Source: Candidatus Poribacteria bacterium (GTDB lineage Bacteria > Poribacteria > WGA-4E > WGA-3G). From it: a stretch of DNA of 64,000 nt. The stretch covers positions 2,528,001 through 2,592,000 of the forward strand of contig OZ244048.1 in assembly GCA_965215265.1 (NCBI GenBank), read 5' to 3'. The translations under genes and the position numbers were made by a program. Position 1 is the stretch's first letter. Every line of letters begins with the position of its first letter. The notes beneath the pieces were generated by a model. It ran no database searches. It saw only the letters and a list, made by a program, of their open reading frames with translations, and was not told where the DNA came from. Of the stretch, positions 1-64,000 are shown one piece after another.

Positions 1-518
1 TTGTCCGTATCAGGTGTAAACAGATAAACCTTGATATGTGCTGTGCGTTTTCCTTCTAGGAGTTTAGACTTCCAATAGCCTGTTTGGGCAATACGTTCTC
101 TCAAAGAGGTTTTACTTGAAATAATAGCAATGACTTGTGAATTTTCCGGTTTGTAAATAACAATATCAGCATCAGGTAAATATAACCCAAATTCCTTGTA
201 ATCAATTGTCACGTTTTGCTTAACAGCATGTAATTCTGGCGATAGCATGCGACGATCTAATGTGCTGCCGTTAATCAACTTAAGTCCAAGTGCTTCGATT
301 GAATCAGTGATAATATATTGGAGGAGTTTTTCAAAATTCTTTCCCTTAAAAGAACGCCAACTTTGCCCCTTATCTTTTTCTGGTTTGTGTGCATCAAGAT
401 AAGCGGCATGCAACACCTGAGCCTTTTTCAAGAGTTCTTGAACATATTTGTAAGTTTCTTCTCCTTTTTCGTCTTTCATTTTATTATATAGATTTTTCAA
501 ATCTTCGAAATTTCGCAC
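1..518 (-). CDS. BsaWI-family type II restriction endonuclease, paralog 2 (runs off the window edge; missing from the ORF track)
   Basis: Manual translation from GTG at 518 (AAGGA upstream) gives VRNFEDLKNLY...QSWRSFKGKNFEKLLQYII...LPDADIVIY...ISSKTSLRERIAQTGYWKSKLL...HIKVYLFTPD. The frame is open to the edge and is collinear with 666..1337. Confidence 0.85.
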   Translation of the reverse strand, partial: MRNFEDLKNLYNKMKDEKGEETYKYVQELLKKAQVLHAAYLDAHKPEKDKGQSWRSFKGKNFEKLLQYIITDSIEALGLKLINGSTLDRRMLSPELHAVKQNVTIDYKEFGLYLPDADIVIYKPENSQVIAIISSKTSLRERIAQTGYWKSKLLEGKRTAHIKVYLFTPDTD

Positions 519-665
519 AGTTGCTCATTCCTTTAATCCGATAAGAATGTGTCCATCGATTACACTTCTGTGGTAGACAAGACCTTGTGTGAAACGATGT
601 TCGGCTTGAACTGCCTATGCAATGCGGTGTATGCGCTATTCAAAGTAGTTCAAGGACTAGTTTGC

Positions 666-1337
666 TTAGATCAGTTGTTTGAAATCTTCAATAAAATGCT
701 CAAAAAGTTTGACGTTGTTGCTCTCTTCAAGCTCGGCTTCCGTTAGTACATAGGTGCCATCAAGGTCAATCTCTACAATAGCTCTTCCCTTTTTAGGGAG
801 ATATGTGCTTGTCAAGGTACCATCTTCGTCCGGCGTGATAAAATAGACCTTGATGTGTTTCGTAGCCTCACTTTCGAGGAGTTTGAGTTTCCAATAGCCA
901 GTCTGTGCAATTCGCTCGCGCAACGTAACTTTGCTTGAGATGAGAGCGATTACTTTCCGATTCTTAGGGTTGTAAACTATAATGTCTACATCAGGTAGAT
1001 GCAACCCAAATTCTCCGTAATCAATTGCTAAATTCCGCTTAACTTGGCTCAGCTCTAGGGATAGATTTTTACTCCGTTCTAATTTATTGCCATTGATCAC
1101 CTTCATCCCGAGTTCTTCTATTGATTCTGTGATAATATGTTGGATGAGTTTCTCAAAATTCTTTCCCTTGAAAGCGCGCCAACTCTGTTCATGGTCTCCG
1201 CCTGGTTTATCTTTCAAAAAATCCTGTTTATGAAGTTTTTTCGCGTCCTTCAAAAGTTGAGAAACGGATCTGTATGCTTCCGGTCCTTCTACTAATCGTG
1301 TCTCCCTGTACATATCTTTCAAATCTTCAAATTTCAT
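666..1337 (-). CDS. BsaWI-family type II restriction endonuclease
   Basis: Motifs QSWRAFKGKNFE, LPDVD and SSKVTLRERIAQ (PD...KxxLRER, Cfr10I/BsaWI-like CCGG family). Lies directly downstream of a DNA methyltransferase. Confidence 0.85.
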   Translation of the reverse strand: MKFEDLKDMYRETRLVEGPEAYRSVSQLLKDAKKLHKQDFLKDKPGGDHEQSWRAFKGKNFEKLIQHIITESIEELGMKVINGNKLERSKNLSLELSQVKRNLAIDYGEFGLHLPDVDIIVYNPKNRKVIALISSKVTLRERIAQTGYWKLKLLESEATKHIKVYFITPDEDGTLTSTYLPKKGRAIVEIDLDGTYVLTEAELEESNNVKLFEHFIEDFKQLI

Positions 1338-1348
1338 GATTATCTTAT

Positions 1349-2662
1349 CTATTTCTTTAACCCGATTACGATATATTCAGTTGGATATGCTTCGGAATCG
1401 GCTTTATTCTTGCTAGCAAATCGCCCTGTTTTTTCGTCTCTTTTCTGAGGGAGAATCTTCAGCGGAATTTCGCGTTTTATGAGTCGGTCTAGTTTGAAAC
1501 CTGAGCATTGTAAGGACTCAGCAAAGGCTTCAGCGTTGAGTATATCAACGCCTCTTAGCTTTGTATTGCCGATGACGTAACAACATCTACCGCCTGGTTT
1601 CAGAATTCTAAAACTTTCGTCAAAGACCTCTTGCATATCAATAAAGAAAGCTTCAATTTCCTTCGCCTTTTTTTTGCTTTTAGGTGCCATTTCATCAACT
1701 ATCCCGGAGGCAATTTGACTCAATAAGGGCTTGTTCTCGTACTGTTTGTAGGATGTCCCAATGAATTCCTTCTTGTATCTTTTTAGATCGTCCGCCAAAT
1801 TAAGCCAGAGGGTTGAGAGTTGATGAAGATCTGCATATTCATAGCTTGTCACATAGGGGCTAGAACTGACAATTAGATCTATACCGTTATCTGGAACTGC
1901 TTGTGCTTTGGCTGAGCCTATCTGGATGTTTAAGTAATCATTGGGGTTTTCTCTAACCTGAGATGGCACAACTTCATAAAATTGTGCATTTCCTTTTAGC
2001 ATTTTCAAAAGGTGCCTTTTGATAGCATCATAGGGAGACGTAGGCCGCTTTTTCAAATCACGTGTAGGTTTTGTACTACCTTGGCTCCAAATTGAACAAA
2101 TTTTGAGAATATGGCTAAATGCAACGAGAAGAAACGATTGAACGGCTTGATCCGTTTCAGTCAGAATTAAAGTGAGAATTTGTCCGATTTCGTCACGCGT
2201 TTTTTCATGAAACCAATAGTCAATACGTTCTAAGTGTTTCTCTGGAATTTGGGGGGCTATCTGACTGTTGGGGAAAAAGTTATGTTCTTCTCTGAGTTGG
2301 CAAATTTTGGCTAGAAATTGCTTCACTTTTTTTTCGAGGTAGTCAGGTCGAATGGCAGTTGCTTTCGCTTTAGCAACCAAATAAGCGATTTTATTAATGT
2401 CTGTGCCGCTCACGCGAAGTCCCTTGGATATAGCGGTGACGACGGTCGTTCCACATCCCATAAACGGGTCGTTTACATGAGCAGCTCCATTAGTTATGTA
2501 GGTATCAATCAGACGTTCAACAAGCTGAGGAATAAACTTGGCGGGGTAGCGGTGATACCCGTGGGTCCATTTTCCTGTGTCCGATGGCTTGAATTCGTTA
2601 AAAGACCAGGTTTTATCGACGGGTGTCTGATCGAACCATTCAAAGATTTCATTTGGCGACAT
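1349..2662 (-). CDS. DNA amino-methyltransferase (alpha order, probably N4-cytosine)
   Basis: YHRYPAKFIP, motif I DPFMGCGTT, then motif IV SSPPY. Start set at ATG 2662 because GAGG lies upstream and a promoter overlaps the longer ORF-track start. Confidence 0.88.
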   Translation of the reverse strand: MSPNEIFEWFDQTPVDKTWSFNEFKPSDTGKWTHGYHRYPAKFIPQLVERLIDTYITNGAAHVNDPFMGCGTTVVTAISKGLRVSGTDINKIAYLVAKAKATAIRPDYLEKKVKQFLAKICQLREEHNFFPNSQIAPQIPEKHLERIDYWFHEKTRDEIGQILTLILTETDQAVQSFLLVAFSHILKICSIWSQGSTKPTRDLKKRPTSPYDAIKRHLLKMLKGNAQFYEVVPSQVRENPNDYLNIQIGSAKAQAVPDNGIDLIVSSSPYVTSYEYADLHQLSTLWLNLADDLKRYKKEFIGTSYKQYENKPLLSQIASGIVDEMAPKSKKKAKEIEAFFIDMQEVFDESFRILKPGGRCCYVIGNTKLRGVDILNAEAFAESLQCSGFKLDRLIKREIPLKILPQKRDEKTGRFASKNKADSEAYPTEYIVIGLKK

Positions 2663-2699
2663 GGATTGAGATATATCCTCTCTCGTTGTAAATAAAATT

Positions 2700-2728
2700 A
2701 GTATATCGTACAATTTAGCAGATATCAA
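2700..2728 (-). promoter_or_regulatory. sigma70-type promoter for the MTase-REase-REase operon
   Basis: TTGATA-N17-TATACT on the minus strand. Confidence 0.6.
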
Positions 2729-2809
2729 CGAAAAAAGATAGTAAATTAAAAATAGGCGCGCGAGGTGCCCCAGGGTATCCGTGATTCTGAAGAGAGGGAA
2801 ACCGTGAAA

Positions 2810-3253
2810 TCAATTCACCTGATGTACACGGCACTCCTGCCCACGTGCCACTTCTTCTCGGAGAATTTTGATGCTTTCAGGAGTGTTGTAACGTCGTTGT
2901 AGCACTTTTATGATCTCATCTTCTAGATAGTCATACGTCCAACGAATCCGCTTTGTTATCAGATACCCTAAATCCGGATAATCCAGGGATGAACGGAAGT
3001 TCAGTACATCGTTGATTACTATGGTTAGAATTGTCTTAACAGGTTCAAATTGAGAACCTGACATATACTCGTGAACCATGGTCCAACCACAGCAAGGAAT
3101 GATTTTAGATTCATCGCAAATATCCTGTGCCTCTTTGTCCGTCTGAAATCTGTCTGCATCGTTGACAAGAATCTGCTTCGGTATAGTGTTAACGATAGCG
3201 ATAGCTAGTTGCTGTAGCGTCATATCGCTAGTGATGTTCAACTTAATAGTCAT
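2810..3253 (-). CDS. hypothetical protein (147 aa) between the two R-M modules
   Basis: AAGGAG RBS and a TTGCTT-N17-TATAAT promoter upstream. No recognisable motif. Confidence 0.65.
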   Translation of the reverse strand: MTIKLNITSDMTLQQLAIAIVNTIPKQILVNDADRFQTDKEAQDICDESKIIPCCGWTMVHEYMSGSQFEPVKTILTIVINDVLNFRSSLDYPDLGYLITKRIRWTYDYLEDEIIKVLQRRYNTPESIKILREEVARGQECRVHQVN

Positions 3254-3586
3254 GTGTTTACTCCTTTATATTTGTTAATAATTAAATTATACCCTAAAAA
3301 TTAGTGAGAAGCAAATTAATTTTTATCTTTTCGCCTGAGAATGGCAAGTAAATTATGGTAAAATCCAAAGAGATGTAGGCAATATCGGGATGAGATGCTC
3401 GCTCCGACGGGTGGGTTTACTGATGTTTTTACCGTTGAACATTCGTAACAATATTTTAACCGTTGCGTTTTGCCTCTGTTTTGCGTTTAAGATGCAAAAC
3501 GTGCACGTCTCCCTTTTGAGACGGTGGTTGGGTTGGCGTGCTTTTTTAGTTATGGATTTTTGCGTTTGCAGGCAATTTGAACCACC

Positions 3587-4174
3587 TCAATTCTCGGAGT
3601 CGGGGCGGTCTATATGGCCGTTTACATGATATGTCTCGTAAACGTCAAAAACGGCTTTGCAAAAGGCTATCATCTTCTGGTCTGAGTGTTCTAAGGCAGT
3701 TTCGTACATTTTGATAAAATACCTTTTACCGGCTTCAGTCTGTGAGTAATTGCGTTTGAGTAGATTGTGTTCGTAACAGAGTGTCTGGCCGTTGGCAATG
3801 GTATTTGTGCCGCCCTTATCTTTGGGCTTAACATGGTCAGCGGCAAGCGTAACGCCATCTTCACGGCTGCGTCCACAGACAACACACCGATGGCCATCAC
3901 GTTCAAAAATAGCCGCTCTCGTCTGAGCCGAAAATTCGAACAATTCAACTTCGTGTTCATGGTGTGGGTCATATTTATAGATACCCTTGTCTACTTTGAT
4001 GAGTTTTCCTTCTTGATGTAGTTTCCTAATGGTTCGCCATGGGTCTCTGGGTACTCTCCCATGTGCTGCTTGATATTGTTCTGTTACCCAATCTACGACT
4101 GGATCGTGTGGCAATTCTTGGTTTGGGTGGTTCATAAAGTACTCCATAACAAGTTCACGAATCGTCTGTGCCAT
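3587..4174 (-). CDS. HNH endonuclease, probable type II restriction enzyme
   Basis: CVVC...ADHVKPKDKGG...NGQTLCYEHN HNH motif. GAGGAG RBS before ATG 4174; overlaps the end of the upstream MTase. Confidence 0.82.
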   Translation of the reverse strand: MAQTIRELVMEYFMNHPNQELPHDPVVDWVTEQYQAAHGRVPRDPWRTIRKLHQEGKLIKVDKGIYKYDPHHEHEVELFEFSAQTRAAIFERDGHRCVVCGRSREDGVTLAADHVKPKDKGGTNTIANGQTLCYEHNLLKRNYSQTEAGKRYFIKMYETALEHSDQKMIAFCKAVFDVYETYHVNGHIDRPDSEN

Positions 4175-4958
4175 GTCTCTCCTCGGTATTTTCAAAGAGT
4201 TGCAATTGATTTGTAGCGTGCTGGATGCGTTCTTTTGCGAGTTTGCAGTAGCCTTCGTCCACCTCGATTCCAATGCTTTGCCGGTTGTTTAAACGTGCGG
4301 CAATTAAGGTGGTGCCGCTCCCCATAAACGGGTCGAGGACGGTGTCCTGAACGTAACTAAAGAGTTTGATACAGCGCTGTGGGAGTTCGATAGGAAAAGG
4401 CGCGGGGTGCCCAATCCGCTTCTTGCTTTCACCGGGGAAGGTCCAGAGCCCATTTGTCCACTCCATAAACTCTTGTTTATTCATATCGGATTTGCCGCTC
4501 CCGCTTGTTTTCTTCCATTGTTGCTTATAGAGGACGACAATCAATTCAACCGGGGCGATGACGTAGGGTGCAGATGCCTTTAACCAAGAGCCCCAGGCGG
4601 TTCTTCTAGAGATGTTGCCTTCGTTCCAAACGATGGTGGCGTGGTATTGAAACCCGACAGTGGTTGCTAGCTTTGTCAGATCTGCGCCGACGTGTTGCTG
4701 TCCGCCCTTGTTTTTGTCCAAGGGGATATTGAGACAGAAACGCCCATCGGGCTTTAGCCACTGTAGAGAGCGAGCGAACCACGCTTCCGAAAAGGCGAGA
4801 TAATCGGCATAAGAGAGTGCATCGTCATTTGAATCGTATTTAATGTCTACATTATAGGGTGGCGAAGTGACGATGAGATCTATACTCTCTTTCTCAATGG
4901 CGTGCGTTGTCAATACATTATCATTGATAATCTCAAAGGGTTTGTTAGTAGAAAACAC
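4155..4958 (-). CDS. site-specific DNA amino-methyltransferase (beta class, N6/N4)
   Basis: Motif IV TSPPY at the N-terminus, then HPAPFP and motif I DPFMGSGTT at the C-terminus. Confidence 0.9.
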   Translation of the reverse strand: MFSTNKPFEIINDNVLTTHAIEKESIDLIVTSPPYNVDIKYDSNDDALSYADYLAFSEAWFARSLQWLKPDGRFCLNIPLDKNKGGQQHVGADLTKLATTVGFQYHATIVWNEGNISRRTAWGSWLKASAPYVIAPVELIVVLYKQQWKKTSGSGKSDMNKQEFMEWTNGLWTFPGESKKRIGHPAPFPIELPQRCIKLFSYVQDTVLDPFMGSGTTLIAARLNNRQSIGIEVDEGYCKLAKERIQHATNQLQLFENTEERHGTDDS

Positions 4959-5458
4959 GTTTTTCTCCTATATACGGGGGAGCAGCGGGTATATTCTTCG
5001 TTCTTGTAAATTATTTCTCCCGATACAACTGATTGGTAGTCGAGATAAAGAAGAGGCATTTAACTATTATCTCCTATAGATTGGCGTTGTGCGTGTGAAC
5101 TCTCCTATAGTAATATTCGTAACCTATCCTCTGCGGTTTTGCAATATTCAGGTGAAATATCTATCCGCAAGTAGTGACGTTGATGTTTGAACTCGGAAAG
5201 TCAGGTTGTTCCGGCACCAACAAAAGCATCTAGGATGACATCCCGATTGATATCGGCATCCTTGGGCTCTCCGGATTTTTTCAAAGAACCTTTGCAAAAG
5301 ATGTCTAAAAACTCCCATGTATATTTCAGATAAGGACCGGATGGACTTTTCCAACTCCGCCAAGTCGTGTACTTGTAATGGTGTAAGGGTTGCCTGAAGT
5401 TTTAGAGAACCTATTGTGTGAACAAATTCATGGGCTTTATAGGAAAAGCAAGATTTTT

Positions 5459-6916
5459 CTATGCCCACCGTTCGACAACGACTTTTTTCTGTGTGAAAAA
5501 GTCAACGGCATCGGAGCTCTGTCCGTGCAGGTCACCGAAGAAGCTATTTTTCCAACCACTGAAAGGGAAGAACGCCATCGGTGCGGCAACCCCGATGTTA
5601 ACGCCGATGTTTCCGAGCTCGGCTTCATAGCGGAATTTGCGTGCGGCGGCCCCGCTGTTTGTAAAGATGCATGCCATATTGCCGTAACGTCCGCGGTTGA
5701 TTAACGTGATAGCGTCGTCAATTGTCTCGACGTGTATGAGCCCGAGGACGGGTCCGAAAATCTCTGTCTGTGCGATGTCGCCGTCAGGGTTGAGTTGGTT
5801 GAGTAGCGTTGGCCGTATGAAATTACCGTTTTCGCTGCCGGGGATGCTTGGATGTCTGCCGTCGACGAGAATTTGCGCGCCTTCGTCAGCGCCTGCTTGA
5901 ATGAGTGTTTCAATGCGTGTTTTACTTTCTGGGGTGATAACGGGCCCCATTTGCACGTTTTCATCCAAACCGTTTCCAACGATGCGGTTTGTGGCAGTTT
6001 CGGCGATGGCTTCAGTGAACCAGTTCTGTGCACTTCCGACGGTGAGTGCGATAGATGCGGCGAGGCAGCGCTGTCCTGCACATCCGAAAGCGCTTTCGGC
6101 GGTTGCATTTGCGGTAAACTGTGGTTCCGCATCTGGTAGTATAATGAGTGGGTTTTTCGCGCCGCCTTGGCACTGTACCCGTTTGCCGTTTGCGGCGGCT
6201 TTTGCATAGATATTTCTGGCTGTGGCTGTGGCACCGACAAAGCTGATGGCACGGATCTCCGGATGCGTTAAGAGGGCATCGACGGTGTCTTTACCGCCGT
6301 TGACGAGGTTAACAACGCCTTTGGGGAGCTCGGTCTGTTCAAGCAGTTGAAACACCTTCTGCATGGTGAGCGGTACCTTCTCGGAAGGTTTAACGATGAC
6401 GGTGTTCCCGCATGCGATGGCATAAGGGAGGAACCAGAACGGAATCATGCCGGGGAAATTGAAGGGTGCGATGACAGCACAGACGCCGACGGGTTGACGG
6501 ATCATGAATTCGTCGATGCCAGTAGCGATGTCCTCAAGGTTTGTGCCTTGCATAAGGGTCGGTATGCCGCAGGCGACTTCGACATTTTCAATTGCCCGTC
6601 GCATTTCACCTTTTGCTTCGTCAAGTGTTTTTCCGCATTCCAGTGTGATGGTTTCTGCGATGTCGGTTAGGTTCTGCTCGAGTAGGTTTTTCAACTGGAA
6701 CAGGTACTGGATTCGCTGAGTAGGTGGTGTTCTCCGCCAGTGATTGAGAGCACTGGCGGCTGACGTGGCTGCGTGATGTACTTCTTCAGCAGGCGAGAGT
6801 GGTACCTTTGTAAGCAGATCTCCGGTGGCTGGGTTCGTGACGTTGAGTTGTTCTGCGGTTGCTGATGTTTGCCAAACGTTGTCAATGTAATTGGGGAGTG
6901 GGGTTTGGAAGTTCAT
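5459..6916 (-). CDS. mmsA: CoA-acylating methylmalonate-semialdehyde dehydrogenase
   Basis: ALDH motifs PFNFP, KPSE, GGAKN, AGQRC, EIFGP, plus the MMSDH signature [19 protein letters not shown]. Confidence 0.92.
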
Positions 6917-6966
6917 TTTTTGTATATCTCCGTACCGTCAACGCTTATGTCGTGGGTACTCGTGTG
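6917..6966. repeat. dispersed ~50 bp intergenic repeat, copy A
   Basis: 40/50 identical to 10951-11000 by manual alignment; related copies at 60284-60387. Confidence 0.75.
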
Positions 6967-7038
6967 TTGGCAGGATAGGATAAGATTACCTTTTACCTGC
7001 CATCTATAGATCGGGGGTTATCTATGCTATGATTCATA

Positions 7039-8505
7039 TCATTGAGCGGTTGTGCTGTTCCTGCTGGATTTAGATGAGAAGAGCTCAAGTACTTTCAATT
7101 GCTTCATAGCAGCGACAACTTGTGGGTCTTGCTCGAGTTCGTCCTGTGTATTTTCAGTGATTTGGGCAATAGCATATTTCATGCCGGCTTCGCTGAGAAT
7201 AATCTGTTCTTCGGTGAGTTCATCGACTAAACGTTGGTATGTACGCAGGAGTTTGGATGCTTGCCGGTCGTCTCTTGGTGCGTTTTCTACGGTTTCCAAT
7301 TGTGCCAACACATCGTCGCCGTTTTCAGCAATAAAGGTTTTGATTTTTTCGTGTTCTCGGAGTTTCAACTGCATCTGCTGCTCTGACCGGCTAAACCCGT
7401 CGGATTCGATGTCTGGGGTGATTCCGATTTTGTCGATATTGGTGCCGTTCGGGGTATAGTAGTTGGCAACAGTTAATTTGATTGCGGCTTTTGAATTGCT
7501 GAGTTGCCAGATGCGTTGTACGGAAGCTTTTCCGAATGTTTTCTGGCCCATGACGAGTCCTCGCCCATGGTCTTTGATGGCGCCGGCGACGATTTCAGAG
7601 GCACTGGCACTTCCACTGTTGACGAGTACAATTAGTGGAAATTTGTCTCTTGCGATGCCCTTTGCGTTAAAATCCTGTTTCTGTTTTCCCTGGCTGTAAA
7701 CGACGAGTTGCCCGGGTTCGAGAAAGTCGCTGGCGATATCGATCGCAGCCGTGAGGAGTCCGCCTGGGTTGAAGCGGAGGTCGAGAATGACACCACGCGT
7801 CTGTTGTGCTTGGAATTCGAGCAGCGCTGCATCTACGTCAGAGGCGGTTGTCTGAATAAATTGATTGATTTTGAGATAGCCGATGTTGTTGCCGATAATG
7901 GCTTTTTCGACGCTGGGGATGCGAATTACATCGCGCGTAATTGTGAGTTCAATGGGCTGGCTCTCCTTTGCGCGAATGATGGTAATGGAGACGGCGGTGC
8001 CGGGTTCGCCTCGCAGCTGCCCGACTGCGTCGTCCAAGCTCATGACGGCTGTGGATTCGCCTTCAATCTGGCTGATGATGTCCCCACTTTGCATTCCGGC
8101 AGCGGCAGCAGGGGAGCCCTTGAAAGGCGTAATTACAGTCAGCATGTCTTCCCGGATGCCGATGGTCATGCCAAGTCCGGCGTAATTGCCACGGTTTTTG
8201 GTACTGAGCTCAAGATAGTCTGGTATAAATTGGCTGTACGGGTCCAAAGTGCGGAGCATCCCGGTGATTGCGCCCTCTATGAGTTCCTTTGTCTCCGGTG
8301 CCTCCAGATGCTGCTGTTTAATGTAAGCCAAGATTTCTGAAAACTGTGCTAGGTTCTCTAACAGTTCGGCATCTGCCGGGTCTTCGGTTTCTTCGGTGTT
8401 CGCATTAAGTGTGAGAGAAGCGATGATGAGAATTGTTAAAACGAGACAGACAAGATGTTTGATGTCATAAAGTCTCTTCAGGCGATGAAAATAGGTTTTG
8501 TTCAT
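7039..8505 (-). CDS. ctpA: S41 family carboxyl-terminal processing protease (PDZ)
   Basis: N-terminal membrane anchor, LDPYS, PDZ GLGM, DLRFNPGG, catalytic SASASEI and GK. Confidence 0.9.
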   Translation of the reverse strand: MNKTYFHRLKRLYDIKHLVCLVLTILIIASLTLNANTEETEDPADAELLENLAQFSEILAYIKQQHLEAPETKELIEGAITGMLRTLDPYSQFIPDYLELSTKNRGNYAGLGMTIGIREDMLTVITPFKGSPAAAAGMQSGDIISQIEGESTAVMSLDDAVGQLRGEPGTAVSITIIRAKESQPIELTITRDVIRIPSVEKAIIGNNIGYLKINQFIQTTASDVDAALLEFQAQQTRGVILDLRFNPGGLLTAAIDIASDFLEPGQLVVYSQGKQKQDFNAKGIARDKFPLIVLVNSGSASASEIVAGAIKDHGRGLVMGQKTFGKASVQRIWQLSNSKAAIKLTVANYYTPNGTNIDKIGITPDIESDGFSRSEQQMQLKLREHEKIKTFIAENGDDVLAQLETVENAPRDDRQASKLLRTYQRLVDELTEEQIILSEAGMKYAIAQITENTQDELEQDPQVVAAMKQLKVLELFSSKSSRNSTTAQ

Positions 8506-8548
8506 TTTTGTTTGACTCCTTGGAGCGTCAGGAAAAGTGTGAGATTTT

Positions 8549-9031
8549 TCATGACCTCCTCAATAGACGAGAAAATTGGAGAGTTGGCGTACGAAAAGCG
8601 ATGAAGGCGGCAGCTGCGCCGTAGAGCCAGTCGATGTGGCTCATGCGATGACGCATCAACTCCCATACGGATTGTCCGTTAAAGACAGTTTTGGCGATAG
8701 GTGCGGCTTGCTCTGCAGACATGTGATGTTCTTGTATGAGTTGTTGTGTAATCTGTGCCACGGCATTCCATTGCACGTCCAGATATTTTCCGATGAAGAT
8801 ACCGATAATGGCGAAGAGAGCGCTGGCGACAGTCACGATGTTCCATGCCGTTTTAGGATGGTTGTGGAGACTGAAGCGACTCGTGAGGCGTATCCCTATC
8901 CCGGTGAGTACACCGATGCCGATGGCGATGAATTCTGCAGTGTTCCCTGTCCACTGTATATATTTTGCCCAGAGGATTCCCCCGGTGGCTGCGCCCAGGA
9001 GCCCGCCAAGCGGTACGGTGAGAATGTTCAT
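8549..9031 (-). CDS. hypothetical membrane protein
   Basis: About four hydrophobic Gly-rich segments; co-oriented between gatA and ctpA. Start is uncertain (9031 or 9061). Confidence 0.7.
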   Translation of the reverse strand: MNILTVPLGGLLGAATGGILWAKYIQWTGNTAEFIAIGIGVLTGIGIRLTSRFSLHNHPKTAWNIVTVASALFAIIGIFIGKYLDVQWNAVAQITQQLIQEHHMSAEQAAPIAKTVFNGQSVWELMRHRMSHIDWLYGAAAAFIAFRTPTLQFSRLLRRS

Positions 9032-9139
9032 ATTTTTGTCGTTCCGTTGCGTCCCTGCCAATGTGCGTGTGACATTTGCGTGGAGCAGTCAGATGTCTTG
9101 TGAAAACAGAGAGGCTTGCTCGCCTTGTTGGGCGGGTTC

Positions 9140-10606
9140 CTATCCGTCCAGATTTGGCTTGTGCCGGTGATGTTCAGTATTTTGCTCAAACGTATATGCA
9201 ACGCGCAGGAGTTTTTCCTCTGCGAAGGGTGCGGCGAGGAGCTGCAAGCCGACGGGGAGTCCGCTATGGACAAAACCACAAGGTACTGAAATACCGGGTA
9301 ACCCTGCATGGCTTGCAGGTGTCGTCATTACGTCGGAGAGGTACATCTGCAGCGGGTCTGCGGTGCGTTCACCGATTTTGAATGCCGGTGTGGGCGATGT
9401 AGGCGTTGCGATAAGATCGACCTTCGCCCAGGCGGCATCAAAATCGGATTTGATCAAGGTTCGTACTTTCTGTGCTTTTCGGTAGTATGCATCTTGGTAG
9501 CCGGCACTCAGTGCAAAGGTGCCGAGCATGATGCGCCGTTTAACCTCTTGCCCGAATCCCTGGCTCCGTGTTTTTTTGTACATAGTGAGCAGATCTGTTG
9601 GGTGTTCGGAACGGTAACCGTAGCGGACACCATCGTATCTCGCGAGGTTGGCGCTGGCTTCCGCTGGGGCGATAATGTAGTAGGTAGCGATGGCGTATTC
9701 AGTATGGGGCAGCGAGATATCTACAATAGTAGCCCCGAGGTTCTCCAAGGTAGCGATAGCCTCATGCACCGTGTCTGCGACGGCTGGTTCTAAGCCGTGG
9801 GTAAAATACTCCTTTGGTATACCGATTTTCAAACCGTTTACATCGTTGATGAGGCTCTGCGTAAAATCTGGTACTGGGAGTTCTACGGAGGTCGAGTCCA
9901 TCTCGTCGTGCCCACAGATGGCATTGAGAAGGAGCGCGCAATCCGTTACATCTTTAGAAAATGGGCCGATTTGGTCTAGTGATGAGGCGAATGCGATCAA
10001 GCCGTAGCGGGAGACACGGCCGTAGGTGGGTTTCATGCCGACAACGCCGCACAGTGCTGCGGGCTGTCGGATGGACCCGCCGGTATCTGAGCCGAGGGAA
10101 CAGATGGCTGTATCAGCAGATACAACGGCTGCTGAGCCGCCGCTGGACCCGCCGGGGATGGTGTCTAGGTCCCAGGGGTTGTGCGTGAGTTGGAAGGCGG
10201 AATTTTCGGTAGAGGAGCCCATGGCGAATTCGTCCATGTTGGTTTTTCCGAGCATTACAATGCGCTGCTCGTGAAGTTTCTGCATCACGGTTGCATCGTA
10301 AGGCGGCACAAAATTGCTGAGTATTTTAGAGGCACAAGTTGTGCGCACCCCTTTGGTGCATATTATATCTTTAATGGCAATAGGTATGCCTGCTAAGGGT
10401 GGCATGTCGTCGCCGCGTTGGAAGCCTTCATCCGCTGCGTTTGCTTGTTCTAGTGCGCTCTGTTTAGTGAGCGTCAAGTAGCCTTTAACGTGCGGCTCCA
10501 CTGCCTCTATGCGAGCATAGAGAGCTTCTGTTAACGCGACGGCGGTAATTTCGCGTGCTTTGAGTTTTTCGTGTAGTGTGTGTGCTGTTAATTCGTAAAG
10601 GGACAT
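9140..10606 (-). CDS. gatA: Asp/Glu-tRNA amidotransferase subunit A
   Basis: Amidase signature [34 protein letters not shown]. Confidence 0.97.
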
Positions 10607-10619
10607 TCAGTTGTGCTCC

Positions 10620-10916
10620 TTACGCGGTTTCAATTACTCTGGGGACTCCGAAATATCCAGTTTCTGCTTCAGGTGCATTAGCGAGTACCTCTTCGCGCGG
10701 ATAGGAGGGTTTAACGATATCCGGCTTGGTGACATTTTGGAGTGGGTGGATGTGCGATGTGGGTGGTACGTCATCCGTCTCCAATTCATTCAACTTTCCG
10801 ATATAGTCCAAGATTCTGGCAAGCTGCTCGGTGAAGTGTTGCGTCTCTTCGTTGTTAAATTCGAGACGTGCTAAGTTTGCGACGTGAAGTACGTCTTCGG
10901 TGTTAATCGTTGCCAT
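10620..10916 (-). CDS. gatC: Asp/Glu-tRNA amidotransferase subunit C
   Basis: VxHVAxLARL...NAPE...YFxVPRVIE; directly upstream of gatA. Confidence 0.95.
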   Translation of the reverse strand: MATINTEDVLHVANLARLEFNNEETQHFTEQLARILDYIGKLNELETDDVPPTSHIHPLQNVTKPDIVKPSYPREEVLANAPEAETGYFGVPRVIETA

Positions 10917-10950
10917 GATTTTTGTTGTCTCCTAACGGGCCTGGTAAGGC

Positions 10951-11000
10951 TTTTTGTATCTCTCCGTACCATCATCACTTATGTCGCGATGTCTTGTGTG
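10951..11000. repeat. dispersed ~50 bp intergenic repeat, copy B
   Basis: Matches 6917-6966. Confidence 0.75.
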
Positions 11001-11124
11001 TAAATCTCGTCAGAGCCTTCTTAGGTTATGATTCCTCAAAAACTTTTCGCGCAATCTCTTCAATCTCGAATGGACTAAACAGATACGTCCTACCGGCCCT
11101 TGTTGCTTGTGAGTTTCGACTTTT

Positions 11125-13359
11125 TTAGACGGGTTGCAGGGAGGTATATGCTGCTGCAAATTCCTTCATCAAGCCTGTGCGCTGAAACCGTACTCTCACG
11201 AATGCATTCTTTCCGTAGCCACTGATTTTTGTTATTTTCCCTCTTCCAAATTTCGGGTGATGTACAATCTGGTTTACTTGGTAACTAAGTTCCGCTTCTT
11301 CTACCCCATATTGTCCTTCCGTTTCGCGGAATGGAGAGCGGTACCGGTCGACATGCTTGATGAGGTTATCAGGTATTTCGGAAATGAAGCGGGATGGCAC
11401 CCGATATTCGTTTTGCCCATACGTCCGCCGCGAGGAGGCATGTAGGAGGTAGAGTTGCTCCATTGCACGCGTGATACCGACGTAACAGAGTCTCCGTTCT
11501 TCCTCTATTGCCGCTTCTGTTGCCTCATCAGTGGAGCGTTTATGCGGGAGAAAGCCCTCCTCCATCCCGACGATGAAAACAAATGGGAATTCTAAGCCTT
11601 TCGCGCTGTGCAGTGTCATAAGCGGTACCATATCGGTATTCTTGTCTGTCTTCATAGTATCTATATCCGCGCTGAGTGCGACGTTCTCCAGATAATCCGA
11701 GAGGCTTGGTTCTGTGATGCCGCTTTCATATTCTGCGATGGCGTTCATGAGCTCCTCAATATTCTCGACGCGGTTCTGTGCTTCTATGCTGTGCTGCTCC
11801 TCGAGCCGTTTGAGGTAACCGGTTCTTTTCAAGACGTGTTGGAGTGCATCGGAGGGCAGGTCTGCGGCATCAAAGTCGTCAAAGATTTTGGCGAAACGGT
11901 GGACCTTTGCTTGGATGCTGCGATTAATTTGGGGGTTTTCCGCGACGCGTTGGATTGCCTCAAAGAGAGACATGCCGCGGTCTGCGGCAAAATCGACAAG
12001 CCTTTGGAGCGTTGTGGCACCGATGCCTCGCGCTGGAACGTTAAGAATACGCCGGACGCTCATTGAATCGTCGCGGTTGCACAAGACGCGGAGGTAGGCG
12101 AGCAGGTCTCTGATTTCCATTCTATCATAGAATCCAACGCCTCCGATAATCTGATAAGGTATGTTGGCAGTTCGGAGTGCTTCTTCAAAGTTTCGGGATT
12201 GTGCGTTCGTGCGGTAAAAGATGGCGAAATCTGAGTAATCGATGCCGTCAGCGTGCCAATCCTCAATTTGCGTTATAACGTAACCTGCCTCGTCATTTTC
12301 ATCCATCGCCTCGTAGCATGTGAGTAGCGCGCCGGTTTCGTTTTTCGTCCACAACTTTTTATGACGGCGGTGGACATTGTTGTGAATGACGCACCACGCT
12401 GCATCCAGAATATTTTGGGTCGAACGGTAGTTCTGCTCCAACCGAAGCACGCGTGCGTGTGGATACGTCCGCTCAAAATCGAGGATATTCTTGATGTCTG
12501 CGCCTCGAAACGCGTAAATAGACTGATCATCATCGCCAACGACACAAAGATTCTGCTTTGTGCCTGTTAACAAGCGTATCAGTTCATATTGGCAGGTATT
12601 GGTATCCTGATACTCGTCAACGAGAATATATTCGAACTGGTTCTGATAGTGTTTGAGAACGCCTTGGTTTGTCTCAAAAAGTTCTAACGTCAAAAGTAGC
12701 AGATCATCGAAGTCGACGGCGTTGTTTTGACGTAGGGTGTCCTGATACCTCGGGTAGATTTGAGCAACGACGTGCTCAAAGTAGCCATCTGCCCGGTCTG
12801 CGAATGTAGAGGGGTTGACGAACTCGTTTTTGGCGCGGCTGATATGGCTGAGAATTGCCCGTGGATTATACTGCTTGTCATTGAAGCCGAGTTGCCGGAG
12901 GATATCTTTCACAAGGGTGGCTTGTTCGCCGGAATCAAAGATGGTGAAGTTCCGGTCAAGGTATTTTGTATTATCATTCGAAGTTGGTTCTTTTGTTGTA
13001 TCTGCGGGCTTCGTCATCTCGTCAGCGAAATCTTCACGGCTGCCTAACTTCTCAATATCTCGTCGGAGGATGCGAGCACAAGTGGTGTGGAAGGTGGCTA
13101 CCCAGAGGTTACGGCTGGCACCTTCTTCTACAAGTGCATCCAACCGTTCCTTCATTTCATTCGCTGCCTTGTTGGTAAATGTTACGGCGAGAATGCGGAA
13201 CGGGGAAACGCCACACTGCTTGAGCAGGTAAGCGACACGGTGGGTGATAACCCGTGTTTTGCCGCTCCCTGCGCCTGCGAGAATAAGAAGCGGCCCCTCG
13301 GTATGGAGCACAGCTTCGCGTTGTACATCGTTTAAGGATTTTAATTGGGTATCGGTCAA
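11125..13359 (-). CDS. pcrA: ATP-dependent DNA helicase PcrA/UvrD
   Basis: AGAGSGKT, DEYQD, GDDDQSIY, NYRS, TLHSAKGLEF, EERRLCYV and a C-terminal Tudor-like HPKFG domain. Confidence 0.95.
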   Translation of the reverse strand: MTDTQLKSLNDVQREAVLHTEGPLLILAGAGSGKTRVITHRVAYLLKQCGVSPFRILAVTFTNKAANEMKERLDALVEEGASRNLWVATFHTTCARILRRDIEKLGSREDFADEMTKPADTTKEPTSNDNTKYLDRNFTIFDSGEQATLVKDILRQLGFNDKQYNPRAILSHISRAKNEFVNPSTFADRADGYFEHVVAQIYPRYQDTLRQNNAVDFDDLLLLTLELFETNQGVLKHYQNQFEYILVDEYQDTNTCQYELIRLLTGTKQNLCVVGDDDQSIYAFRGADIKNILDFERTYPHARVLRLEQNYRSTQNILDAAWCVIHNNVHRRHKKLWTKNETGALLTCYEAMDENDEAGYVITQIEDWHADGIDYSDFAIFYRTNAQSRNFEEALRTANIPYQIIGGVGFYDRMEIRDLLAYLRVLCNRDDSMSVRRILNVPARGIGATTLQRLVDFAADRGMSLFEAIQRVAENPQINRSIQAKVHRFAKIFDDFDAADLPSDALQHVLKRTGYLKRLEEQHSIEAQNRVENIEELMNAIAEYESGITEPSLSDYLENVALSADIDTMKTDKNTDMVPLMTLHSAKGLEFPFVFIVGMEEGFLPHKRSTDEATEAAIEEERRLCYVGITRAMEQLYLLHASSRRTYGQNEYRVPSRFISEIPDNLIKHVDRYRSPFRETEGQYGVEEAELSYQVNQIVHHPKFGRGKITKISGYGKNAFVRVRFQRTGLMKEFAAAYTSLQPV

Positions 13360-13458
13360 TGTTTATCCCTTATCGCATAGTATTTGTGGGAAATGCGCCG
13401 TCGCTTTTTTATGTAAGTTTTTAATCGGCGCTTGAAATGCCCCAACTTTATTCTGTAA

Positions 13459-13487
13459 AGTATATACGATTTGGATTAATTTTGCAA
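13459..13487 (-). promoter_or_regulatory. sigma70-type promoter of pcrA
   Basis: TTGCAA-N17-TATACT on the minus strand. Confidence 0.55.
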
Positions 13488-13634
13488 GCGGAAATTTCGA
13501 GCGGTATTTCGTTTAAGGAAATGTGATAGTCATGTTCTGTGCTGAAGGGTGAATCAAGTGATAAGTAAGGTGGTAAAACTGCGGCTGTTGCTGCGTTTGT
13601 TTCGCATTTGTACTGCCCTTCAGGATAACGCTCC

Positions 13635-16586
13635 TTAGTTAAGGTATTGCTTCAAAAACCGCCCGGTATGCGATTCGGGTGCTGCTGCGATTTCTTCGGG
13701 TGTGCCTTGGGCTAACACTTGTCCCCCTTTATGCCCACCCTCTGGGCCGAGGTCTATGACATAATCGGCGGTCTTTATGACATCCAGATGGTGTTCAATG
13801 ACGATGACAGTATGTCCGGTATCAACGAGCCGGTTCAGGCTGTCCAATAGTTTCTGAACGTCGGCGAGGTGGAGCCCCGTGGTCGGTTCATCCAAGATGT
13901 AGAGATTATGCTTACCGCGCTTGATTTTCCCCAATTCGCATGCGAGTTTAACGCGCTGTGCCTCACCACCCGAAAGAATGGGGGCTGGGTGTCCGATCTG
14001 GAGGTAACCCATGCCGAGTTGGTTAAGCACACTTAATTTGTGGTGAATGAGGCGCTGGTCTGCAAAGAATTCTACGCCGTCTTCAATAGACATCTCCAAA
14101 ATCTCGGAGATGTTTTTGCCGTTATATGTCACCTCGAGTGTATCTTGATTATAGCGGGCACCTTTACAAGTGGGGCAAGTCACCTCGACATCAGGCATAA
14201 AGTGTAGTTTAGTAGTGATGGTGCCTTCGCCGTGGCATTCTTCGCACCGTCCGCCTTTGACGTTAAAACTAAACCTGCCCATGGCGTAACCCCGTGCTTG
14301 TGCTTGGGGTGTATTTGCAAACAGTTTTCGGATATTATCATAAAAACCGATGTAGGTTGCGGGATTAGAACGTGGGGAACGTCCGATGGGAGACTGGTCG
14401 ATGTTAATAACGTCGCTCACGTGCTCGTGGCCTTTAAGTGCCTCATGTGCGCCGGAGAGGATGCGGCTATCATGATAGATGGAATAAAGTTTTTTGTAGA
14501 GAATTTCGTTCACAAGTGTGCTTTTGCCGGAGCCGGATGCGCCTGTGACACAGATAAACGCCCCCAAGGGGATGTCAATATCAATATTGCGCAGGTTGTT
14601 TTCTCTTGCTCCGGTGACGCTCAGGCATTTGCCGTTGAGAATGCGGCGTTGTATGGGAAGCGGAATCTGCTCTTTTCCGCTCATGTAGAGTCCTGTCAAA
14701 GAGACTGTGCTTTTGAGAATGGTTTCGAGAGGTCCCTGTGCGACGATGTGTCCGCCGTGGACACCTGGGCCTGGTCCGAGCTCGATGATGTGATCTGCGG
14801 CACGAATGGTGCTCTCATCATGTTCAACGACGATAACAGTGTTTCCGATGTCGCGCAGCTTGTGCAAGGTTTCGATCATTTTGACGTTATCTTTAGGGTG
14901 TAAACCGATGCTGGGTTCATCAAGTACATAGAGCATTCCCATTAACCCTGAACCTATCTGTGTGGAGAGTCGGATGCGCTGGGATTCTCCGCCGGAGAGC
15001 GTTGCGGAACGTCGATTGAGGTTCAGATAGTCCAGTCCAATGCCGAGCAGTAGGTTAATCCGTTCGACGAGTTCCTTGATGACGCGCTGCCCTGCCTCGC
15101 GTTGCTTTTCAGGGATTCCGGTAATCTGTAACAAGAAATCCCTTAATTCCTCAAAGTGGAGTTCGCCGACATCATGAATTGTGATGTCTTTGATTTTAAC
15201 GAGGAGGCGTTGCAGTTTGAGTTTTGCGCCGTTGCAATCAGGGCATGTGTGTTCCACCATGACTTTTCGGAGATATTCCTCCATGCCGGAGTGTGCTTCT
15301 CCCTGTTTTCGGTAGTGTCGGTAGTGCCGGTCAATGCGGGTAATGATTCCGTCAAATCGTATTTTTCTGCCGAGGTGTCGTTTTTCGATCGGCTTTGCAT
15401 CTTCAGGTTGACAGATGGGGAATTCCTCGCCGCGTGTGCCGTGGAAGAGAATATCGACGATATGCGGTGGGAGTTGAGCAAAAGGTGTGTTCAAGTCAAA
15501 TCCGTAGTGTTTAGAGAGGCTGTATAGGGTTCTGCCGTCCCACCGATCCGGGTCGTAGCTAGTGGTTTGATGTGCGAATGTCCCTTCAACGATGCTGCGC
15601 GTTTTATCTGGGACGAGCAGATCTGGGTGGACCTGGAGGTATGTGCCGAGTCCGGAGCATGTGACGCATGCGCCTGTAGGTTCATTAAAGGTGAAGTGGT
15701 GTGGTCCCAATTCGCCCATGAGTACTCCGTGTTCGGGGCATCCAAAATCTGTGAGCAGGCGTGCGATTTCTTGTTCGTATTGCGGTTGTTCACTAGGAAT
15801 CGGTATAATTTCGGGTGGGGTGGCCACATTATTCTTGGGTGGAGGGTTTGCCGCCGCGTCCATTTCAGGTGGGTAGACGACAAAGCTCATGAACGCTTCC
15901 CCAACCAGCATGGTGTGTTCAAGCGAGGCGAGCACCAGTTTGTCAATATCCTTTTTAATAAAGAATTTGTCAACGATGACTTGGATATCGTATTCTTTAT
16001 CTGCATCCAGTTGAATTTCGTCACTGATGTCGTGTTGTACGCCGTCAATACGGACGTGGCGGCATCCTTTTGTGCGGATATCGTCAAAGAGGTAGTCGTA
16101 ATCTTCCCCGTAGATTTTGAAGACTGGTGCGTGAATTTCAACTTCGCTGCCTTCAGGTAATGAAAGGAGGCGCTCCAAGATTTGGTGTGGTGTGCGGGTG
16201 GGTATTTCGCGTTCACAGTATGGACAGTGCGCGGTGCCGATGGTTGCGAAGAGCATCCGGAGAAAATCTTGCAGATCGGTCATGGTTCCGACGGTGGAGC
16301 GCGGGTTCATTGTTATGGTTTTCTGTTCAATGGAAACAACCGGGGAGAGCCCATCAACGAAGTCGACATCGGGTTTCTTAAGTTGGGTGATGAAACGTTT
16401 GGCATAAGTGGACATGGATTCCAGAAAACGGCGTTGTCCCTCTGCATAGACGGTGTCGAAAGCCAATGAGGATTTACCGGAACCACTGATGCCTGTGACG
16501 ACAACGAGCTGGTTTCTGGGGATCTCGACTTCTATATTTTGGAGGTTATTTTCTCTCGCGCCTTTGACAGCAACGGTTTGTCTCAT
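13635..16586 (-). CDS. uvrA: excinuclease ABC subunit A
   Basis: Two ABC ATPase domains ([16 protein letters not shown]; GASGSGKS), zinc fingers, [14 protein letters not shown]. Confidence 0.95.
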
Positions 16587-16823
16587 CAGTTTTCTCCTTC
16601 TTTAGCCTAAAACGGCTCTGGCAAGATTTGTATAGGCGTTATCAGAGCAGCCGCCTTCAAGGCACTCCAATAGACAAAAATAAGACAAAAAGCTACAATA
16701 CAAATATGTCTGTTATGGCTGAACGGTTACATGAAAAAATTTAAAATCTTTAGTGTGTCTAAGGTTATGAATGGGTTTGTAGATAGTATACACAATTCGA
16801 ATTTGCCTGAGTGGCTCCGTCTT

Positions 16824-16849
16824 AAAAAGTTACCGTACGGTAACTTTTT
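16824..16849. promoter_or_regulatory. perfect 26-bp palindrome upstream of uvrA (candidate operator or terminator)
   Basis: AAAAAGTTACCGT|ACGGTAACTTTTT. Confidence 0.45.
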
Positions 16850-17193
16850 TCTGTTTTTGGTAACTTTATAAACTATGCTTGAAAACTCAATCGCTGTATG
16901 GGTTTATAGCCGTTTTTTTTCTAAAGTTTTCCGAAAAAAAAAGGAAAAGTGTAACAATTTTGATGTTTCGGATTACAAGGGTTTATTTTTTTTATCCGTT
17001 GCAATCAGGAGAGCAGCCCTCAGTCCGTTCCGTTTCAAGGGCGTTGCATTCCAAGGGGCCGTAATTATGGGATTGGCTTAGGGCGGAAGTGTGCCGGTAA
17101 CAGGCGCTAAATCGCTCTCCTACAAAATAGCATGATTTCGTGCTGCGGTGGCATTCGACCTTCCGCCTTGATTCACGTACTGATCGGTTCTAT

Positions 17194-19158
17194 CTACAAA
17201 AACGGATTATCTGCATCGTAATAATATGATGGCTGTTCGAGTGACACTTGGCTGTCCTTAGTTAAACGGATGGGCGCGGCGAATTGCTCAATAACGTCTT
17301 TCTGTGCGAGCCATTCACACGCCATTTCAAACAGTAAGTTGCGCTGCCCGAAATGGTCATAAAGATCGGTTATCGTGCGCTCTTCTCTGGCAGTCTGCAG
17401 GAAATCGAGCAACGGTTTGAAAAGAGTGTGCACGTTGTCTGCTAAGTAGGCATCTACCTGCTCAAGCACGTGCTGGAGGGTGTCCTGATCTTTAGGTATG
17501 TGAAGCATCTGTGTAAAAACGGTGTTGAAGAACGCGGGGTTATGTTTGATGGCTTGATAGATAACCTTGCGTTTGGGTGTTTCGCCGTGCATCAGGCATT
17601 CAATAGCTGCCAATTGTCTAATAACAAAGATTAAGTATAAAAATGTATAGTTAAGATCGCGTTTGAGGTAAAACCATTTTTCCGCTTTGGCGAGTACGGC
17701 GGTGGCATCTGCTGCATTGTTGAGGAGCTGAGCGTGTTTATCGCGTTCACCAAGTTGGTTGTCCGTGATGTGCTGGAGCCAGTCTGCGAGTCCGGGTTCT
17801 TTGGAAAAGAGGATTTCACTTTGGGCAAGCATCGCATGGAGTGTGCTCCCTTGTAAGGTTTTTTCGAGCAGCTGCCGATATGCGCTGCGGGTGTGCAGTT
17901 TAACCCGAATAGGTACGTTTTCTTCGATTAATTGATGTTCTGCTTGCTTAAATTTAGTCCCGTCTCTCAGAATCAGTGTGATAAAGGGTGTTGTCTTTTC
18001 CCAGACGTTGTTTTCAGCGAGGTTACTGGTAAGAACCGCCGCGAGAACGTACCGGTCTTGCTTGAGCGTCTGGATAAGTCTGTCGAGTGCGTCGTGAATC
18101 TGCTGTTTTTTGTCTGCGTGGGCGATAATGTGATTTTTGGTTGAGATGTGTTGTGGGTATCTCGTCGGAGTCTCTTTGGGCGGTGAAGAGGCGGCTGCGT
18201 CTGTTTGGCCAGGGTCATCTTCGTGCTCATTATTCTCATCGTAATAGTAGGCGGGTTCCTCGACAGAGCCCTGGCTTTTGCGTGTAAGTTTCATGGGCAC
18301 GGCGACTTGCTGGATGCGCCCTTTCCACGCGAGCCATTGGCATACTAGAGACAACGATTCTTCATCAAAGTTTGCACGGAAATAAGCGTTCAATTCCGTA
18401 TTGGAGCGCGGTGTCTTCTGCTCAGTGAGATAATCGAGAATCGGTTTGAAGATGAACTGGCGTTCGTCAAGGTAGGCGTTAATTGCATCCAGTGCGTGTT
18501 GAATGACCGTCTCGTTTTTCTGACAGTTTATCAATTCAGTATAGACGTGATTGAAGAAGTCGGGGTTGTAGTGCAGCGCGGGTTGAATCACCTCACGTGC
18601 GGGTACTTCATCGTTTAGGAGTACCTCTATTCGTGCGAGGCCCTGTACTACATTCAGCAGCGTAAGGAAACAGGTAATTATATCGTTATTTACGTAAAAC
18701 TGTTTTTCGGCATAGATAAGATTTGGCAAGATGCTGGCGGCGACGTTAAGCAGTTGGACTTGTCTGTCACGTTCACCGATGTTATGGCGGTTGGCGTTTT
18801 TATCGTACCATTGCTTGATGGAGTCGTCCCGTGAGAAGAGGAGTGTGCTGTGGGAGAAATAGGAGTGGGTGATAGAGCCTTGTTGCGCACGTTCTATTGT
18901 CTTTTTGAAGTGGCTGCGCGGTGTCAAAGAGGCGTGAATGTTGATGCCGTTTTCCACCAGTATGTAGAAGGATTGGTTTGGGCGGATGTCGTCCCTACCG
19001 ATGAGCTCGACATCTAGGTCCGATTTCTGCCAGACTTGTGCGTATGAGAAACTGCCTGCGACGATCGCGGCAAGGATATAAGGATCTTGCTTAACCTTTT
19101 CAACGAGCGAATCGACGGCTTCGCGGTACTGTTGTTCAATCGCGTCTTGGGATTTCAT
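17194..19158 (-). CDS. internally duplicated Pol-beta-type nucleotidyltransferase-like protein (YgxA-like halves)
   Basis: The N-half has AGSFS...SDLDV and the C-half is homologous without the acidic motif. Both halves end xExPxYYYD. TTGCAT-N17-TATAAT promoter at about 19196-19224. Confidence 0.75.
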   Translation of the reverse strand: MKSQDAIEQQYREAVDSLVEKVKQDPYILAAIVAGSFSYAQVWQKSDLDVELIGRDDIRPNQSFYILVENGINIHASLTPRSHFKKTIERAQQGSITHSYFSHSTLLFSRDDSIKQWYDKNANRHNIGERDRQVQLLNVAASILPNLIYAEKQFYVNNDIITCFLTLLNVVQGLARIEVLLNDEVPAREVIQPALHYNPDFFNHVYTELINCQKNETVIQHALDAINAYLDERQFIFKPILDYLTEQKTPRSNTELNAYFRANFDEESLSLVCQWLAWKGRIQQVAVPMKLTRKSQGSVEEPAYYYDENNEHEDDPGQTDAAASSPPKETPTRYPQHISTKNHIIAHADKKQQIHDALDRLIQTLKQDRYVLAAVLTSNLAENNVWEKTTPFITLILRDGTKFKQAEHQLIEENVPIRVKLHTRSAYRQLLEKTLQGSTLHAMLAQSEILFSKEPGLADWLQHITDNQLGERDKHAQLLNNAADATAVLAKAEKWFYLKRDLNYTFLYLIFVIRQLAAIECLMHGETPKRKVIYQAIKHNPAFFNTVFTQMLHIPKDQDTLQHVLEQVDAYLADNVHTLFKPLLDFLQTAREERTITDLYDHFGQRNLLFEMACEWLAQKDVIEQFAAPIRLTKDSQVSLEQPSYYYDADNPFL

Positions 19159-19409
19159 CAGGATTTCTCCGATTGCGGGTGCATTTATAATCTTAATTAT
19201 ACCCTTTATATGTTAAGAATGCAAGGAAAAAAAATAGCAAACGTTGATTTTTTTTTGCATCTGCGTGCCTCCAATTCGTATTTTTTTACCCAAAAATGTG
19301 GCGAAATTCTGATTTTTCGTCAAAGAAGTCTGTTTTTATCTAGCGTGCCCGATTTTGTTGCAAATTCACTGAGATTGAAAAACGGAGTTGACTGGTTTCA
19401 AACGCTGAC

Positions 19410-19563
19410 GGCACCGTGCTGCTCTGGGACCTCTGCCCCTAGCCCGATGCCCTCGGCACCGCAGCCCGCTTTTTTGCGTTATAGTTTTACCCTCTGCTTG
19501 TGGGCGTTAGCCGGGTTCGTCTTTCACAGAGGCTAGGCGCTGCCACCCAACAAAAGCCAAAAA
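19410..19563. repeat. ~140-150 bp self-complementary repeat (MITE-like or structured RNA), copy 1
   Basis: Near-identical direct repeat at 21317-21469; partial third copy at about 19706-19757. Confidence 0.85.
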
Positions 19564-19862
19564 CTCATTTACCCCTATTTTTTTTGAAGGTTTGTGGTGA
19601 AAGGTTTTTGTTTAGAGCAGTGTGAGAAAAGCAGTGGGTTAGAGATACCCGAAATGGGTAAATCCAACATCTCTGATAACCCGTTTTCAAGACATCTTCA
19701 AGGCTTCTGGTATCTCCGTCCCTAGCCCGATGCCACCGGCACCGAAGACAGCAGCCCTCTGTTTGCAGGGAGACATGAGGTTACCATCAAAAATCTAAAA
19801 AAAGAGTGACTTTTTTCAAAATCTGTGGTATACTTCTTCAGTGAGCCAAGTGGCAAACTCCA

Positions 19863-19973
19863 AAAATGCAGCTTGCGGCAGGCAGGTAAAAAACGATGAA
19901 AAAGAATTTCACTACCATTCGGCTCTGGGATGTCAACACAGGCGAACCCCTCAAAACTCTCATGTCTCTCTAA
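19863..19973 (+). pseudogene. WD40-repeat gene remnant
   Basis: In-frame KMQLAAGR*KTMKKNFTTIRLWDVNTGEPLKTLMSL*; TIRLWDVNTGEPLKTL is a canonical WD40 repeat segment. Confidence 0.6.
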
Positions 19974-20239
19974 GTGTGCAGCGCTTGCAGGAACGCTTCA
20001 AAACTGGGTGTCTCAACGGCGATGAGATGTAGCTGCTTGAGCCGCGCCAGGTCTGGTATGGCTTCAAGGTGCGGTTGAGTCGTCTGCACGTCGCTCTGCG
20101 GGAACCGTGCGGTGAGCACCGCGATGACGTTTTCTATCGCCGTCCGGCGTGCGCCTTGTTCAATGCCTTGTTCAATGCCTTGTTCAATGCCTTGTTTGAG
20201 TCCTTGTTGCACGAGGACTTCTGCCATGGTTTCTGCCAT
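19970..20239 (-). CDS. predicted intragenic small protein (Rpn-S-like antitoxin, 89 aa), in frame within the Rpn gene
   Basis: GGAGGT (20247-20252, minus strand) sits 7 nt before an in-frame ATG at 20239: MAETMAEVLVQQG... Confidence 0.65.
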   Translation of the reverse strand: MAETMAEVLVQQGLKQGIEQGIEQGIEQGARRTAIENVIAVLTARFPQSDVQTTQPHLEAIPDLARLKQLHLIAVETPSFEAFLQALHT

Positions 20240-21079
20240 CTGTTTTACCTCCATCTTATCTTCTGCGAGTTGTTCCACTAATGCGACTAAGCCACTTTGT
20301 TCTGATAGCGGCCGACGATGCAAGATGAGTAGCAAGAAATAGACTATCGCCTCACGCCGCTGTTCGGCACCAACCGTATCAAACTCATCAAGGTGCGCTA
20401 TCGCCGTGCGTAACGCATCGCGTATCTCCGCCTCGTCTGCTCTCTCTTTTTGCAGCACCGTCAAAAGCCACCCGAACGGATGATGCGTTTGAGTGAGCGT
20501 GGCGACATCGGTTTGCTTCACGCTCAGAAACAACGTCTCAAAAGCCGGAACGAACCGGGCGAGTTCAGCAGGGATGTCCATCAGCGCCTCAAGTGTCAGC
20601 GGGGTTTTCCACTGCTGCTCGCCGGTATAAAACACAACCGGCAGTATCGGGGGCAACCGTCGTGCCTGTTTGGGCACCTTGTCGTGTTCCCATTGCCTGC
20701 GATGTGCGTCCCAAATCAGCATCATATAAAACAGCACCCGAAACCCCATCGTCGCATCCACCGTCGATTGATGTTCGACGAGCAGATAGATAAGCAGCGC
20801 CTCCGTGGCTGTCTCGGTTCTAAACGGGACGCGAAACACGCTATCCGCTTCCTGCTCCCGCAGCACTTCTGGCAGCAGGCTTCTCGGGAGTGGAACGAGT
20901 TGGCTAAAATCTATGCGTTCTGCGATGTCAGCGGCGACGATTTCTAGCACACCCCGGACGTTTTCGCCGTTTTGTAGCAAGCGCCGCACACTTCTGTCGG
21001 CGAAGTGTTCAACGCGTCCATCAAGCAGCGCGCGGATATGCTGCATCTGCGTGTCCACGTCTTTGGTTTCTTGCGTCAT
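19970..21079 (-). CDS. Rpn-family recombination-promoting nuclease / YhgA-like putative transposase
   Basis: READSVF...YLLVEHQS (PD-(D/E)xK variant), LPPILPVVFYTG, GIEQ repeats and a small helical C-terminal domain. Confidence 0.9.
   Translation of the reverse strand: MTQETKDVDTQMQHIRALLDGRVEHFADRSVRRLLQNGENVRGVLEIVAADIAERIDFSQLVPLPRSLLPEVLREQEADSVFRVPFRTETATEALLIYLLVEHQSTVDATMGFRVLFYMMLIWDAHRRQWEHDKVPKQARRLPPILPVVFYTGEQQWKTPLTLEALMDIPAELARFVPAFETLFLSVKQTDVATLTQTHHPFGWLLTVLQKERADEAEIRDALRTAIAHLDEFDTVGAEQRREAIVYFLLLILHRRPLSEQSGLVALVEQLAEDKMEVKQMAETMAEVLVQQGLKQGIEQGIEQGIEQGARRTAIENVIAVLTARFPQSDVQTTQPHLEAIPDLARLKQLHLIAVETPSFEAFLQALHT
20153..20196. repeat. 12-bp tandem repeat (GIEQ x3-4) in the Rpn linker
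   Basis: GCCTTGTTCAAT x3 plus a partial unit. Confidence 0.85.
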
Positions 21080-21316
21080 TTATCTCCTCTATGCCGGGTG
21101 CCTGCCATTCGGGCAGCCCGCCGGTGAAAAGCGGTGAAGATTTTACTCAAATTATACCACTTTTGGCAGTAAAGATGCCACCCTTTTTTTTAGGCGGATT
21201 TCGTTTTTCGCTTCTGGCACCGGAGAATCGCTTAAGCGGCTCACTGCGTATAAGTATAATGTCCATAACTTGTGTTCAGCACAGATGGCAGCACGCTCGC
21301 GAGTGGAAGTTCGGAT

Positions 21317-21469
21317 GGCACCGTGCTGCTCTGGGACCGCCGCCCCTAGCCCGAGGCCCTCGGCACCGCAGCCCGCTTTTTTGCGTTATAGTTTTACCCT
21401 TGCTTCCGGGCGTTAGCGGGGTGCGTCTTTCACAGAGGCTAGGCGCTGCCACCTAACAACAGACAAAAA
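21317..21469. repeat. ~140-150 bp self-complementary repeat, copy 2
   Basis: Direct repeat of 19410-19563 with few substitutions. Confidence 0.85.
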
Positions 21470-21474
21470 AAACA

Positions 21475-21504
21475 TTGACATTCTCCCCTCATTTGTGCTA
21501 CAAT
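21475..21504 (+). promoter_or_regulatory. sigma70-type promoter for Rpn2 and the DUF1156 MTase
   Basis: TTGACA-N18-TACAAT with a TG extension. Confidence 0.6.
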
Positions 21505-21551
21505 GATATAGAAAGACGACGCAACCAAAGGCGAGGCACCCTCACAACATC

Positions 21552-22490
21552 ATGGCAGAACCCGATATCACCTCTAAATATATGGCACGCGAACATCTCA
21601 ACGCACTCCTAAAGTTGTTCGGCATTCCGAACGCGGTTGTATTGGAGCATGTGGACAGCGTGCAAGCGAGAGTCAAAGAATATCAAGGCGACAGCAGCGC
21701 GAAAGTGAAAATAGATGGCAAAGAGATAATACTTCATATAGAAGTCCAAACCACAGATAGCCGTCAACCGATGTGGGCGCGGGTGGCGAACTACTGTGGA
21801 CACCTGATGCTGGTGCACCAGCTGCCCGTTTACTGTGTCGTGTTATACCTGCGTCCGAATGCCGGGCGGCGCGACAGGGGCACCTTTGGATATGACGCGA
21901 CAGATTTCAAATATCTGCTGCAATATAAAGTGGTTCGTCTGGCAGAAGTGGACGGTGCATCGATATTAGCATCGGGTGAGCCGGGTTTGCTGCCGTATAC
22001 GCCGTTGATGAAAGCGCCCGTGGATATGGCGGGTGATGCGTGGTTACGGCGGTGTGCCGAGAAGGCAGAGGCGACATTAGAGAACAATCCTGAGCGTGCG
22101 AATCTTCTGACAGCCTTTGCGGTTTTCGCCGAGCTGCTGCATAGCAAGAGCACGATAGCATCCCTAATTACGGAGGTCATCATGCAAGAGTCAACACTCT
22201 TACAACCTTACTTCGAAAAAGAACGTGAGGCAGGACGAAAACAAGGTTTAGAACAAGGTATAGAACGAGGCATGGAACGAGGCATAGAACGAGGCATAGA
22301 ACAAGGTGCGAAAGAGAGCACCATCAAAAATACATTGGCGGTGCTGAGCGCTAAGTTTTCACCGGATACTGTCAAGGCGTTAGCACCGGCGTTGCAACGC
22401 ATTACCGATTTACAACGCCTTGAGCTGCTGCTGCTCGCCGCCGTTCAGGCGGAGAGTCTTGATAGTTTCGCACGAAGCCTAAACCGATAG
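21552..22490 (+). CDS. Rpn-family (PD-(D/E)xK) nuclease / putative transposase
   Basis: DITSK, ILHIEVQ, PVYCVVLYL, GLLPYTPLM, MQES, GIER/GMER repeats at about 22240-22307 and a C-terminal helical domain similar to that of 19970..21079. Confidence 0.85.
   Translation: MAEPDITSKYMAREHLNALLKLFGIPNAVVLEHVDSVQARVKEYQGDSSAKVKIDGKEIILHIEVQTTDSRQPMWARVANYCGHLMLVHQLPVYCVVLYLRPNAGRRDRGTFGYDATDFKYLLQYKVVRLAEVDGASILASGEPGLLPYTPLMKAPVDMAGDAWLRRCAEKAEATLENNPERANLLTAFAVFAELLHSKSTIASLITEVIMQESTLLQPYFEKEREAGRKQGLEQGIERGMERGIERGIEQGAKESTIKNTLAVLSAKFSPDTVKALAPALQRITDLQRLELLLLAAVQAESLDSFARSLNR
22182..22490 (+). CDS. predicted intragenic small protein (Rpn-S-like antitoxin, 102 aa)
   Basis: GGAGGT at 22172-22177, then an in-frame ATG at 22182 (MQESTLLQPYF...). 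Confidence 0.6.
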   Translation: MQESTLLQPYFEKEREAGRKQGLEQGIERGMERGIERGIEQGAKESTIKNTLAVLSAKFSPDTVKALAPALQRITDLQRLELLLLAAVQAESLDSFARSLNR

Positions 22491-22529
22491 GAACGCTAGC
22501 CTTGTCGGGAGAGGGACTAAGGCATCATT

Positions 22530-25304
22530 ATGCCCGTTTATCGCAAAAAACTGATTGAGGTGAATATCCCGCTGCCAGCCATCAACGCGGAATCGGCAAA
22601 GGATGCCTCGCTGACACATGGACACCCTTCAACGCTGCACCGCTATTGGGCGCGCCGCCCACTCGCCGCTTGTCGCGCCGTCATCTTCGCCTGCCTTGTA
22701 GATGATCCGGGCGACTGCCCCGCCGAGTTCCCAACCGAAGCGGCGCAGAATGCTGAACGCGACAGGCTCCACTGCCTGCTTAGCCGGCTTGTGGTTTGGA
22801 AAAATAGCACCGATGACAACTTGTTAGCCGAGGCACGCTACGAGATTGCTTTGTCTGTGGCACGCAACAACGGCGAAGAGTTGACGGCTTTTCGGCAGCG
22901 GTTTGAGAAGGAACCGGGGGCGGTGCTAAACTATCTGCGAGAACACGGTCCTGCTGTCTACGATGCGTTCTGTGGCGGGGGCTCCATCCCCCTTGAAGCA
23001 CAACGATTGGGCGTGCATGCCCGCGGCTCGGATCTAAATCCACTCCCTGTGCTGCTCACGAAGGCGATGATTGAATTGCCCCCGAGATTTCATAACCATC
23101 CACCGCTCCATCTCAAAGCGGATTCAGCCAATAGCATCGTCACAGAGCAGAGTTGGCGTGGCACGGCGGGCTTGGCTGCCGACATCCGCCACTACGGCCA
23201 GTGGCTGCGCGAACAAGCCCACCAACGCATCGGGCACCTCTATCCGCCAGTGCGGTTGCGAGACGGCACGGCTGCCACCGTTGTGGCGTGGCTGTGGGCA
23301 CGCACGGTGCCGTGCAGCAACCCTGCCTGCGGGCTTCAGAAGCCGCTGATGAAAAGCTTTCAGTTGTCAAAGAGGCGTGGCAATGAATATTGGACAAAAC
23401 CTGTAGTGGACAGAGACACCAACACGCTATCGTGGGTGGTGCAACCCTCAAAGACGGGTGTGCCGATGCCGACAGTGAGGCGTACGGGCGCGCACTGCTG
23501 CGCGTGCGGCACGGCAGTTAAATTGGCTTATCTTCGCGAGCAAGCGAAACGCGGGAAGATGGGGGAGATGATGACGGCGATAGTGGCCGAGAGCCCACCC
23601 ACCCAACGCAAAAAGTTGTTCCTGTCGCCTACTGACGAACATCTTCAAGTGGCAATGGCTGCTATTCCAAAATGGCGGCCAAGGCAAGCCATAATGAATA
23701 CGCCAAAGGTTAGCAGTCTCGGTTACGGCATGACACATTGGCATGAACTCTTCACTGAGCGGCAACTCACTGCACTAACCACTTTCAGCGACCTGTTGCC
23801 AGAAGTCCGCCATCGTATCCTACAAGACGGCGCAGAGGAAAGCTACGCCGATGCGGTTTGCACCTATCTCGCACTCGCTATCGGGAGAACTGCTGAGAGC
23901 CATTGTAGTTTTGCATGGTGGCAAGATCCAGTAGTCCGAACGGTTTTTACGGTTCAAGCCATTCAGATGACGTGGGCTTTCGCGGAAGCCAATCCATTCT
24001 CAAATTCAACACAGAATTGGATGGCACAGGTGGAGTGGATTGCAAAAGTGATTGAGCATTTACCCGCCACCGCGAACAGCGGCACCGTGTATCAGGCAGA
24101 CGCTACCAACACACCGCATGCCAAAGAGAGACCTGTTATCGTCACAGATCCGCCCTACTACGACAACATTAACTACGCCGATTTGTCAGACTTTTTCTAC
24201 GTCTGGCTGCGCCCGTTGCTTCGCGACACTTATCCAGAGTTGTTCGGCGGGATGATGACACCGAAGAGTGAAGAGATTATTGCTGCACCCAGGTTTGAGG
24301 GGGCGCGAGAGCGGTTTGAAGAACTGCTCAGCAAAGTTTTGCTGCGGCTGCGGCAGGACTGCTCTGACAGGTTTCCTACCCTCATCTTCTACGCCTACAA
24401 ACAGCAGGCCGCGAAACGCGAGGATAACGCCTCCACCGGTTGGGAGACGATGCTCGCTGCACTCGTCAACGCAGGCTTTCAAATCGTGGCTACCTGGCCC
24501 ATACGCACGGAACAAACGAAAGGACTCAAGACACAGGTCAATGCGCTCGCCTCCTCTATTCTGCTGGTGTGCCGCCCACGCCCGGAAGATGCACCTCTCA
24601 TCATCCGTAACGCCTTCTTGAAAGAACTCAAAGCCGCAATGCCACCCGCGCTTGACAGGCTCACACGCACCGCAAACATCAGACCTGTTGATCTGGCGCA
24701 AGCCGCTATCGGCCCAGGGATGGCTGTCTACTCCCGCTATCGCCAGGTGACGCGAATCAGCGGAGAACTCATTTCTATACGCGAGGCGCTTCGGCACATC
24801 AATCACGAAATCGTGGCTTATCACGAAAAGGAGACGGGCGAACTGGATGCGGAGAGTCAGTTCTGTCTGACGTGGCTGCAGCAGCACGATTACACGGTAG
24901 GCACTTTCGGGGATGCCGATGGACTGTCAAAAGCGAAAGGCGTGGACATCGCCGCACTGCACGACAAGGTGCTGCTTGCGGAACGAGGTCAGGTTCGGTT
25001 GCTGCGAGGCGGAGAGTTGGCAGCGCGCGAGCACAGTGAAAGGATGACGGCGTGGGAGGGGTGTCAGCGGATGGTTTGGCATCTGTCGGGTATAGAGTTT
25101 AGCGGTGGGATTCAGGGGTGCGTTAGGGTAGGGCTTGGGATGCGAGAGAGCGAGTCAGCGGTGCGTTTAGCGCGCGTGTTGTATGCCCACTATGAGAGGT
25201 GCGGAGATGCGGAACGTGCGTCAGACTACAACCTGCTCGTGTCGGAGTGGCGAGATATAGAGCAGGAGATGGGCTTAGCGCAACGGAGGCAGACACTGTT
25301 CTAA
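22530..25304 (+). CDS. DUF1156-domain adenine-specific DNA methyltransferase
   Basis: KKLIEV...LHRYWARRPLAACRA N-terminus, motif I FCGGGSIPLEA, zinc ribbons and motif IV TDPPYYD. Confidence 0.9.
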   Translation: MPVYRKKLIEVNIPLPAINAESAKDASLTHGHPSTLHRYWARRPLAACRAVIFACLVDDPGDCPAEFPTEAAQNAERDRLHCLLSRLVVWKNSTDDNLLAEARYEIALSVARNNGEELTAFRQRFEKEPGAVLNYLREHGPAVYDAFCGGGSIPLEAQRLGVHARGSDLNPLPVLLTKAMIELPPRFHNHPPLHLKADSANSIVTEQSWRGTAGLAADIRHYGQWLREQAHQRIGHLYPPVRLRDGTAATVVAWLWARTVPCSNPACGLQKPLMKSFQLSKRRGNEYWTKPVVDRDTNTLSWVVQPSKTGVPMPTVRRTGAHCCACGTAVKLAYLREQAKRGKMGEMMTAIVAESPPTQRKKLFLSPTDEHLQVAMAAIPKWRPRQAIMNTPKVSSLGYGMTHWHELFTERQLTALTTFSDLLPEVRHRILQDGAEESYADAVCTYLALAIGRTAESHCSFAWWQDPVVRTVFTVQAIQMTWAFAEANPFSNSTQNWMAQVEWIAKVIEHLPATANSGTVYQADATNTPHAKERPVIVTDPPYYDNINYADLSDFFYVWLRPLLRDTYPELFGGMMTPKSEEIIAAPRFEGARERFEELLSKVLLRLRQDCSDRFPTLIFYAYKQQAAKREDNASTGWETMLAALVNAGFQIVATWPIRTEQTKGLKTQVNALASSILLVCRPRPEDAPLIIRNAFLKELKAAMPPALDRLTRTANIRPVDLAQAAIGPGMAVYSRYRQVTRISGELISIREALRHINHEIVAYHEKETGELDAESQFCLTWLQQHDYTVGTFGDADGLSKAKGVDIAALHDKVLLAERGQVRLLRGGELAAREHSERMTAWEGCQRMVWHLSGIEFSGGIQGCVRVGLGMRESESAVRLARVLYAHYERCGDAERASDYNLLVSEWRDIEQEMGLAQRRQTLF

Positions 25305-25581
25305 GAGGGGGTTCACTCTGCGTGATACGCGCCTTTGTTATTGGATTGTTCTAAGAAGCTGCCAGTTTTCACGCATTTATTCCCATTTTTTGTGGTGAGT
25401 TAGAGCCACCTATTAGCCAACCAGGATGACAATGCTAACACCGGGTCCCTTCTTCTGCTGCGCATCCTAAAATTCTGCAAATCCTAATTCTGAATTCTGA
25501 TATCCAACACCACATATCTGCCACAAGAACCTCTTTCTCATAAGCCTGTTACAAAAAACGGGCGTAAGTGAAAAAAAACAG

Positions 25582-25610
25582 TTGACATCCGTTGAAAAAT
25601 AAGGTATAAT
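25582..25610 (+). promoter_or_regulatory. consensus sigma70 promoter of argF
   Basis: TTGACA-N17-TATAAT. Confidence 0.8.
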
Positions 25611-25638
25611 TTCGTTTTCTTTAAAGAAGGTGAAAACG

Positions 25639-26577
25639 ATGATGCATCTAATTACACTCAAAAATTGGACAGAAGCTGATATTCTTGAGACGGTTGCAGA
25701 CAGCCTTAACATCAAAAACTATCCTGAAAAATCTAGACACGCTGTAGTGGGCCGGAGTCTCGCGTTGCTTTTTCAGAAGACTTCGACTCGGACGCGTTGC
25801 GCAGGCGAAATCGGCATTACGGAACTAGGCGGGCACGCCTACTACCTCGACTGGCGCACGACAAATTTTGGGTTAGCGGACCTCGGTGACGAAATTCGCG
25901 TGCTGTCGGCGTATGTTGATGTGATTTTAGCCCGATTCTTGAAACACGCCGATATGGTCTCCGCGGCCGCCGCAGCAGATGTGCCAATGATTAACGGTTG
26001 TTGCGATAGGTATCACCCGACGCAGGCACTCGGAGATCTGATGACTATCCAAGAAACCTTCGGTAGACTTGAAGGTGTTAAGCTGTGCTTTATCGGGGTG
26101 CATAACAACGTTTGCAATTCACTGATTGCGGCCGGGATGAAGGTAGGGATTGAGGTCACGGTTGTTGCACCGGAAGTCAATCCAGCTGCTGTGGATAAAG
26201 AATTATGGGATGGAGCCGGCCGGAAGGGGCTTTTGAAACGGCTGTCAGCAGGCGAACTTACGAATGGTAACTTGGAAAAAATCGTTGCGCAAAGTGATAT
26301 TGTCTATACAGACACCTGGATTGACATGGAATTTTTCACAGATCCGGCATTCGCAGCAGAACGGAAACGGCGGACGGAACAGATGATGCCGTATCAGTTG
26401 AATGGTGCCCTGCTTAAGGGCCACGCGTGCAGGATTATGCACTGTTTACCGGCACATCGCGGTTATGAAATCGCCGGTGAGATGCTTGACGATGCTCGTG
26501 CAATTATCTTTGAGCAGTCTGAAAACCGTCTTCATAGTATGAAAGGAATTCTGCTCAAATTGCTGTTGGGTATTTAA
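25639..26577 (+). CDS. argF: ornithine carbamoyltransferase
   Basis: STRTR, HPTQ, YTDTWIDM, HCLP, QSENRLH. Confidence 0.85.
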   Translation: MMHLITLKNWTEADILETVADSLNIKNYPEKSRHAVVGRSLALLFQKTSTRTRCAGEIGITELGGHAYYLDWRTTNFGLADLGDEIRVLSAYVDVILARFLKHADMVSAAAAADVPMINGCCDRYHPTQALGDLMTIQETFGRLEGVKLCFIGVHNNVCNSLIAAGMKVGIEVTVVAPEVNPAAVDKELWDGAGRKGLLKRLSAGELTNGNLEKIVAQSDIVYTDTWIDMEFFTDPAFAAERKRRTEQMMPYQLNGALLKGHACRIMHCLPAHRGYEIAGEMLDDARAIIFEQSENRLHSMKGILLKLLLGI

Positions 26578-26634
26578 TGTAACGGTTGACATCGTTGAGC
26601 AGTCCCCTTTTTCTCTCTATTATCCCAAACGATT

Positions 26635-27792
26635 ATGAAAACTTATCTAGATTGGCTCGAATGTAGCAGCGGCTGTGTAAAAAAATACTCATATACTGAG
26701 CCGCAGAACGTGTGTACGTCGTGTGGGAAACCGTTATTTGCCCGGTATGACCTTCAAACCTTAGCAGAGACCTGGAAACGTGAGCATCTTTTATCGCGTG
26801 TGCCGACGTTGTGGCGTTACAGTGAGCTGCTGCCTATTTGCGAAGTGTTTAATCGCGTCACACTTGGTGAAACGATGACGCCGCTCATTCATGCGAAAAA
26901 GCTGGGTGCAACATTAGGCGATGCGCCCGAGGTCTGGATAAAGGACGAATCTCGTCTGCCGACAGGGAGTTTTAAGGCGCGCGGTTTAGCGTTAGCGGTT
27001 TCTAAGGCGAAGGAGTTGGGGTTGACGCAGTTAGCTATCCCGTCAGCAGGTAATGCGGCAACAGCCCTTGCCCTCTATGCAGCGTGCGCCGGCATCACTG
27101 CCAACATTTTTATGCCGAAAGATACGCCTGCTTTTAATCAGGAAACCTGCCGGCTTGCGGGTGCGAAGGTGACACTCATTGATGGTTTTATTACAGATGC
27201 GGGTAGAATTGTCGCAGAACGAAAACTGGATGAAGGGTGGTTTGACGTGTCTACTCTAAAAGAGCCGTATCGTGTTGAGGGCAAAAAGACGATGGGTTTT
27301 GAATTAGCAGAACAATTCGGGTGGGAGCTTCCTGATGTCATCATCTATCCGACCGGCGGTGGTACGGGTCTAATCGGCATGCGGAAAGCGTTTGAAGAAT
27401 TAATAGAGCTCGGGTGGATTAGCGATAAACTCCCAAGGTTCATCGCTGTGCAAGCCGCCGGGTGTGCGCCTATTGTGAAAGCGTGGGAGGAAGGTGCATC
27501 TGAAGCTGCGCCCTGGCAAGATGCAGAGACTATCGCCAGTGGTTTGCGCGTGCCGCAAGCAATTGGCGACTTTCTGATTTTAAACACAATACGGGTAACC
27601 GGTGGTGCTGCCATCGCAGTTACAGACGATGCCATCCGAGAGGCGATGCGATTGCTGCCGGCAACCGAAGGTCTTCTGACGTGCCCGGAGGGTGCGGCAA
27701 CTGTGGCTGCCCTCAAACAGTTAATCGGGAGAGGTATAATTGAGCGTAACGAGCGGATTGTGCTATTTAATACAGGTGGGTATCAATCTTAA
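26635..27792 (+). CDS. thrC: threonine synthase (PLP fold II)
   Basis: N-terminal Zn ribbon, PTGSFKARG, SAGNA, EGKKT, PTGGGTG, CPEG. Confidence 0.85.
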   Translation: MKTYLDWLECSSGCVKKYSYTEPQNVCTSCGKPLFARYDLQTLAETWKREHLLSRVPTLWRYSELLPICEVFNRVTLGETMTPLIHAKKLGATLGDAPEVWIKDESRLPTGSFKARGLALAVSKAKELGLTQLAIPSAGNAATALALYAACAGITANIFMPKDTPAFNQETCRLAGAKVTLIDGFITDAGRIVAERKLDEGWFDVSTLKEPYRVEGKKTMGFELAEQFGWELPDVIIYPTGGGTGLIGMRKAFEELIELGWISDKLPRFIAVQAAGCAPIVKAWEEGASEAAPWQDAETIASGLRVPQAIGDFLILNTIRVTGGAAIAVTDDAIREAMRLLPATEGLLTCPEGAATVAALKQLIGRGIIERNERIVLFNTGGYQS

Positions 27793-27799
27793 ACGTTAG

Positions 27800-27849
27800 C
27801 GAAAAGTTCTTGTGCCTCTCAATACTTCGTGAAGCACAAGAACTTTTCG
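27800..27849. terminator. bidirectional hairpin between convergent genes
   Basis: 16-bp inverted repeat CGAAAAGTTCTTGTGC / GCACAAGAACTTTTCG. Confidence 0.65.
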
Positions 27850-27903
27850 TCTTTTTTACCGGTCCGGGATATTTTCGCAGAATTAGATAGAACATAGGGC
27901 TAT

Positions 27904-28686
27904 CTATCGATTTTCCTTCTGTAGGTAATCGTAGGTGGGTTGTTCATTCTCATCGCTGCCAGTTTCTTCTGCCGGTGCCCCTTCTTCACCGACGCGGTAG
28001 CCGACGCGGTATTTTCTAACAGAGAGAATAGGGTAGGGTCCATCAAACCCAGTAATGATGCCGTGTACCTCAACCTCTTTCTGATTATTAGCGGCATCAA
28101 TTCGGAGTTGATCGAATTCAGCGTTTGCACTGAAGACGAATTTCTGGTCTTCGCTCCCCGCGTTCATGGCGTGATGTATATGAGAGGTATCCGGTCTCCA
28201 GCGTCGCCAAGACGGTACGTTTCGGATATAACTTCGTGCAAATCCGGGGTGTGCAAACAGGTCTCCGCGCACTGTTGCTTCGCTTTTAAGGATGCGGGAT
28301 TGCCCGAGTCCATGACGGCCACGGAATCGCGAATCGTTAAGCTGCCGCATAATATCGTATACGTCAAAAGTATGCGTTTCGCTATATTCAGAGGCACCTT
28401 GTCGGGGCTTGACTTCAACGACAGTGGTGAAAAGTCGTTTTTTCCCGTTTTTTCCAACTGGGGTATAGAAGGTAATGTCTTCAGCAGCCGCCCATGGTTC
28501 CAGCAACCGCCGGATCTGCCGGGCATCAGCGTTACTGACGACATCGGAAATCTCTATCTTTAAAGTTGCCACTTCAGCCGAACTGAGTGAGCTCATTCCT
28601 GCTAATAGGAGCAGGAGCAGCGCTCCGAAGGTGACACGCTGTAAACTGAGGAACCGCCAAGGGGTTCCTAAGTGTGTGCGTTTCAT
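27904..28686 (-). CDS. secreted hypothetical protein
   Basis: Signal-peptide-like N-terminus (..LLLLLLAGMSSLSSA) and GGAGG RBS. Confidence 0.75.
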   Translation of the reverse strand: MKRTHLGTPWRFLSLQRVTFGALLLLLLAGMSSLSSAEVATLKIEISDVVSNADARQIRRLLEPWAAAEDITFYTPVGKNGKKRLFTTVVEVKPRQGASEYSETHTFDVYDIMRQLNDSRFRGRHGLGQSRILKSEATVRGDLFAHPGFARSYIRNVPSWRRWRPDTSHIHHAMNAGSEDQKFVFSANAEFDQLRIDAANNQKEVEVHGIITGFDGPYPILSVRKYRVGYRVGEEGAPAEETGSDENEQPTYDYLQKENR

Positions 28687-29168
28687 TGTGGTTTCCTCCG
28701 TTATTATATTCTCATTGTATCTATTATACCCTATTTTACGAAAAAAGTTGCAATAAAAAAAGTATTATATTATCTGAGTGGCGGATTTGCCTATGTGATG
28801 AGCTTAGGGGTGAAAATTTTATAATACTTCTCTACGCGGATGGTGCTTGAACAGTCAAGCCTCGGGGAAAAATATGGACTTGAGGGCCGCTGTAATGAAT
28901 CCAACGTTGTAATCTCTCCGTCTATAGATACACTTGCTAAAAACTAAATCGCCTAAAAAAAATTGTCTTGCTACTTGTCCGCAGAGTATATTACGATAAA
29001 ATTATAGTAAATACCTTAATGGTATTTGCTGTACGAATTTAATGAAACGCTCAATTAAAAAGTTGAAAAGGATTATAGAATATGTTAACATTTAAATAAA
29101 CTATTCCTATTAGAGGTTAAGAACGGTCCCATTAGGGAACGACGAAAGAGAAAGAGGAGGTCTGAGAG

Positions 29169-30098
29169 ATGAAAAAAAAGTTTTGGGTAGCGATGGTGCT
29201 TTCGGTGATGTGTGTTGCCACCACTTACGGACAATACAACGGTGAATGTTGGGTTGTGAGCGAGGGGAGTACGATTTATAAGTTATATTCAAATGGAAAC
29301 GCAGATATGAACGTTATCCCCAATTTAACACAAGCAAGTGCGGCTGAGGTGAATCCAGCAGATGGGGTTGTCTGGATTGCTGTATCAGCGGCAAATACCG
29401 TCTACCGGTATAATCCAAATAGTGGTGCGTTTCTTGAGATTCCGGATATCAACCGTCCAAGCATGATTTCCATTAATCCTGAAGACGGCTCTGCGTGGAT
29501 TGCCGGTTATGACGGTGTGAAAAAGGTTTCGGGCGATGGTACACAAATCCTCGCCCATATAGAGGCGCATGAACCGGCAGTTGCTGTGAATCCGAAGGAT
29601 GGAAGTTGTTGGATAACCAATGCGCGTGGGCCGATTGCGCGTTACGATGCAGCCGGGAATAAGGTTGCAGATGCCCCCCCGATGGGCGAACCGAAAGGCG
29701 TAACGGTTGACTATGAAGGCAACGCGTGGGTTGCAGATAGTCAGCACAGCATCCTCGTTCGACTCTCACCGGCAGGCGAGAAGTTGGTGGAACTCACTGA
29801 TATTCCGAATCCGACTTCTCCACGTATCAATCCCAAGGATGGCAGTCTCTGGGTAGTTTCTCAACAATCGATGCTGGTAAATTTGGCTAAAGACGGGACA
29901 AAGGTGACTGAATTTCCAGCAGGTATGGCAATTCTTGCAATTAGTATCTCCCCTGAGGACAACGGTATTTGGGTGGCGGACATGTTAGGCGAGTCGTTTC
30001 AAGGTGAAGTCAGTAAATTTTCTGCAAAAGGTGTGAAAATTTTTGCTAACGCCATTAAGCAACCGTCTTCCGTTTCGGTTGGATATTGGAAACCGTAG
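29169..30098 (+). CDS. secreted beta-propeller protein (NHL/Vgb-like repeats)
   Basis: Signal peptide, repeated (V/I)NPxDGSxWxx blades and GGAGG RBS. Confidence 0.8.
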   Translation: MKKKFWVAMVLSVMCVATTYGQYNGECWVVSEGSTIYKLYSNGNADMNVIPNLTQASAAEVNPADGVVWIAVSAANTVYRYNPNSGAFLEIPDINRPSMISINPEDGSAWIAGYDGVKKVSGDGTQILAHIEAHEPAVAVNPKDGSCWITNARGPIARYDAAGNKVADAPPMGEPKGVTVDYEGNAWVADSQHSILVRLSPAGEKLVELTDIPNPTSPRINPKDGSLWVVSQQSMLVNLAKDGTKVTEFPAGMAILAISISPEDNGIWVADMLGESFQGEVSKFSAKGVKIFANAIKQPSSVSVGYWKP

Positions 30099-30346
30099 TG
30101 GGCGGAACGTGGGAAATTTCATCGAGATGCAAAACGATGCCCTTTACCGACAAGTCCGCATTTTTGGTGTTGTATAAACCGCTCGCTCTGTCACCGTGAG
30201 AGAAGGCGTATCGCGATCGGGAGGTTGCGCCTACAAATTGTGGATTGACAAGCGATAAACCTCGAGTTATAACGGTATGGAAATCTTTCTGACAGTAAAA
30301 GCAGGCGTGATTCGCCGGTCGCGCCAATAGATAAAGAGGAAGCATC

Positions 30347-32785
30347 ATGCGTAAGTCCTGTCTTATTGCAACAATAGCGATTTTTGTGGTTTCCGTTACG
30401 TTGGGTACGTTGGGCAGAAGTGCCCGCGCACATACGTTGGACGGAGGTGCCCACACGCAACATCCTGATTTTCATGTTGGCCCTGACAGCATCACCTTTT
30501 CTAACCCAAACCCTATTGAAGGCGAAGAGATTACTATCTATGTTGCAGTGAAGAACATTGGGGATGTGACACCGACCATGAATCAGGATTTGGTTGTTGA
30601 ACTTTACGAGGCGCATCCAGCCACACAGCCGCTCCAAATTCTATGTACGGATGTTATCTTAGAATTAAAACCCAGGCAAGCTGACCGTGTGAAAACGCAG
30701 TGGAGACCGCCTCCCGGACAGACTGAGATTTATGCTGTCGTTAACCCTAAAGGGAAACAGTATATTCATGAAGCAAACAGAGACAACAACGTCGCGTCCG
30801 CCGTGCTGGCTGCAAAATCGAGGACATTTCCTCCGGCAACCCCGGAGAGCATCCAGAACGCAATCGCCAAAGGAGTGGCGTGGATTGAGGCACAACAAGG
30901 TAAACACAGCCGTATCTGTCTACAGTGTGGGACTGAAAACCAACTGATTTTAACTTGTATTGCTTGTGGTGCAAACCTGAAAGGTGTCGCTGAAAATTTT
31001 GTGCCCGGCTCTGTTTGGGATTTTGGAGAAGACCGAACCCAGGAGACATCGCTTGCCTTGCAGGCATTGTTCGCCTCTGGCCGTACTCCAGATCATCCGT
31101 CGGTTCAGAAAGGTATCACCTTTCTGCTGGAACAGAATTGGAACGAGTTTGCCGTTTACCACTATGCGGTCATAGTGCCTGTTTTAGTGGCAAGTCAGAA
31201 TCCTGCGTATAGAGAACGCGTCCAATTCGCTGTGAATCAGTTAGTCAAAAAGCAGCTGCCGGTTCCCGGAAGTGAATTTGCTGACGAGCGAGACGATGGC
31301 GGCTGGGGCTATGGCTACAGTGCGGATGGCGCGCACATGAACATGGTCGTCTACGCGCTCTATGCAGCCAAGCATGCCCAACTTGAAATTCCACAGCAGG
31401 TCTGGGAACGTGCGGAACAGTGGATCCGTAGGAACCAAACCGAAACTGGTGGCTGGCTCTATAATCTGGTAGAGGAAGGTTCTCCCTGGGCAATAGGTGT
31501 TTACGGTAGTATGACGGCAACGGGGCTGTGGGCACTTCGTGCGTGTGGTGTACCTGTGGAAGACCCACAAATTCAGAAAGGCACCGCATGGGTAAAAAAG
31601 CATTGGACTTTGACCCGGAACCCCGGCTCTAACTCCTGGCTGTACTATTATCTCCTTTCGTTGCAACGGTTCTGTGACATTCCGCCCAGCCTCAATACAC
31701 TTGCTGGACATAACTGGTACGATGCATTTGCGGGGATGATGGTGGCAAAACAGGAAGCAGATGGAAGATGGCGCGATTCAGAAGGTGATTTTACCGCTAC
31801 CTGTTTCGCCGTGATGACCTTGAACCATGCCCTGGTGGGGCCGACAGCGCCTAATATCGGGATTGTACCGCGGAGCCTGCGGTTTTCGCCCCCGGCACCC
31901 CGTGTTGGTGAAGCTGTACGCCTGAGCGTCACACTCAGAAATACGGGAACTCCATTTGATGAACTTCTGAATGTTGAATTCTATGCAGATGACGTGAAGG
32001 TCAGCACCGCTGAAGTGCTTTGGACCTCGACGCTTGGGGATACATCCGTATCCACTGACTGGGTGCCAACCGCGGAGGAAAAAGTTAAAATCAGGGCACA
32101 GGTTGTTTTTGAGGACACAGATGCGAGCGACAATACTGAATCGGCGTTCGTTACCGTCTATCCGAAGGACACTGCTGCTACAGATACGCAGATGGCGAAA
32201 CCGCAGAAACTTGGAGACGGGGTTTACCAGCTCGGTAATGTGGTTTTTGATGTTAAGAAACGTGAAGTTACGGTGCCGGGCGAAATTAATATTGTCGGTG
32301 CGGACGCAAATATTGAATTCTTTGCTTGTGGTAAACTGGGTAAGACGCACGAAAGCGTTCTTATCCTTGATGCGGAGCCGTTTTATATGTATGCTGCGCT
32401 GGGTTCACTTGAGTTTAAGGCGGGTATGAATCTCGTTGAGGAAGGCGACCTGCGCCGACCGGAAGGTGCCCTCGTTGAAATCTGGGTAGAATGGGAACGT
32501 GGGGATGAGACTATTTTTCGCCGGGCGGAGGACTTGGTATGGAACACTTTCGAGGAACGCCCGATGCAAGAAACGCCCTGGGTTTTCACCGGGGGGCGGG
32601 TTGTAAATGACCAGCTCACCACGCAACTTTTTCATAACATCATTGCTGTTTATCGAGATCCGGATTCGCTTTTCAACCACCCATTGCCGACAGGGACTAA
32701 TGATCTAACTTATCGTGTGAATACTGATATCATTCCGCCTAAAGGCACAAAGGTTAAGGTAATTATCCGACCTGTGCAGGCTTAG
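30347..32785 (+). CDS. secreted multidomain protein: CARDB + prenyltransferase/squalene-cyclase-like barrel + CARDB + YdjY-like domain
   Basis: PNPIEGEEITIYVAVKNIG...EANRDNN (CARDB), QxxxGGWxY repeats, a second CARDB-like domain and C-terminal EFFAC..GKTHES..W.FTG. Confidence 0.75.
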   Translation: MRKSCLIATIAIFVVSVTLGTLGRSARAHTLDGGAHTQHPDFHVGPDSITFSNPNPIEGEEITIYVAVKNIGDVTPTMNQDLVVELYEAHPATQPLQILCTDVILELKPRQADRVKTQWRPPPGQTEIYAVVNPKGKQYIHEANRDNNVASAVLAAKSRTFPPATPESIQNAIAKGVAWIEAQQGKHSRICLQCGTENQLILTCIACGANLKGVAENFVPGSVWDFGEDRTQETSLALQALFASGRTPDHPSVQKGITFLLEQNWNEFAVYHYAVIVPVLVASQNPAYRERVQFAVNQLVKKQLPVPGSEFADERDDGGWGYGYSADGAHMNMVVYALYAAKHAQLEIPQQVWERAEQWIRRNQTETGGWLYNLVEEGSPWAIGVYGSMTATGLWALRACGVPVEDPQIQKGTAWVKKHWTLTRNPGSNSWLYYYLLSLQRFCDIPPSLNTLAGHNWYDAFAGMMVAKQEADGRWRDSEGDFTATCFAVMTLNHALVGPTAPNIGIVPRSLRFSPPAPRVGEAVRLSVTLRNTGTPFDELLNVEFYADDVKVSTAEVLWTSTLGDTSVSTDWVPTAEEKVKIRAQVVFEDTDASDNTESAFVTVYPKDTAATDTQMAKPQKLGDGVYQLGNVVFDVKKREVTVPGEINIVGADANIEFFACGKLGKTHESVLILDAEPFYMYAALGSLEFKAGMNLVEEGDLRRPEGALVEIWVEWERGDETIFRRAEDLVWNTFEERPMQETPWVFTGGRVVNDQLTTQLFHNIIAVYRDPDSLFNHPLPTGTNDLTYRVNTDIIPPKGTKVKVIIRPVQA

Positions 32786-32841
32786 CACAAACAATTAACG
32801 GCTGTAGAGACGTTCTACAGCAGGTTCTAGTCAGGAAAACG

Positions 32842-33027
32842 ATGCCAATTTTTGAATATCACTGTAACGAATGCGAAATCCGTTTTGAGGTGCTTCACCG
32901 TGCTGGTAATTCCGCCAGAACCGTGAAGTGCCCGGTGTGTGGTGCACAAAACCCGACCAGATGCTTCTCGGCGTTTGCCACGGGTTCAACAACACAGAAG
33001 GAGTCTGACACTGCAGGCGTGACGTGA
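32842..33027 (+). CDS. FmdB-family zinc ribbon protein (possibly extends by UGA-Sec readthrough to 33057)
   Basis: MPIFEYHCNEC...FE...CPVCG...S motif. Confidence 0.85.
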   Translation: MPIFEYHCNECEIRFEVLHRAGNSARTVKCPVCGAQNPTRCFSAFATGSTTQKESDTAGVT

Positions 33028-33053
33028 GCGATTCCTAGCAGTGGCAGTTTGCC

Positions 33054-34475
33054 ATGATGAGACAGCCGGTTTCAAAGAATCAGCCCAAGCCTCCCAATAT
33101 TCTACGCGAAATTCAACGGAACAAGGTTGCCCCGGTTTATCTGCTCTCTGGAGAGGAGAGGTTCCTTATCGAAGGCACCCTGAAGCAGATGCTAGATAGT
33201 TTGTTAACCCCTGAGACGCGCGATTTTAATCTGTCCTTCTTAGAAGGGAGCGCTGTCACAATGCGGGAAATTCTTAGTCAGGTTGAGCTCTACCCGGTCA
33301 TGTCGAAATGGCGGATTGTGGTGGTTTACGAGCCGCAAATCTTCAAGACCAAGCAGAGCGCCACACCAATCACACTGCTCCGAAACGCAGTCAAACTTGA
33401 AAAAGAGGATACCCAGAAGTGTATCACCACGGCAACGAAACTCCTTGAAGTTACGGGTGGGCAGATTGCGGAACAACATCCGGATTTTACTGATGCCGCT
33501 GCGGCTATCATAGAGGAATTAGGGAATAAGTTAACTGATTCTGAGCGTGAATTCCTTGAGCGGTTACCAGAGATAGCGGCGAAAGTCGAAGTTCACTCTA
33601 CCGATATTGGAGCAACCGACGATGCCGAATTGCTGCTTGAATGGCTCCAAGGCGAATTGCCGAAAACGAGCATCTTGATATTGACAGTGGGACGGACAGT
33701 GAACGAACGGTCCCGCATTGTGAAAGCTATTCAGAAGATCGGCCGGTACGTTTCTTTTAAACCGTTGGAAAGAGGGAAGTCGCTGAACCAAGACCCGCTT
33801 TACAAAAAAGTTACCGAAAAGTTAGCAGAATTTAACAAGCAGATAACGCCGCGTGCTTTTGAGCAACTCCGTATGCGCACGGGCGGCGATATGCAAACCA
33901 CTGCTGAAGCTATCAACAAAATTGTTAATTTTGTGGGCGACAAACACCAAGTGGACGAGAAAGATGTCCGAAATATGGTAACGCAAAATGCATTTAACCG
34001 AATTTTTGACCTCACCGATGCGATCGGAAAACGTTCTCTGGCACAAGCGTTGAAAAGTCTTCATGAAGTGTTAGCCAGCGGTGAACCGCACCTCAAGGTT
34101 AATACGTTGATTATCCGGCAGCTCCGTCTCGCCTTACAAGCGAAATTGATAACCACCAAAAAGAAATTAAAACCGATCGGACGTAGAATGCCCCCCTATG
34201 CTTTTGATAATGAGATTTTTAAACCGCTCGCGCAGGAAATCTCAGGCTTACTTCCTAAAACCGCTGAAACGAACATCTTGAAGCAGAACCCTTACGCTGC
34301 GTACAAAATTTTTCAGACACTGCCCGCTTTCACCAATGAAGAACTCATTACAGCACTTGAAAAGGCACTTGAGGCGGATATCCGATTGAAAACAGATCAG
34401 TTAGATGCCACCTGCATTCTGGAAGAATTAGTATGTGAGTTGTGCCACAGCCCGAAAGGACGGAGGCGTCCTTAA
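33054..34475 (+). CDS. holA: DNA polymerase III delta subunit
   Basis: VYLLSGEERFL, DFN, RIVVV, IFDLTDAI, ADIRLK; carries an insertion in domain I. Confidence 0.85.
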   Translation: MMRQPVSKNQPKPPNILREIQRNKVAPVYLLSGEERFLIEGTLKQMLDSLLTPETRDFNLSFLEGSAVTMREILSQVELYPVMSKWRIVVVYEPQIFKTKQSATPITLLRNAVKLEKEDTQKCITTATKLLEVTGGQIAEQHPDFTDAAAAIIEELGNKLTDSEREFLERLPEIAAKVEVHSTDIGATDDAELLLEWLQGELPKTSILILTVGRTVNERSRIVKAIQKIGRYVSFKPLERGKSLNQDPLYKKVTEKLAEFNKQITPRAFEQLRMRTGGDMQTTAEAINKIVNFVGDKHQVDEKDVRNMVTQNAFNRIFDLTDAIGKRSLAQALKSLHEVLASGEPHLKVNTLIIRQLRLALQAKLITTKKKLKPIGRRMPPYAFDNEIFKPLAQEISGLLPKTAETNILKQNPYAAYKIFQTLPAFTNEELITALEKALEADIRLKTDQLDATCILEELVCELCHSPKGRRRP

Positions 34476-34568
34476 ACATTTTCCAAATTAGGTTTCCCAA
34501 TTTTTTACTATCCTTTTCGTGCATTGGAGACTCTATTTATTAAGAACAAAAAATCGGAGGGACCGGTA

Positions 34569-34805
34569 ATGGTAGAAATAATTGTCATTATTGCGATTAT
34601 ATTTGGAAGTATTATTGTAACAACGCTTGGATGCGTCTGGATGGGTACGTCGTACTCCGCTAAGAAACGGGGCTTGACAAAGGGTGCGTCGCAACGCGAA
34701 ATAGAGGCAGTGCAGCAACAGCTCGCCAAGGTTCAAGAAGAAGTAGCCACGATTAAGAATGAAGTTGAACGGCTAATCAAAGTGGCTAAGGGCATTGACG
34801 AGTGA
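34569..34805 (+). CDS. small membrane protein with C-terminal coiled coil
   Basis: GGAGG RBS before ATG 34569; TM helix followed by a heptad-rich tail. Confidence 0.7.
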   Translation: MVEIIVIIAIIFGSIIVTTLGCVWMGTSYSAKKRGLTKGASQREIEAVQQQLAKVQEEVATIKNEVERLIKVAKGIDE

Positions 34806-34817
34806 AGGAGAAATCGG

Positions 34818-35159
34818 ATGATATTACTACTACTACTCATATTTCTCGTTGCAATGTTCTTTGTATTCGTAGAGTTTATGACTGCGATTACCGCGGTTAT
34901 AACCATTATCATGGGTAGCATTAGCGTCACTACGCTTACTATTGTGTGGATAGTAACTGCTCACTCACTGAAAAAGGCGGGGTACGATTCGAAAAGAGGA
35001 CAGCAGACGTATCAGGAAGTGAAATCCGGTTTGCAAGAGTTGTCGGCAGATTTGAGTGAATTTCATTTGCAGTTAGCAAAAGTGGAACCTCTTCTACGCG
35101 ATAGGGAGTTTCTAAAGTACGCCCGTCAAGCTCGTCCCTCCACTAAAAAATCTCCATAA
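34818..35159 (+). CDS. small membrane protein, paralog of 34569..34805
   Basis: AAGGAG RBS; IIMGSISVTTLTIVW..SLKKAG aligns with IIFGSIIVTTLGCVW..SAKKRG. Confidence 0.7.
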   Translation: MILLLLLIFLVAMFFVFVEFMTAITAVITIIMGSISVTTLTIVWIVTAHSLKKAGYDSKRGQQTYQEVKSGLQELSADLSEFHLQLAKVEPLLRDREFLKYARQARPSTKKSP

Positions 35160-35223
35160 GGGTTATAGGGTTCTGCCTGAATATCTCGCAATAGAGGAAT
35201 TGCTTCCATAAGCCACGGAAAGC

Positions 35224-36420
35224 TTAGGGTTTCAGCCAATAGTGAAATTCAACGCCTTTTTCCGCGGGGGCAACTACCCTTAATAAAACTGTGCTGTCTA
35301 TGAGTAAATCTACCGCCATGAAACCTGTATGGGCATGCGCGAATAAGGTATTGGGTCCGTCTGTGACTTCTGTGACTTTCCGGCTTGAGGCGGCTCCACT
35401 CACAAGGAGATAATCGGCACTGTCCCCTTTTAGTACCTGCAGAGAATGCTCATGTCCGGATGCATAGATTAAGAGAGGTGGCTCTGTAGGGTGATTCCTC
35501 GTTGAAAATGCTGCGTTCAGTTGCTGGACCATGTTTTTGTTGGATGCCCCACTGATATCCTGGTCGGATTTATAATGCCATCTTGCGAAATGATAGAGTG
35601 ACCCGACTATCGGTGTCGGTATCCAGCACCACTTTTTCCAATCTCTGAGTGCGAAAAGGTGCGCTTGCCAATTACGGAACCCACCATGCGGCCCATACGT
35701 CACGAGCGGATGATGCCCTATGACGATAATAGGCAAATCCGTGATTAACATCCGTTGCAGTCGTTCTATCACGATGGTAGAACTAATTTCAGTTTTCTCG
35801 TATCTGTGGAGCCACCATTGGGTATCAAGCACGATAAGCCGAACCACCGGTGCCGGTTGCGGTAAGTCCAATGCTACGGGTCCGGGGTGCCCTGCGTAGG
35901 GCAAAAAATTTGGCAGTCGCGATAAGTTGTGTGTGCGCAATTCTTCATTAATAAATTTCTCTTGCGTGCGTAGGGCGCTGTAGCCTTCTGCTTTGCCACT
36001 TGCCCAATCGTGATTGCCAGGGATAAATAAGCCGTGCGCGCCACTCGCTTTGATCGTAGCTAACTGTGGTCCGAGGCGTGTTGTCGCTTCGTCCTGCTTG
36101 TGTTCTGTCATCCCGTGTGGATAGATATTGTCGCCTAAAAAGACGATGCTGCTTTTTTGAGCATTTTTTCGTGCCCATTCCTCAAGTGATTTGAGAACCG
36201 GTTCGTCTTTTTTGGGGGCACCGCCGTCGCCAAGTAGAAGGATCCGATAAGCGAGCGCGGCATCCGGTTCAACGTCACCTTTCGTAGTGACAGGTACGCT
36301 TGAATCATAGTAAGGCGACGTGTGACTACACCCGGCAATTGTCAGTTGAATCACTTGCACAACTGCCAGGAATAGGAATATGGACCAGAGAAGACGCGAA
36401 CGTCGATAAGATGCTATCAT
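35224..36420 (-). CDS. calcineurin-like metallophosphoesterase, lipoprotein
   Basis: Lipobox IAGC; GDGG, GDNIY, GNHD, HHP, GHEH. Confidence 0.88.
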   Translation of the reverse strand: MIASYRRSRLLWSIFLFLAVVQVIQLTIAGCSHTSPYYDSSVPVTTKGDVEPDAALAYRILLLGDGGAPKKDEPVLKSLEEWARKNAQKSSIVFLGDNIYPHGMTEHKQDEATTRLGPQLATIKASGAHGLFIPGNHDWASGKAEGYSALRTQEKFINEELRTHNLSRLPNFLPYAGHPGPVALDLPQPAPVVRLIVLDTQWWLHRYEKTEISSTIVIERLQRMLITDLPIIVIGHHPLVTYGPHGGFRNWQAHLFALRDWKKWCWIPTPIVGSLYHFARWHYKSDQDISGASNKNMVQQLNAAFSTRNHPTEPPLLIYASGHEHSLQVLKGDSADYLLVSGAASSRKVTEVTDGPNTLFAHAHTGFMAVDLLIDSTVLLRVVAPAEKGVEFHYWLKP

Positions 36421-36424
36421 CTCT

Positions 36425-37756
36425 CTACGAAATGCTCAGTCCGTGCTTTATTTTAGCGACGAGCTGCTCGCGTGGTATAGTCTGTTGTGTTCTGCTCGCG
36501 AGGTGCCGGATAGCGACGTTCCCGGCTTCCACCTCGTCAGGCCCGAGGATCGCAACGTAAGGGATACCTCTGCTATCAGCGTACTTGAGCTGCCCACTAA
36601 GGCGTGCAGCATGAAAATAGACTTCGGTTTGTACACCCGCTTGGCGAAGAGAGGTTGCCAATTTGAGGGATTCCTGCATCAGTTGTTCATCAAAGAGAGT
36701 GACAAGTACCTGTGTCACCGTTTTTCCGACAGTGGGAGGGAACATAGAGAATTCCTCCATTACATCAATAATGCGTTCAATGCCGAAACTTGTTCCTGTT
36801 GCTGGATGACTCTGTTTACTGAAGTTTCCGATGAGTTCGTCGTATCTGCCGCCGCCGGTGATGCTACCGATTTTTGGTTGTTCGACAACCGTTTCATAAA
36901 TCGGACCTGTGTAGTACTCGAGGCCACGCACCATTGCGACGTTCACCCGGTAGCATTCCTCAGGAAGTTGGAGCATAGCGAGGTAGCTGCTGAGTTCTTT
37001 CAATTCAGCGATACCTTCCGTTGCGACTTCGGAATTCTCGAGTTTTTCAGCAAGTGCCCCGAGCACCGTCTCTGCGTCGCCTTCTATTTGAAGGAGCACA
37101 AGGAGTTTTTCAATCACGGTTTCTGGAATTTCATTTTTGCGTAATTCTTCTCTCACGCCGTCCAATCCGATTTTATCCAATTTATCAATAGAACGGTAAA
37201 GTCCACCGAGTTGTTCTGAAGGCACGCCGGCGAATTGCCCAATTCCGGTGATGAGTTTCCGGTCATTGATATTGATTTCAAACTGTTTGAATCCAAGGCG
37301 AGATAACACCTGATAGATAAGATTCACGTTTTCGGCGTCAGCCAACATGCTGTCGCTGCCGACGGTATCTGCATCGCACTGATAGAATTGCCTGTAACGT
37401 CCTTTCTGCGGACGTTCAGCGCGCCACACCGGGTCGATCTGGTAGCGCTTAAACGGTTTGGGCAGCTGCGGGTACATAGCGACGACACGGCAGAGCGGCA
37501 CGGACAGATCATAGCGCAGCGAGATATTCTCCTTGCCGCCGCTGTGTCCCGCCTGATAAATGAGTTTCTCTGCATCCGGTCCGTACTTGCCCATTAGCAC
37601 CTCTGAGAGCTCAAGTGCGGGTGTCTGCAGTGGTTCAAACCCGAAAGTCTCAAAGACGCCGCGAATGACATCTATGACGTAGTGCCTGCGAATCATCTGT
37701 TCTGGTAAAATATCCCGCGTTCCCCGGGGGACGCGCGGTTTGATAAAATTTGCCAC
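36425..37756 (-). CDS. hisS: histidyl-tRNA synthetase
   Basis: RGTRD, LRYDL, WRAERPQKGRYRQFYQCDAD, RGLEYYTG, GGGRYD, GIER and an anticodon-binding domain. Confidence 0.96.
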   Translation of the reverse strand: MANFIKPRVPRGTRDILPEQMIRRHYVIDVIRGVFETFGFEPLQTPALELSEVLMGKYGPDAEKLIYQAGHSGGKENISLRYDLSVPLCRVVAMYPQLPKPFKRYQIDPVWRAERPQKGRYRQFYQCDADTVGSDSMLADAENVNLIYQVLSRLGFKQFEININDRKLITGIGQFAGVPSEQLGGLYRSIDKLDKIGLDGVREELRKNEIPETVIEKLLVLLQIEGDAETVLGALAEKLENSEVATEGIAELKELSSYLAMLQLPEECYRVNVAMVRGLEYYTGPIYETVVEQPKIGSITGGGRYDELIGNFSKQSHPATGTSFGIERIIDVMEEFSMFPPTVGKTVTQVLVTLFDEQLMQESLKLATSLRQAGVQTEVYFHAARLSGQLKYADSRGIPYVAILGPDEVEAGNVAIRHLASRTQQTIPREQLVAKIKHGLSIS

Positions 37757-37792
37757 TGTTTTATCTCCGTTAGATTAGATTATCCTCTTTTT

Positions 37793-38572
37793 TTATATGT
37801 GTCCTGGGAGCGCTTGACTCCGTCGTCTGCGCAACCCTTTCTCCAACGTCTGCTTGAATTCCTCAATTTTCTCCTGCTTCCACGTATCCCTGAGAGACTT
37901 CGGATTTGCAATCAGAGTGGATTCGGACTCCCGTAGCAACTCAATGACTTTGAGTTCATTCGCGAGAAGCGTTCGCCGGGATGAGGTTGAATTGTCGATA
38001 ATAGCATCTGCCTCTTCCGGTGGTTTCCCTTCCGTCGCGCCAAAAGAGAGCATGAGCGTGAAGGGTGACTGGTAACTGCCACGAGTGTTGAGTCGCTTCC
38101 ACGGTGTTAAGATAGCAGGTGCAATTTTGTTATCGGTTTTTTCAAGGATATATTTCTCCGCGATGTTTAGATATTCAGTAGCGATGCGGATATCCCTATC
38201 GGCGAGATTCATCAGATCTTTAAATGTGTGGATATCTTCGCTTTGTTGCCGGACTGCTAAGACAATATCAATGCGTCCATATTCCAAAGGTAGGATTTCT
38301 TGAACATCTGCGTCTGTTTCTTCTACCCAATCTTGCCCTGTGATGCCTAAGTCGTAGAAGTCATCTATTCCGACGTAGACAGGGATCTCTTGTGGGCGCG
38401 AAATTTTTATCTGAAATTCACTGGCATTACGAATTGTGGCCCGATAGGATCTGTCTGTAGCACTGTATCCGTTGACATCGTACCCGGCACGTTGAAACAT
38501 CTCAAGCGTTTCGGACTGTAAAGAGCCTTTAGGTAAAAGGAGTTTCAACGTTTTTTGTGATTGGTTTTGCAT
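37793..38572 (-). CDS. hisG: ATP phosphoribosyltransferase, short form
   Basis: LPKGSL, RPQEIP, DLGITGQD, IATEY, GATE; no C-terminal regulatory domain. Confidence 0.9.
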   Translation of the reverse strand: MQNQSQKTLKLLLPKGSLQSETLEMFQRAGYDVNGYSATDRSYRATIRNASEFQIKISRPQEIPVYVGIDDFYDLGITGQDWVEETDADVQEILPLEYGRIDIVLAVRQQSEDIHTFKDLMNLADRDIRIATEYLNIAEKYILEKTDNKIAPAILTPWKRLNTRGSYQSPFTLMLSFGATEGKPPEEADAIIDNSTSSRRTLLANELKVIELLRESESTLIANPKSLRDTWKQEKIEEFKQTLEKGLRRRRSQALPGHI

Positions 38573-38607
38573 AATAGGTTTCCCCTTCTGTTGTATATCT
38601 GCCCGAT

Positions 38608-40023
38608 TTAGAGCTCTGCGAGTTGGCACTGCTGGACTACGCCTGTTTTGAGATGCCTCCGCTGCATCGGTTCATCTACACTTAAGATGAGCACATACTC
38701 GTAGCCGGTCTGTGCGGCATAATCCAGCTGTGCCTGAGCGTCGCGTTCCATCAGGTCAACTTCCACGGTTTTGCCATCACGCCGCAGAGTTTCAGCAAGA
38801 CGTTGTGCTTCAGCAGCGAGCTCCGGCAAAGCCGTTGCAATGAAGTAGTCCTTTTTTTGTTGAAGCGATGCCGGCTCTGTTTGCGCGAAAACCTTCATCA
38901 GTGCGTCAAAGTGGAAGGCAAAACCGGCCCCGGGAAGTGGAGGACCTCCGAAGGTTTCAATGAGAGTGTCGTAGCGCCCACCGCCACAGAGGGGCAGCTG
39001 CAGCTCTGTTGATTCAATTTGAAAGACGGTACCCGTGTAGAAATCAAATCCACGTGTGAGCCCGAGGTCTATCTCAAAGTTGGTGATATCGTGATTCCGA
39101 AGCGCCTGACAGAGTGCTATGAGTTCCTTTTTTTCTTCATTTGCGATGCCGTCGAGATACTTGTCCCACACCGCTAAGACCTGTTCCTGAGCACCTCGAA
39201 TCTTTGAGACAGCGATACAGCATGCTGCAATCTCTTCCGATACTTGTAGATATCGATGCCATCTCGCCTTATAAGTTGATTCAGCAATTCTCGGCAGGTT
39301 CTCTGCCCATATTGCGGCGTTACTTTCAGAGAGTTCCTGAATGGTGTCCAATTCAATTTTGTGGGGGTAATCGGAACCTTGTATCCGTCGGAGTGTGTTG
39401 AGTTCATCTCGAATTTCTTCTACGTTAGGTGTGCTATGCAAACTTCCGGTTCTTTGGCGAGCGAGGGCATCTAAATCCATGATGATTTCGCCAAGGTCGC
39501 TTGGGTGGAGTTGGACGTTTTGAAAGATTCTGCGGAAGATACCAGGGTTGCCGATTTTGAGTTTTGTCTTGTTGACGTTCAGTTTCTCGAAGATGCGTAC
39601 CGGCATCGTTATAATTTCCGCGTCCGCAAGCACAGATTCGGCCCCGATCAGCTCAACACCGGCTTGCCGAAATTCCCTTCCGGCCGGCTCTTGGCGGACG
39701 CATTGCCCGACGTAGTAAAGTTTATACGGATAAGGCAGATGTTGGAGACTGCCATTTGCGATGAGCCTGCAGACAGGTGCAGTCAATTCAGGTCTCAAGG
39801 CATAATCTACCCGGTCTGATCCGACAAATGTAAACATTTTCTGACGTACCTCTTCGCCAGCCTGCGCGGATAAAAGCGCGAACGATTCAAACAGCGGTGT
39901 CTGAACCTGCGCGTATCCGTATGCCTCAAAGGTTTGACGAACGATATTTTCCACGTAATTCCTCTGAACCATCTGCTCAGGCAGAAAATCGTTTGTGCCA
40001 ATGGGTTTCGTAAACTTTTCCAT
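38608..40023 (-). CDS. hisZ: HisZ-like ATP-PRT regulatory subunit (HisRS paralog)
   Basis: LRPELT, truncated motif 2 (RQEPAGREFRQAGVE), FYTG, GGGRYD, AGFAF; next to short hisG and a separate intact hisS. Alternative start at 40047. Confidence 0.8.
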   Translation of the reverse strand: MEKFTKPIGTNDFLPEQMVQRNYVENIVRQTFEAYGYAQVQTPLFESFALLSAQAGEEVRQKMFTFVGSDRVDYALRPELTAPVCRLIANGSLQHLPYPYKLYYVGQCVRQEPAGREFRQAGVELIGAESVLADAEIITMPVRIFEKLNVNKTKLKIGNPGIFRRIFQNVQLHPSDLGEIIMDLDALARQRTGSLHSTPNVEEIRDELNTLRRIQGSDYPHKIELDTIQELSESNAAIWAENLPRIAESTYKARWHRYLQVSEEIAACCIAVSKIRGAQEQVLAVWDKYLDGIANEEKKELIALCQALRNHDITNFEIDLGLTRGFDFYTGTVFQIESTELQLPLCGGGRYDTLIETFGGPPLPGAGFAFHFDALMKVFAQTEPASLQQKKDYFIATALPELAAEAQRLAETLRRDGKTVEVDLMERDAQAQLDYAAQTGYEYVLILSVDEPMQRRHLKTGVVQQCQLAEL

Positions 40024-40100
40024 AGATGGTGGAACCTCTATCATCATAAATTAGGTTAATCAATTTTGTTTGTGAGGTCAACCCCACAATTGGATATATC

Positions 40101-40185
40101 AAAAAAAATCCCCAGTAAACAGTTGCTCCTTTTGGCTGGTGCGTAAATAGTGCCAGCACAGAGGAGAGCGGTTAGTTTACCAGGG
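40101..40185 (-). terminator. putative attenuator terminator of the his leader
   Basis: Minus-strand CCCUGGUAAAC pairs fully (with G-U) with GUUUACUGGGG and is followed by AUUUUUUUU. Confidence 0.6.
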
Positions 40186-40259
40186 TCAGTGCAAGTTTGA
40201 CTTGCGACATGTCCACAATATTATATGAGGAAAAACCACATCATTCTAATCCGCTCGAC

Positions 40260-40316
40260 TCAGGAATGAATCGAATGATGATGGCGAATGGTGTCAAACA
40301 TATTGAAGAAAAACAT
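40260..40316 (-). CDS. hisL: His-rich leader peptide MFFFNMFDTIRHHHSIHS
   Basis: Four His codons (three in tandem) just before the stop; lies between a consensus promoter and hisZ. Alternative start at 40301. Confidence 0.75.
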   Translation of the reverse strand: MFFFNMFDTIRHHHSIHS

Positions 40317-40354
40317 GTTGTCTGTCAATTTATGCAGTTTATTAATTATCTCAT

Positions 40355-40383
40355 ATTATACCGTATTTCGTAGGCAATGTCAA
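40355..40383 (-). promoter_or_regulatory. consensus sigma70 promoter of the his leader/hisZGS operon
   Basis: TTGACA-N17-TATAAT on the minus strand. Confidence 0.8.
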
Positions 40384-40514
40384 ATTTATTTGCAGGTAGA
40401 CGGGCGGAAAGTGTCTAAAGGAGGTCTCTGGAACCGGCCTGTCAAACTACGGCAACCGTTCCAATATGCTAAAATTCTATAAATAGGCAACTTAGATTGG
40501 GCTACAAATTTCTC

Positions 40515-40543
40515 TTGACATTTTTCCGGAAAAATGGTATCGT
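40515..40543 (+). promoter_or_regulatory. promoter of the cupin gene with an 18-bp palindrome in the spacer
   Basis: TTGACA-N17-TATCGT; CATTTTTCC|GGAAAAATG at 40519-40536. Confidence 0.55.
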
Positions 40544-40572
40544 TAAGATAAAAGTATATCAGGAGAAACAGA

Positions 40573-41205
40573 ATGGGATTTCCTGTTTACGATTACCGTA
40601 CGGATATTCGGAATGTTCTTGTAACCCCACAGATCCGTTCTCGTTTTTTACGGATGGAGCCTGGGCAAAGTGCGCAACTTCATAGTCACGATCTCGGGCA
40701 TGAGATTTTCCTGATTTTGGAAGGTCGAGTGGAATTTGAGATAGATGGTGAGAGCGAAGAATTAGGTCCTGGGCAGATGTGCATTGCTTTGGCGGATCAG
40801 CCGCACACGGTTCGGGTGCTGGGCGATAAACCGATGACGATGTATCTGTCGGTTACGCCGCATATCCATCCAACGCACACGCCGCGAACAGAAGGAGGCG
40901 AACGGCTTCCGCACAATTTCGCGCCGGCGCAAACTTATGATGTTCAGCCTGATATGCAGGTATCCATGTCAGAGTTAGTCGCGCGCCAAGTGCACGCGTC
41001 ACAATTGCTGGCGGAGTTGACTGAGACGTGCGCAGCAACTCAGCAAGAAATGGGCACGCGTCTTGTAGAGGCAATTGCCGACAGAGATATGGCTGCTGCC
41101 GCCGAAGCCCGTAAAGCGATGTGGGAGGCCCTGTTCCCCGTTTACCGTGCAGTTTATGAATTAGCCGATGTCTGGAACATACTTGCACCTCGTGCATCGG
41201 ACTAA
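40573..41205 (+). CDS. cupin domain protein
   Basis: HSHxxxxE..ILEG..LGPG...H cupin metal motif; AGGAG RBS. Confidence 0.85.
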   Translation: MGFPVYDYRTDIRNVLVTPQIRSRFLRMEPGQSAQLHSHDLGHEIFLILEGRVEFEIDGESEELGPGQMCIALADQPHTVRVLGDKPMTMYLSVTPHIHPTHTPRTEGGERLPHNFAPAQTYDVQPDMQVSMSELVARQVHASQLLAELTETCAATQQEMGTRLVEAIADRDMAAAAEARKAMWEALFPVYRAVYELADVWNILAPRASD

Positions 41206-41684
41206 CGCGTTTTTTTTGTTGTTTTCTAGCTCTTTTTATGGTATCATTAAAATGATAAGCGGTAGGTTTCTATGTTAGGGCAAAACTCCAAAATTCATAT
41301 TTGAGAGATACGGAAATTTGTCCAGTTTTACGCCTAGGGTTATTTAGTTTTCGACATTTTTGTGAATTTGCGAGCGATTACTCCTACAAGAGAGTCCAGC
41401 GATTTAGAGCATGTTCATAACGTAGAACCAAAACGCCCTGCCTTACCCCAATTTAATTTGACTTTTTCTTAATAATTAGGGTAAACTTATTTTTTTAGGG
41501 TCAGCTTATCTTTTTAAGGAAAGCACGTTTTTGCGTGCATAACGGAAACCAGTCGATGTGAAAGATGCTTCCGGATAGGAAGCAAACTACAGGTCTCACG
41601 TCAGATCTGTCAAAGTGAAAATCGATGTTTGTACCGCGACATAGGACAAGCATCAAAATAGTAATAAATTAGGAGAATTGTCTA

Positions 41685-44459
41685 ATGAAATATCAGCTTT
41701 TCAATAGGGAAATCGTTTTTTCCTTAGTAGCTGTAGTTATGTTTCTCGGTTTGACAGCAATGAGTTACGGTCAAGCCGTCGTTTCTGTAGAGCCAGCTGA
41801 AATTGAATCCCCGGCGGCCGGAGAACAACTGGTGGTCGATATTAACATAACCGGGGGACAAGATGTCGCAGGATATCAAGTAACGGTAACCTTCGATCCG
41901 ACAGCACTGAGTTATGTTGATGGGAGTAATGCGACTTACCTTCCAGGTGCCTTCGCAGTTCCTAACGTAACAACCGAAAATAGCGTCATAATCGCCGCAA
42001 CTCTTCTGGCAGGAGCAGCTGCAAATGCCAATGGCACGCTCGCCCAGGTGACATTTGAGGTTGTGGAGGCAAAAGCATCTGCAATTTCGTTATCGGATGT
42101 TGTCCTCGCGGATGCTGCGGGTAATGCCTTGGATGCCACAACTACGGATGGTGCAGTGACTGTTGCAGCAGCCGAAGCACCTGCCGAAGCAGAAGCTGAA
42201 ACGGAGGCACCTGCTGAAGCACCTGCCGAAGCACCTGCTGAAGCCGAAACGGAAGCACCTGCTGAAACCCCTGCAGATGCAGAAACGGAAGCACCTGCAG
42301 ATGCAGAAACGGAAACCCCTGCTGAAACCCCTGCAGAAGCCACCGCTGAAACGGAAACCCCTGCCGAAGCAGAAACGGAAGCACCAGCTGAAACCGAATC
42401 GGAAATGCCGGCCAGCCAAATGTTTGAGATTACTCTTACCAACCTCACCACCGGTGAAGCCGGAAGTGGTGGACAGGTTTTGTCACCCCCTATTTTCGTG
42501 GCGCACGCCGCTGGTATTAATCTCGCAACCCCCGGTGAACCAGCGACTCCGGCTATCGTTGCCCTCGCAGAAACCGGTGATGTCTCAGGACTTGCCGTTT
42601 TGGCAGCTGCAGCGAATGCAAACGCTGTCCTTGCAGAGGGACCAGTCGTTCCCGGCGGGAGTCTTACCGTTACGGTGACGGCTGATGCAGTGAACTCTTC
42701 GCTTTCGGTGGGCTCCATGCTAGTTTCAACAAATGATGGCTTCATTGCACTCACAGATGTTCCACTTTTCGGTGAAGATGGAACGCCCGTTGAGACGAGC
42801 ATCGACCTAAATGCCTACGATGCAGGAAGCGAAGACAATAATGAATTGGCTACGCATATTCCGGGGCCATTGGGTTTAGATGCGGCCGCTGATCCAGAGG
42901 GTAGCAACGAACGTATGGAAACTGTAGGTGGCGTGATTACTCCACATCCGGGAATCCAAGGCGTTGGCGATGTCTCGGAAGCATTCGCTTGGACTGAACC
43001 GACAGCAATGCTGACGATTACACCGGTTGCAGCAGAAGCACCAGTGGTAGAAGCACCTGTAGTAGAAGCACCTGTAGTAGAAGCACCAGTGGTAGAAGAA
43101 CCGGAAATGCCGACAGAACACGGTTTTGACCTTGCGTTAGAAGCGGGGTTGAACATGATTTCTATCCCACTTATGCCGGAAGAGCCTTATACCGCAAAAT
43201 CCTTAGCAGATATGCTGGGTTCAACTATTGTGGTCAAACTGGATGCTACAACGCAAAGCTTCGTTGGTTACACAGTTGCTGCAGATGATGACGGTTTTGC
43301 AATTGACGGCGGGCGCGGCTATATCGTCAATACGCCGGCGGGCGGCGTTGTGACGTTCACCGGTAAAGCCTGGTCAAACCAACAGACTGAGGCAGACGCA
43401 CCTGCAGAAGCAGAAGTCGAAACGGAAGCCCCTGCTGAAACCCCTGCTGAAGTAGCAGCCGAAACGGACGCACCTGCCGAAGCAGAAGCCGAAACGGAGG
43501 CACCTGCTGAAACCCCTGCTGAAGCAGCAGCTGACACAGAAGCACCTGCTGAAGCAGCAGCTGAAACGGAAGCACCCGCAGACGCAGCCGCTGAAACGGA
43601 GGCACCTGCCGAAGCACCTGCCGAAGCCGAAACGGAAGCACCAACTGAAACCCCTGCTGAAGTAGCAGCCGAAACGGAAGCCCCTGCAGACGCAGTCGCT
43701 GAAACGGAAGCACCCGCAGACGCAGCGGCAGATGCAGTCGCTGAAACAGAAGCCCCCGCAGAAGCACCCGCTGAAACGGAAGCAGCCGCAGAAGCCCCCG
43801 CAGAAGCAGCCGCTGACACAGAAGCACCCGCAGCACCTGCCCGTACCTTTAGAAGCGCGTGGGCGTTCGTCGTTACAAGCGAATTGCGGGGCATGGAAGC
43901 CGGGGCAGCCTATAACGTGGTTGCAGAAAACCTACGCACGGGTGCTGTCACGAGTGAGAGCGTCACCAGTGACATGAAACGTTCCTCTGCCGTGTGGGCA
44001 GACTTGAATCGGAAGAGCGTTGTTGAAGCTGGCGATAAACTGGAAATTACGCTTTACGATACACGCGGGAACATCGTCTCGGGTCCATTCCAGCGGACAG
44101 TATCGACTGCGGATATTCGCAACGCCTATCTGAACCTCCAGCTGGAAGTCGGCGATGTGAAGCCGCAGGATACACTCCTCGCACAAAACTTCCCGAATCC
44201 GTTTAACCCTGAAACCTGGATTCCTTATCAGCTGAATAAAGACGCTGAAGTAAAAATCCAGATTTTCGACACCGCCGGACGTTTGGTTCGGACACTGGAT
44301 TTGGGCTGGAAACCGACAGGTTCTTACATGAACCCCTCAAGTGCAGCGTACTGGGATGGTAGGAATGAAGTAGGTGAGGGCGTTGCGAGTGGTATCTACT
44401 TCTACACTCTCACAACCGAAGGCTTTGCCGCAACTCGCAAGATGGTTATCCTTAAGTAA
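41685..44459 (+). CDS. secreted cohesin + Spondin_N protein with acidic A/E/P/T linkers and an FlgD-Ig/T9SS-like C-terminal domain
   Basis: Signal peptide; cohesin (VAGYQVTVTFDPTAL..GTLAQVTFEVV); Spondin_N (FEITLTNLT..LSP..LAETG..SMLVSTNDGF..AYDAGSE); AETEAP repeats; QNFPNPFNPETWIPY..WDGRN..SGIYFY. Confidence 0.85.
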   Translation: MKYQLFNREIVFSLVAVVMFLGLTAMSYGQAVVSVEPAEIESPAAGEQLVVDINITGGQDVAGYQVTVTFDPTALSYVDGSNATYLPGAFAVPNVTTENSVIIAATLLAGAAANANGTLAQVTFEVVEAKASAISLSDVVLADAAGNALDATTTDGAVTVAAAEAPAEAEAETEAPAEAPAEAPAEAETEAPAETPADAETEAPADAETETPAETPAEATAETETPAEAETEAPAETESEMPASQMFEITLTNLTTGEAGSGGQVLSPPIFVAHAAGINLATPGEPATPAIVALAETGDVSGLAVLAAAANANAVLAEGPVVPGGSLTVTVTADAVNSSLSVGSMLVSTNDGFIALTDVPLFGEDGTPVETSIDLNAYDAGSEDNNELATHIPGPLGLDAAADPEGSNERMETVGGVITPHPGIQGVGDVSEAFAWTEPTAMLTITPVAAEAPVVEAPVVEAPVVEAPVVEEPEMPTEHGFDLALEAGLNMISIPLMPEEPYTAKSLADMLGSTIVVKLDATTQSFVGYTVAADDDGFAIDGGRGYIVNTPAGGVVTFTGKAWSNQQTEADAPAEAEVETEAPAETPAEVAAETDAPAEAEAETEAPAETPAEAAADTEAPAEAAAETEAPADAAAETEAPAEAPAEAETEAPTETPAEVAAETEAPADAVAETEAPADAAADAVAETEAPAEAPAETEAAAEAPAEAAADTEAPAAPARTFRSAWAFVVTSELRGMEAGAAYNVVAENLRTGAVTSESVTSDMKRSSAVWADLNRKSVVEAGDKLEITLYDTRGNIVSGPFQRTVSTADIRNAYLNLQLEVGDVKPQDTLLAQNFPNPFNPETWIPYQLNKDAEVKIQIFDTAGRLVRTLDLGWKPTGSYMNPSSAAYWDGRNEVGEGVASGIYFYTLTTEGFAATRKMVILK
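42166..42400 (+). repeat. coding low-complexity repeat (AETEAP/AETPA)
   Basis: Degenerate GAAACGGAAGCACCTGCT-type units. Confidence 0.8.
43385..43840 (+). repeat. coding low-complexity repeat (AETEAPAEAA)
   Basis: Same unit family as 42166-42400. Confidence 0.8.
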
Positions 44460-44491
44460 CTATCGCAGCGAAAAAGTTTTCTTGTATTTGC

Positions 44492-44525
44492 CCGGAGATA
44501 AAGGTTTAAATACCTTTATCTCCGG
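44492..44525. terminator. strong hairpin between the cohesin and dockerin genes
   Basis: 14-bp inverted repeat CCGGAGATAAAGGT / ACCTTTATCTCCGG with no U-tract. Confidence 0.45.
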
Positions 44526-44631
44526 CGGCTATCAAGAAACGCCTCGTCCTATCCAATAGACATTGTCCTATAACTGGGCACTTTATCGGATGGCCGGGGC
44601 GTTTTCTAAGTTATGCACAAAGGAGCTCATT

Positions 44632-45729
44632 TTGATTTGCAAAAGAGATATTTTCTATATGTTGGCAATCATTGCACTCGTCTTCAGTGTTGATAGCGGT
44701 AGTGCATTTGCTTTATCTTTCGATCCACCGAATGAAAAAACAGGTGCCCCTAACGACGGTAGCTGCATCGAATGCCACGTCGATAACGATTTAAACACAC
44801 CAGGGGGATTATTGACACTTGAATTTCCTCAAACTTATATCCCGAATGAGGTTTACACAATTGTCGTCAGTTTAGCGCGCCCGGGGCAAAGCCGTTGGGG
44901 ATTTGAAATGACAGCACTGGATGGAAACGGTGCAAGTGCCGGTTCCTTTGAAATCACCGATGTAGAAAATACACAGAAATCCGTGGCGAACGGTAAGCAA
45001 TATATTAAGCAGACGTTCACCGGAACCGCACAAGGAACGAACGATGGAAATCAGTGGACTGTTGAATGGACTGCCCCGGATGCAGAGATAGGTCCGATTA
45101 CATTTTACGCTGCAGGTAACGCAGCCAATGCCGATTCGAAACCATCAGGGGATTATATCTACACAACACAAGGGGAATCCACACGGGCAATTCCGACAGT
45201 TGCAGGCGTTACATTGGAAGGCGAGAGAGAAAAAACTACGATGGATGCGGTCACAGGGGTGAGTTATACCCTCAAGGTCACGAATACCGGCAATATGACA
45301 GATACGGTAACGCTCGAAACTTCAGCGGAAGTAGGTATTGAGGCGAGTGTTCTCGGGACTTTGAGCCAGAATTCAATAGAACTTGACAGCGGTGCGAGCT
45401 CGGATGTTACATTGATGGTAAAGGGAGATACGTTGACGGCACCCGGTGATTATGAAATTACAGTGACAGCAACCTCTAAAACTGATAGCACGATGACTGC
45501 CGAGTTTACAACGACTACTACGATAGAAATGCCTCCGCCTGAGGTTCCACCTTGGGATGTCAATGGTGATGGCACTGTGAATATACAGGATTTAGTATTA
45601 GTCGCGGGCCAATTCGGTCAGCGTGGGGAATCCGTTGTCGGCGATATCAATGGTGATGGCACTGTGAATATACAGGATTTGGTTCTCGTTGCTTCACGTT
45701 TCGGTGAAAAAACGGGCGCAGGTCAGTAG
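44632..45729 (+). CDS. secreted Reeler-like (choice-of-anchor V type) CxxCH protein with an Ig domain and type I dockerin
   Basis: AGGAG before TTG 44632; signal peptide; TGAP..SCIECH..GFEMTA..WTAP..ITFYAAGNAAN..GDYIY; duplicated DVNGDGTVNIQDLVLVA dockerin. Confidence 0.82.
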   Translation: MICKRDIFYMLAIIALVFSVDSGSAFALSFDPPNEKTGAPNDGSCIECHVDNDLNTPGGLLTLEFPQTYIPNEVYTIVVSLARPGQSRWGFEMTALDGNGASAGSFEITDVENTQKSVANGKQYIKQTFTGTAQGTNDGNQWTVEWTAPDAEIGPITFYAAGNAANADSKPSGDYIYTTQGESTRAIPTVAGVTLEGEREKTTMDAVTGVSYTLKVTNTGNMTDTVTLETSAEVGIEASVLGTLSQNSIELDSGASSDVTLMVKGDTLTAPGDYEITVTATSKTDSTMTAEFTTTTTIEMPPPEVPPWDVNGDGTVNIQDLVLVAGQFGQRGESVVGDINGDGTVNIQDLVLVASRFGEKTGAGQ

Positions 45730-45910
45730 CATCCTGCCGATATAGGAGTTGTCCCACCAGCTTCCGCTATCAGAGTGGCCAGGCTCGCGTTTTTATAAAC
45801 ATGTCGCCTAATGGGACTAACGTGCTAATATATCAATAAATTCTAAAATCCACCATAAATAGCCGTAGAATCTTCTTGAGGTTACTGATGCGGTTGATGG
45901 GAGACAGAAA

Positions 45911-46978
45911 ATGACATCTAAATATCGTGTTGGAATTATAGGATGTGGGGGGATTGCAAATGCACACGCGCGTGGGTATACAGGGGTAGAACAAACAGAG
46001 ATTGTTGCACTCGCCGACCCGGTTCAGGCAGCACTTGATAAGTTCTCCTCTGCCTACGGCATCTCCAGCGAGAACTGTTATTTGGATGCACGCGAGATGC
46101 TGGATAATGAGAGCCTGGATATCGTGAGTATTGCGACTTGGCATAAACTTCATGCCCCGATGACAATTGCTGCATGTGCGCGTGCCCCGAAGGCAGTCCT
46201 TTGTGAAAAACCGATGGGTGTGAGTCTCGGCGAGTGTGATGAGATGCTAATCGCCGCGAGGCGAAATGATGTCAAAGTGGTTATCGGGCATCAGCGCCGG
46301 TTTAATTCTGCATGGACAGATGCCCGTCAACTGATTGCTGAGGGTAGCATCGGTGAACCCCGTCAAATAATATGCCACGGTGGCCAGGGGCTATTGAATG
46401 ACTGCTCGCACCTGTTTGATATGATGCGCTATGTCCTCAACGATCCGGCACCGCAGTGGGTTATCGGTAATGTTGAACGCAAAACGGAACGTTATGAGCG
46501 CGATATTCAGATTGAGGACCGTAGTGCCGGCATTATCGGTTTTGATAATGGGTGTATCGGCATGCTATTGCAGGAAATTGGAAGACCGAACTATCAAGGC
46601 GGCATTGTGTATGGCACAGATGGCATCGCCGATGTAACCGAGGCGCGCGTCAGGCTCCTGAACAATAAAGCCACCGACTGGGAGGAGCGTCCTGCAGACG
46701 GTAGCAACCCACATGTTGCTCAAGCCACCGAATTAGTCGAATGGATTGAGGGGGGCACCGAACACCGCGGTGAGGCTCGGCATGGCCGTGCTGCTGTTGA
46801 AATTATCATGGCGATCTATGAATCGGCACGCATGCATGAGGTCGTCCAGCTCCCATTGCAGACCCATGCCAACCCACTCGATTTGATGATTGAGAACGGC
46901 GATTTGCCGATTGAACGTCCTGGGCGTTATGATATCCGGGCGTTTTTGTTGCATGGGGAATCCATGAAACCGGAATAG
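45911..46978 (+). CDS. Gfo/Idh/MocA family oxidoreductase
   Basis: GIIGCGGIA, CEKP, GHQRRF. Confidence 0.9.
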   Translation: MTSKYRVGIIGCGGIANAHARGYTGVEQTEIVALADPVQAALDKFSSAYGISSENCYLDAREMLDNESLDIVSIATWHKLHAPMTIAACARAPKAVLCEKPMGVSLGECDEMLIAARRNDVKVVIGHQRRFNSAWTDARQLIAEGSIGEPRQIICHGGQGLLNDCSHLFDMMRYVLNDPAPQWVIGNVERKTERYERDIQIEDRSAGIIGFDNGCIGMLLQEIGRPNYQGGIVYGTDGIADVTEARVRLLNNKATDWEERPADGSNPHVAQATELVEWIEGGTEHRGEARHGRAAVEIIMAIYESARMHEVVQLPLQTHANPLDLMIENGDLPIERPGRYDIRAFLLHGESMKPE

Positions 46979-47017
46979 TAGCGACTGCAGCATCCACTTG
47001 AGGCACACCGAAAAATT

Positions 47018-48262
47018 ATGCAGATTACACAAGGGATTAGTGTTGGGCTCGCAGCACTGCGGCGAAATAAGCTGCGTTCCGTGCTGACGACGTTGGGAAT
47101 TATCATCGGTATCGCCGCCGTTGTCGCTGTTGTTTCCATCGGCGGTGGTGGCAAATATCTGATGTTGGCCGAATTTGAGCGCATCGGTGGTGCGAGTATG
47201 ATTGTCTGCTTTCGACAGGATACGCTTAGAAGGGAAGATGGAACGGAAGTCCCGAATAGGCATCCGGAATATATTGAATACGAAGATCTCGACTTTATCC
47301 TCCAAACCTGTCCTTCGATCGCCACGGCTTCAATTGAACAGTACTGGCAGGACTTTCTTGTGACGCATAAACGCAAAAATCAGACCCTCAACGTCCAAGG
47401 GGTTACTCCGTTTTACCAAAAAGCGCATAACTGGTATGTTCAAACTGGCCGGTTTATTACAGAGAATGACCTTGAGCTTAGAGATACGGTGTGTGTGATT
47501 GGTACTAAAGTACAAAGAGATCTGTTTGAGGGAAAAGACCCGATTGGTTTAGAGGTGAAAATCGGGACGGAGCGATTCACTGTTGTCGGTATCATGGAAG
47601 AAAAGGGTGATGGATTTGCGACGCAAGGCTGGGATAGTCGTGTAATTATCCCGATTACGACGATGAAGATCCGTTTTATTGGACAGCACAAAGGGGGGAT
47701 GATCTTGTGGGCACATGCGACCGGTTATGATGCTATTGACCAAGCGCTCGCTGAGCTCAAAGTAGCCTTTAGACAGCAACACAAGTCTGAAAAGTACTTT
47801 GACTTCTTCACGGCTCAGGAAATTATAAAACAGGTCGGCAATGTGAGTAATATTATTCAGGTACTGCTTGGTGGTGTTGCGAGTATCGCGCTGCTTGTTG
47901 GAGGCATCGGCATCATGAATATTATGTTAGTGTCTGTAACCGAACGCACGCGTGAGATCGGTTTACGTAAGGCGATCGGTGCGAGACACAAGGACATCTT
48001 AATTCAGTTCCTGATTGAATCAGTCGTTTTAAGCATTTGTGGTGGGCTTATCGGGATCTTTATCGGTAGTGCGCTGGCATCGGGTTCAGGCTGGATTCTG
48101 GCAAACTTCGTGCTGCGAGTGGAAACGTGGCCGGCTGTTGTCTCAGTGCAAGCGGCTGTAATTGCGTTTAGCGTTTCCGCGCTCATAGGCATCTTCTTTG
48201 GCATTTATCCGGCGAACAAAGCGGCGCGACTCACTCCGACAGACGCACTCCGTCATAACTAA
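47018..48262 (+). CDS. MacB/FtsX-like ABC transporter permease
   Basis: RSVLTTLGIIIG, GGIGIMNIMLVSVTERTREIG, FGIYPA. Confidence 0.9.
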   Translation: MQITQGISVGLAALRRNKLRSVLTTLGIIIGIAAVVAVVSIGGGGKYLMLAEFERIGGASMIVCFRQDTLRREDGTEVPNRHPEYIEYEDLDFILQTCPSIATASIEQYWQDFLVTHKRKNQTLNVQGVTPFYQKAHNWYVQTGRFITENDLELRDTVCVIGTKVQRDLFEGKDPIGLEVKIGTERFTVVGIMEEKGDGFATQGWDSRVIIPITTMKIRFIGQHKGGMILWAHATGYDAIDQALAELKVAFRQQHKSEKYFDFFTAQEIIKQVGNVSNIIQVLLGGVASIALLVGGIGIMNIMLVSVTERTREIGLRKAIGARHKDILIQFLIESVVLSICGGLIGIFIGSALASGSGWILANFVLRVETWPAVVSVQAAVIAFSVSALIGIFFGIYPANKAARLTPTDALRHN

Positions 48263-48282
48263 GTGCAGCAGCGCCTATAAAA

Positions 48283-49332
48283 ATGAAAGGAATTCCCACT
48301 GTGCGTAACCCAACTTCTAAAGTACGAGCGGCTGTTATCGGGCTCGGTTGGCCCGGTATGCAACATCTCAAAGGCTACATCGCTGATGCACGGGCCGAAG
48401 TCATCGCAATCTGCGATTTGGATGAAGCACGTGTACAGGCAGTCGCATCGGAATACAACATCCCGCAAACTTATACCGATCACTTAGAGATATTGGAAAA
48501 CGATCAGATTGATGCGGTGAGTGTGTGTTTACCAAATTTCCTGCACGCCCCTATTACGATTGATGCGTTGAACAACGGTAAACATGTGCTTTGTGAAAAA
48601 CCGCCGGCGTTAAATGCTGCAGAAGCTCAAGCGATGCTGGCGGCATCAGATGAAAATGAAAAAACCTTAATGTATGCACTTGTTCAGCGGTTTGATGGTA
48701 GTACGCAACGGCTTAAAGAACTGATTTGTGATGGCGTACTGGGCGACGTTTACTTCGGTAAGGCTGGGTATGTTCGGAGGCACGGCATTCCTATCGGTAA
48801 AGACGGTTGGTTCGTTGATAAAGCCCGTGCGGGCGGCGGCGCGCTCATCGATATCGGTGTCCACGCTTTAGACTGCATCTGGTGGTTGATGGGCACGCCG
48901 AATCCCGTTGAGGTTATGGGCACAACGTACTCTCACTTTAAAAAATCGGTGCCAGATACCATCAAATACAGTGTTGAGGACGCAACATTCGCACAAATCT
49001 ATTTTGAAAACGGTGCGACTATTGTGCTTGAAACCACCTGGGCACTGAATCTACCAGGCGACAATTACATAAAAGTAGCTGGGACTCAAGCAGGCGCGAG
49101 TCTCACCCCTTTTATGCTTTATGCCCAAGAAAACAGCAAAGAGATTGATAAGCCGCTTGAAGCACCTGCTGTGAATAGTTTTGACGCAGAGGTGGAACAT
49201 TTCGTTGAATGCATCGCGGAACGCAAGGTACCGATCTCCTCAGGGAAACAAGGGCTAATTCTGATGCAGATGCTTGATGGAATTTACGCTTCCGCGGAGA
49301 AAGGTACCTCCGTCCGTATCCAGATAGACTAA
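48283..49332 (+). CDS. Gfo/Idh/MocA family oxidoreductase
   Basis: VIGLG, HVLCEKP, GGGALIDIGVH. Confidence 0.9.
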   Translation: MKGIPTVRNPTSKVRAAVIGLGWPGMQHLKGYIADARAEVIAICDLDEARVQAVASEYNIPQTYTDHLEILENDQIDAVSVCLPNFLHAPITIDALNNGKHVLCEKPPALNAAEAQAMLAASDENEKTLMYALVQRFDGSTQRLKELICDGVLGDVYFGKAGYVRRHGIPIGKDGWFVDKARAGGGALIDIGVHALDCIWWLMGTPNPVEVMGTTYSHFKKSVPDTIKYSVEDATFAQIYFENGATIVLETTWALNLPGDNYIKVAGTQAGASLTPFMLYAQENSKEIDKPLEAPAVNSFDAEVEHFVECIAERKVPISSGKQGLILMQMLDGIYASAEKGTSVRIQID

Positions 49333-49464
49333 AGCACTCCGTGTATGGCGGCCGCCAGCCAGTTTTCGATGCTTTACCTTACATCTCCTATGCCCGGTGA
49401 ATGTAAATAGTATGAGGCTTTATCCAATCAAGTGAGATACAAATCTGCTCATCGGAGATGTCTG

Positions 49465-50265
49465 ATGCAACTCCAAATTTATCTGGCGTTTGCCAGAAAA
49501 TCGTTTCAGAAGCAGATGCAGTATCGGATTGCCAACCTTGCGGGCCTGGCTACCAACTTCTTTTTTCTGCTGATACAAATTTTTGTATATCGTGCGTTCT
49601 ATGCGGCACGCCCGGAACCGCTGCCGCTCAACTTGAATGAAGTCATAACGTACTTCGCGCTTTGTCAAGCGTTTCTCATGCTGATGCCGCTGTGGGGTGG
49701 ACGTTCGGAAATCGCGAACACAATTAAAGATGGCAGTGTGGCACTGCAATTGACCAAACCGGTCGATTTCCAAGCCTATTGGTTCGCTGATGAATGCGGG
49801 AGAGCATGCTATTACCTTCTGATGCGGACGCTGCCGACCTTTCTTTTTAGCTGCCTTTTTTTTAAAATCGCTATTCCACAAGGGGCAACTGTTTTCATCG
49901 CGTTCGCGGTTTCAATGAGTCTTGCTATTTTGATGAGTACGAGCTTAACTGTCACGATTCTTGGCACGGCCTTCTGGACGTTAGATTCAACGGGTGTTAC
50001 CGGCACAACTCATTCGATTATCACGTTCTTTTCCGGTATGCTGGTTCCGTTGGCCCTGTGGCCCAGCTGGTTGGCACAAATAGGGATGTGGCTGCCGTTT
50101 GAAGGTTTGGTGAATATTCCGTTTAGCATCTATTTAGGAAAAATCACAGGATTTTCCATTTTAACAGGACTCTTCAAACAGATGTTGTGGGTTATTTTTT
50201 TTTGTGCGTTCGGGCGTGCTATCCTCAAGTTAGGATTCTCTCGTCTTGTCATACAAGGCGGCTAA
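49465..50265 (+). CDS. ABC-2 family exporter permease
   Basis: YR..IKDG.VA.QL.KP, FSG..VPL..P, QGG end; GGAG before ATG 49465. Confidence 0.85.
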   Translation: MQLQIYLAFARKSFQKQMQYRIANLAGLATNFFFLLIQIFVYRAFYAARPEPLPLNLNEVITYFALCQAFLMLMPLWGGRSEIANTIKDGSVALQLTKPVDFQAYWFADECGRACYYLLMRTLPTFLFSCLFFKIAIPQGATVFIAFAVSMSLAILMSTSLTVTILGTAFWTLDSTGVTGTTHSIITFFSGMLVPLALWPSWLAQIGMWLPFEGLVNIPFSIYLGKITGFSILTGLFKQMLWVIFFCAFGRAILKLGFSRLVIQGG

Positions 50266-50394
50266 GGGGTAAAAGCACGTCAAACGCTTCGGCGATATAC
50301 ATCCCCCCGTTTATGTATGGCAAGCCTGAGCGAAAGGTTGTTTGAATCACCCCAACGTTGGAATAGCAAGAGAGACTAAAGGGAACGATCAGAA

Positions 50395-51195
50395 GTGAGA
50401 CTTTTGTTCCTTTACTTCCATTTCATTACACTGCGTATTCGTGCCCAAATGGCGTACCGCCTCTCTTTTACTTTGGAACTCATTGCCCAGGCGAGTGTCT
50501 CGATCATTGATTTCCTGATGATTGCTATTCTGTTTGCACGTTTTAAGCAGTTGGGAGATTGGAGTCTTTGGGAGGTCGGTATGCTTTACGGCATCATTGG
50601 GATTTGCTTTGCTTCTGCGGAAATGGTTGCGCGCGGATTTGATACTTTTCAAGCGCTTGTAGTCCGAGGCGGATTTGATAATCTGCTCATCCGGCCGCTC
50701 GGTACGTTCTATCAAGTCTTGGCTTATGATTTTCAACTCCGTCGCGTTGGTAGGCTCAGTCAAGCTCTCGTTGTCCTTCTGATTGCCAGTTCTCATCTAC
50801 AGCTCACCTGGACGTTTGGAAAAGTGATGTATCTCTTCCTGACACTTATAGGTGGTACGTGCTTTTTTATTGGCCTGCTTGTGATTGGTGCGACGAGCTG
50901 TTTCTGGACTGTGCAGTCTATTGAGATAATTAACATTTTTACGCACGGTGGCCTGTTTGCGGGCAGTTATCCGATTTCAATTTATCAGAGTTGGTTTCGG
51001 CATATTTTCACGTTCATTATCCCGCTTGCCTGTGTCAACTATTTTCCTGCGCTATTTCTGCTTGACAAATTTAAATTGACAGATGCCTCGCGAATTGGGG
51101 TTCAATTTGCGCCGTTTGTGGGTATTCTATTTCTGAGTCTCACGGGTCTCTTTTGGAAATGGGGTGTATCCCACTATCAAAGCACGGGCCATTGA
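50395..51195 (+). CDS. ABC-2 family exporter permease
   Basis: G.FD..LIRP, YPISIY, Y.STG end. Confidence 0.85.
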   Translation: MRLLFLYFHFITLRIRAQMAYRLSFTLELIAQASVSIIDFLMIAILFARFKQLGDWSLWEVGMLYGIIGICFASAEMVARGFDTFQALVVRGGFDNLLIRPLGTFYQVLAYDFQLRRVGRLSQALVVLLIASSHLQLTWTFGKVMYLFLTLIGGTCFFIGLLVIGATSCFWTVQSIEIINIFTHGGLFAGSYPISIYQSWFRHIFTFIIPLACVNYFPALFLLDKFKLTDASRIGVQFAPFVGILFLSLTGLFWKWGVSHYQSTGH

Positions 51196-51264
51196 GTTTT
51201 TGTGAGACATCTGCACTTCAGTGTGTTCTGCTGGAAATAGTCTTCTATAAATTTGAGGGGCATC

Positions 51265-52308
51265 ATGAAAAAAAAGGAAATCGTTATAGAAGTTCGTGAT
51301 CTGAGCAAAAACTTCAAGGTCTATCATCATCGCAAAGGTTTTTTCGGAGCGTTCGCCAACCTCTTTTCGCGTAAGCATCGTGTTGTTCAAGCAGTAGACA
51401 GTATTTCATTTACAGTGGCGCGCGGCGAGATGGTTGGATATTTGGGGCCTAACGGTGCCGGAAAGTCTACAACAATCAAGATGCTCACCGGCATCCTCGT
51501 TCCAACTTCAGGAGAAGTTACGGTAAACGGCTATATCCCCCATCGCCAGCGGAAAGAGAACGCGAAACGCATCGGCGTTGTGTTTGGACAACGTTCGCAT
51601 CTATGGTTTGATCTGCCGGTCCAAGAATCTTTTGAATTACTACGCCGCATCTATCGTATTCCACATGCGCAATACAGCCGCAATGTAGAACTGTTTAACG
51701 AATTGCTCAGTCTTAAGGATTTTTTCCAGACACCGGTTCGACAGCTCAGCCTTGGGCAACGTATGCGCGCTGACATTGCCGCCGCACTACTACATAATCC
51801 GGATGTCCTCTTCCTTGACGAACCGACGATTGGGTTAGATGTCGTTGCCAAACAGCATATCCGCCAGTTTATACAGCAGATTAACACCGAACGGCAGGTT
51901 ACGGTAGTGTTGACAACACACGACCTAGACGATGTAGAGAAGCTCTGTAAACGGGTGATCCTCATCGATGATGCTCGTTTACGTTTTGACGGTGAGCTCG
52001 CTGCACTTCGGCAGCTGCTTTCGCGAGAACGGATTTTGCGGGTGGATTACGCGGAAGTCTATCCGGACTTCAGTATCCCCGGTGCGCAGATTGTATATCA
52101 GGAAGGGCCGCACGTTCAGTATCGATTCTCCCCAGAGGAGATTAGTGCGGCAGAACTGATTCAGGTAATACTCCAAAAATTCAAGATTGTAGACATAGCC
52201 GTTCAGGAACCTGATATTGAGGAGCTAATCAAAACAGTTTATGAGGATAATCTAATTCTGAGTAGAATTCCGAATTGTTCCGGGAATAAGAATCTCGATC
52301 GGAATTAA
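51265..52308 (+). CDS. ABC transporter ATP-binding protein
   Basis: GPNGAGKS, LSLGQRMR, LDEPTIGLD. Confidence 0.92.
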   Translation: MKKKEIVIEVRDLSKNFKVYHHRKGFFGAFANLFSRKHRVVQAVDSISFTVARGEMVGYLGPNGAGKSTTIKMLTGILVPTSGEVTVNGYIPHRQRKENAKRIGVVFGQRSHLWFDLPVQESFELLRRIYRIPHAQYSRNVELFNELLSLKDFFQTPVRQLSLGQRMRADIAAALLHNPDVLFLDEPTIGLDVVAKQHIRQFIQQINTERQVTVVLTTHDLDDVEKLCKRVILIDDARLRFDGELAALRQLLSRERILRVDYAEVYPDFSIPGAQIVYQEGPHVQYRFSPEEISAAELIQVILQKFKIVDIAVQEPDIEELIKTVYEDNLILSRIPNCSGNKNLDRN

Positions 52309-52624
52309 GTGGTGCCAGGTACGGAGGAACTCACCAAACGATGTTCGCGACGGCGAGAATTGCGTTGCTATAAACAGGGTGCCCTGCTGGGCTTTTGAAT
52401 CGGCTTCCGGTCGGAATGTGTAGAGACAGGCAATAACTCGCTCTACTATAAATAGACTTTAGTAAAGACGAAATGCCCCTAATTTCGCGCAAATCCCCTT
52501 GACAATTCCTAAAGGTCTGTGTTAAACTATTTTGAAATTGGTATGGGGGAGTTTGCGAACCTATGCCTATCGTTAAATTTCCAAGTCTAAATGAAAAATC
52601 AGAACCTAAAAGGAGAAAGCGAAA

Positions 52625-53389
52625 ATGAAATCGGTAAAAATAAAAGTCATCTGTCTCCTCGCTCTACTGCTCACTGTACTCTGGTATGCGGATGCGGCGG
52701 ATGCCCAAGAATTCGTAACAGACGGGCTTGTTGCGATGTATACACTGAATGAGGCAGACATTGATGGCAAAGTGGTCAAAGATGTCTTTGGGGACAACGA
52801 TGCGGAAATGATGGGCAATCTCAAATCGGTTGAGGGTCCACTAGGAGACGCGTTGGAGTTTGAAGGGAAACCGGAGAACTACATCGAGATACCCGCCCTG
52901 GGCGAATTTGAATTGGTCACTATTGAATGCTGGGCGCTTGAAGGACAATTCGGCGGTATCCAAGGTATCGTTTCAACATGGCAGTGGGCAGCCGGGAAAG
53001 TCCATTTCAAGTTTGAAGGCAACGAAATCCAGGTCCATAAAAACGACGGTGTCAAGATTCGCTTAGCTGCAGAAACGGAAACGTGGTATCACATCATTTA
53101 CACCAGCAACACCAAAGACGATGAGCTGAAGCTTTACGTTGATGGCGAGCTGGTTGACGAGGGGTTATCCGGGGGAACACCTGAAAATATGGATGAACGT
53201 CGGATTGGCAGTGAACACGATGGGAGATACCTCATCGGGATGATAGATAATGTCCGTATCTACGATCGGATTTTGACTGAGGATGAGGTTAAGCAAAATT
53301 TTGAGGCTGAAAGCGATTCGCTGTCCGTTGTTGAGGCGGCCGGAAAACTCGCACTCACCTGGGGCACGCTTAAGCAGGTGAATAACTAA
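52625..53389 (+). CDS. secreted LamG/concanavalin-like domain protein
   Basis: Signal peptide, WYHI..T..LYVDG..IDNVRIYDR.L, C-terminal KLALTWGTLK; TTGACA-N18-TAAACT promoter at 52499. Confidence 0.85.
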   Translation: MKSVKIKVICLLALLLTVLWYADAADAQEFVTDGLVAMYTLNEADIDGKVVKDVFGDNDAEMMGNLKSVEGPLGDALEFEGKPENYIEIPALGEFELVTIECWALEGQFGGIQGIVSTWQWAAGKVHFKFEGNEIQVHKNDGVKIRLAAETETWYHIIYTSNTKDDELKLYVDGELVDEGLSGGTPENMDERRIGSEHDGRYLIGMIDNVRIYDRILTEDEVKQNFEAESDSLSVVEAAGKLALTWGTLKQVNN

Positions 53390-53405
53390 GCTGCAGTCTC
53401 ATATC

Positions 53406-53429
53406 TGGGCGGATTTGAAAATCCGCCCA
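53406..53429 (+). terminator. hairpin after the LamG gene
   Basis: TGGGCGGATTT-GA-AAATCCGCCCA. Confidence 0.5.
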
Positions 53430-53457
53430 TCTTCTTAAGTCTATACGGTGCGAGCGT

Positions 53458-54369
53458 ATGCGTCCGATTAAAAAGGCAATTATCCCTATCGCCGGGTACG
53501 GGACGCGCCTCTTCCCTGCAACGAAAGCCGTTCCGAAGGCCCTTTTTCCAATCATCGCGCCTGATGGAATGGCGAAGCCTGTCATCCAACTGATTATTGA
53601 GGAAGCGTTAACAGCAGGTGTGGAAGAGGTGTGTATCGTTGCGCAACCCCAACAGGTCGAACCGATTGCCGACTATTTCTCTGGCATCGTACCACCGGCG
53701 CTTCGCGAGAAAGCAGAATTGGCACGTCAGGCGGATATCCTCGCCGAAATCGGCGAACGGTTGTCCTTTGCCATTCAGGCGGAGCCGATGGGGTTTGGGC
53801 ACGCCATCTATTGTGCTAAAGATTTTGCTGCGGACGAACCTGCCATGATTCTGCTGGGCGACCATCTCTATATATCCGATTCGAATGCTTCGTGCGCGAA
53901 ACAGTTGGCTGATATCTACGCTCAGGTCGGACAATCCGTAACCAGCCTCGACATTTGCGATGAACGTGAACTCTCGCTCAACGGAATCGTGCATGGGAGC
54001 CGCTGCGATGGGCACCGTGCACTTTTCAGGCTATCCCAAATTGTGGAAAAGCCTAGCGTGGATGTTGCCCGCAAACACCTTATCGTTGAGGGGCTCCCGC
54101 CGCAGAAGTATCTCTGCAACTTCGGCATAGATGTGCTGACACCGCTTCTTTTTGATATCTTGGATTACAATGCACACCACAACATCGTCACACATGGCGA
54201 GATTCAACTGCGGGATGCTATGACGGAATTGATACGGCAGGAAGGCATGTTCGGTTTCCGTGTTGCAGGGCAGCGTTATGACACCGGTAACCCACAAGAA
54301 TTGCTAAGAACTGTTATTGCTTTTGGACACCACGGTCCCTATTGGGAAGGGGTTGACGATCAAAATTAA
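53458..54369 (+). CDS. UTP--glucose-1-phosphate uridylyltransferase-like sugar nucleotidyltransferase
   Basis: KAIIPIAGYGTRLFPATKAVPK, Q..P.GFGHA, VEKP, EIQL.DA, RYDTG. Confidence 0.85.
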   Translation: MRPIKKAIIPIAGYGTRLFPATKAVPKALFPIIAPDGMAKPVIQLIIEEALTAGVEEVCIVAQPQQVEPIADYFSGIVPPALREKAELARQADILAEIGERLSFAIQAEPMGFGHAIYCAKDFAADEPAMILLGDHLYISDSNASCAKQLADIYAQVGQSVTSLDICDERELSLNGIVHGSRCDGHRALFRLSQIVEKPSVDVARKHLIVEGLPPQKYLCNFGIDVLTPLLFDILDYNAHHNIVTHGEIQLRDAMTELIRQEGMFGFRVAGQRYDTGNPQELLRTVIAFGHHGPYWEGVDDQN

Positions 54370-54431
54370 CCGTTGTTGCAGGTTGGTAGTCGCCTCTCCG
54401 TTGCGACACGAAAAACATATTAAGAAAAACC

Positions 54432-57305
54432 ATGTCAAACAAAGAAGACCTCATCACAACTGCATTCGTCAAAGTGCTGCGCCCTATGCGACACGCATGG
54501 ACACTTACGCAACATCCGTCAAAACCCTTCACCGAAAATGATAGGGAACCTGATGTCATTGTCACCGAACCGAGACGGAACCCCATCGCTATTGAAGACA
54601 AAGTTGACAATCCACGCGGCACAGAGCTCAGTGGTGAAAAGCAGCTCAATGATTTTTACCTCGGTAAAACGCTTAAGACGACGGCCCAGAAAATTCAGAC
54701 CGGCATCGCTGTTCGGTTTCCGTACGAATTCAGAGAGATCGAGCAAGCCGAGCTTGATGAAAAAATGGCAAAAGCCTCAGACATCGCTTACTGTCTCCTC
54801 AGCATAGATGAACCGCACCGCTTCCCGAAAGACGGCTGGCTAACGGGCAGTGTAGCAGACATCGCAACTGCGATTCGCATTGGAGCGATGCCAATCGCGA
54901 AAATTAATGAAGCGTCGAAGATGCTAGAACGTGGTGTGGATACTGCAGGCGAGCTCGTTGATGCGGCGATCGCTGAAAGGCCTGAGATCGGGCATCGGAT
55001 CGAAAAAATCCTCTACCAAGAGTACTGTCCTCAGACAACGCGGATGGCAATGCTTATCATCGGGAATGCTTTTATCTTTCAAAGTTCCCTCGCTGGGAAA
55101 CCCGACTTGGAGACGGTGCCCTCGCTGAGTGGCCTCCGAAGTCAAAACGGCTTACTTGATTCTGATCTCGTTTTTGATGCGTGGTATACTATCCAGACAG
55201 TCAACTATCACTCCATCTATGATGTGGCGGTTGCCTTAGTCAACGCCATCGCCCTCGATGACCAGCTCGTCGGCAAGGTACTTTGGACGCTTCGCAACAC
55301 TGCGCGGAGTTTAGAGCAGATGGGACTTGCAAGAGAGCATGAACTCGCGGGGATAGTTTTTCAGAAACTTATTACAGACAGGCGGTTCATTAAGGCACAC
55401 TACACACGTCCTGAATCATCAGCACTGCTTTCTGCACTCATGTTACCTGAATTAAAGGGCAATGCTAAGCGAATTAAAGTGGCTGACTTCGCTTGTGGAA
55501 CTGGGACCCTCCTCAACAGTGTCTACCAACGCATACTCGGATTTCATGAACAAGCGGGCGGAAAGGGACAAGATATCCATCGAGACATGCTCGAAAACAA
55601 CATCGTCGGTTGTGATATCCTGCCCAATGCTGTACATCTTACGACATCCATTATTGCCAGTACCTATCCGGATATCAAAATGACGGACACACGCATCCAT
55701 ACGATGGCGTACGGGACGCAGCAACCCGACGGACAATACGCTATCGGGGCCCTAAACCTGCTTCGCAACCCAGAAGAGACACTACCCATCCCGATGACAA
55801 TAAGCCGTAGAGTCAGTGCAAGCGAAGACACAGAGACACATGCGCAGAAAGAATTTAGGCACGAAGAATTCGATCTGGTGATACAGAATCCTCCCTATAC
55901 CAAAGGGAATACGGATGGAAATTCCAAAATCCCGAAAACAACGTTTGGCGATAAAGACCCCACGGTCGAAAGGGCAATGAAAAAATCGCTCAAGGCCCAG
56001 AAATGCAGTGTGGCCGACGGCAATGCCGGCATCGCCTCACACTTCGTTGAGCTCGCCGATAAGATGCTGAAACGCAACGGGAGGATCGGTATAGTGCTGC
56101 CCATAAATGCTATCGCAGGCACAAGTTGGCGCAAGGTGCGAAACCTATGGGCGAAGCAATACCACGATGTTATTGTCGTCACTATCGCAGGTGCCAAGAT
56201 TGAAAACAGCACCTTCTCCGCGGATACAGGCATAGCGGAGTGTCTCGTTATTGCCACCAAAGGGAAATCGGACAATACAGGCAGAGGTACTTTTGTTTGC
56301 CTACACCGGCGCCCCGCAGGCGTGCTGGAGGCACTCGAAATCGCAAATCAGATCCACAGGCTGAAGGACATCCGACAGCTTGAAAGCGGTATCACCGGTG
56401 GAAACCCTATCAAGGTGGACATAGAACCCGTCGGCTATGCGATGAACGCCCCCTGCCCAGATGTGGATGAGGGATGGATAGTATGCCGCGTCAAAGATAT
56501 GGGGCTCGTTCAATCGGCATATCAACTCGCCAACGGGTCCCTGAGACTTCCACGACAGACAGAGGCAATTCCGATTCCGATCCGCCGGTTGTCCGACATT
56601 GCCAAAACAAGCCTGGGGCCCCTGGCGATATACGGTGATGGCGGAGAAGGCGTGTTTGACGTTGAGACACGGTGTCCGGAGACTGCAGATTACCCATGCC
56701 TCTGGCATGTTAATTCCAAAATACAGACGGCGATGCTTGTAGAACCCGATGCCCACGCGCTTCCACGCCCTGATTGTGAAAACAAAATCCCGAGAATCAT
56801 GGCACGCAACAGTCGGATTCACTACAGTCAAAGCATCCGGTTTAATGCGGGTTCAGTACTCGTGATGTTTACGGAACAGAAAACCATCGGCGTGAATACG
56901 CTCCCGAATGTTCGCTTTACCAGCGACAAGTATGAATACGCGTGGGCATTGTGGGGCAATTCAACGCTCGGATTGCTCTGCCATTGGATGCAAGCGGGCA
57001 AACAGCAGCAGGGACGCGGTATACTCGGAAAAATGACTTTGCGTTCTCTACCGACATTGGATGTCACGCAGTTGAGTCCGTCTCAACTAGAGGCTGCACA
57101 GCAGATTTTCCATGGGTTAAAACACCAGCAGATGCTTCCGTTCAACGAGATGGTAGTTGACCCGGTGCGGCAGGAACTCGATCGGCTGCTGTTATCAGAG
57201 GTATTGGGTTTTGGAGAGGGGACGCATGCTGAAGTACATGAGGGGCTTGCGCTGCTCCGCAAAAAGCTCTGCGCGGAACCGAGTGTCCACGGCGGCAAAG
57301 GATGA
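54432..57305 (+). CDS. type IIG-like fused restriction endonuclease/N6-adenine methyltransferase
   Basis: N-terminal PDV..IEDK, HYT, DFACGTG, NPPY and a C-terminal target-recognition region. Confidence 0.85.
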   Translation: MSNKEDLITTAFVKVLRPMRHAWTLTQHPSKPFTENDREPDVIVTEPRRNPIAIEDKVDNPRGTELSGEKQLNDFYLGKTLKTTAQKIQTGIAVRFPYEFREIEQAELDEKMAKASDIAYCLLSIDEPHRFPKDGWLTGSVADIATAIRIGAMPIAKINEASKMLERGVDTAGELVDAAIAERPEIGHRIEKILYQEYCPQTTRMAMLIIGNAFIFQSSLAGKPDLETVPSLSGLRSQNGLLDSDLVFDAWYTIQTVNYHSIYDVAVALVNAIALDDQLVGKVLWTLRNTARSLEQMGLAREHELAGIVFQKLITDRRFIKAHYTRPESSALLSALMLPELKGNAKRIKVADFACGTGTLLNSVYQRILGFHEQAGGKGQDIHRDMLENNIVGCDILPNAVHLTTSIIASTYPDIKMTDTRIHTMAYGTQQPDGQYAIGALNLLRNPEETLPIPMTISRRVSASEDTETHAQKEFRHEEFDLVIQNPPYTKGNTDGNSKIPKTTFGDKDPTVERAMKKSLKAQKCSVADGNAGIASHFVELADKMLKRNGRIGIVLPINAIAGTSWRKVRNLWAKQYHDVIVVTIAGAKIENSTFSADTGIAECLVIATKGKSDNTGRGTFVCLHRRPAGVLEALEIANQIHRLKDIRQLESGITGGNPIKVDIEPVGYAMNAPCPDVDEGWIVCRVKDMGLVQSAYQLANGSLRLPRQTEAIPIPIRRLSDIAKTSLGPLAIYGDGGEGVFDVETRCPETADYPCLWHVNSKIQTAMLVEPDAHALPRPDCENKIPRIMARNSRIHYSQSIRFNAGSVLVMFTEQKTIGVNTLPNVRFTSDKYEYAWALWGNSTLGLLCHWMQAGKQQQGRGILGKMTLRSLPTLDVTQLSPSQLEAAQQIFHGLKHQQMLPFNEMVVDPVRQELDRLLLSEVLGFGEGTHAEVHEGLALLRKKLCAEPSVHGGKG

Positions 57306-57453
57306 AGGTTGGTTAAACAACGCGAGCCTCTTTTCGCCAGTGTGCTGAAGCATCCCCGGCAGAGCGTTTACCTGTCTTGAAAGAAGCATTTGGATTGGGG
57401 TTGAAAGAACTACGGTGGCTTGCATTGAAAGTGTGCTGGGAGGAGAAAATCAC

Positions 57454-58164
57454 TTAATCCAGTGTTTCACCAACGTCTAACTCGACAATTTCTACATTTT
57501 GCGAAGCTGTTAGTTTGCGAAGTTCTTCAGGTGTGCCGGTTAAGAGCGGGAACGTCCCGTAATGAATGGGTAGGATTGCTGACACATTGAGCAATTGGGC
57601 GGCATAGGCGGCTTCGCGCGGTCCCATCGTAAAGTGATCGCCAATAGGTAAGAGTGCGAGGTCTGGCTGGTAGATGTCGCCGATAATTCGCATATCGCCA
57701 AAGACATTCGTATCCCCGGCGTGGTAGAGTTTATAGCCGTTGGCGAATTCCAGTACGTACCCTGCCGGTTCACCCAAATAGACCGTTGTCCCGTCTTCCT
57801 CTGTGAAACTACTGCTATGATTTGCGGAAACCATCGTTGCTTTGATGCCGGCGACGGTTACGGTTCCGCCTTTATTCATGCCGATGGTATTTTCAACGCC
57901 CTTTCTCCCGAGCCATCCGGCAATTTCGACGATGGAAACGACGGTTGGCGTATGTTGCTTGGCGAGCGTGACTGCGTCCCCGATGTGATCTGCGTGTCCG
58001 TGCGTTATCAGCATGAGGTCTATTTTGTGAAAAGTTTTGAGTGCATCTGGGCAAACGGGATTGTTCGTTACCCACGGATCGATGAGGAGGGTTTGTCCAT
58101 CCGCCAAAATTTTGAAGGTAGAATGCCCGAGCCATGTGAGTTGGATACCGTTGTTAAGTTTCAT
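57454..58164 (-). CDS. MBL-fold metal-dependent hydrolase (UPF0173)
   Basis: WLGHS, THGHADH, HAGDT, PIG..FTM, PIHY. Confidence 0.9.
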   Translation of the reverse strand: MKLNNGIQLTWLGHSTFKILADGQTLLIDPWVTNNPVCPDALKTFHKIDLMLITHGHADHIGDAVTLAKQHTPTVVSIVEIAGWLGRKGVENTIGMNKGGTVTVAGIKATMVSANHSSSFTEEDGTTVYLGEPAGYVLEFANGYKLYHAGDTNVFGDMRIIGDIYQPDLALLPIGDHFTMGPREAAYAAQLLNVSAILPIHYGTFPLLTGTPEELRKLTASQNVEIVELDVGETLD

Positions 58165-59326
58165 TCAAAATTTCCTTTAATCTGTCAATGATAATTTCCA
58201 CTTCTCCTGGTAGGAGGGTTTGTCCGTTAATCAGGATTCCGTTTTTTCCAGTGGTTGCAATGTCAATGGCGGGGTCGCCCTGTGCGAGTGCGCGGAGAAT
58301 CTGATTTCGGGTTTGTCGGACTCGTTTTTCGTCAAATCGGATTTCAGTGCGTGGCATAGGTTGTGCGGCTTCGGATGGGAAGCTGCGCTGTACTTGAACG
58401 CCTGGGATATCTGCAAATGCGTCTGCGAAGGTAGTAACCTGCGCTTCGTAGTTTTGCATCAACTGCTGATGGTCTTGATTGAGGTACCATTTGACTGCGG
58501 CAAGCAAGCCGACCATCTCTTCCTTTCCGACCTTCATGCCTCTTCCGATAAACGGATGCGGAGGTCCGTTAAAGGCGATGGCTTCAATAAGCGGTTTCGT
58601 TCCGACAATCAGGCCGCTGCTTTGCGGTCCACATAAGCCTTTTCCGCCACTAAACATGACTAAATCGGCCCCGAGCTGTGTGAATCGCCAGAGGTTTTCA
58701 GGCGGTGGCAGCTGCGCGGCGGCATCAACGATAAGGGGTATGCCGTGCCGTTTAGCAATAGCGATGGCTTTTTCGTAAGGTACCCAGAGATGCTCCCTGC
58801 TGGGATTGGCGAAATAGAAGATAGCGGCGGTTTTGTCGGTAATCGCATTTTCCAATTCGTTAGGTGCTGTTCCGTTTTCGTCTCCTATCTCGATAAAGGT
58901 TACACCTACCTGTCGGATGGCGAAATCGTATCCAACCCTGCCGTGTCTGTGTACAATAACTTCACTTTTCATGGTATTGTCGAGACGTGGCAGTTTTTCA
59001 CGTTTAGCGGCATCAAGTCCTGTTATACAAGCTGCAGTGCTGAGTGTGAGTGCGGCGGCGGCCCCGCAAGAAACGTATGCGGCTTCATTGTGTGTGAGCT
59101 TCGCGATCTCTTCTCCGATGCGTTTTTGGAGTGCGATGATGTCTACAAAGTGTTTTGATGCCTCCTCCATTGCCTTGACAACTTCTGGGGGCATGATGGA
59201 GCCGCCGAGACGTGTGAGTGTAGCGTTGCCGTTGATAACGGTGCGGATGCCCAATTCTTTGTAAATGCTCACGTTTCCTGCTCCGGCCTGCTGATGCGCT
59301 GTGGGTTTATCCGACTTCTTCGCCAT
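58154..59326 (-). CDS. SelA-like/DgaE-family PLP-dependent enzyme
   Basis: LG..VING..T.LGGS, VDAAA, FSGGK..GPQSSG, GRGMKVGKEE. Confidence 0.85.
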   Translation of the reverse strand: MAKKSDKPTAHQQAGAGNVSIYKELGIRTVINGNATLTRLGGSIMPPEVVKAMEEASKHFVDIIALQKRIGEEIAKLTHNEAAYVSCGAAAALTLSTAACITGLDAAKREKLPRLDNTMKSEVIVHRHGRVGYDFAIRQVGVTFIEIGDENGTAPNELENAITDKTAAIFYFANPSREHLWVPYEKAIAIAKRHGIPLIVDAAAQLPPPENLWRFTQLGADLVMFSGGKGLCGPQSSGLIVGTKPLIEAIAFNGPPHPFIGRGMKVGKEEMVGLLAAVKWYLNQDHQQLMQNYEAQVTTFADAFADIPGVQVQRSFPSEAAQPMPRTEIRFDEKRVRQTRNQILRALAQGDPAIDIATTGKNGILINGQTLLPGEVEIIIDRLKEILNET

Positions 59327-60119
59327 CTAATTTTCCGACGTGCAGGTCTATTTCGTCGCGCGATTCAATTTTCTCGACTTTACCGTCTGCCATGTGGAAG
59401 ATTCGATCAGAGACGTCCAACATTTTGTGGTCGTGCGTTGCGGTGATGATGGTGACTCCGTTTTCGCCATTTAGTCGGCGAAGGAGTGCGATAATCTCGA
59501 GTCCGGTTTTTGTATCAAGGTTCCCGGTGGGTTCATCAGCGAGGACGATGGCTGGATTGTTGGCCAGCGATCGTGCAATGGCAACACGTTGCTGCTGTCC
59601 GCCGGACAGTTCTAACGGTTTGTGTTGGACCCGGTCGCCTAACCCGACGAGTGCGAGGAGTTCGACGCCTTGTTCGCGGCTCTCATCGGCACTCATGCCT
59701 GCGAAAATCATGGGTAGCGAAACGTTTTCGAGCGCGGTCATGACGGGGATAAGGTTGAACGATTGGAAGATATATCCAATTTTCCGGCAGCGTAGCCAGG
59801 CGAGTTCATAAGCGTCAAGTTGGGCGATGTCAACTTCGTCAATATAGACTCTGCCTTCGGTCGGTTTGTCGAGTCCGCCAATCATATTGAAAAGCGTAGA
59901 CTTGCCGGAGCCGGAGGGTCCCATAATAGAGATATATTCGCCGCGCTGAATTTGGAAATTAACCCCCCTGAGTGCATCAACGGTGGTATCGCCCATTTCA
60001 TAACGTTTAATGAGGTTCCGGACGCGGACTGTATTCTCTTTGGGGAGGATTCGCTGGAACCGTTCGGGGGTTTCGGCAAGGATAGGTTGTCCATCACTTA
60101 GTCCTGTTTGCATATTCAT
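59307..60119 (-). CDS. ABC transporter ATP-binding protein (LolD/MacB-type)
   Basis: GPSGSGKS, LSGGQQQR, ADEPTGNLD. Confidence 0.92.
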   Translation of the reverse strand: MNMQTGLSDGQPILAETPERFQRILPKENTVRVRNLIKRYEMGDTTVDALRGVNFQIQRGEYISIMGPSGSGKSTLFNMIGGLDKPTEGRVYIDEVDIAQLDAYELAWLRCRKIGYIFQSFNLIPVMTALENVSLPMIFAGMSADESREQGVELLALVGLGDRVQHKPLELSGGQQQRVAIARSLANNPAIVLADEPTGNLDTKTGLEIIALLRRLNGENGVTIITATHDHKMLDVSDRIFHMADGKVEKIESRDEIDLHVGKLDGEEVG

Positions 60120-60283
60120 TTGTTTTCCTTTATCTCCTTTGTCTTACTTTGTCTTACTTTTGGGTCTGGCTTGCGAGCCGACCTCTTGTGTATGGCGTAC
60201 GGTTTGGGTAGGGAAAGGCCTCAGCCAAAAAGAGTTGCCTTTCTCTTATGCCTAAGTTTAGTGTCCTGCAAATCGATGTCGGA

Positions 60284-60387
60284 TTTCTGTATATCTCCGT
60301 AAAGAATTGTCCCTGCTTGCAGGGTGAATTCTTGTCCATAAAGGGTTATGTTTTTTTTGTATATTTCAGCCCCATCAAGGGTTATGT
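60284..60387. repeat. two tandem copies of the dispersed intergenic repeat, one interrupted by a hairpin
   Basis: 60354-60387 is 27/34 identical to copy A; 60284-60351 is the same motif split by an inverted repeat at 60302-60333. Confidence 0.6.
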
Positions 60388-60451
60388 ATTGTTGAATCCG
60401 AGGTTTTAACATTGCAGCAGCCTTGTTACGGGCTCCTGTAGACGAAAAACC

Positions 60452-60919
60452 TTAACGCTTTTTTAGTGTCGGTGCTTTCAATTCTGGTGCGTTCGGTTTC
60501 TTCTGTTCTGGGACGGCGAAGGCGATATAATTCCGTTTGCCGAGTTGTTGCATGAACATAATGAGTGAGGTTTCGGCTTCTTTTCGTGTTAACTGATGTT
60601 CTTTTTGTATACCTTTGATAATTTGTGCGATGGTATGTTTTCCGTCACACCGGTACCATACATAGGAGCCCATCGCATCGAGGACAATGACGCGTTTATT
60701 GGGGAGCATGAAGAATTTGCTAGCGAGTCGTACCCACAATTTATCTTTCTGTGGGACGACAAGCGACGTTTCCCCTTTGTCATCGACTTCCCATGTGATG
60801 AGTTCGTTTCGGACAGGAAACACTTGCATCAAGCGGTTCCTGTCCATGTCTGGGCGTTTCTTCAATTTGAGTGCGTATAGAATTCTATTGAGCATTTTTT
60901 GTATACTGTAGCCCAACAA
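60452..60919 (-). CDS. PqqD-family / RRE-domain protein
   Basis: LDAMGSYVW..CDG.HTI.QI......EAE......L.K pattern. Start may be at 60895. Confidence 0.8.
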   Translation of the reverse strand: MLGYSIQKMLNRILYALKLKKRPDMDRNRLMQVFPVRNELITWEVDDKGETSLVVPQKDKLWVRLASKFFMLPNKRVIVLDAMGSYVWYRCDGKHTIAQIIKGIQKEHQLTRKEAETSLIMFMQQLGKRNYIAFAVPEQKKPNAPELKAPTLKKR

Positions 60920-60988
60920 CGCCTGATGTTTTGTTAATCACTGTGTACATCTCGTCAGAGCCGTTTATGTTTAGATTCATATTAAGAG

Positions 60989-62125
60989 TTAATGGCATTG
61001 AATACTGAGTGCGACTTGTTGTGCGACGTGCATAACATCCGTTTTTCCGATGGCTTGGATAACATAGATTCGGTTTGCTAGATGACAGTGCCATAGATGA
61101 AACGCAAGGGTTGTCCGTTTAGAGAGTTTATCTAGGGCGAGTACCGGTGTAAGCGGTACCCCATCGTAGAAGCGTGTCTCTTGTCCTATGAGGGTTAAGC
61201 GTTCATCGTCAGTTCCGGTGTGTGGGATAACCTCAAATCCGTAGCCACGAATCGCTTTTGCGTATTTTGTGCGAAACCATGCTTCCAACGGTCTAGGTTC
61301 TGCTGTGTAATCGCTGAGGACGAGTTCGGCGGGTCCGTAGCGTTCAATGCTGAGTCGCTGCCGTTCGGGCATGAGGCGTGCTGCTGACTGCGCATTCGCT
61401 TTTCCGGCGGAACGTACAAAACTGGGTGCCCGTTTGGCGACGAAAGAGAACAACAGGTATCCACTTAGCAGTTTTTGCCGTTCTAATTTGTATTCCTTTG
61501 GGACTGTCATCTGGAGTCCATAAGCGCTCCAGAGTGTGTTTTGCGTGTCAATGCGTTCGGCGATTGATTGGAAGATGCGAAGTACAGTCGGCCGCCAATT
61601 CTCTTTCAGGCGTCCCATGACTTGTACAATGATTATCCGTTTCTTTTGTCTGCGGAGTTTGAGCATTAGTTTTCGGCCTCTGCTCAAATTCTCTCCGTTT
61701 CGCTGCGAGTGTGTGTAGAAAATAAGTCCATTGGCCCGGATGCTGCCTTTCCAGCTAAAGCCGAGGACGGTGCAGTCTTCAAGGAATTCGGGTTCTTTAA
61801 TGAGTGTCACATTTCGTCGGAAGGCGAGGTCAGTGCCTTTTTTGTAAGTCTTGCGAATGAGTTTGAAATATTCGTCGAGCGTTGCATGAAGGTCAGGTTT
61901 CTTGCGTCGCGTTTGTGCCCATTTAATTTCGAGGCGTGGCATCTGATCATCGTCAAGACGGAGGTATCCGTTTCTTTCGTCCCCACTGAGTCCGCTGAGT
62001 TCCCAGTTTTTAGGGATTTCAAGTTGTATGCCCGCCCATCCAAAAAGGGTCCAATCCATTTTTTGTTGTTGCATAGATAGGAATCGGTTATGAAAAATGG
62101 GGTGCATTTTCCATAACCGGTACAT
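60989..62125 (-). CDS. hypothetical protein with two related halves (W.G..L..P....L....G)
   Basis: Long ORF coupled to the upstream transporter; FGWAGIQLEIPKNWEL and WSAYGLQMTVPKEYKL repeats. Confidence 0.7.
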   Translation of the reverse strand: MYRLWKMHPIFHNRFLSMQQQKMDWTLFGWAGIQLEIPKNWELSGLSGDERNGYLRLDDDQMPRLEIKWAQTRRKKPDLHATLDEYFKLIRKTYKKGTDLAFRRNVTLIKEPEFLEDCTVLGFSWKGSIRANGLIFYTHSQRNGENLSRGRKLMLKLRRQKKRIIIVQVMGRLKENWRPTVLRIFQSIAERIDTQNTLWSAYGLQMTVPKEYKLERQKLLSGYLLFSFVAKRAPSFVRSAGKANAQSAARLMPERQRLSIERYGPAELVLSDYTAEPRPLEAWFRTKYAKAIRGYGFEVIPHTGTDDERLTLIGQETRFYDGVPLTPVLALDKLSKRTTLAFHLWHCHLANRIYVIQAIGKTDVMHVAQQVALSIQCH

Positions 62126-62128
62126 CCT

Positions 62129-64000
62129 CTAAAACGGTTTGACAATAACGGCTTTGGAAACGAGTGCAATTGCGACGGTTCCCATGCCTATCAAGCCGAC
62201 GCCACATGCGAATCCTGCAGCGAGTACTGGATTGAACATATACCAGCGTCGCATTCCAAACCGCTTAATCATATAAAATCGTCCGATGACAGCGCCGAGC
62301 AGGCGTGTGACCATGCTGCCTGGGTCTGCGCCAATTCCGCCGATGATGCCGTAATACCACATAGAGGGTAGTTTGAACACCCATAGCATGCCGTAGATGG
62401 CGAGACTTGAGGTGAAGCCGGCGGAGACATAATCGCCTCGTATAGCTTGCAGCATCTGGCTATTTCCATCTCGTAGCGAGGTTTTCCAAAGACACTCATT
62501 CGTTGCATTGATCGGCCACATCATCTGTGCGAAGGGGTATTGCGCGCTCGGAATGGGCGCGATTTGCCAGATAAAATGCAGAACGACAATTCCACTGACA
62601 ATCAGAATCGGCATAATTAGCAGTGTGCCGGCGAGATTTGAGGTAAACGTCGTGCCTGTTAATTCCAGTACACGCCAGCTCTGTGTACCCCGCCCGTAAT
62701 CTTCATCAGGCAGCGGTGCGAACCAGATATCAATCTCTTCATACCGGCTTAAAATAAAGGTAATTTCATGCAGATACGGAATTTCAAACAGGTCTCGTCC
62801 GAGTACGCCGAACGTCCGTGCCGTGATATAGGAGTTAATGGGCGTATATAAGAAGGCATAACCGAGTAAGAAGCTGAGTGGGAAGTTAGGGACCATCCAA
62901 TGGATGAGCCAGACAAACCCGCCCATGCCGACAAGCCACATAGCACCCATGAGCCAGATAGGGAAATCCCCTCGGTTCGGTGGTGTTGCAAACGAGCCGC
63001 GTTCGCCTGCACGTTTCTGTGATCTTCGCAGTTTAAAAAGCATCGGAATCGAGGCGGCCATTCCGACGGCTGCGAGACTAAATGATTTGCCTATGCCATA
63101 ACTAATCCAGAAATCGAGTCCATTGAATAGTCCTACGCCTCGGACATCCAAGCCCGGTGTCCATTGATATAAAATTTCGTATCTGTACAGAATGTGTGGG
63201 TTCAAGATAAATTGTGATGCCATCGCGGTTAAGAATTCTGTCATGATAATAGGGAACGGCATGACGAATCCGATGAGCATCTGCCCAAAGTCTGTGCGGA
63301 ACGCGAATACACCGGTGGGTGCGAAGCCCTCAATGCTCTGGGTGAAATCGATCCAGGGTATCTTCAGGATCTCAATCGGTTGGCTCATCATCACCCCGGT
63401 GAGTGATGGCACGCCAATGTAGAGGAATCCCCAGATCAGGCCGGCCATGGAGCCGATAGAGAAGACTTGCCAACGCCAGGTCTCCTCTTTTCCGGTGGTT
63501 TCCGCGAGTGCGGTGGCACCTTGTGCACTAATGGGTGCCATGGGGTATGGTAGCCGCTCGAGATCTGCGGTAAGTCGGAATAAGATGTACTGCCCACTGA
63601 CAAAACGTAGGGTGCCGAGGAGTTTGCCTGCGAGATAAATGCCGATAGGTAAAAACCAGTCTGGGTGTAGGAGGTTGCGCGTCAGTACGCCGACAGAGTC
63701 CCCTGCAGGTACAATCCATGCTGGAATTTTATCTGCGATTTCATAAGATGCCGCTTGCGGTGTGTTGACGAAGTAGGCGTACCAGATAAAATTTCGGTAT
63801 TGCATTCCACTTCCGACTGCGGCGCCGGTTAGGCCGAGGAGCATATAGAGCTCCTGTCGCCGTGCGGTTGTAAAGGAGCGGCGTGCGAGTTCGGTGAATA
63901 GGATGACAGCGACCCATGGTGCGGCTTCGGCTCCGGATTGCCCGGAGACATAACTGAGATAGATGGAGCCGGGCATCATCAGCAATCCGACGAAGAGCGC
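62129..64000 (-). CDS. OPT-like multi-pass membrane transporter (5' end beyond the window)
   Basis: Many TM helices and an ERLPYP.A motif typical of OPT-like/peptide transporters; the frame is open to position 64000. Confidence 0.75.
   Translation of the reverse strand, partial: ALFVGLLMMPGSIYLSYVSGQSGAEAAPWVAVILFTELARRSFTTARRQELYMLLGLTGAAVGSGMQYRNFIWYAYFVNTPQAASYEIADKIPAWIVPAGDSVGVLTRNLLHPDWFLPIGIYLAGKLLGTLRFVSGQYILFRLTADLERLPYPMAPISAQGATALAETTGKEETWRWQVFSIGSMAGLIWGFLYIGVPSLTGVMMSQPIEILKIPWIDFTQSIEGFAPTGVFAFRTDFGQMLIGFVMPFPIIMTEFLTAMASQFILNPHILYRYEILYQWTPGLDVRGVGLFNGLDFWISYGIGKSFSLAAVGMAASIPMLFKLRRSQKRAGERGSFATPPNRGDFPIWLMGAMWLVGMGGFVWLIHWMVPNFPLSFLLGYAFLYTPINSYITARTFGVLGRDLFEIPYLHEITFILSRYEEIDIWFAPLPDEDYGRGTQSWRVLELTGTTFTSNLAGTLLIMPILIVSGIVVLHFIWQIAPIPSAQYPFAQMMWPINATNECLWKTSLRDGNSQMLQAIRGDYVSAGFTSSLAIYGMLWVFKLPSMWYYGIIGGIGADPGSMVTRLLGAVIGRFYMIKRFGMRRWYMFNPVLAAGFACGVGLIGMGTVAIALVSKAVIVKPF

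Follow-up and report, generated by a model that had tools for sequence, protein, structure and literature searches.

Cohesin and dockerin modules are reportedly widespread outside cellulosomes, as Peer and colleagues are said to have found in 2009, and two adjacent poribacterial genes, here called A and B, resemble such non-cellulosomal systems, exemplified by the NagJ cohesin family of Clostridium perfringens, in that one secreted protein bears a cohesin and another a Ca-loop dockerin, with no glycoside hydrolase. The gene A family profile matches the solved NagJ cohesin 2ozn_A (E 2.4e-6), and that of gene B the solved dockerin 2y3n_B (E 5.3e-8). The differences concern the host, a Gram-negative candidate phylum, the presumed anchoring of A by a T9SS-type C-terminal domain instead of SLH or sortase, and the cargo, which is a Reeler-like domain with a CXnCH motif, on a scaffold that has a spondin domain itself. 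With the cellulosome, the pair shares the two-module assembly logic, the linker-rich scaffold and the duplicated dockerin, and the gene A profile also matches the type II cohesins of ScaB (3l8q_A, E 3e-8); unlike a cellulosomal scaffold, A has a single cohesin and no array, neither A nor B has a carbohydrate-active domain in Pfam or NCBIfam, and many proteins of related loci combine a dockerin with an anchor of their own, or a cohesin with a dockerin.

As for the animal proteins, F-spondin comprises a reelin_N domain, an FS domain and six thrombospondin repeats; the FS domain has three disulfide bonds, and its hallmark motifs PSPDW and DAGTD hold Ca ligands (PMC3117680). Genes A and B likewise would bring a Reeler-type and an FS domain together, and the Ca-site motifs are partly kept in A; unlike F-spondin and mindin, they are two polypeptides, the Reeler-like domain of B is a member of a prokaryotic family whose anchors are interchangeable, and no Cys of the poribacterial spondin region is invariant or nearly so in the family alignment. 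The CYBDOM ferric reductases SDR2 and CG8399 are built of reeler, DOMON and cytochrome b561 domains, and thus also place a Reeler domain in an extracellular redox protein beside a beta-sandwich haem domain (PMC10691727); in these proteins DOMON and b561 hold haem b non-covalently and the reeler is not known as a haem binder, whereas in gene B a motif for covalent haem c lies within the Reeler-like domain itself. Finally, Poribacteria join spondin to a cytochrome P460-like haem domain in one chain: of 101 short spondin proteins, 12 have Cytochrome_P460 among their precomputed domains, and the combination was upheld in all five proteins rescanned, each with its own CxxCH. These lipoproteins (P0401, P0404, P0414 and relatives) are from the same phylum and have a spondin domain with 57-67% identity to the one in gene A; they differ from A and B in being single chains with Met/Asp-rich linkers and a lipoprotein-like signal, and in having no cohesin, dockerin or sorting domain.

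The locus lies in a 64-kb window, the whole stretch of Candidatus Poribacteria DNA that was analysed, and its features are collected in Table 1. Genes A and B are two ORFs on the same (+) strand, exactly where an earlier note on this DNA had placed them, and their existence as adjacent domain-bearing genes is confirmed. The earlier note had called four domains (cohesin, spondin, Reeler-like, dockerin), all borne out by Pfam or NCBIfam profile matches, and had taken both products as secreted, in line with the signal peptide of each; its guess of a probable animal symbiont agrees with the homologues and related loci, which carry the name Candidatus Poribacteria, a sponge-associated phylum. Taken as a whole, its interpretation is partly supported.

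Table 1. Features of genes A and B and of their flanking and intergenic regions (window positions)
Feature	Position	Strand	Basis
Sigma-70-like promoter candidate for gene A (TTGACT, 18 nt, TAAACT)	41458..41487	+	consensus scan
Gene A, 924-aa secreted scaffold	41685..44459	+	ORF and translation
Cohesin domain, aa 31-160, directly after the signal peptide	41775..42164	+	Pfam PF00963
Acidic linker 1 (Ala 36%, Glu 30%, Pro 14%, Thr 14%)	42165..42413	+	DNA-level tandem repeat
Bacterial spondin (FS-like) domain, aa 244-448	42414..43028	+	NF038123
D3, ~89 aa, aa 478-566, no known family	43116..43382	+	conserved in family alignment
Acidic linker 3 (149 aa; Ala 42%, Glu 26%)	43383..43829	+	DNA-level tandem repeat
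D4, ~115 aa, aa 716-830, no known family	43830..44174	+	conserved in family alignment
C-terminal sorting domain (T9SS type A / FlgD Ig-like)	44175..44456	+	TIGR04183, PF18962, PF13860
Hairpin just past the gene A stop, no T run	44490..44529	+	window only
Conserved terminator-like hairpin (A run, G+C stem, T run)	44537..44605	+	5-locus alignment
RBS AAGGAG of gene B	44620-44625	+	6 nt before TTG
Gene B, 365-aa secreted protein, from the most likely start (TTG)	44632..45729	+	ORF 44563-45729; start conserved
Choice-of-anchor V / Reeler-like domain	44713..45177	+	NF041895, Pfam Reeler
CIECH motif in the choice-of-anchor V domain	44764-44778	+	sequence
Ig-like spacer domain, one copy	45178..45531	+	FixG_C-like
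Dockerin, two near-identical 21-residue Ca-loop/helix segments	45553..45726	+	PF00404

Gene A, with 330 homologues at E<=1e-3 among 8000 candidates, encodes in order a signal peptide, the cohesin, a linker, the spondin domain, a second linker, D3, a third linker, D4 and the sorting domain; all domains are conserved in a family alignment of 20 poribacterial homologues, among which linker 1 differs in length. The acidic Ala/Glu/Pro/Thr linkers (aa 161-243, 449-477 and 567-715) are tandem repeats in the DNA. Pfam Cohesin PF00963 matches aa 38-160 (E 8.7e-10, 39.4 bits; cut-off 24.1). At the other end, TIGR04183 (Por_Secre_tail) matches aa 836-922 with 36.1 bits (cut-off 23), PF18962 and PF13860 (FlgD_ig) exceed their own cut-offs, and there is a profile match to FlgD 3osv_A (E 1.6e-4). 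D3 had no Pfam match at E<=10 and no relative among solved structures, and no family was found for D4 in the same two sources; D3, D4 and the sorting domain occur together in 29 other ORFs of related loci. These three domains had been overlooked in the earlier note.

Regarding the spondin domain, the NCBIfam model NF038123 matches gene A at aa 246-446 (E 3.5e-34, 118.7 bits; cut-off 40), and gene A is missing from the matches of the Pfam Spond_N model at E<=0.1. Its identity is based on the NF038123 match, on the Spond_N matches of the gene A orthologues in L006 and L007, and on the match of the family profile to the FS domain of mindin (3d34_A, E 2.6e-4). The family-invariant residues D351, D379, A380, G381 and E383 sit in the stretches STNDGF and YDAGSED, which resemble the two FS hallmark motifs. 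Spondin domains are present also in free-living Gammaproteobacteria (Aliiglaciecola and Psychromonas are also listed) and in a halobacterial archaeon.

Gene B (1496 homologues at E<=1e-3 among 8000 candidates) encodes a signal peptide, the choice-of-anchor V/Reeler-like domain, an Ig-like domain and the duplicated dockerin; it lacks a sorting domain, which A possesses along with its cohesin. Its start is most likely the TTG, on account of the ribosome-binding site upstream and of the conservation of this start in all five aligned loci; the database copy, P0003 (356 aa), begins at the next ATG. In the numbering of the ORF, NF041895 matches aa 46-203 (E 6.1e-29), Pfam Reeler aa 90-183 (E 2.4e-5, 25.3 bits; cut-off 21), the latter being present in 23 of 32 family members, and Dockerin_1 aa 332-379 (E 1e-6, 29.3 bits; cut-off 22.9). 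The Ig-like stretch matches FixG_C with E 9.5e-4, under the cut-off of that model, and relatives have 2, at least 4 or up to 15 Ig copies.

Our preferred reading, held with moderate confidence, is that scaffold A and a docked, haem c-bearing gene B product constitute a surface-tethered spondin plus c-haem module. Its main competitor, doubtful in our view, holds that there is no dedicated pair, that A and B are independent members of a large, promiscuous lattice in which B would dock on any cohesin at hand, and that their adjacency is inherited order without function. The pairing is conserved in some of the relatives: A is followed by B in four of the six related loci with an A-type gene (L001, L002, L004, L006), and in L007 and L008 an undecaprenyl-diphosphatase gene comes next instead, as this competitor would have it. 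The whole neighbourhood of L002 and L004 is syntenic with the window (83-90% identity of the flanking genes), adjacency in these two therefore carries little weight, and only one locus gives more independent support; against the competitor, L006 retains the pair although its upstream gene differs. Both genes also seem to lie on a single contig of a second assembly, judging from P0492 (of the 90%-identity cluster of B) and P0123 (a gene A homologue), for which only the size of the longest contig, 175,388 nt in each, was matched.

The wider cohesin-dockerin repertoire bears on both readings. In 1.09 Mb of poribacterial loci there are 84 dockerin-bearing and 29 cohesin-bearing ORFs, the commonest architectures being X-dockerin-sorting domain (47) and cohesin-dockerin-sorting domain (18), and the dockerin segments of B are of a common poribacterial type, found for example in the cohesin-dockerin-sorting-domain proteins of L023, L031 and L051; A-B docking is therefore unlikely to be exclusive, and A need not be the receptor of B. 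No cohesin ORF accompanies 10 of 16 anchor-less dockerin ORFs in their locus (L001 is counted here, where the cohesin end of gene A falls off the contig), which counts against the preferred reading; the lattice is favoured by L003 and L005, in which dockerin proteins flank an anchor protein with no cohesin. On the other side, the 64 kb hold exactly one cohesin and one dockerin, and these adjoin each other, a placement with a chance of ~4% by our own rough arithmetic (random placement, ~50 genes in the window); the N-terminal cohesins of A type form one starred clade (97/98; nine rows, three of them L038 cohesins) apart from most others in a tree of 27 cohesins; and the P460 proteins provide an independent link in cis between spondin and haem. 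Docking of B on A is plausible.

The region between the genes can be read in both ways. A terminator-like hairpin separates them, in favour of no dedicated pair; all five aligned loci share its outer stem and T run, the 13 outer pairs are kept, the intergenic RNA folds with z = -5.99, and an Rfam search of the hairpin gave no family match. However, only ~26 nt lie between the T run and the start of B, which would leave no room for a separate promoter. The other hairpin, nearer to the stop of A, was not found in the other four loci of the alignment. Upstream of A, the candidate promoter, whose function is inferred, would leave a 5'UTR of ~200 nt, and both hexamer regions are conserved in L004 and L002.

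The CXnCH motif had been emphasized, as CxxCH, in the earlier note, and it is essentially invariant among relatives in the more general form. Among 120 close relatives of gene B, 54 have CX2CH and 65 CX4CH, the remaining one being truncated at the N-terminus; among 150 representatives (<=50% identity), n is 2 in 113, 4 in 22, 3 in 7, 5 in 4 and 7 in one, and the other three are two truncated proteins and one with AECH, whose Cys is its only one. In the alignment of 148 sequences (the query and 147 representatives), Cys, Cys and His are conserved at 99%, 100% and 100%, and the further conserved residues are Tyr, Trp and Asp, with no second His or Met to serve as distal haem ligand. The choice-of-anchor V family counts 5556 representative clusters, with the NCBIfam domain in 142 of 142 proteins scanned; the domain is rarely joined to a canonical cytochrome c domain (in 2 of 150, namely P0308 and P0325, of which P0325 has a dockerin too), and it is joined to a PQQ dehydrogenase in 2 of the 142. 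From these data, the domain most likely carries one covalent c-type haem at Cys-Xn-Cys-His, and the motif points to a redox or metal role over matrix mimicry. A rather improbable alternative takes the motif as a disulfide loop plus a His with a metal or structural role, making the domain an adhesin or a glycan/ligand binder on a B still tethered by cohesin. A disulfide would also tolerate the variable Cys spacing (n = 2-7), and this alternative suits the lack of a conserved distal His or Met, the absence of any other redox domain from most representatives, and animal Reeler domains being adhesion modules of unknown function (PMC10691727); against it stand the fully conserved His right after the second Cys, the one-Cys representative, in which a disulfide is impossible, the fusions to cytochrome c domains and PQQ dehydrogenases, and the spacings, which match CXXCH, CX3CH and CX4CH, motifs used for finding c-type cytochromes (PMC10734462). 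The disulfide alternative likens the domain to some members of the wider DOMON-like group.

Finally, the proposal of the earlier note that A and B form a split animal F-spondin (Reeler plus FS) mimicking a sponge ECM or immune protein is very unlikely, for although the phylum is sponge-associated, F-spondin does combine these two domains, B exceeds the Pfam Reeler cut-off, the spondin profile reaches mindin 3d34, and Poribacteria are known to combine eukaryote-like domains with such a sorting domain as a recurrent theme (PMC3909097), both domains are widespread prokaryotic modules (5556 clusters for one; Gammaproteobacteria and an archaeon for the other) fused to each other in 0 of 150 representatives, so that mimicry is not supported, no thrombospondin repeats were found in A or B with Pfam or NCBIfam, gene A goes unreported by Spond_N, the Reeler-like domain bears an invariant CXnCH and is elsewhere fused to cytochromes and PQQ dehydrogenases, and B is absent beside the A-type genes of L007 and L008.

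The preferred spondin plus c-haem module starts from the domain identities, motif conservation, partial synteny and network context established by the analysis, and from these we infer docking, haem attachment, cell-surface location, transcription pattern and function. The gene A product would be a Sec-exported cell-envelope scaffold, targeted to or anchored at the outer membrane by its T9SS-type domain; its long acidic linkers, presumably disordered, would project the spondin domain (predicted to be Ca-binding and C2-like), with the cohesin at the very tip. The gene B product, also Sec-exported and with no anchor of its own, would have a choice-of-anchor V (Reeler-like) head with haem near the mature N-terminus, followed by the Ig spacer and the symmetric, Ca-dependent dockerin, whose binding to a cohesin would retain it on the cell; its likeliest receptor, though probably not the sole candidate, is the cohesin of A, whose gene lies just upstream. 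Gene B is probably transcribed from the gene A promoter by read-through of the conserved hairpin, which would give lower amounts of B than of A.

The outcome would be a c-haem domain held beside a spondin domain, the arrangement that the poribacterial P460-like/spondin lipoproteins achieve in cis, and its likely job would be extracytoplasmic redox or metal/haem chemistry at the surface, neither cellulose breakdown nor matrix mimicry. In conclusion, the two proteins probably dock with each other, forming a small part of a far larger cohesin-dockerin network and not a copy of animal F-spondin.

The two co-oriented ORFs reported in the earlier note are present with exactly the coordinates it gave, and profile searches confirmed its cohesin, Spondin_N, Reeler-like and dockerin assignments. 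As for gene A, the scaffold gene of 924 aa, the description of a cohesin and a spondin domain on acidic linkers was right as far as it went, and it overlooked a T9SS-type sorting domain at the C-terminus and two conserved domains without a named family, here D3 and D4. From the N- to the C-terminus, the protein consists of a signal peptide, the cohesin, a linker of Ala, Glu, Pro and Thr, the spondin domain, a short linker, D3, an acidic linker of 149 aa, D4 and the sorting domain.

Features of gene A, gene B and their flanking signals (window positions, unless a related locus, L001 to L006, is named; aa, residues of the gene A product)
Feature	Position	Score vs cut-off	Remark
Promoter candidate, sigma-70-like	41458-41487		upstream of gene A; conserved in L004 and L002
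Gene A	41685-44459 (+)		924 aa
Cohesin PF00963 (Pfam)	gene A, aa 38-160	39.4 bits vs 24.1	E 8.7e-10
Bacterial spondin NF038123 (NCBIfam)	gene A, aa 246-446	118.7 bits vs 40	E 3.5e-34
D3	gene A, aa 478-566		conserved domain
D4	gene A, aa 716-830		conserved domain
Sorting domain, T9SS type A / FlgD-Ig kind (TIGR04183)	gene A, C-terminus	36.1 bits vs 23
A-B intergenic hairpin	44537-44605		A run, G+C stem of 10-13 bp, T run; conserved in 5/5 loci
Hairpin counterparts	L004:10681-10752; L002:9996-10069; L001:1087-1160; L006:9612-9683
Gene B, ORF	44563-45729
Choice-of-anchor V NF041895	gene B, N-terminal	101 bits vs 42	E 6.1e-29
Reeler PF02014 (Pfam)	gene B, overlapping choice-of-anchor V	25.3 bits vs 21
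Dockerin_1 PF00404	gene B, C-terminus	29.3 bits vs 22.9

The profile of the gene A family also matches solved cohesins. Regarding the spondin domain, Pfam Spond_N (PF06468) reported nothing on gene A at E ≤ 1e-1, and it scored above its cut-off in the gene A orthologues of L006 and L007; the spondin profile of the gene A family matched mindin (3d34_A) with an E-value of 2.6e-4. The hallmark motifs of the FS domain, PSPDW and DAGTD, are the source of its Ca ligands (PMC3117680). By sequence reading, YDAGSED of gene A matches DAGTD well, and of PSPDW only the Asp is retained, in STNDGF. Acidic residues that are invariant across 20 homologues sit in these motifs, which resemble the Ca-binding ones of F-spondin. 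D3 and D4 found no Pfam family even at E ≤ 10, and a sequence search against solved structures returned nothing related to either domain. At the DNA level the linkers are built of tandem repeats, and linker length varies between homologues: the database protein P0123 has 899 aa and is 100% identical to gene A over the matched part, and the acidic linker repeats lie at 42165-42413 and 43383-43829. Such differences between close relatives suggest that the repeats of the stalk expand and contract. The sorting domain is frequent in Poribacteria, and Por structural genes are reported as not detected in single-cell genomes of the phylum (PMC3909097).

Gene B encodes a signal peptide, the choice-of-anchor V domain, one Ig-like domain and a dockerin. 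At E ≤ 1e-3, the Pfam Reeler match recurs in 23 of 32 close relatives of gene B and in 35 of 142 proteins comprising P0007 and 141 distant representatives; all 142 match choice-of-anchor V. This domain had no sequence relative among solved structures, and the ESM Atlas held no entry for it, for P0003 (the database copy of gene B) or for P0110. The dockerin was judged by a tandem pair of segments, some 22 residues long, whose EF-hand-like loops should bear Asp or Asn at positions 1, 3, 5, 9 and 12; both segments of gene B read D-x-N-x-D-G-x-x-N-x-x-D, as nearly identical Ca-loop and helix units, and Dockerin_1 matched all 32 family members. The true start of gene B is most likely the TTG at 44632, because an AAGGAG motif lies six bases upstream and the TTG and the N-terminus that follows are conserved in all five aligned loci; from this start, the CIECH motif falls 18 residues after the predicted signal cleavage site. 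The number of Ig spacer copies varies, being one in the window, L002 and L004, two in L001, at least four in L006 and up to 15 in the representatives.

Both families are large and poribacterial: among 8000 candidates for each, at least 330 homologues of gene A and at least 1496 of gene B were found at E ≤ 1e-3, and the named homologues, like all but a few of the related loci, belong to Candidatus Poribacteria, a phylum known from marine sponges (PMC3909097). One gene A homologue, P0127, is filed under the sponge Geodia barretti and looks like symbiont sequence under another organism's name.

The gene pair is real and partly conserved. Only six of the 71 related loci have an A-type gene, because the contig profile scan used patterns drawn from the common sorting domain and most loci thus carry other proteins. 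In four of the six (L001, with only the 3′ part of A, L002, L004 and L006), a choice-of-anchor V/Ig/dockerin gene directly follows A; in L007, whose A-type gene has cohesin, spondin, D3, D4 and sorting domain, and in L008, which is alike but lacks spondin, the next gene encodes an undecaprenyl-diphosphatase and not B. L002 and L004 share the gene order of the window throughout the neighbourhood, their flanking genes being 83-90% identical, so that adjacency there carries little weight; L006, with a different upstream gene, is the more independent case. The homologue lists of A and B have only two contigs in common (163,772 and 5,179,575 nt), which has no bearing on adjacency. Six-frame profile searches of the window found exactly one cohesin and one dockerin, and the two adjoin.

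Regarding expression, the 479-nt intergenic region upstream of gene A (41206-41684) contains, besides the promoter-like site, more conserved blocks in the presumed 5′UTR. The hairpin between the genes ends about 26 nt upstream of the start of gene B; the inner part has diverged in the window and is well conserved in the other four loci, and the hairpin matched no Rfam family. It may act as a terminator, an attenuator or a leader. We infer partial termination with read-through, which would lower the amount of B relative to A; a role as regulatory leader is just as possible.

As for haem, the earlier note had proposed a possible c-type attachment site in the Reeler-like domain, and this stood to the extent that the motif proved near-invariant on a Sec-exported protein. 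The general form of the motif is Cys-Xn-Cys-His (CXnCH). It is present in 119 of the 120 listed relatives of gene B, as CX4CH in 65 and CX2CH in 54, the remaining one being truncated at the motif. The choice-of-anchor V domain alone, searched against 1.84 billion representatives, retrieved 5556 clusters at E ≤ 1e-3 and 2886 at E ≤ 1e-10. Among the best 150 of the 5556, the domain always starts before residue 90, near residue 30 in most, and 146 have CX2-5CH, with n=2 in 113, n=4 in 22, n=3 in 7 and n=5 in 4; the others comprise one with n=7, one with AECH containing its only Cys, and two truncated sequences. In an alignment of 148 sequences, Cys, Cys and His are conserved at 99%, 100% and 100%. 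Searches for c-type cytochromes use CXXCH, CX3CH and CX4CH motifs (PMC10734462), and a never-varying Cys-His with a first Cys at variable distance is, at the level of sequence, the signature by which these proteins are found.

The domain context agrees, in a minority of cases only: P0308, named by NCBI as from a Methanosarcinales archaeon, combines choice-of-anchor V with two canonical cytochrome c domains, P0325 has it together with both a dockerin and a cytochrome c domain, and a PQQ-dependent dehydrogenase accompanies it in two of the 142 proteins scanned. Anchors among these 142 are T9SS tails (32), Dockerin_1 (20) and a few PEP-CTERM. Haem on the CXnCH motif is therefore a well-motivated hypothesis. 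The main alternative is a disulfide loop with a metal-binding His and no haem. The 148 aligned sequences hold no further conserved His or Met in the domain (several Tyr and Trp and one Asp are conserved), and a scan of the 39 larger window ORFs reported no Ccm or Ccs family. Two candidate pieces of evidence for haem were discarded: Met93, which within Poribacteria looked like a distal ligand, is not kept more widely (Leu in 49%), and a match to a Shr-like haem protein in 11 of 32 gene B relatives falls on the Ig spacer and not on the CXnCH domain. Among the "choice-of-anchor" papers listed, no title or abstract concerned choice-of-anchor V.

The docking modules belong to a wider set. A profile search of the 71 loci (1.087 Mb in all), in which proteins with the gene A-type sorting domain are over-represented, counted 84 dockerin-bearing and 29 cohesin-bearing ORFs. 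The commonest forms with a docking module are X-dockerin-sorting domain (47 ORFs) and cohesin-dockerin-sorting domain (18); D3-D4-sorting domain (29) and dockerin only (12) follow, with few others; cohesin-spondin-D3-D4-sorting domain occurs four times and choice-of-anchor V/dockerin three. Examples of cohesin-dockerin-sorting domain proteins are found at L023:8001-9005, L031:8001-9008 and L051:8025-9053 and 10810-11811, and the union of a cohesin and a dockerin with their own anchor in one protein suggests that the cell surface bears chains or a lattice of them. A gene of this kind and of poribacterial type in L035, on a 5-kb contig binned as Rhodothermaceae, looks like misfiled symbiont sequence. 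The D3-D4-sorting domain segment is the C-terminal part common to a paralogous family in tandem arrays of three to four genes (L011, L012, L013, for example 2826-10827, L014, L016 and L019), the heads being HAF repeats, Big_1/invasin-like domains or unknown.

The dockerin segments of gene B share their sequence type with many dockerin proteins of the related loci. Among the 16 anchor-less dockerin ORFs, six have a cohesin ORF within 3 kb and ten have none in the sampled locus. L003:5899-9888 and L005:5993-10082 carry triplets of DUF3108-like/dockerin, DUF3108-like/D3-D4-sorting domain and DUF3108-like/dockerin, the same head thus being either anchored directly or fitted with a dockerin; neither locus has a cohesin. 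The six A-type cohesins, N-terminal in every case, form a starred clade (97/98) with three cohesins of L038, apart from most others, which counts against pure promiscuity. Judged from these patterns, B is likely to dock on some cohesin, and that of A would be the best single candidate receptor, exclusivity not being implied. Full-text literature searches for Poribacteria with dockerin found no relevant paper, and PMC3909097 does not use the terms cohesin, dockerin or spondin.

Spondin domains of the gene A type also occur in short proteins, 101 at E ≤ 1e-3. In 12 of these, of about 410-446 aa, the precomputed domain column lists Cytochrome_P460 (P0396, P0398, P0401, P0402, P0404, P0407-P0409, P0413-P0415 and P0419, all outside the window); each of the five rescanned has a Cytochrome_P460-like domain followed by Spond_N, and the three read have a lipoprotein-like signal, a CxxCH within the P460-like domain and linkers rich in Met and Asp, whose Met-rich stretches might bind metal. 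P0414 bears a poribacterial name and P0404 is encoded on the L054 contig, so Poribacteria, on their domain content, also join spondin to a c-haem domain in a single chain. These cis fusions give an independent reason to think that the purpose of the pair is to place the head of B beside the spondin domain of A. Other partners of spondin are CHRD (in archaeal P0464), DUF3108-like domains and PEP-CTERM; CHRD is also found with choice-of-anchor V, in P0364. In Pseudoalteromonas, two Spondin_N-like genes stand with an L-amino-acid oxidase gene in a putative operon (PMC6316408). The literature search found no paper that addresses what spondin domains do in bacteria.

The remaining window is ordinary chromosome, with genes for DNA repair, histidine, transporters and restriction-modification. 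Several restriction-modification or defence genes lie at 666-4958, 22530-25304 and 54432-57305, namely a BsaWI-like endonuclease accompanied by two N4/N6 methylases and an HNH protein, a 924-aa DUF1156 protein that is anti-phage-associated, and a 957-aa methylase/endonuclease of the Eco57I type. An 812-aa protein at 30347-32785 combines prenyltransferase/squalene-cyclase-like repeats, CARDB and a C-terminal YdjY; hisG is flanked at 36425-40047 by two histidyl-tRNA-synthetase-like genes, one presumably a regulatory HisZ. The segment 59307-63985, with a PqqD-like peptide chaperone (60452-60919), an ABC ATPase and, next to the chaperone gene, two large ORFs of 378 and 618 aa that match no family, may be a peptide-modification cluster.

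Taken together, the best reading of A and B, which we put at an even balance between right and wrong, is a cohesin-tethered and probably haem-bearing Reeler-like protein on a spondin scaffold, within a large poribacterial cohesin-dockerin network. A broader reading, which we hold tentatively and rate as rather doubtful, makes choice-of-anchor V an unrecognised and very large class of c-type cytochromes, each a beta-sandwich with a single haem, with thousands of clusters in bacteria and archaea, displayed on the surface by interchangeable anchors; in Poribacteria it would be plugged by a dockerin into the cohesin of a spondin-bearing stalk anchored by the sorting domain, within a phylum-wide non-cellulosomal lattice, and spondin would be the working partner of the haem. 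As suggested by the P460-spondin fusions in cis, spondin could then capture substrate or metal beside a centre of electron transfer; docking in the periplasm could let the anchor-less B ride out on the sorting domain of A.

Among known systems, the closest to the tethered arrangement is the non-cellulosomal NagJ cohesin family, and A and B would assemble by the cohesin-dockerin mechanism. The pair is not a cellulosome: there, carbohydrate-active enzymes sit on a multi-cohesin scaffoldin, whereas A has a single cohesin and profile searches found no glycoside hydrolase or CBM domain in either gene. The animal CYBDOM ferric reductases, with a reeler domain beside haem domains outside the cell (PMC10691727), are a parallel worth keeping. 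The earlier note's F-spondin-like mimic of a host matrix or immune protein finds no support in the architecture, and mimicry of a host matrix protein is very improbable: F-spondin unites Reeler, FS and thrombospondin type 1 repeats (TSRs) in one secreted chain, whereas the poribacterial pair consists of two chains without TSRs, made of prokaryotic modules with interchangeable anchors, and none of the 150 choice-of-anchor V representatives contains spondin.

To our knowledge, cohesin-dockerin assembly is understood almost solely for cellulosomes. In Poribacteria, an uncultivated phylum of sponge symbionts, it appears as a general kit for building the cell surface, with cargo that looks redox-active and not hydrolytic. 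As for sponge symbiosis, the pair is evidence against a simple "host-protein mimic" account of such eukaryote-like domains. If CXnCH binds haem, more than 5000 clusters now named only by their anchor would become candidate extracellular cytochromes, and bacterial spondin domains would gain their first testable functional lead. The main interest therefore lies in a possible unrecognised cytochrome family and a phylum-wide non-cellulosomal docking system.
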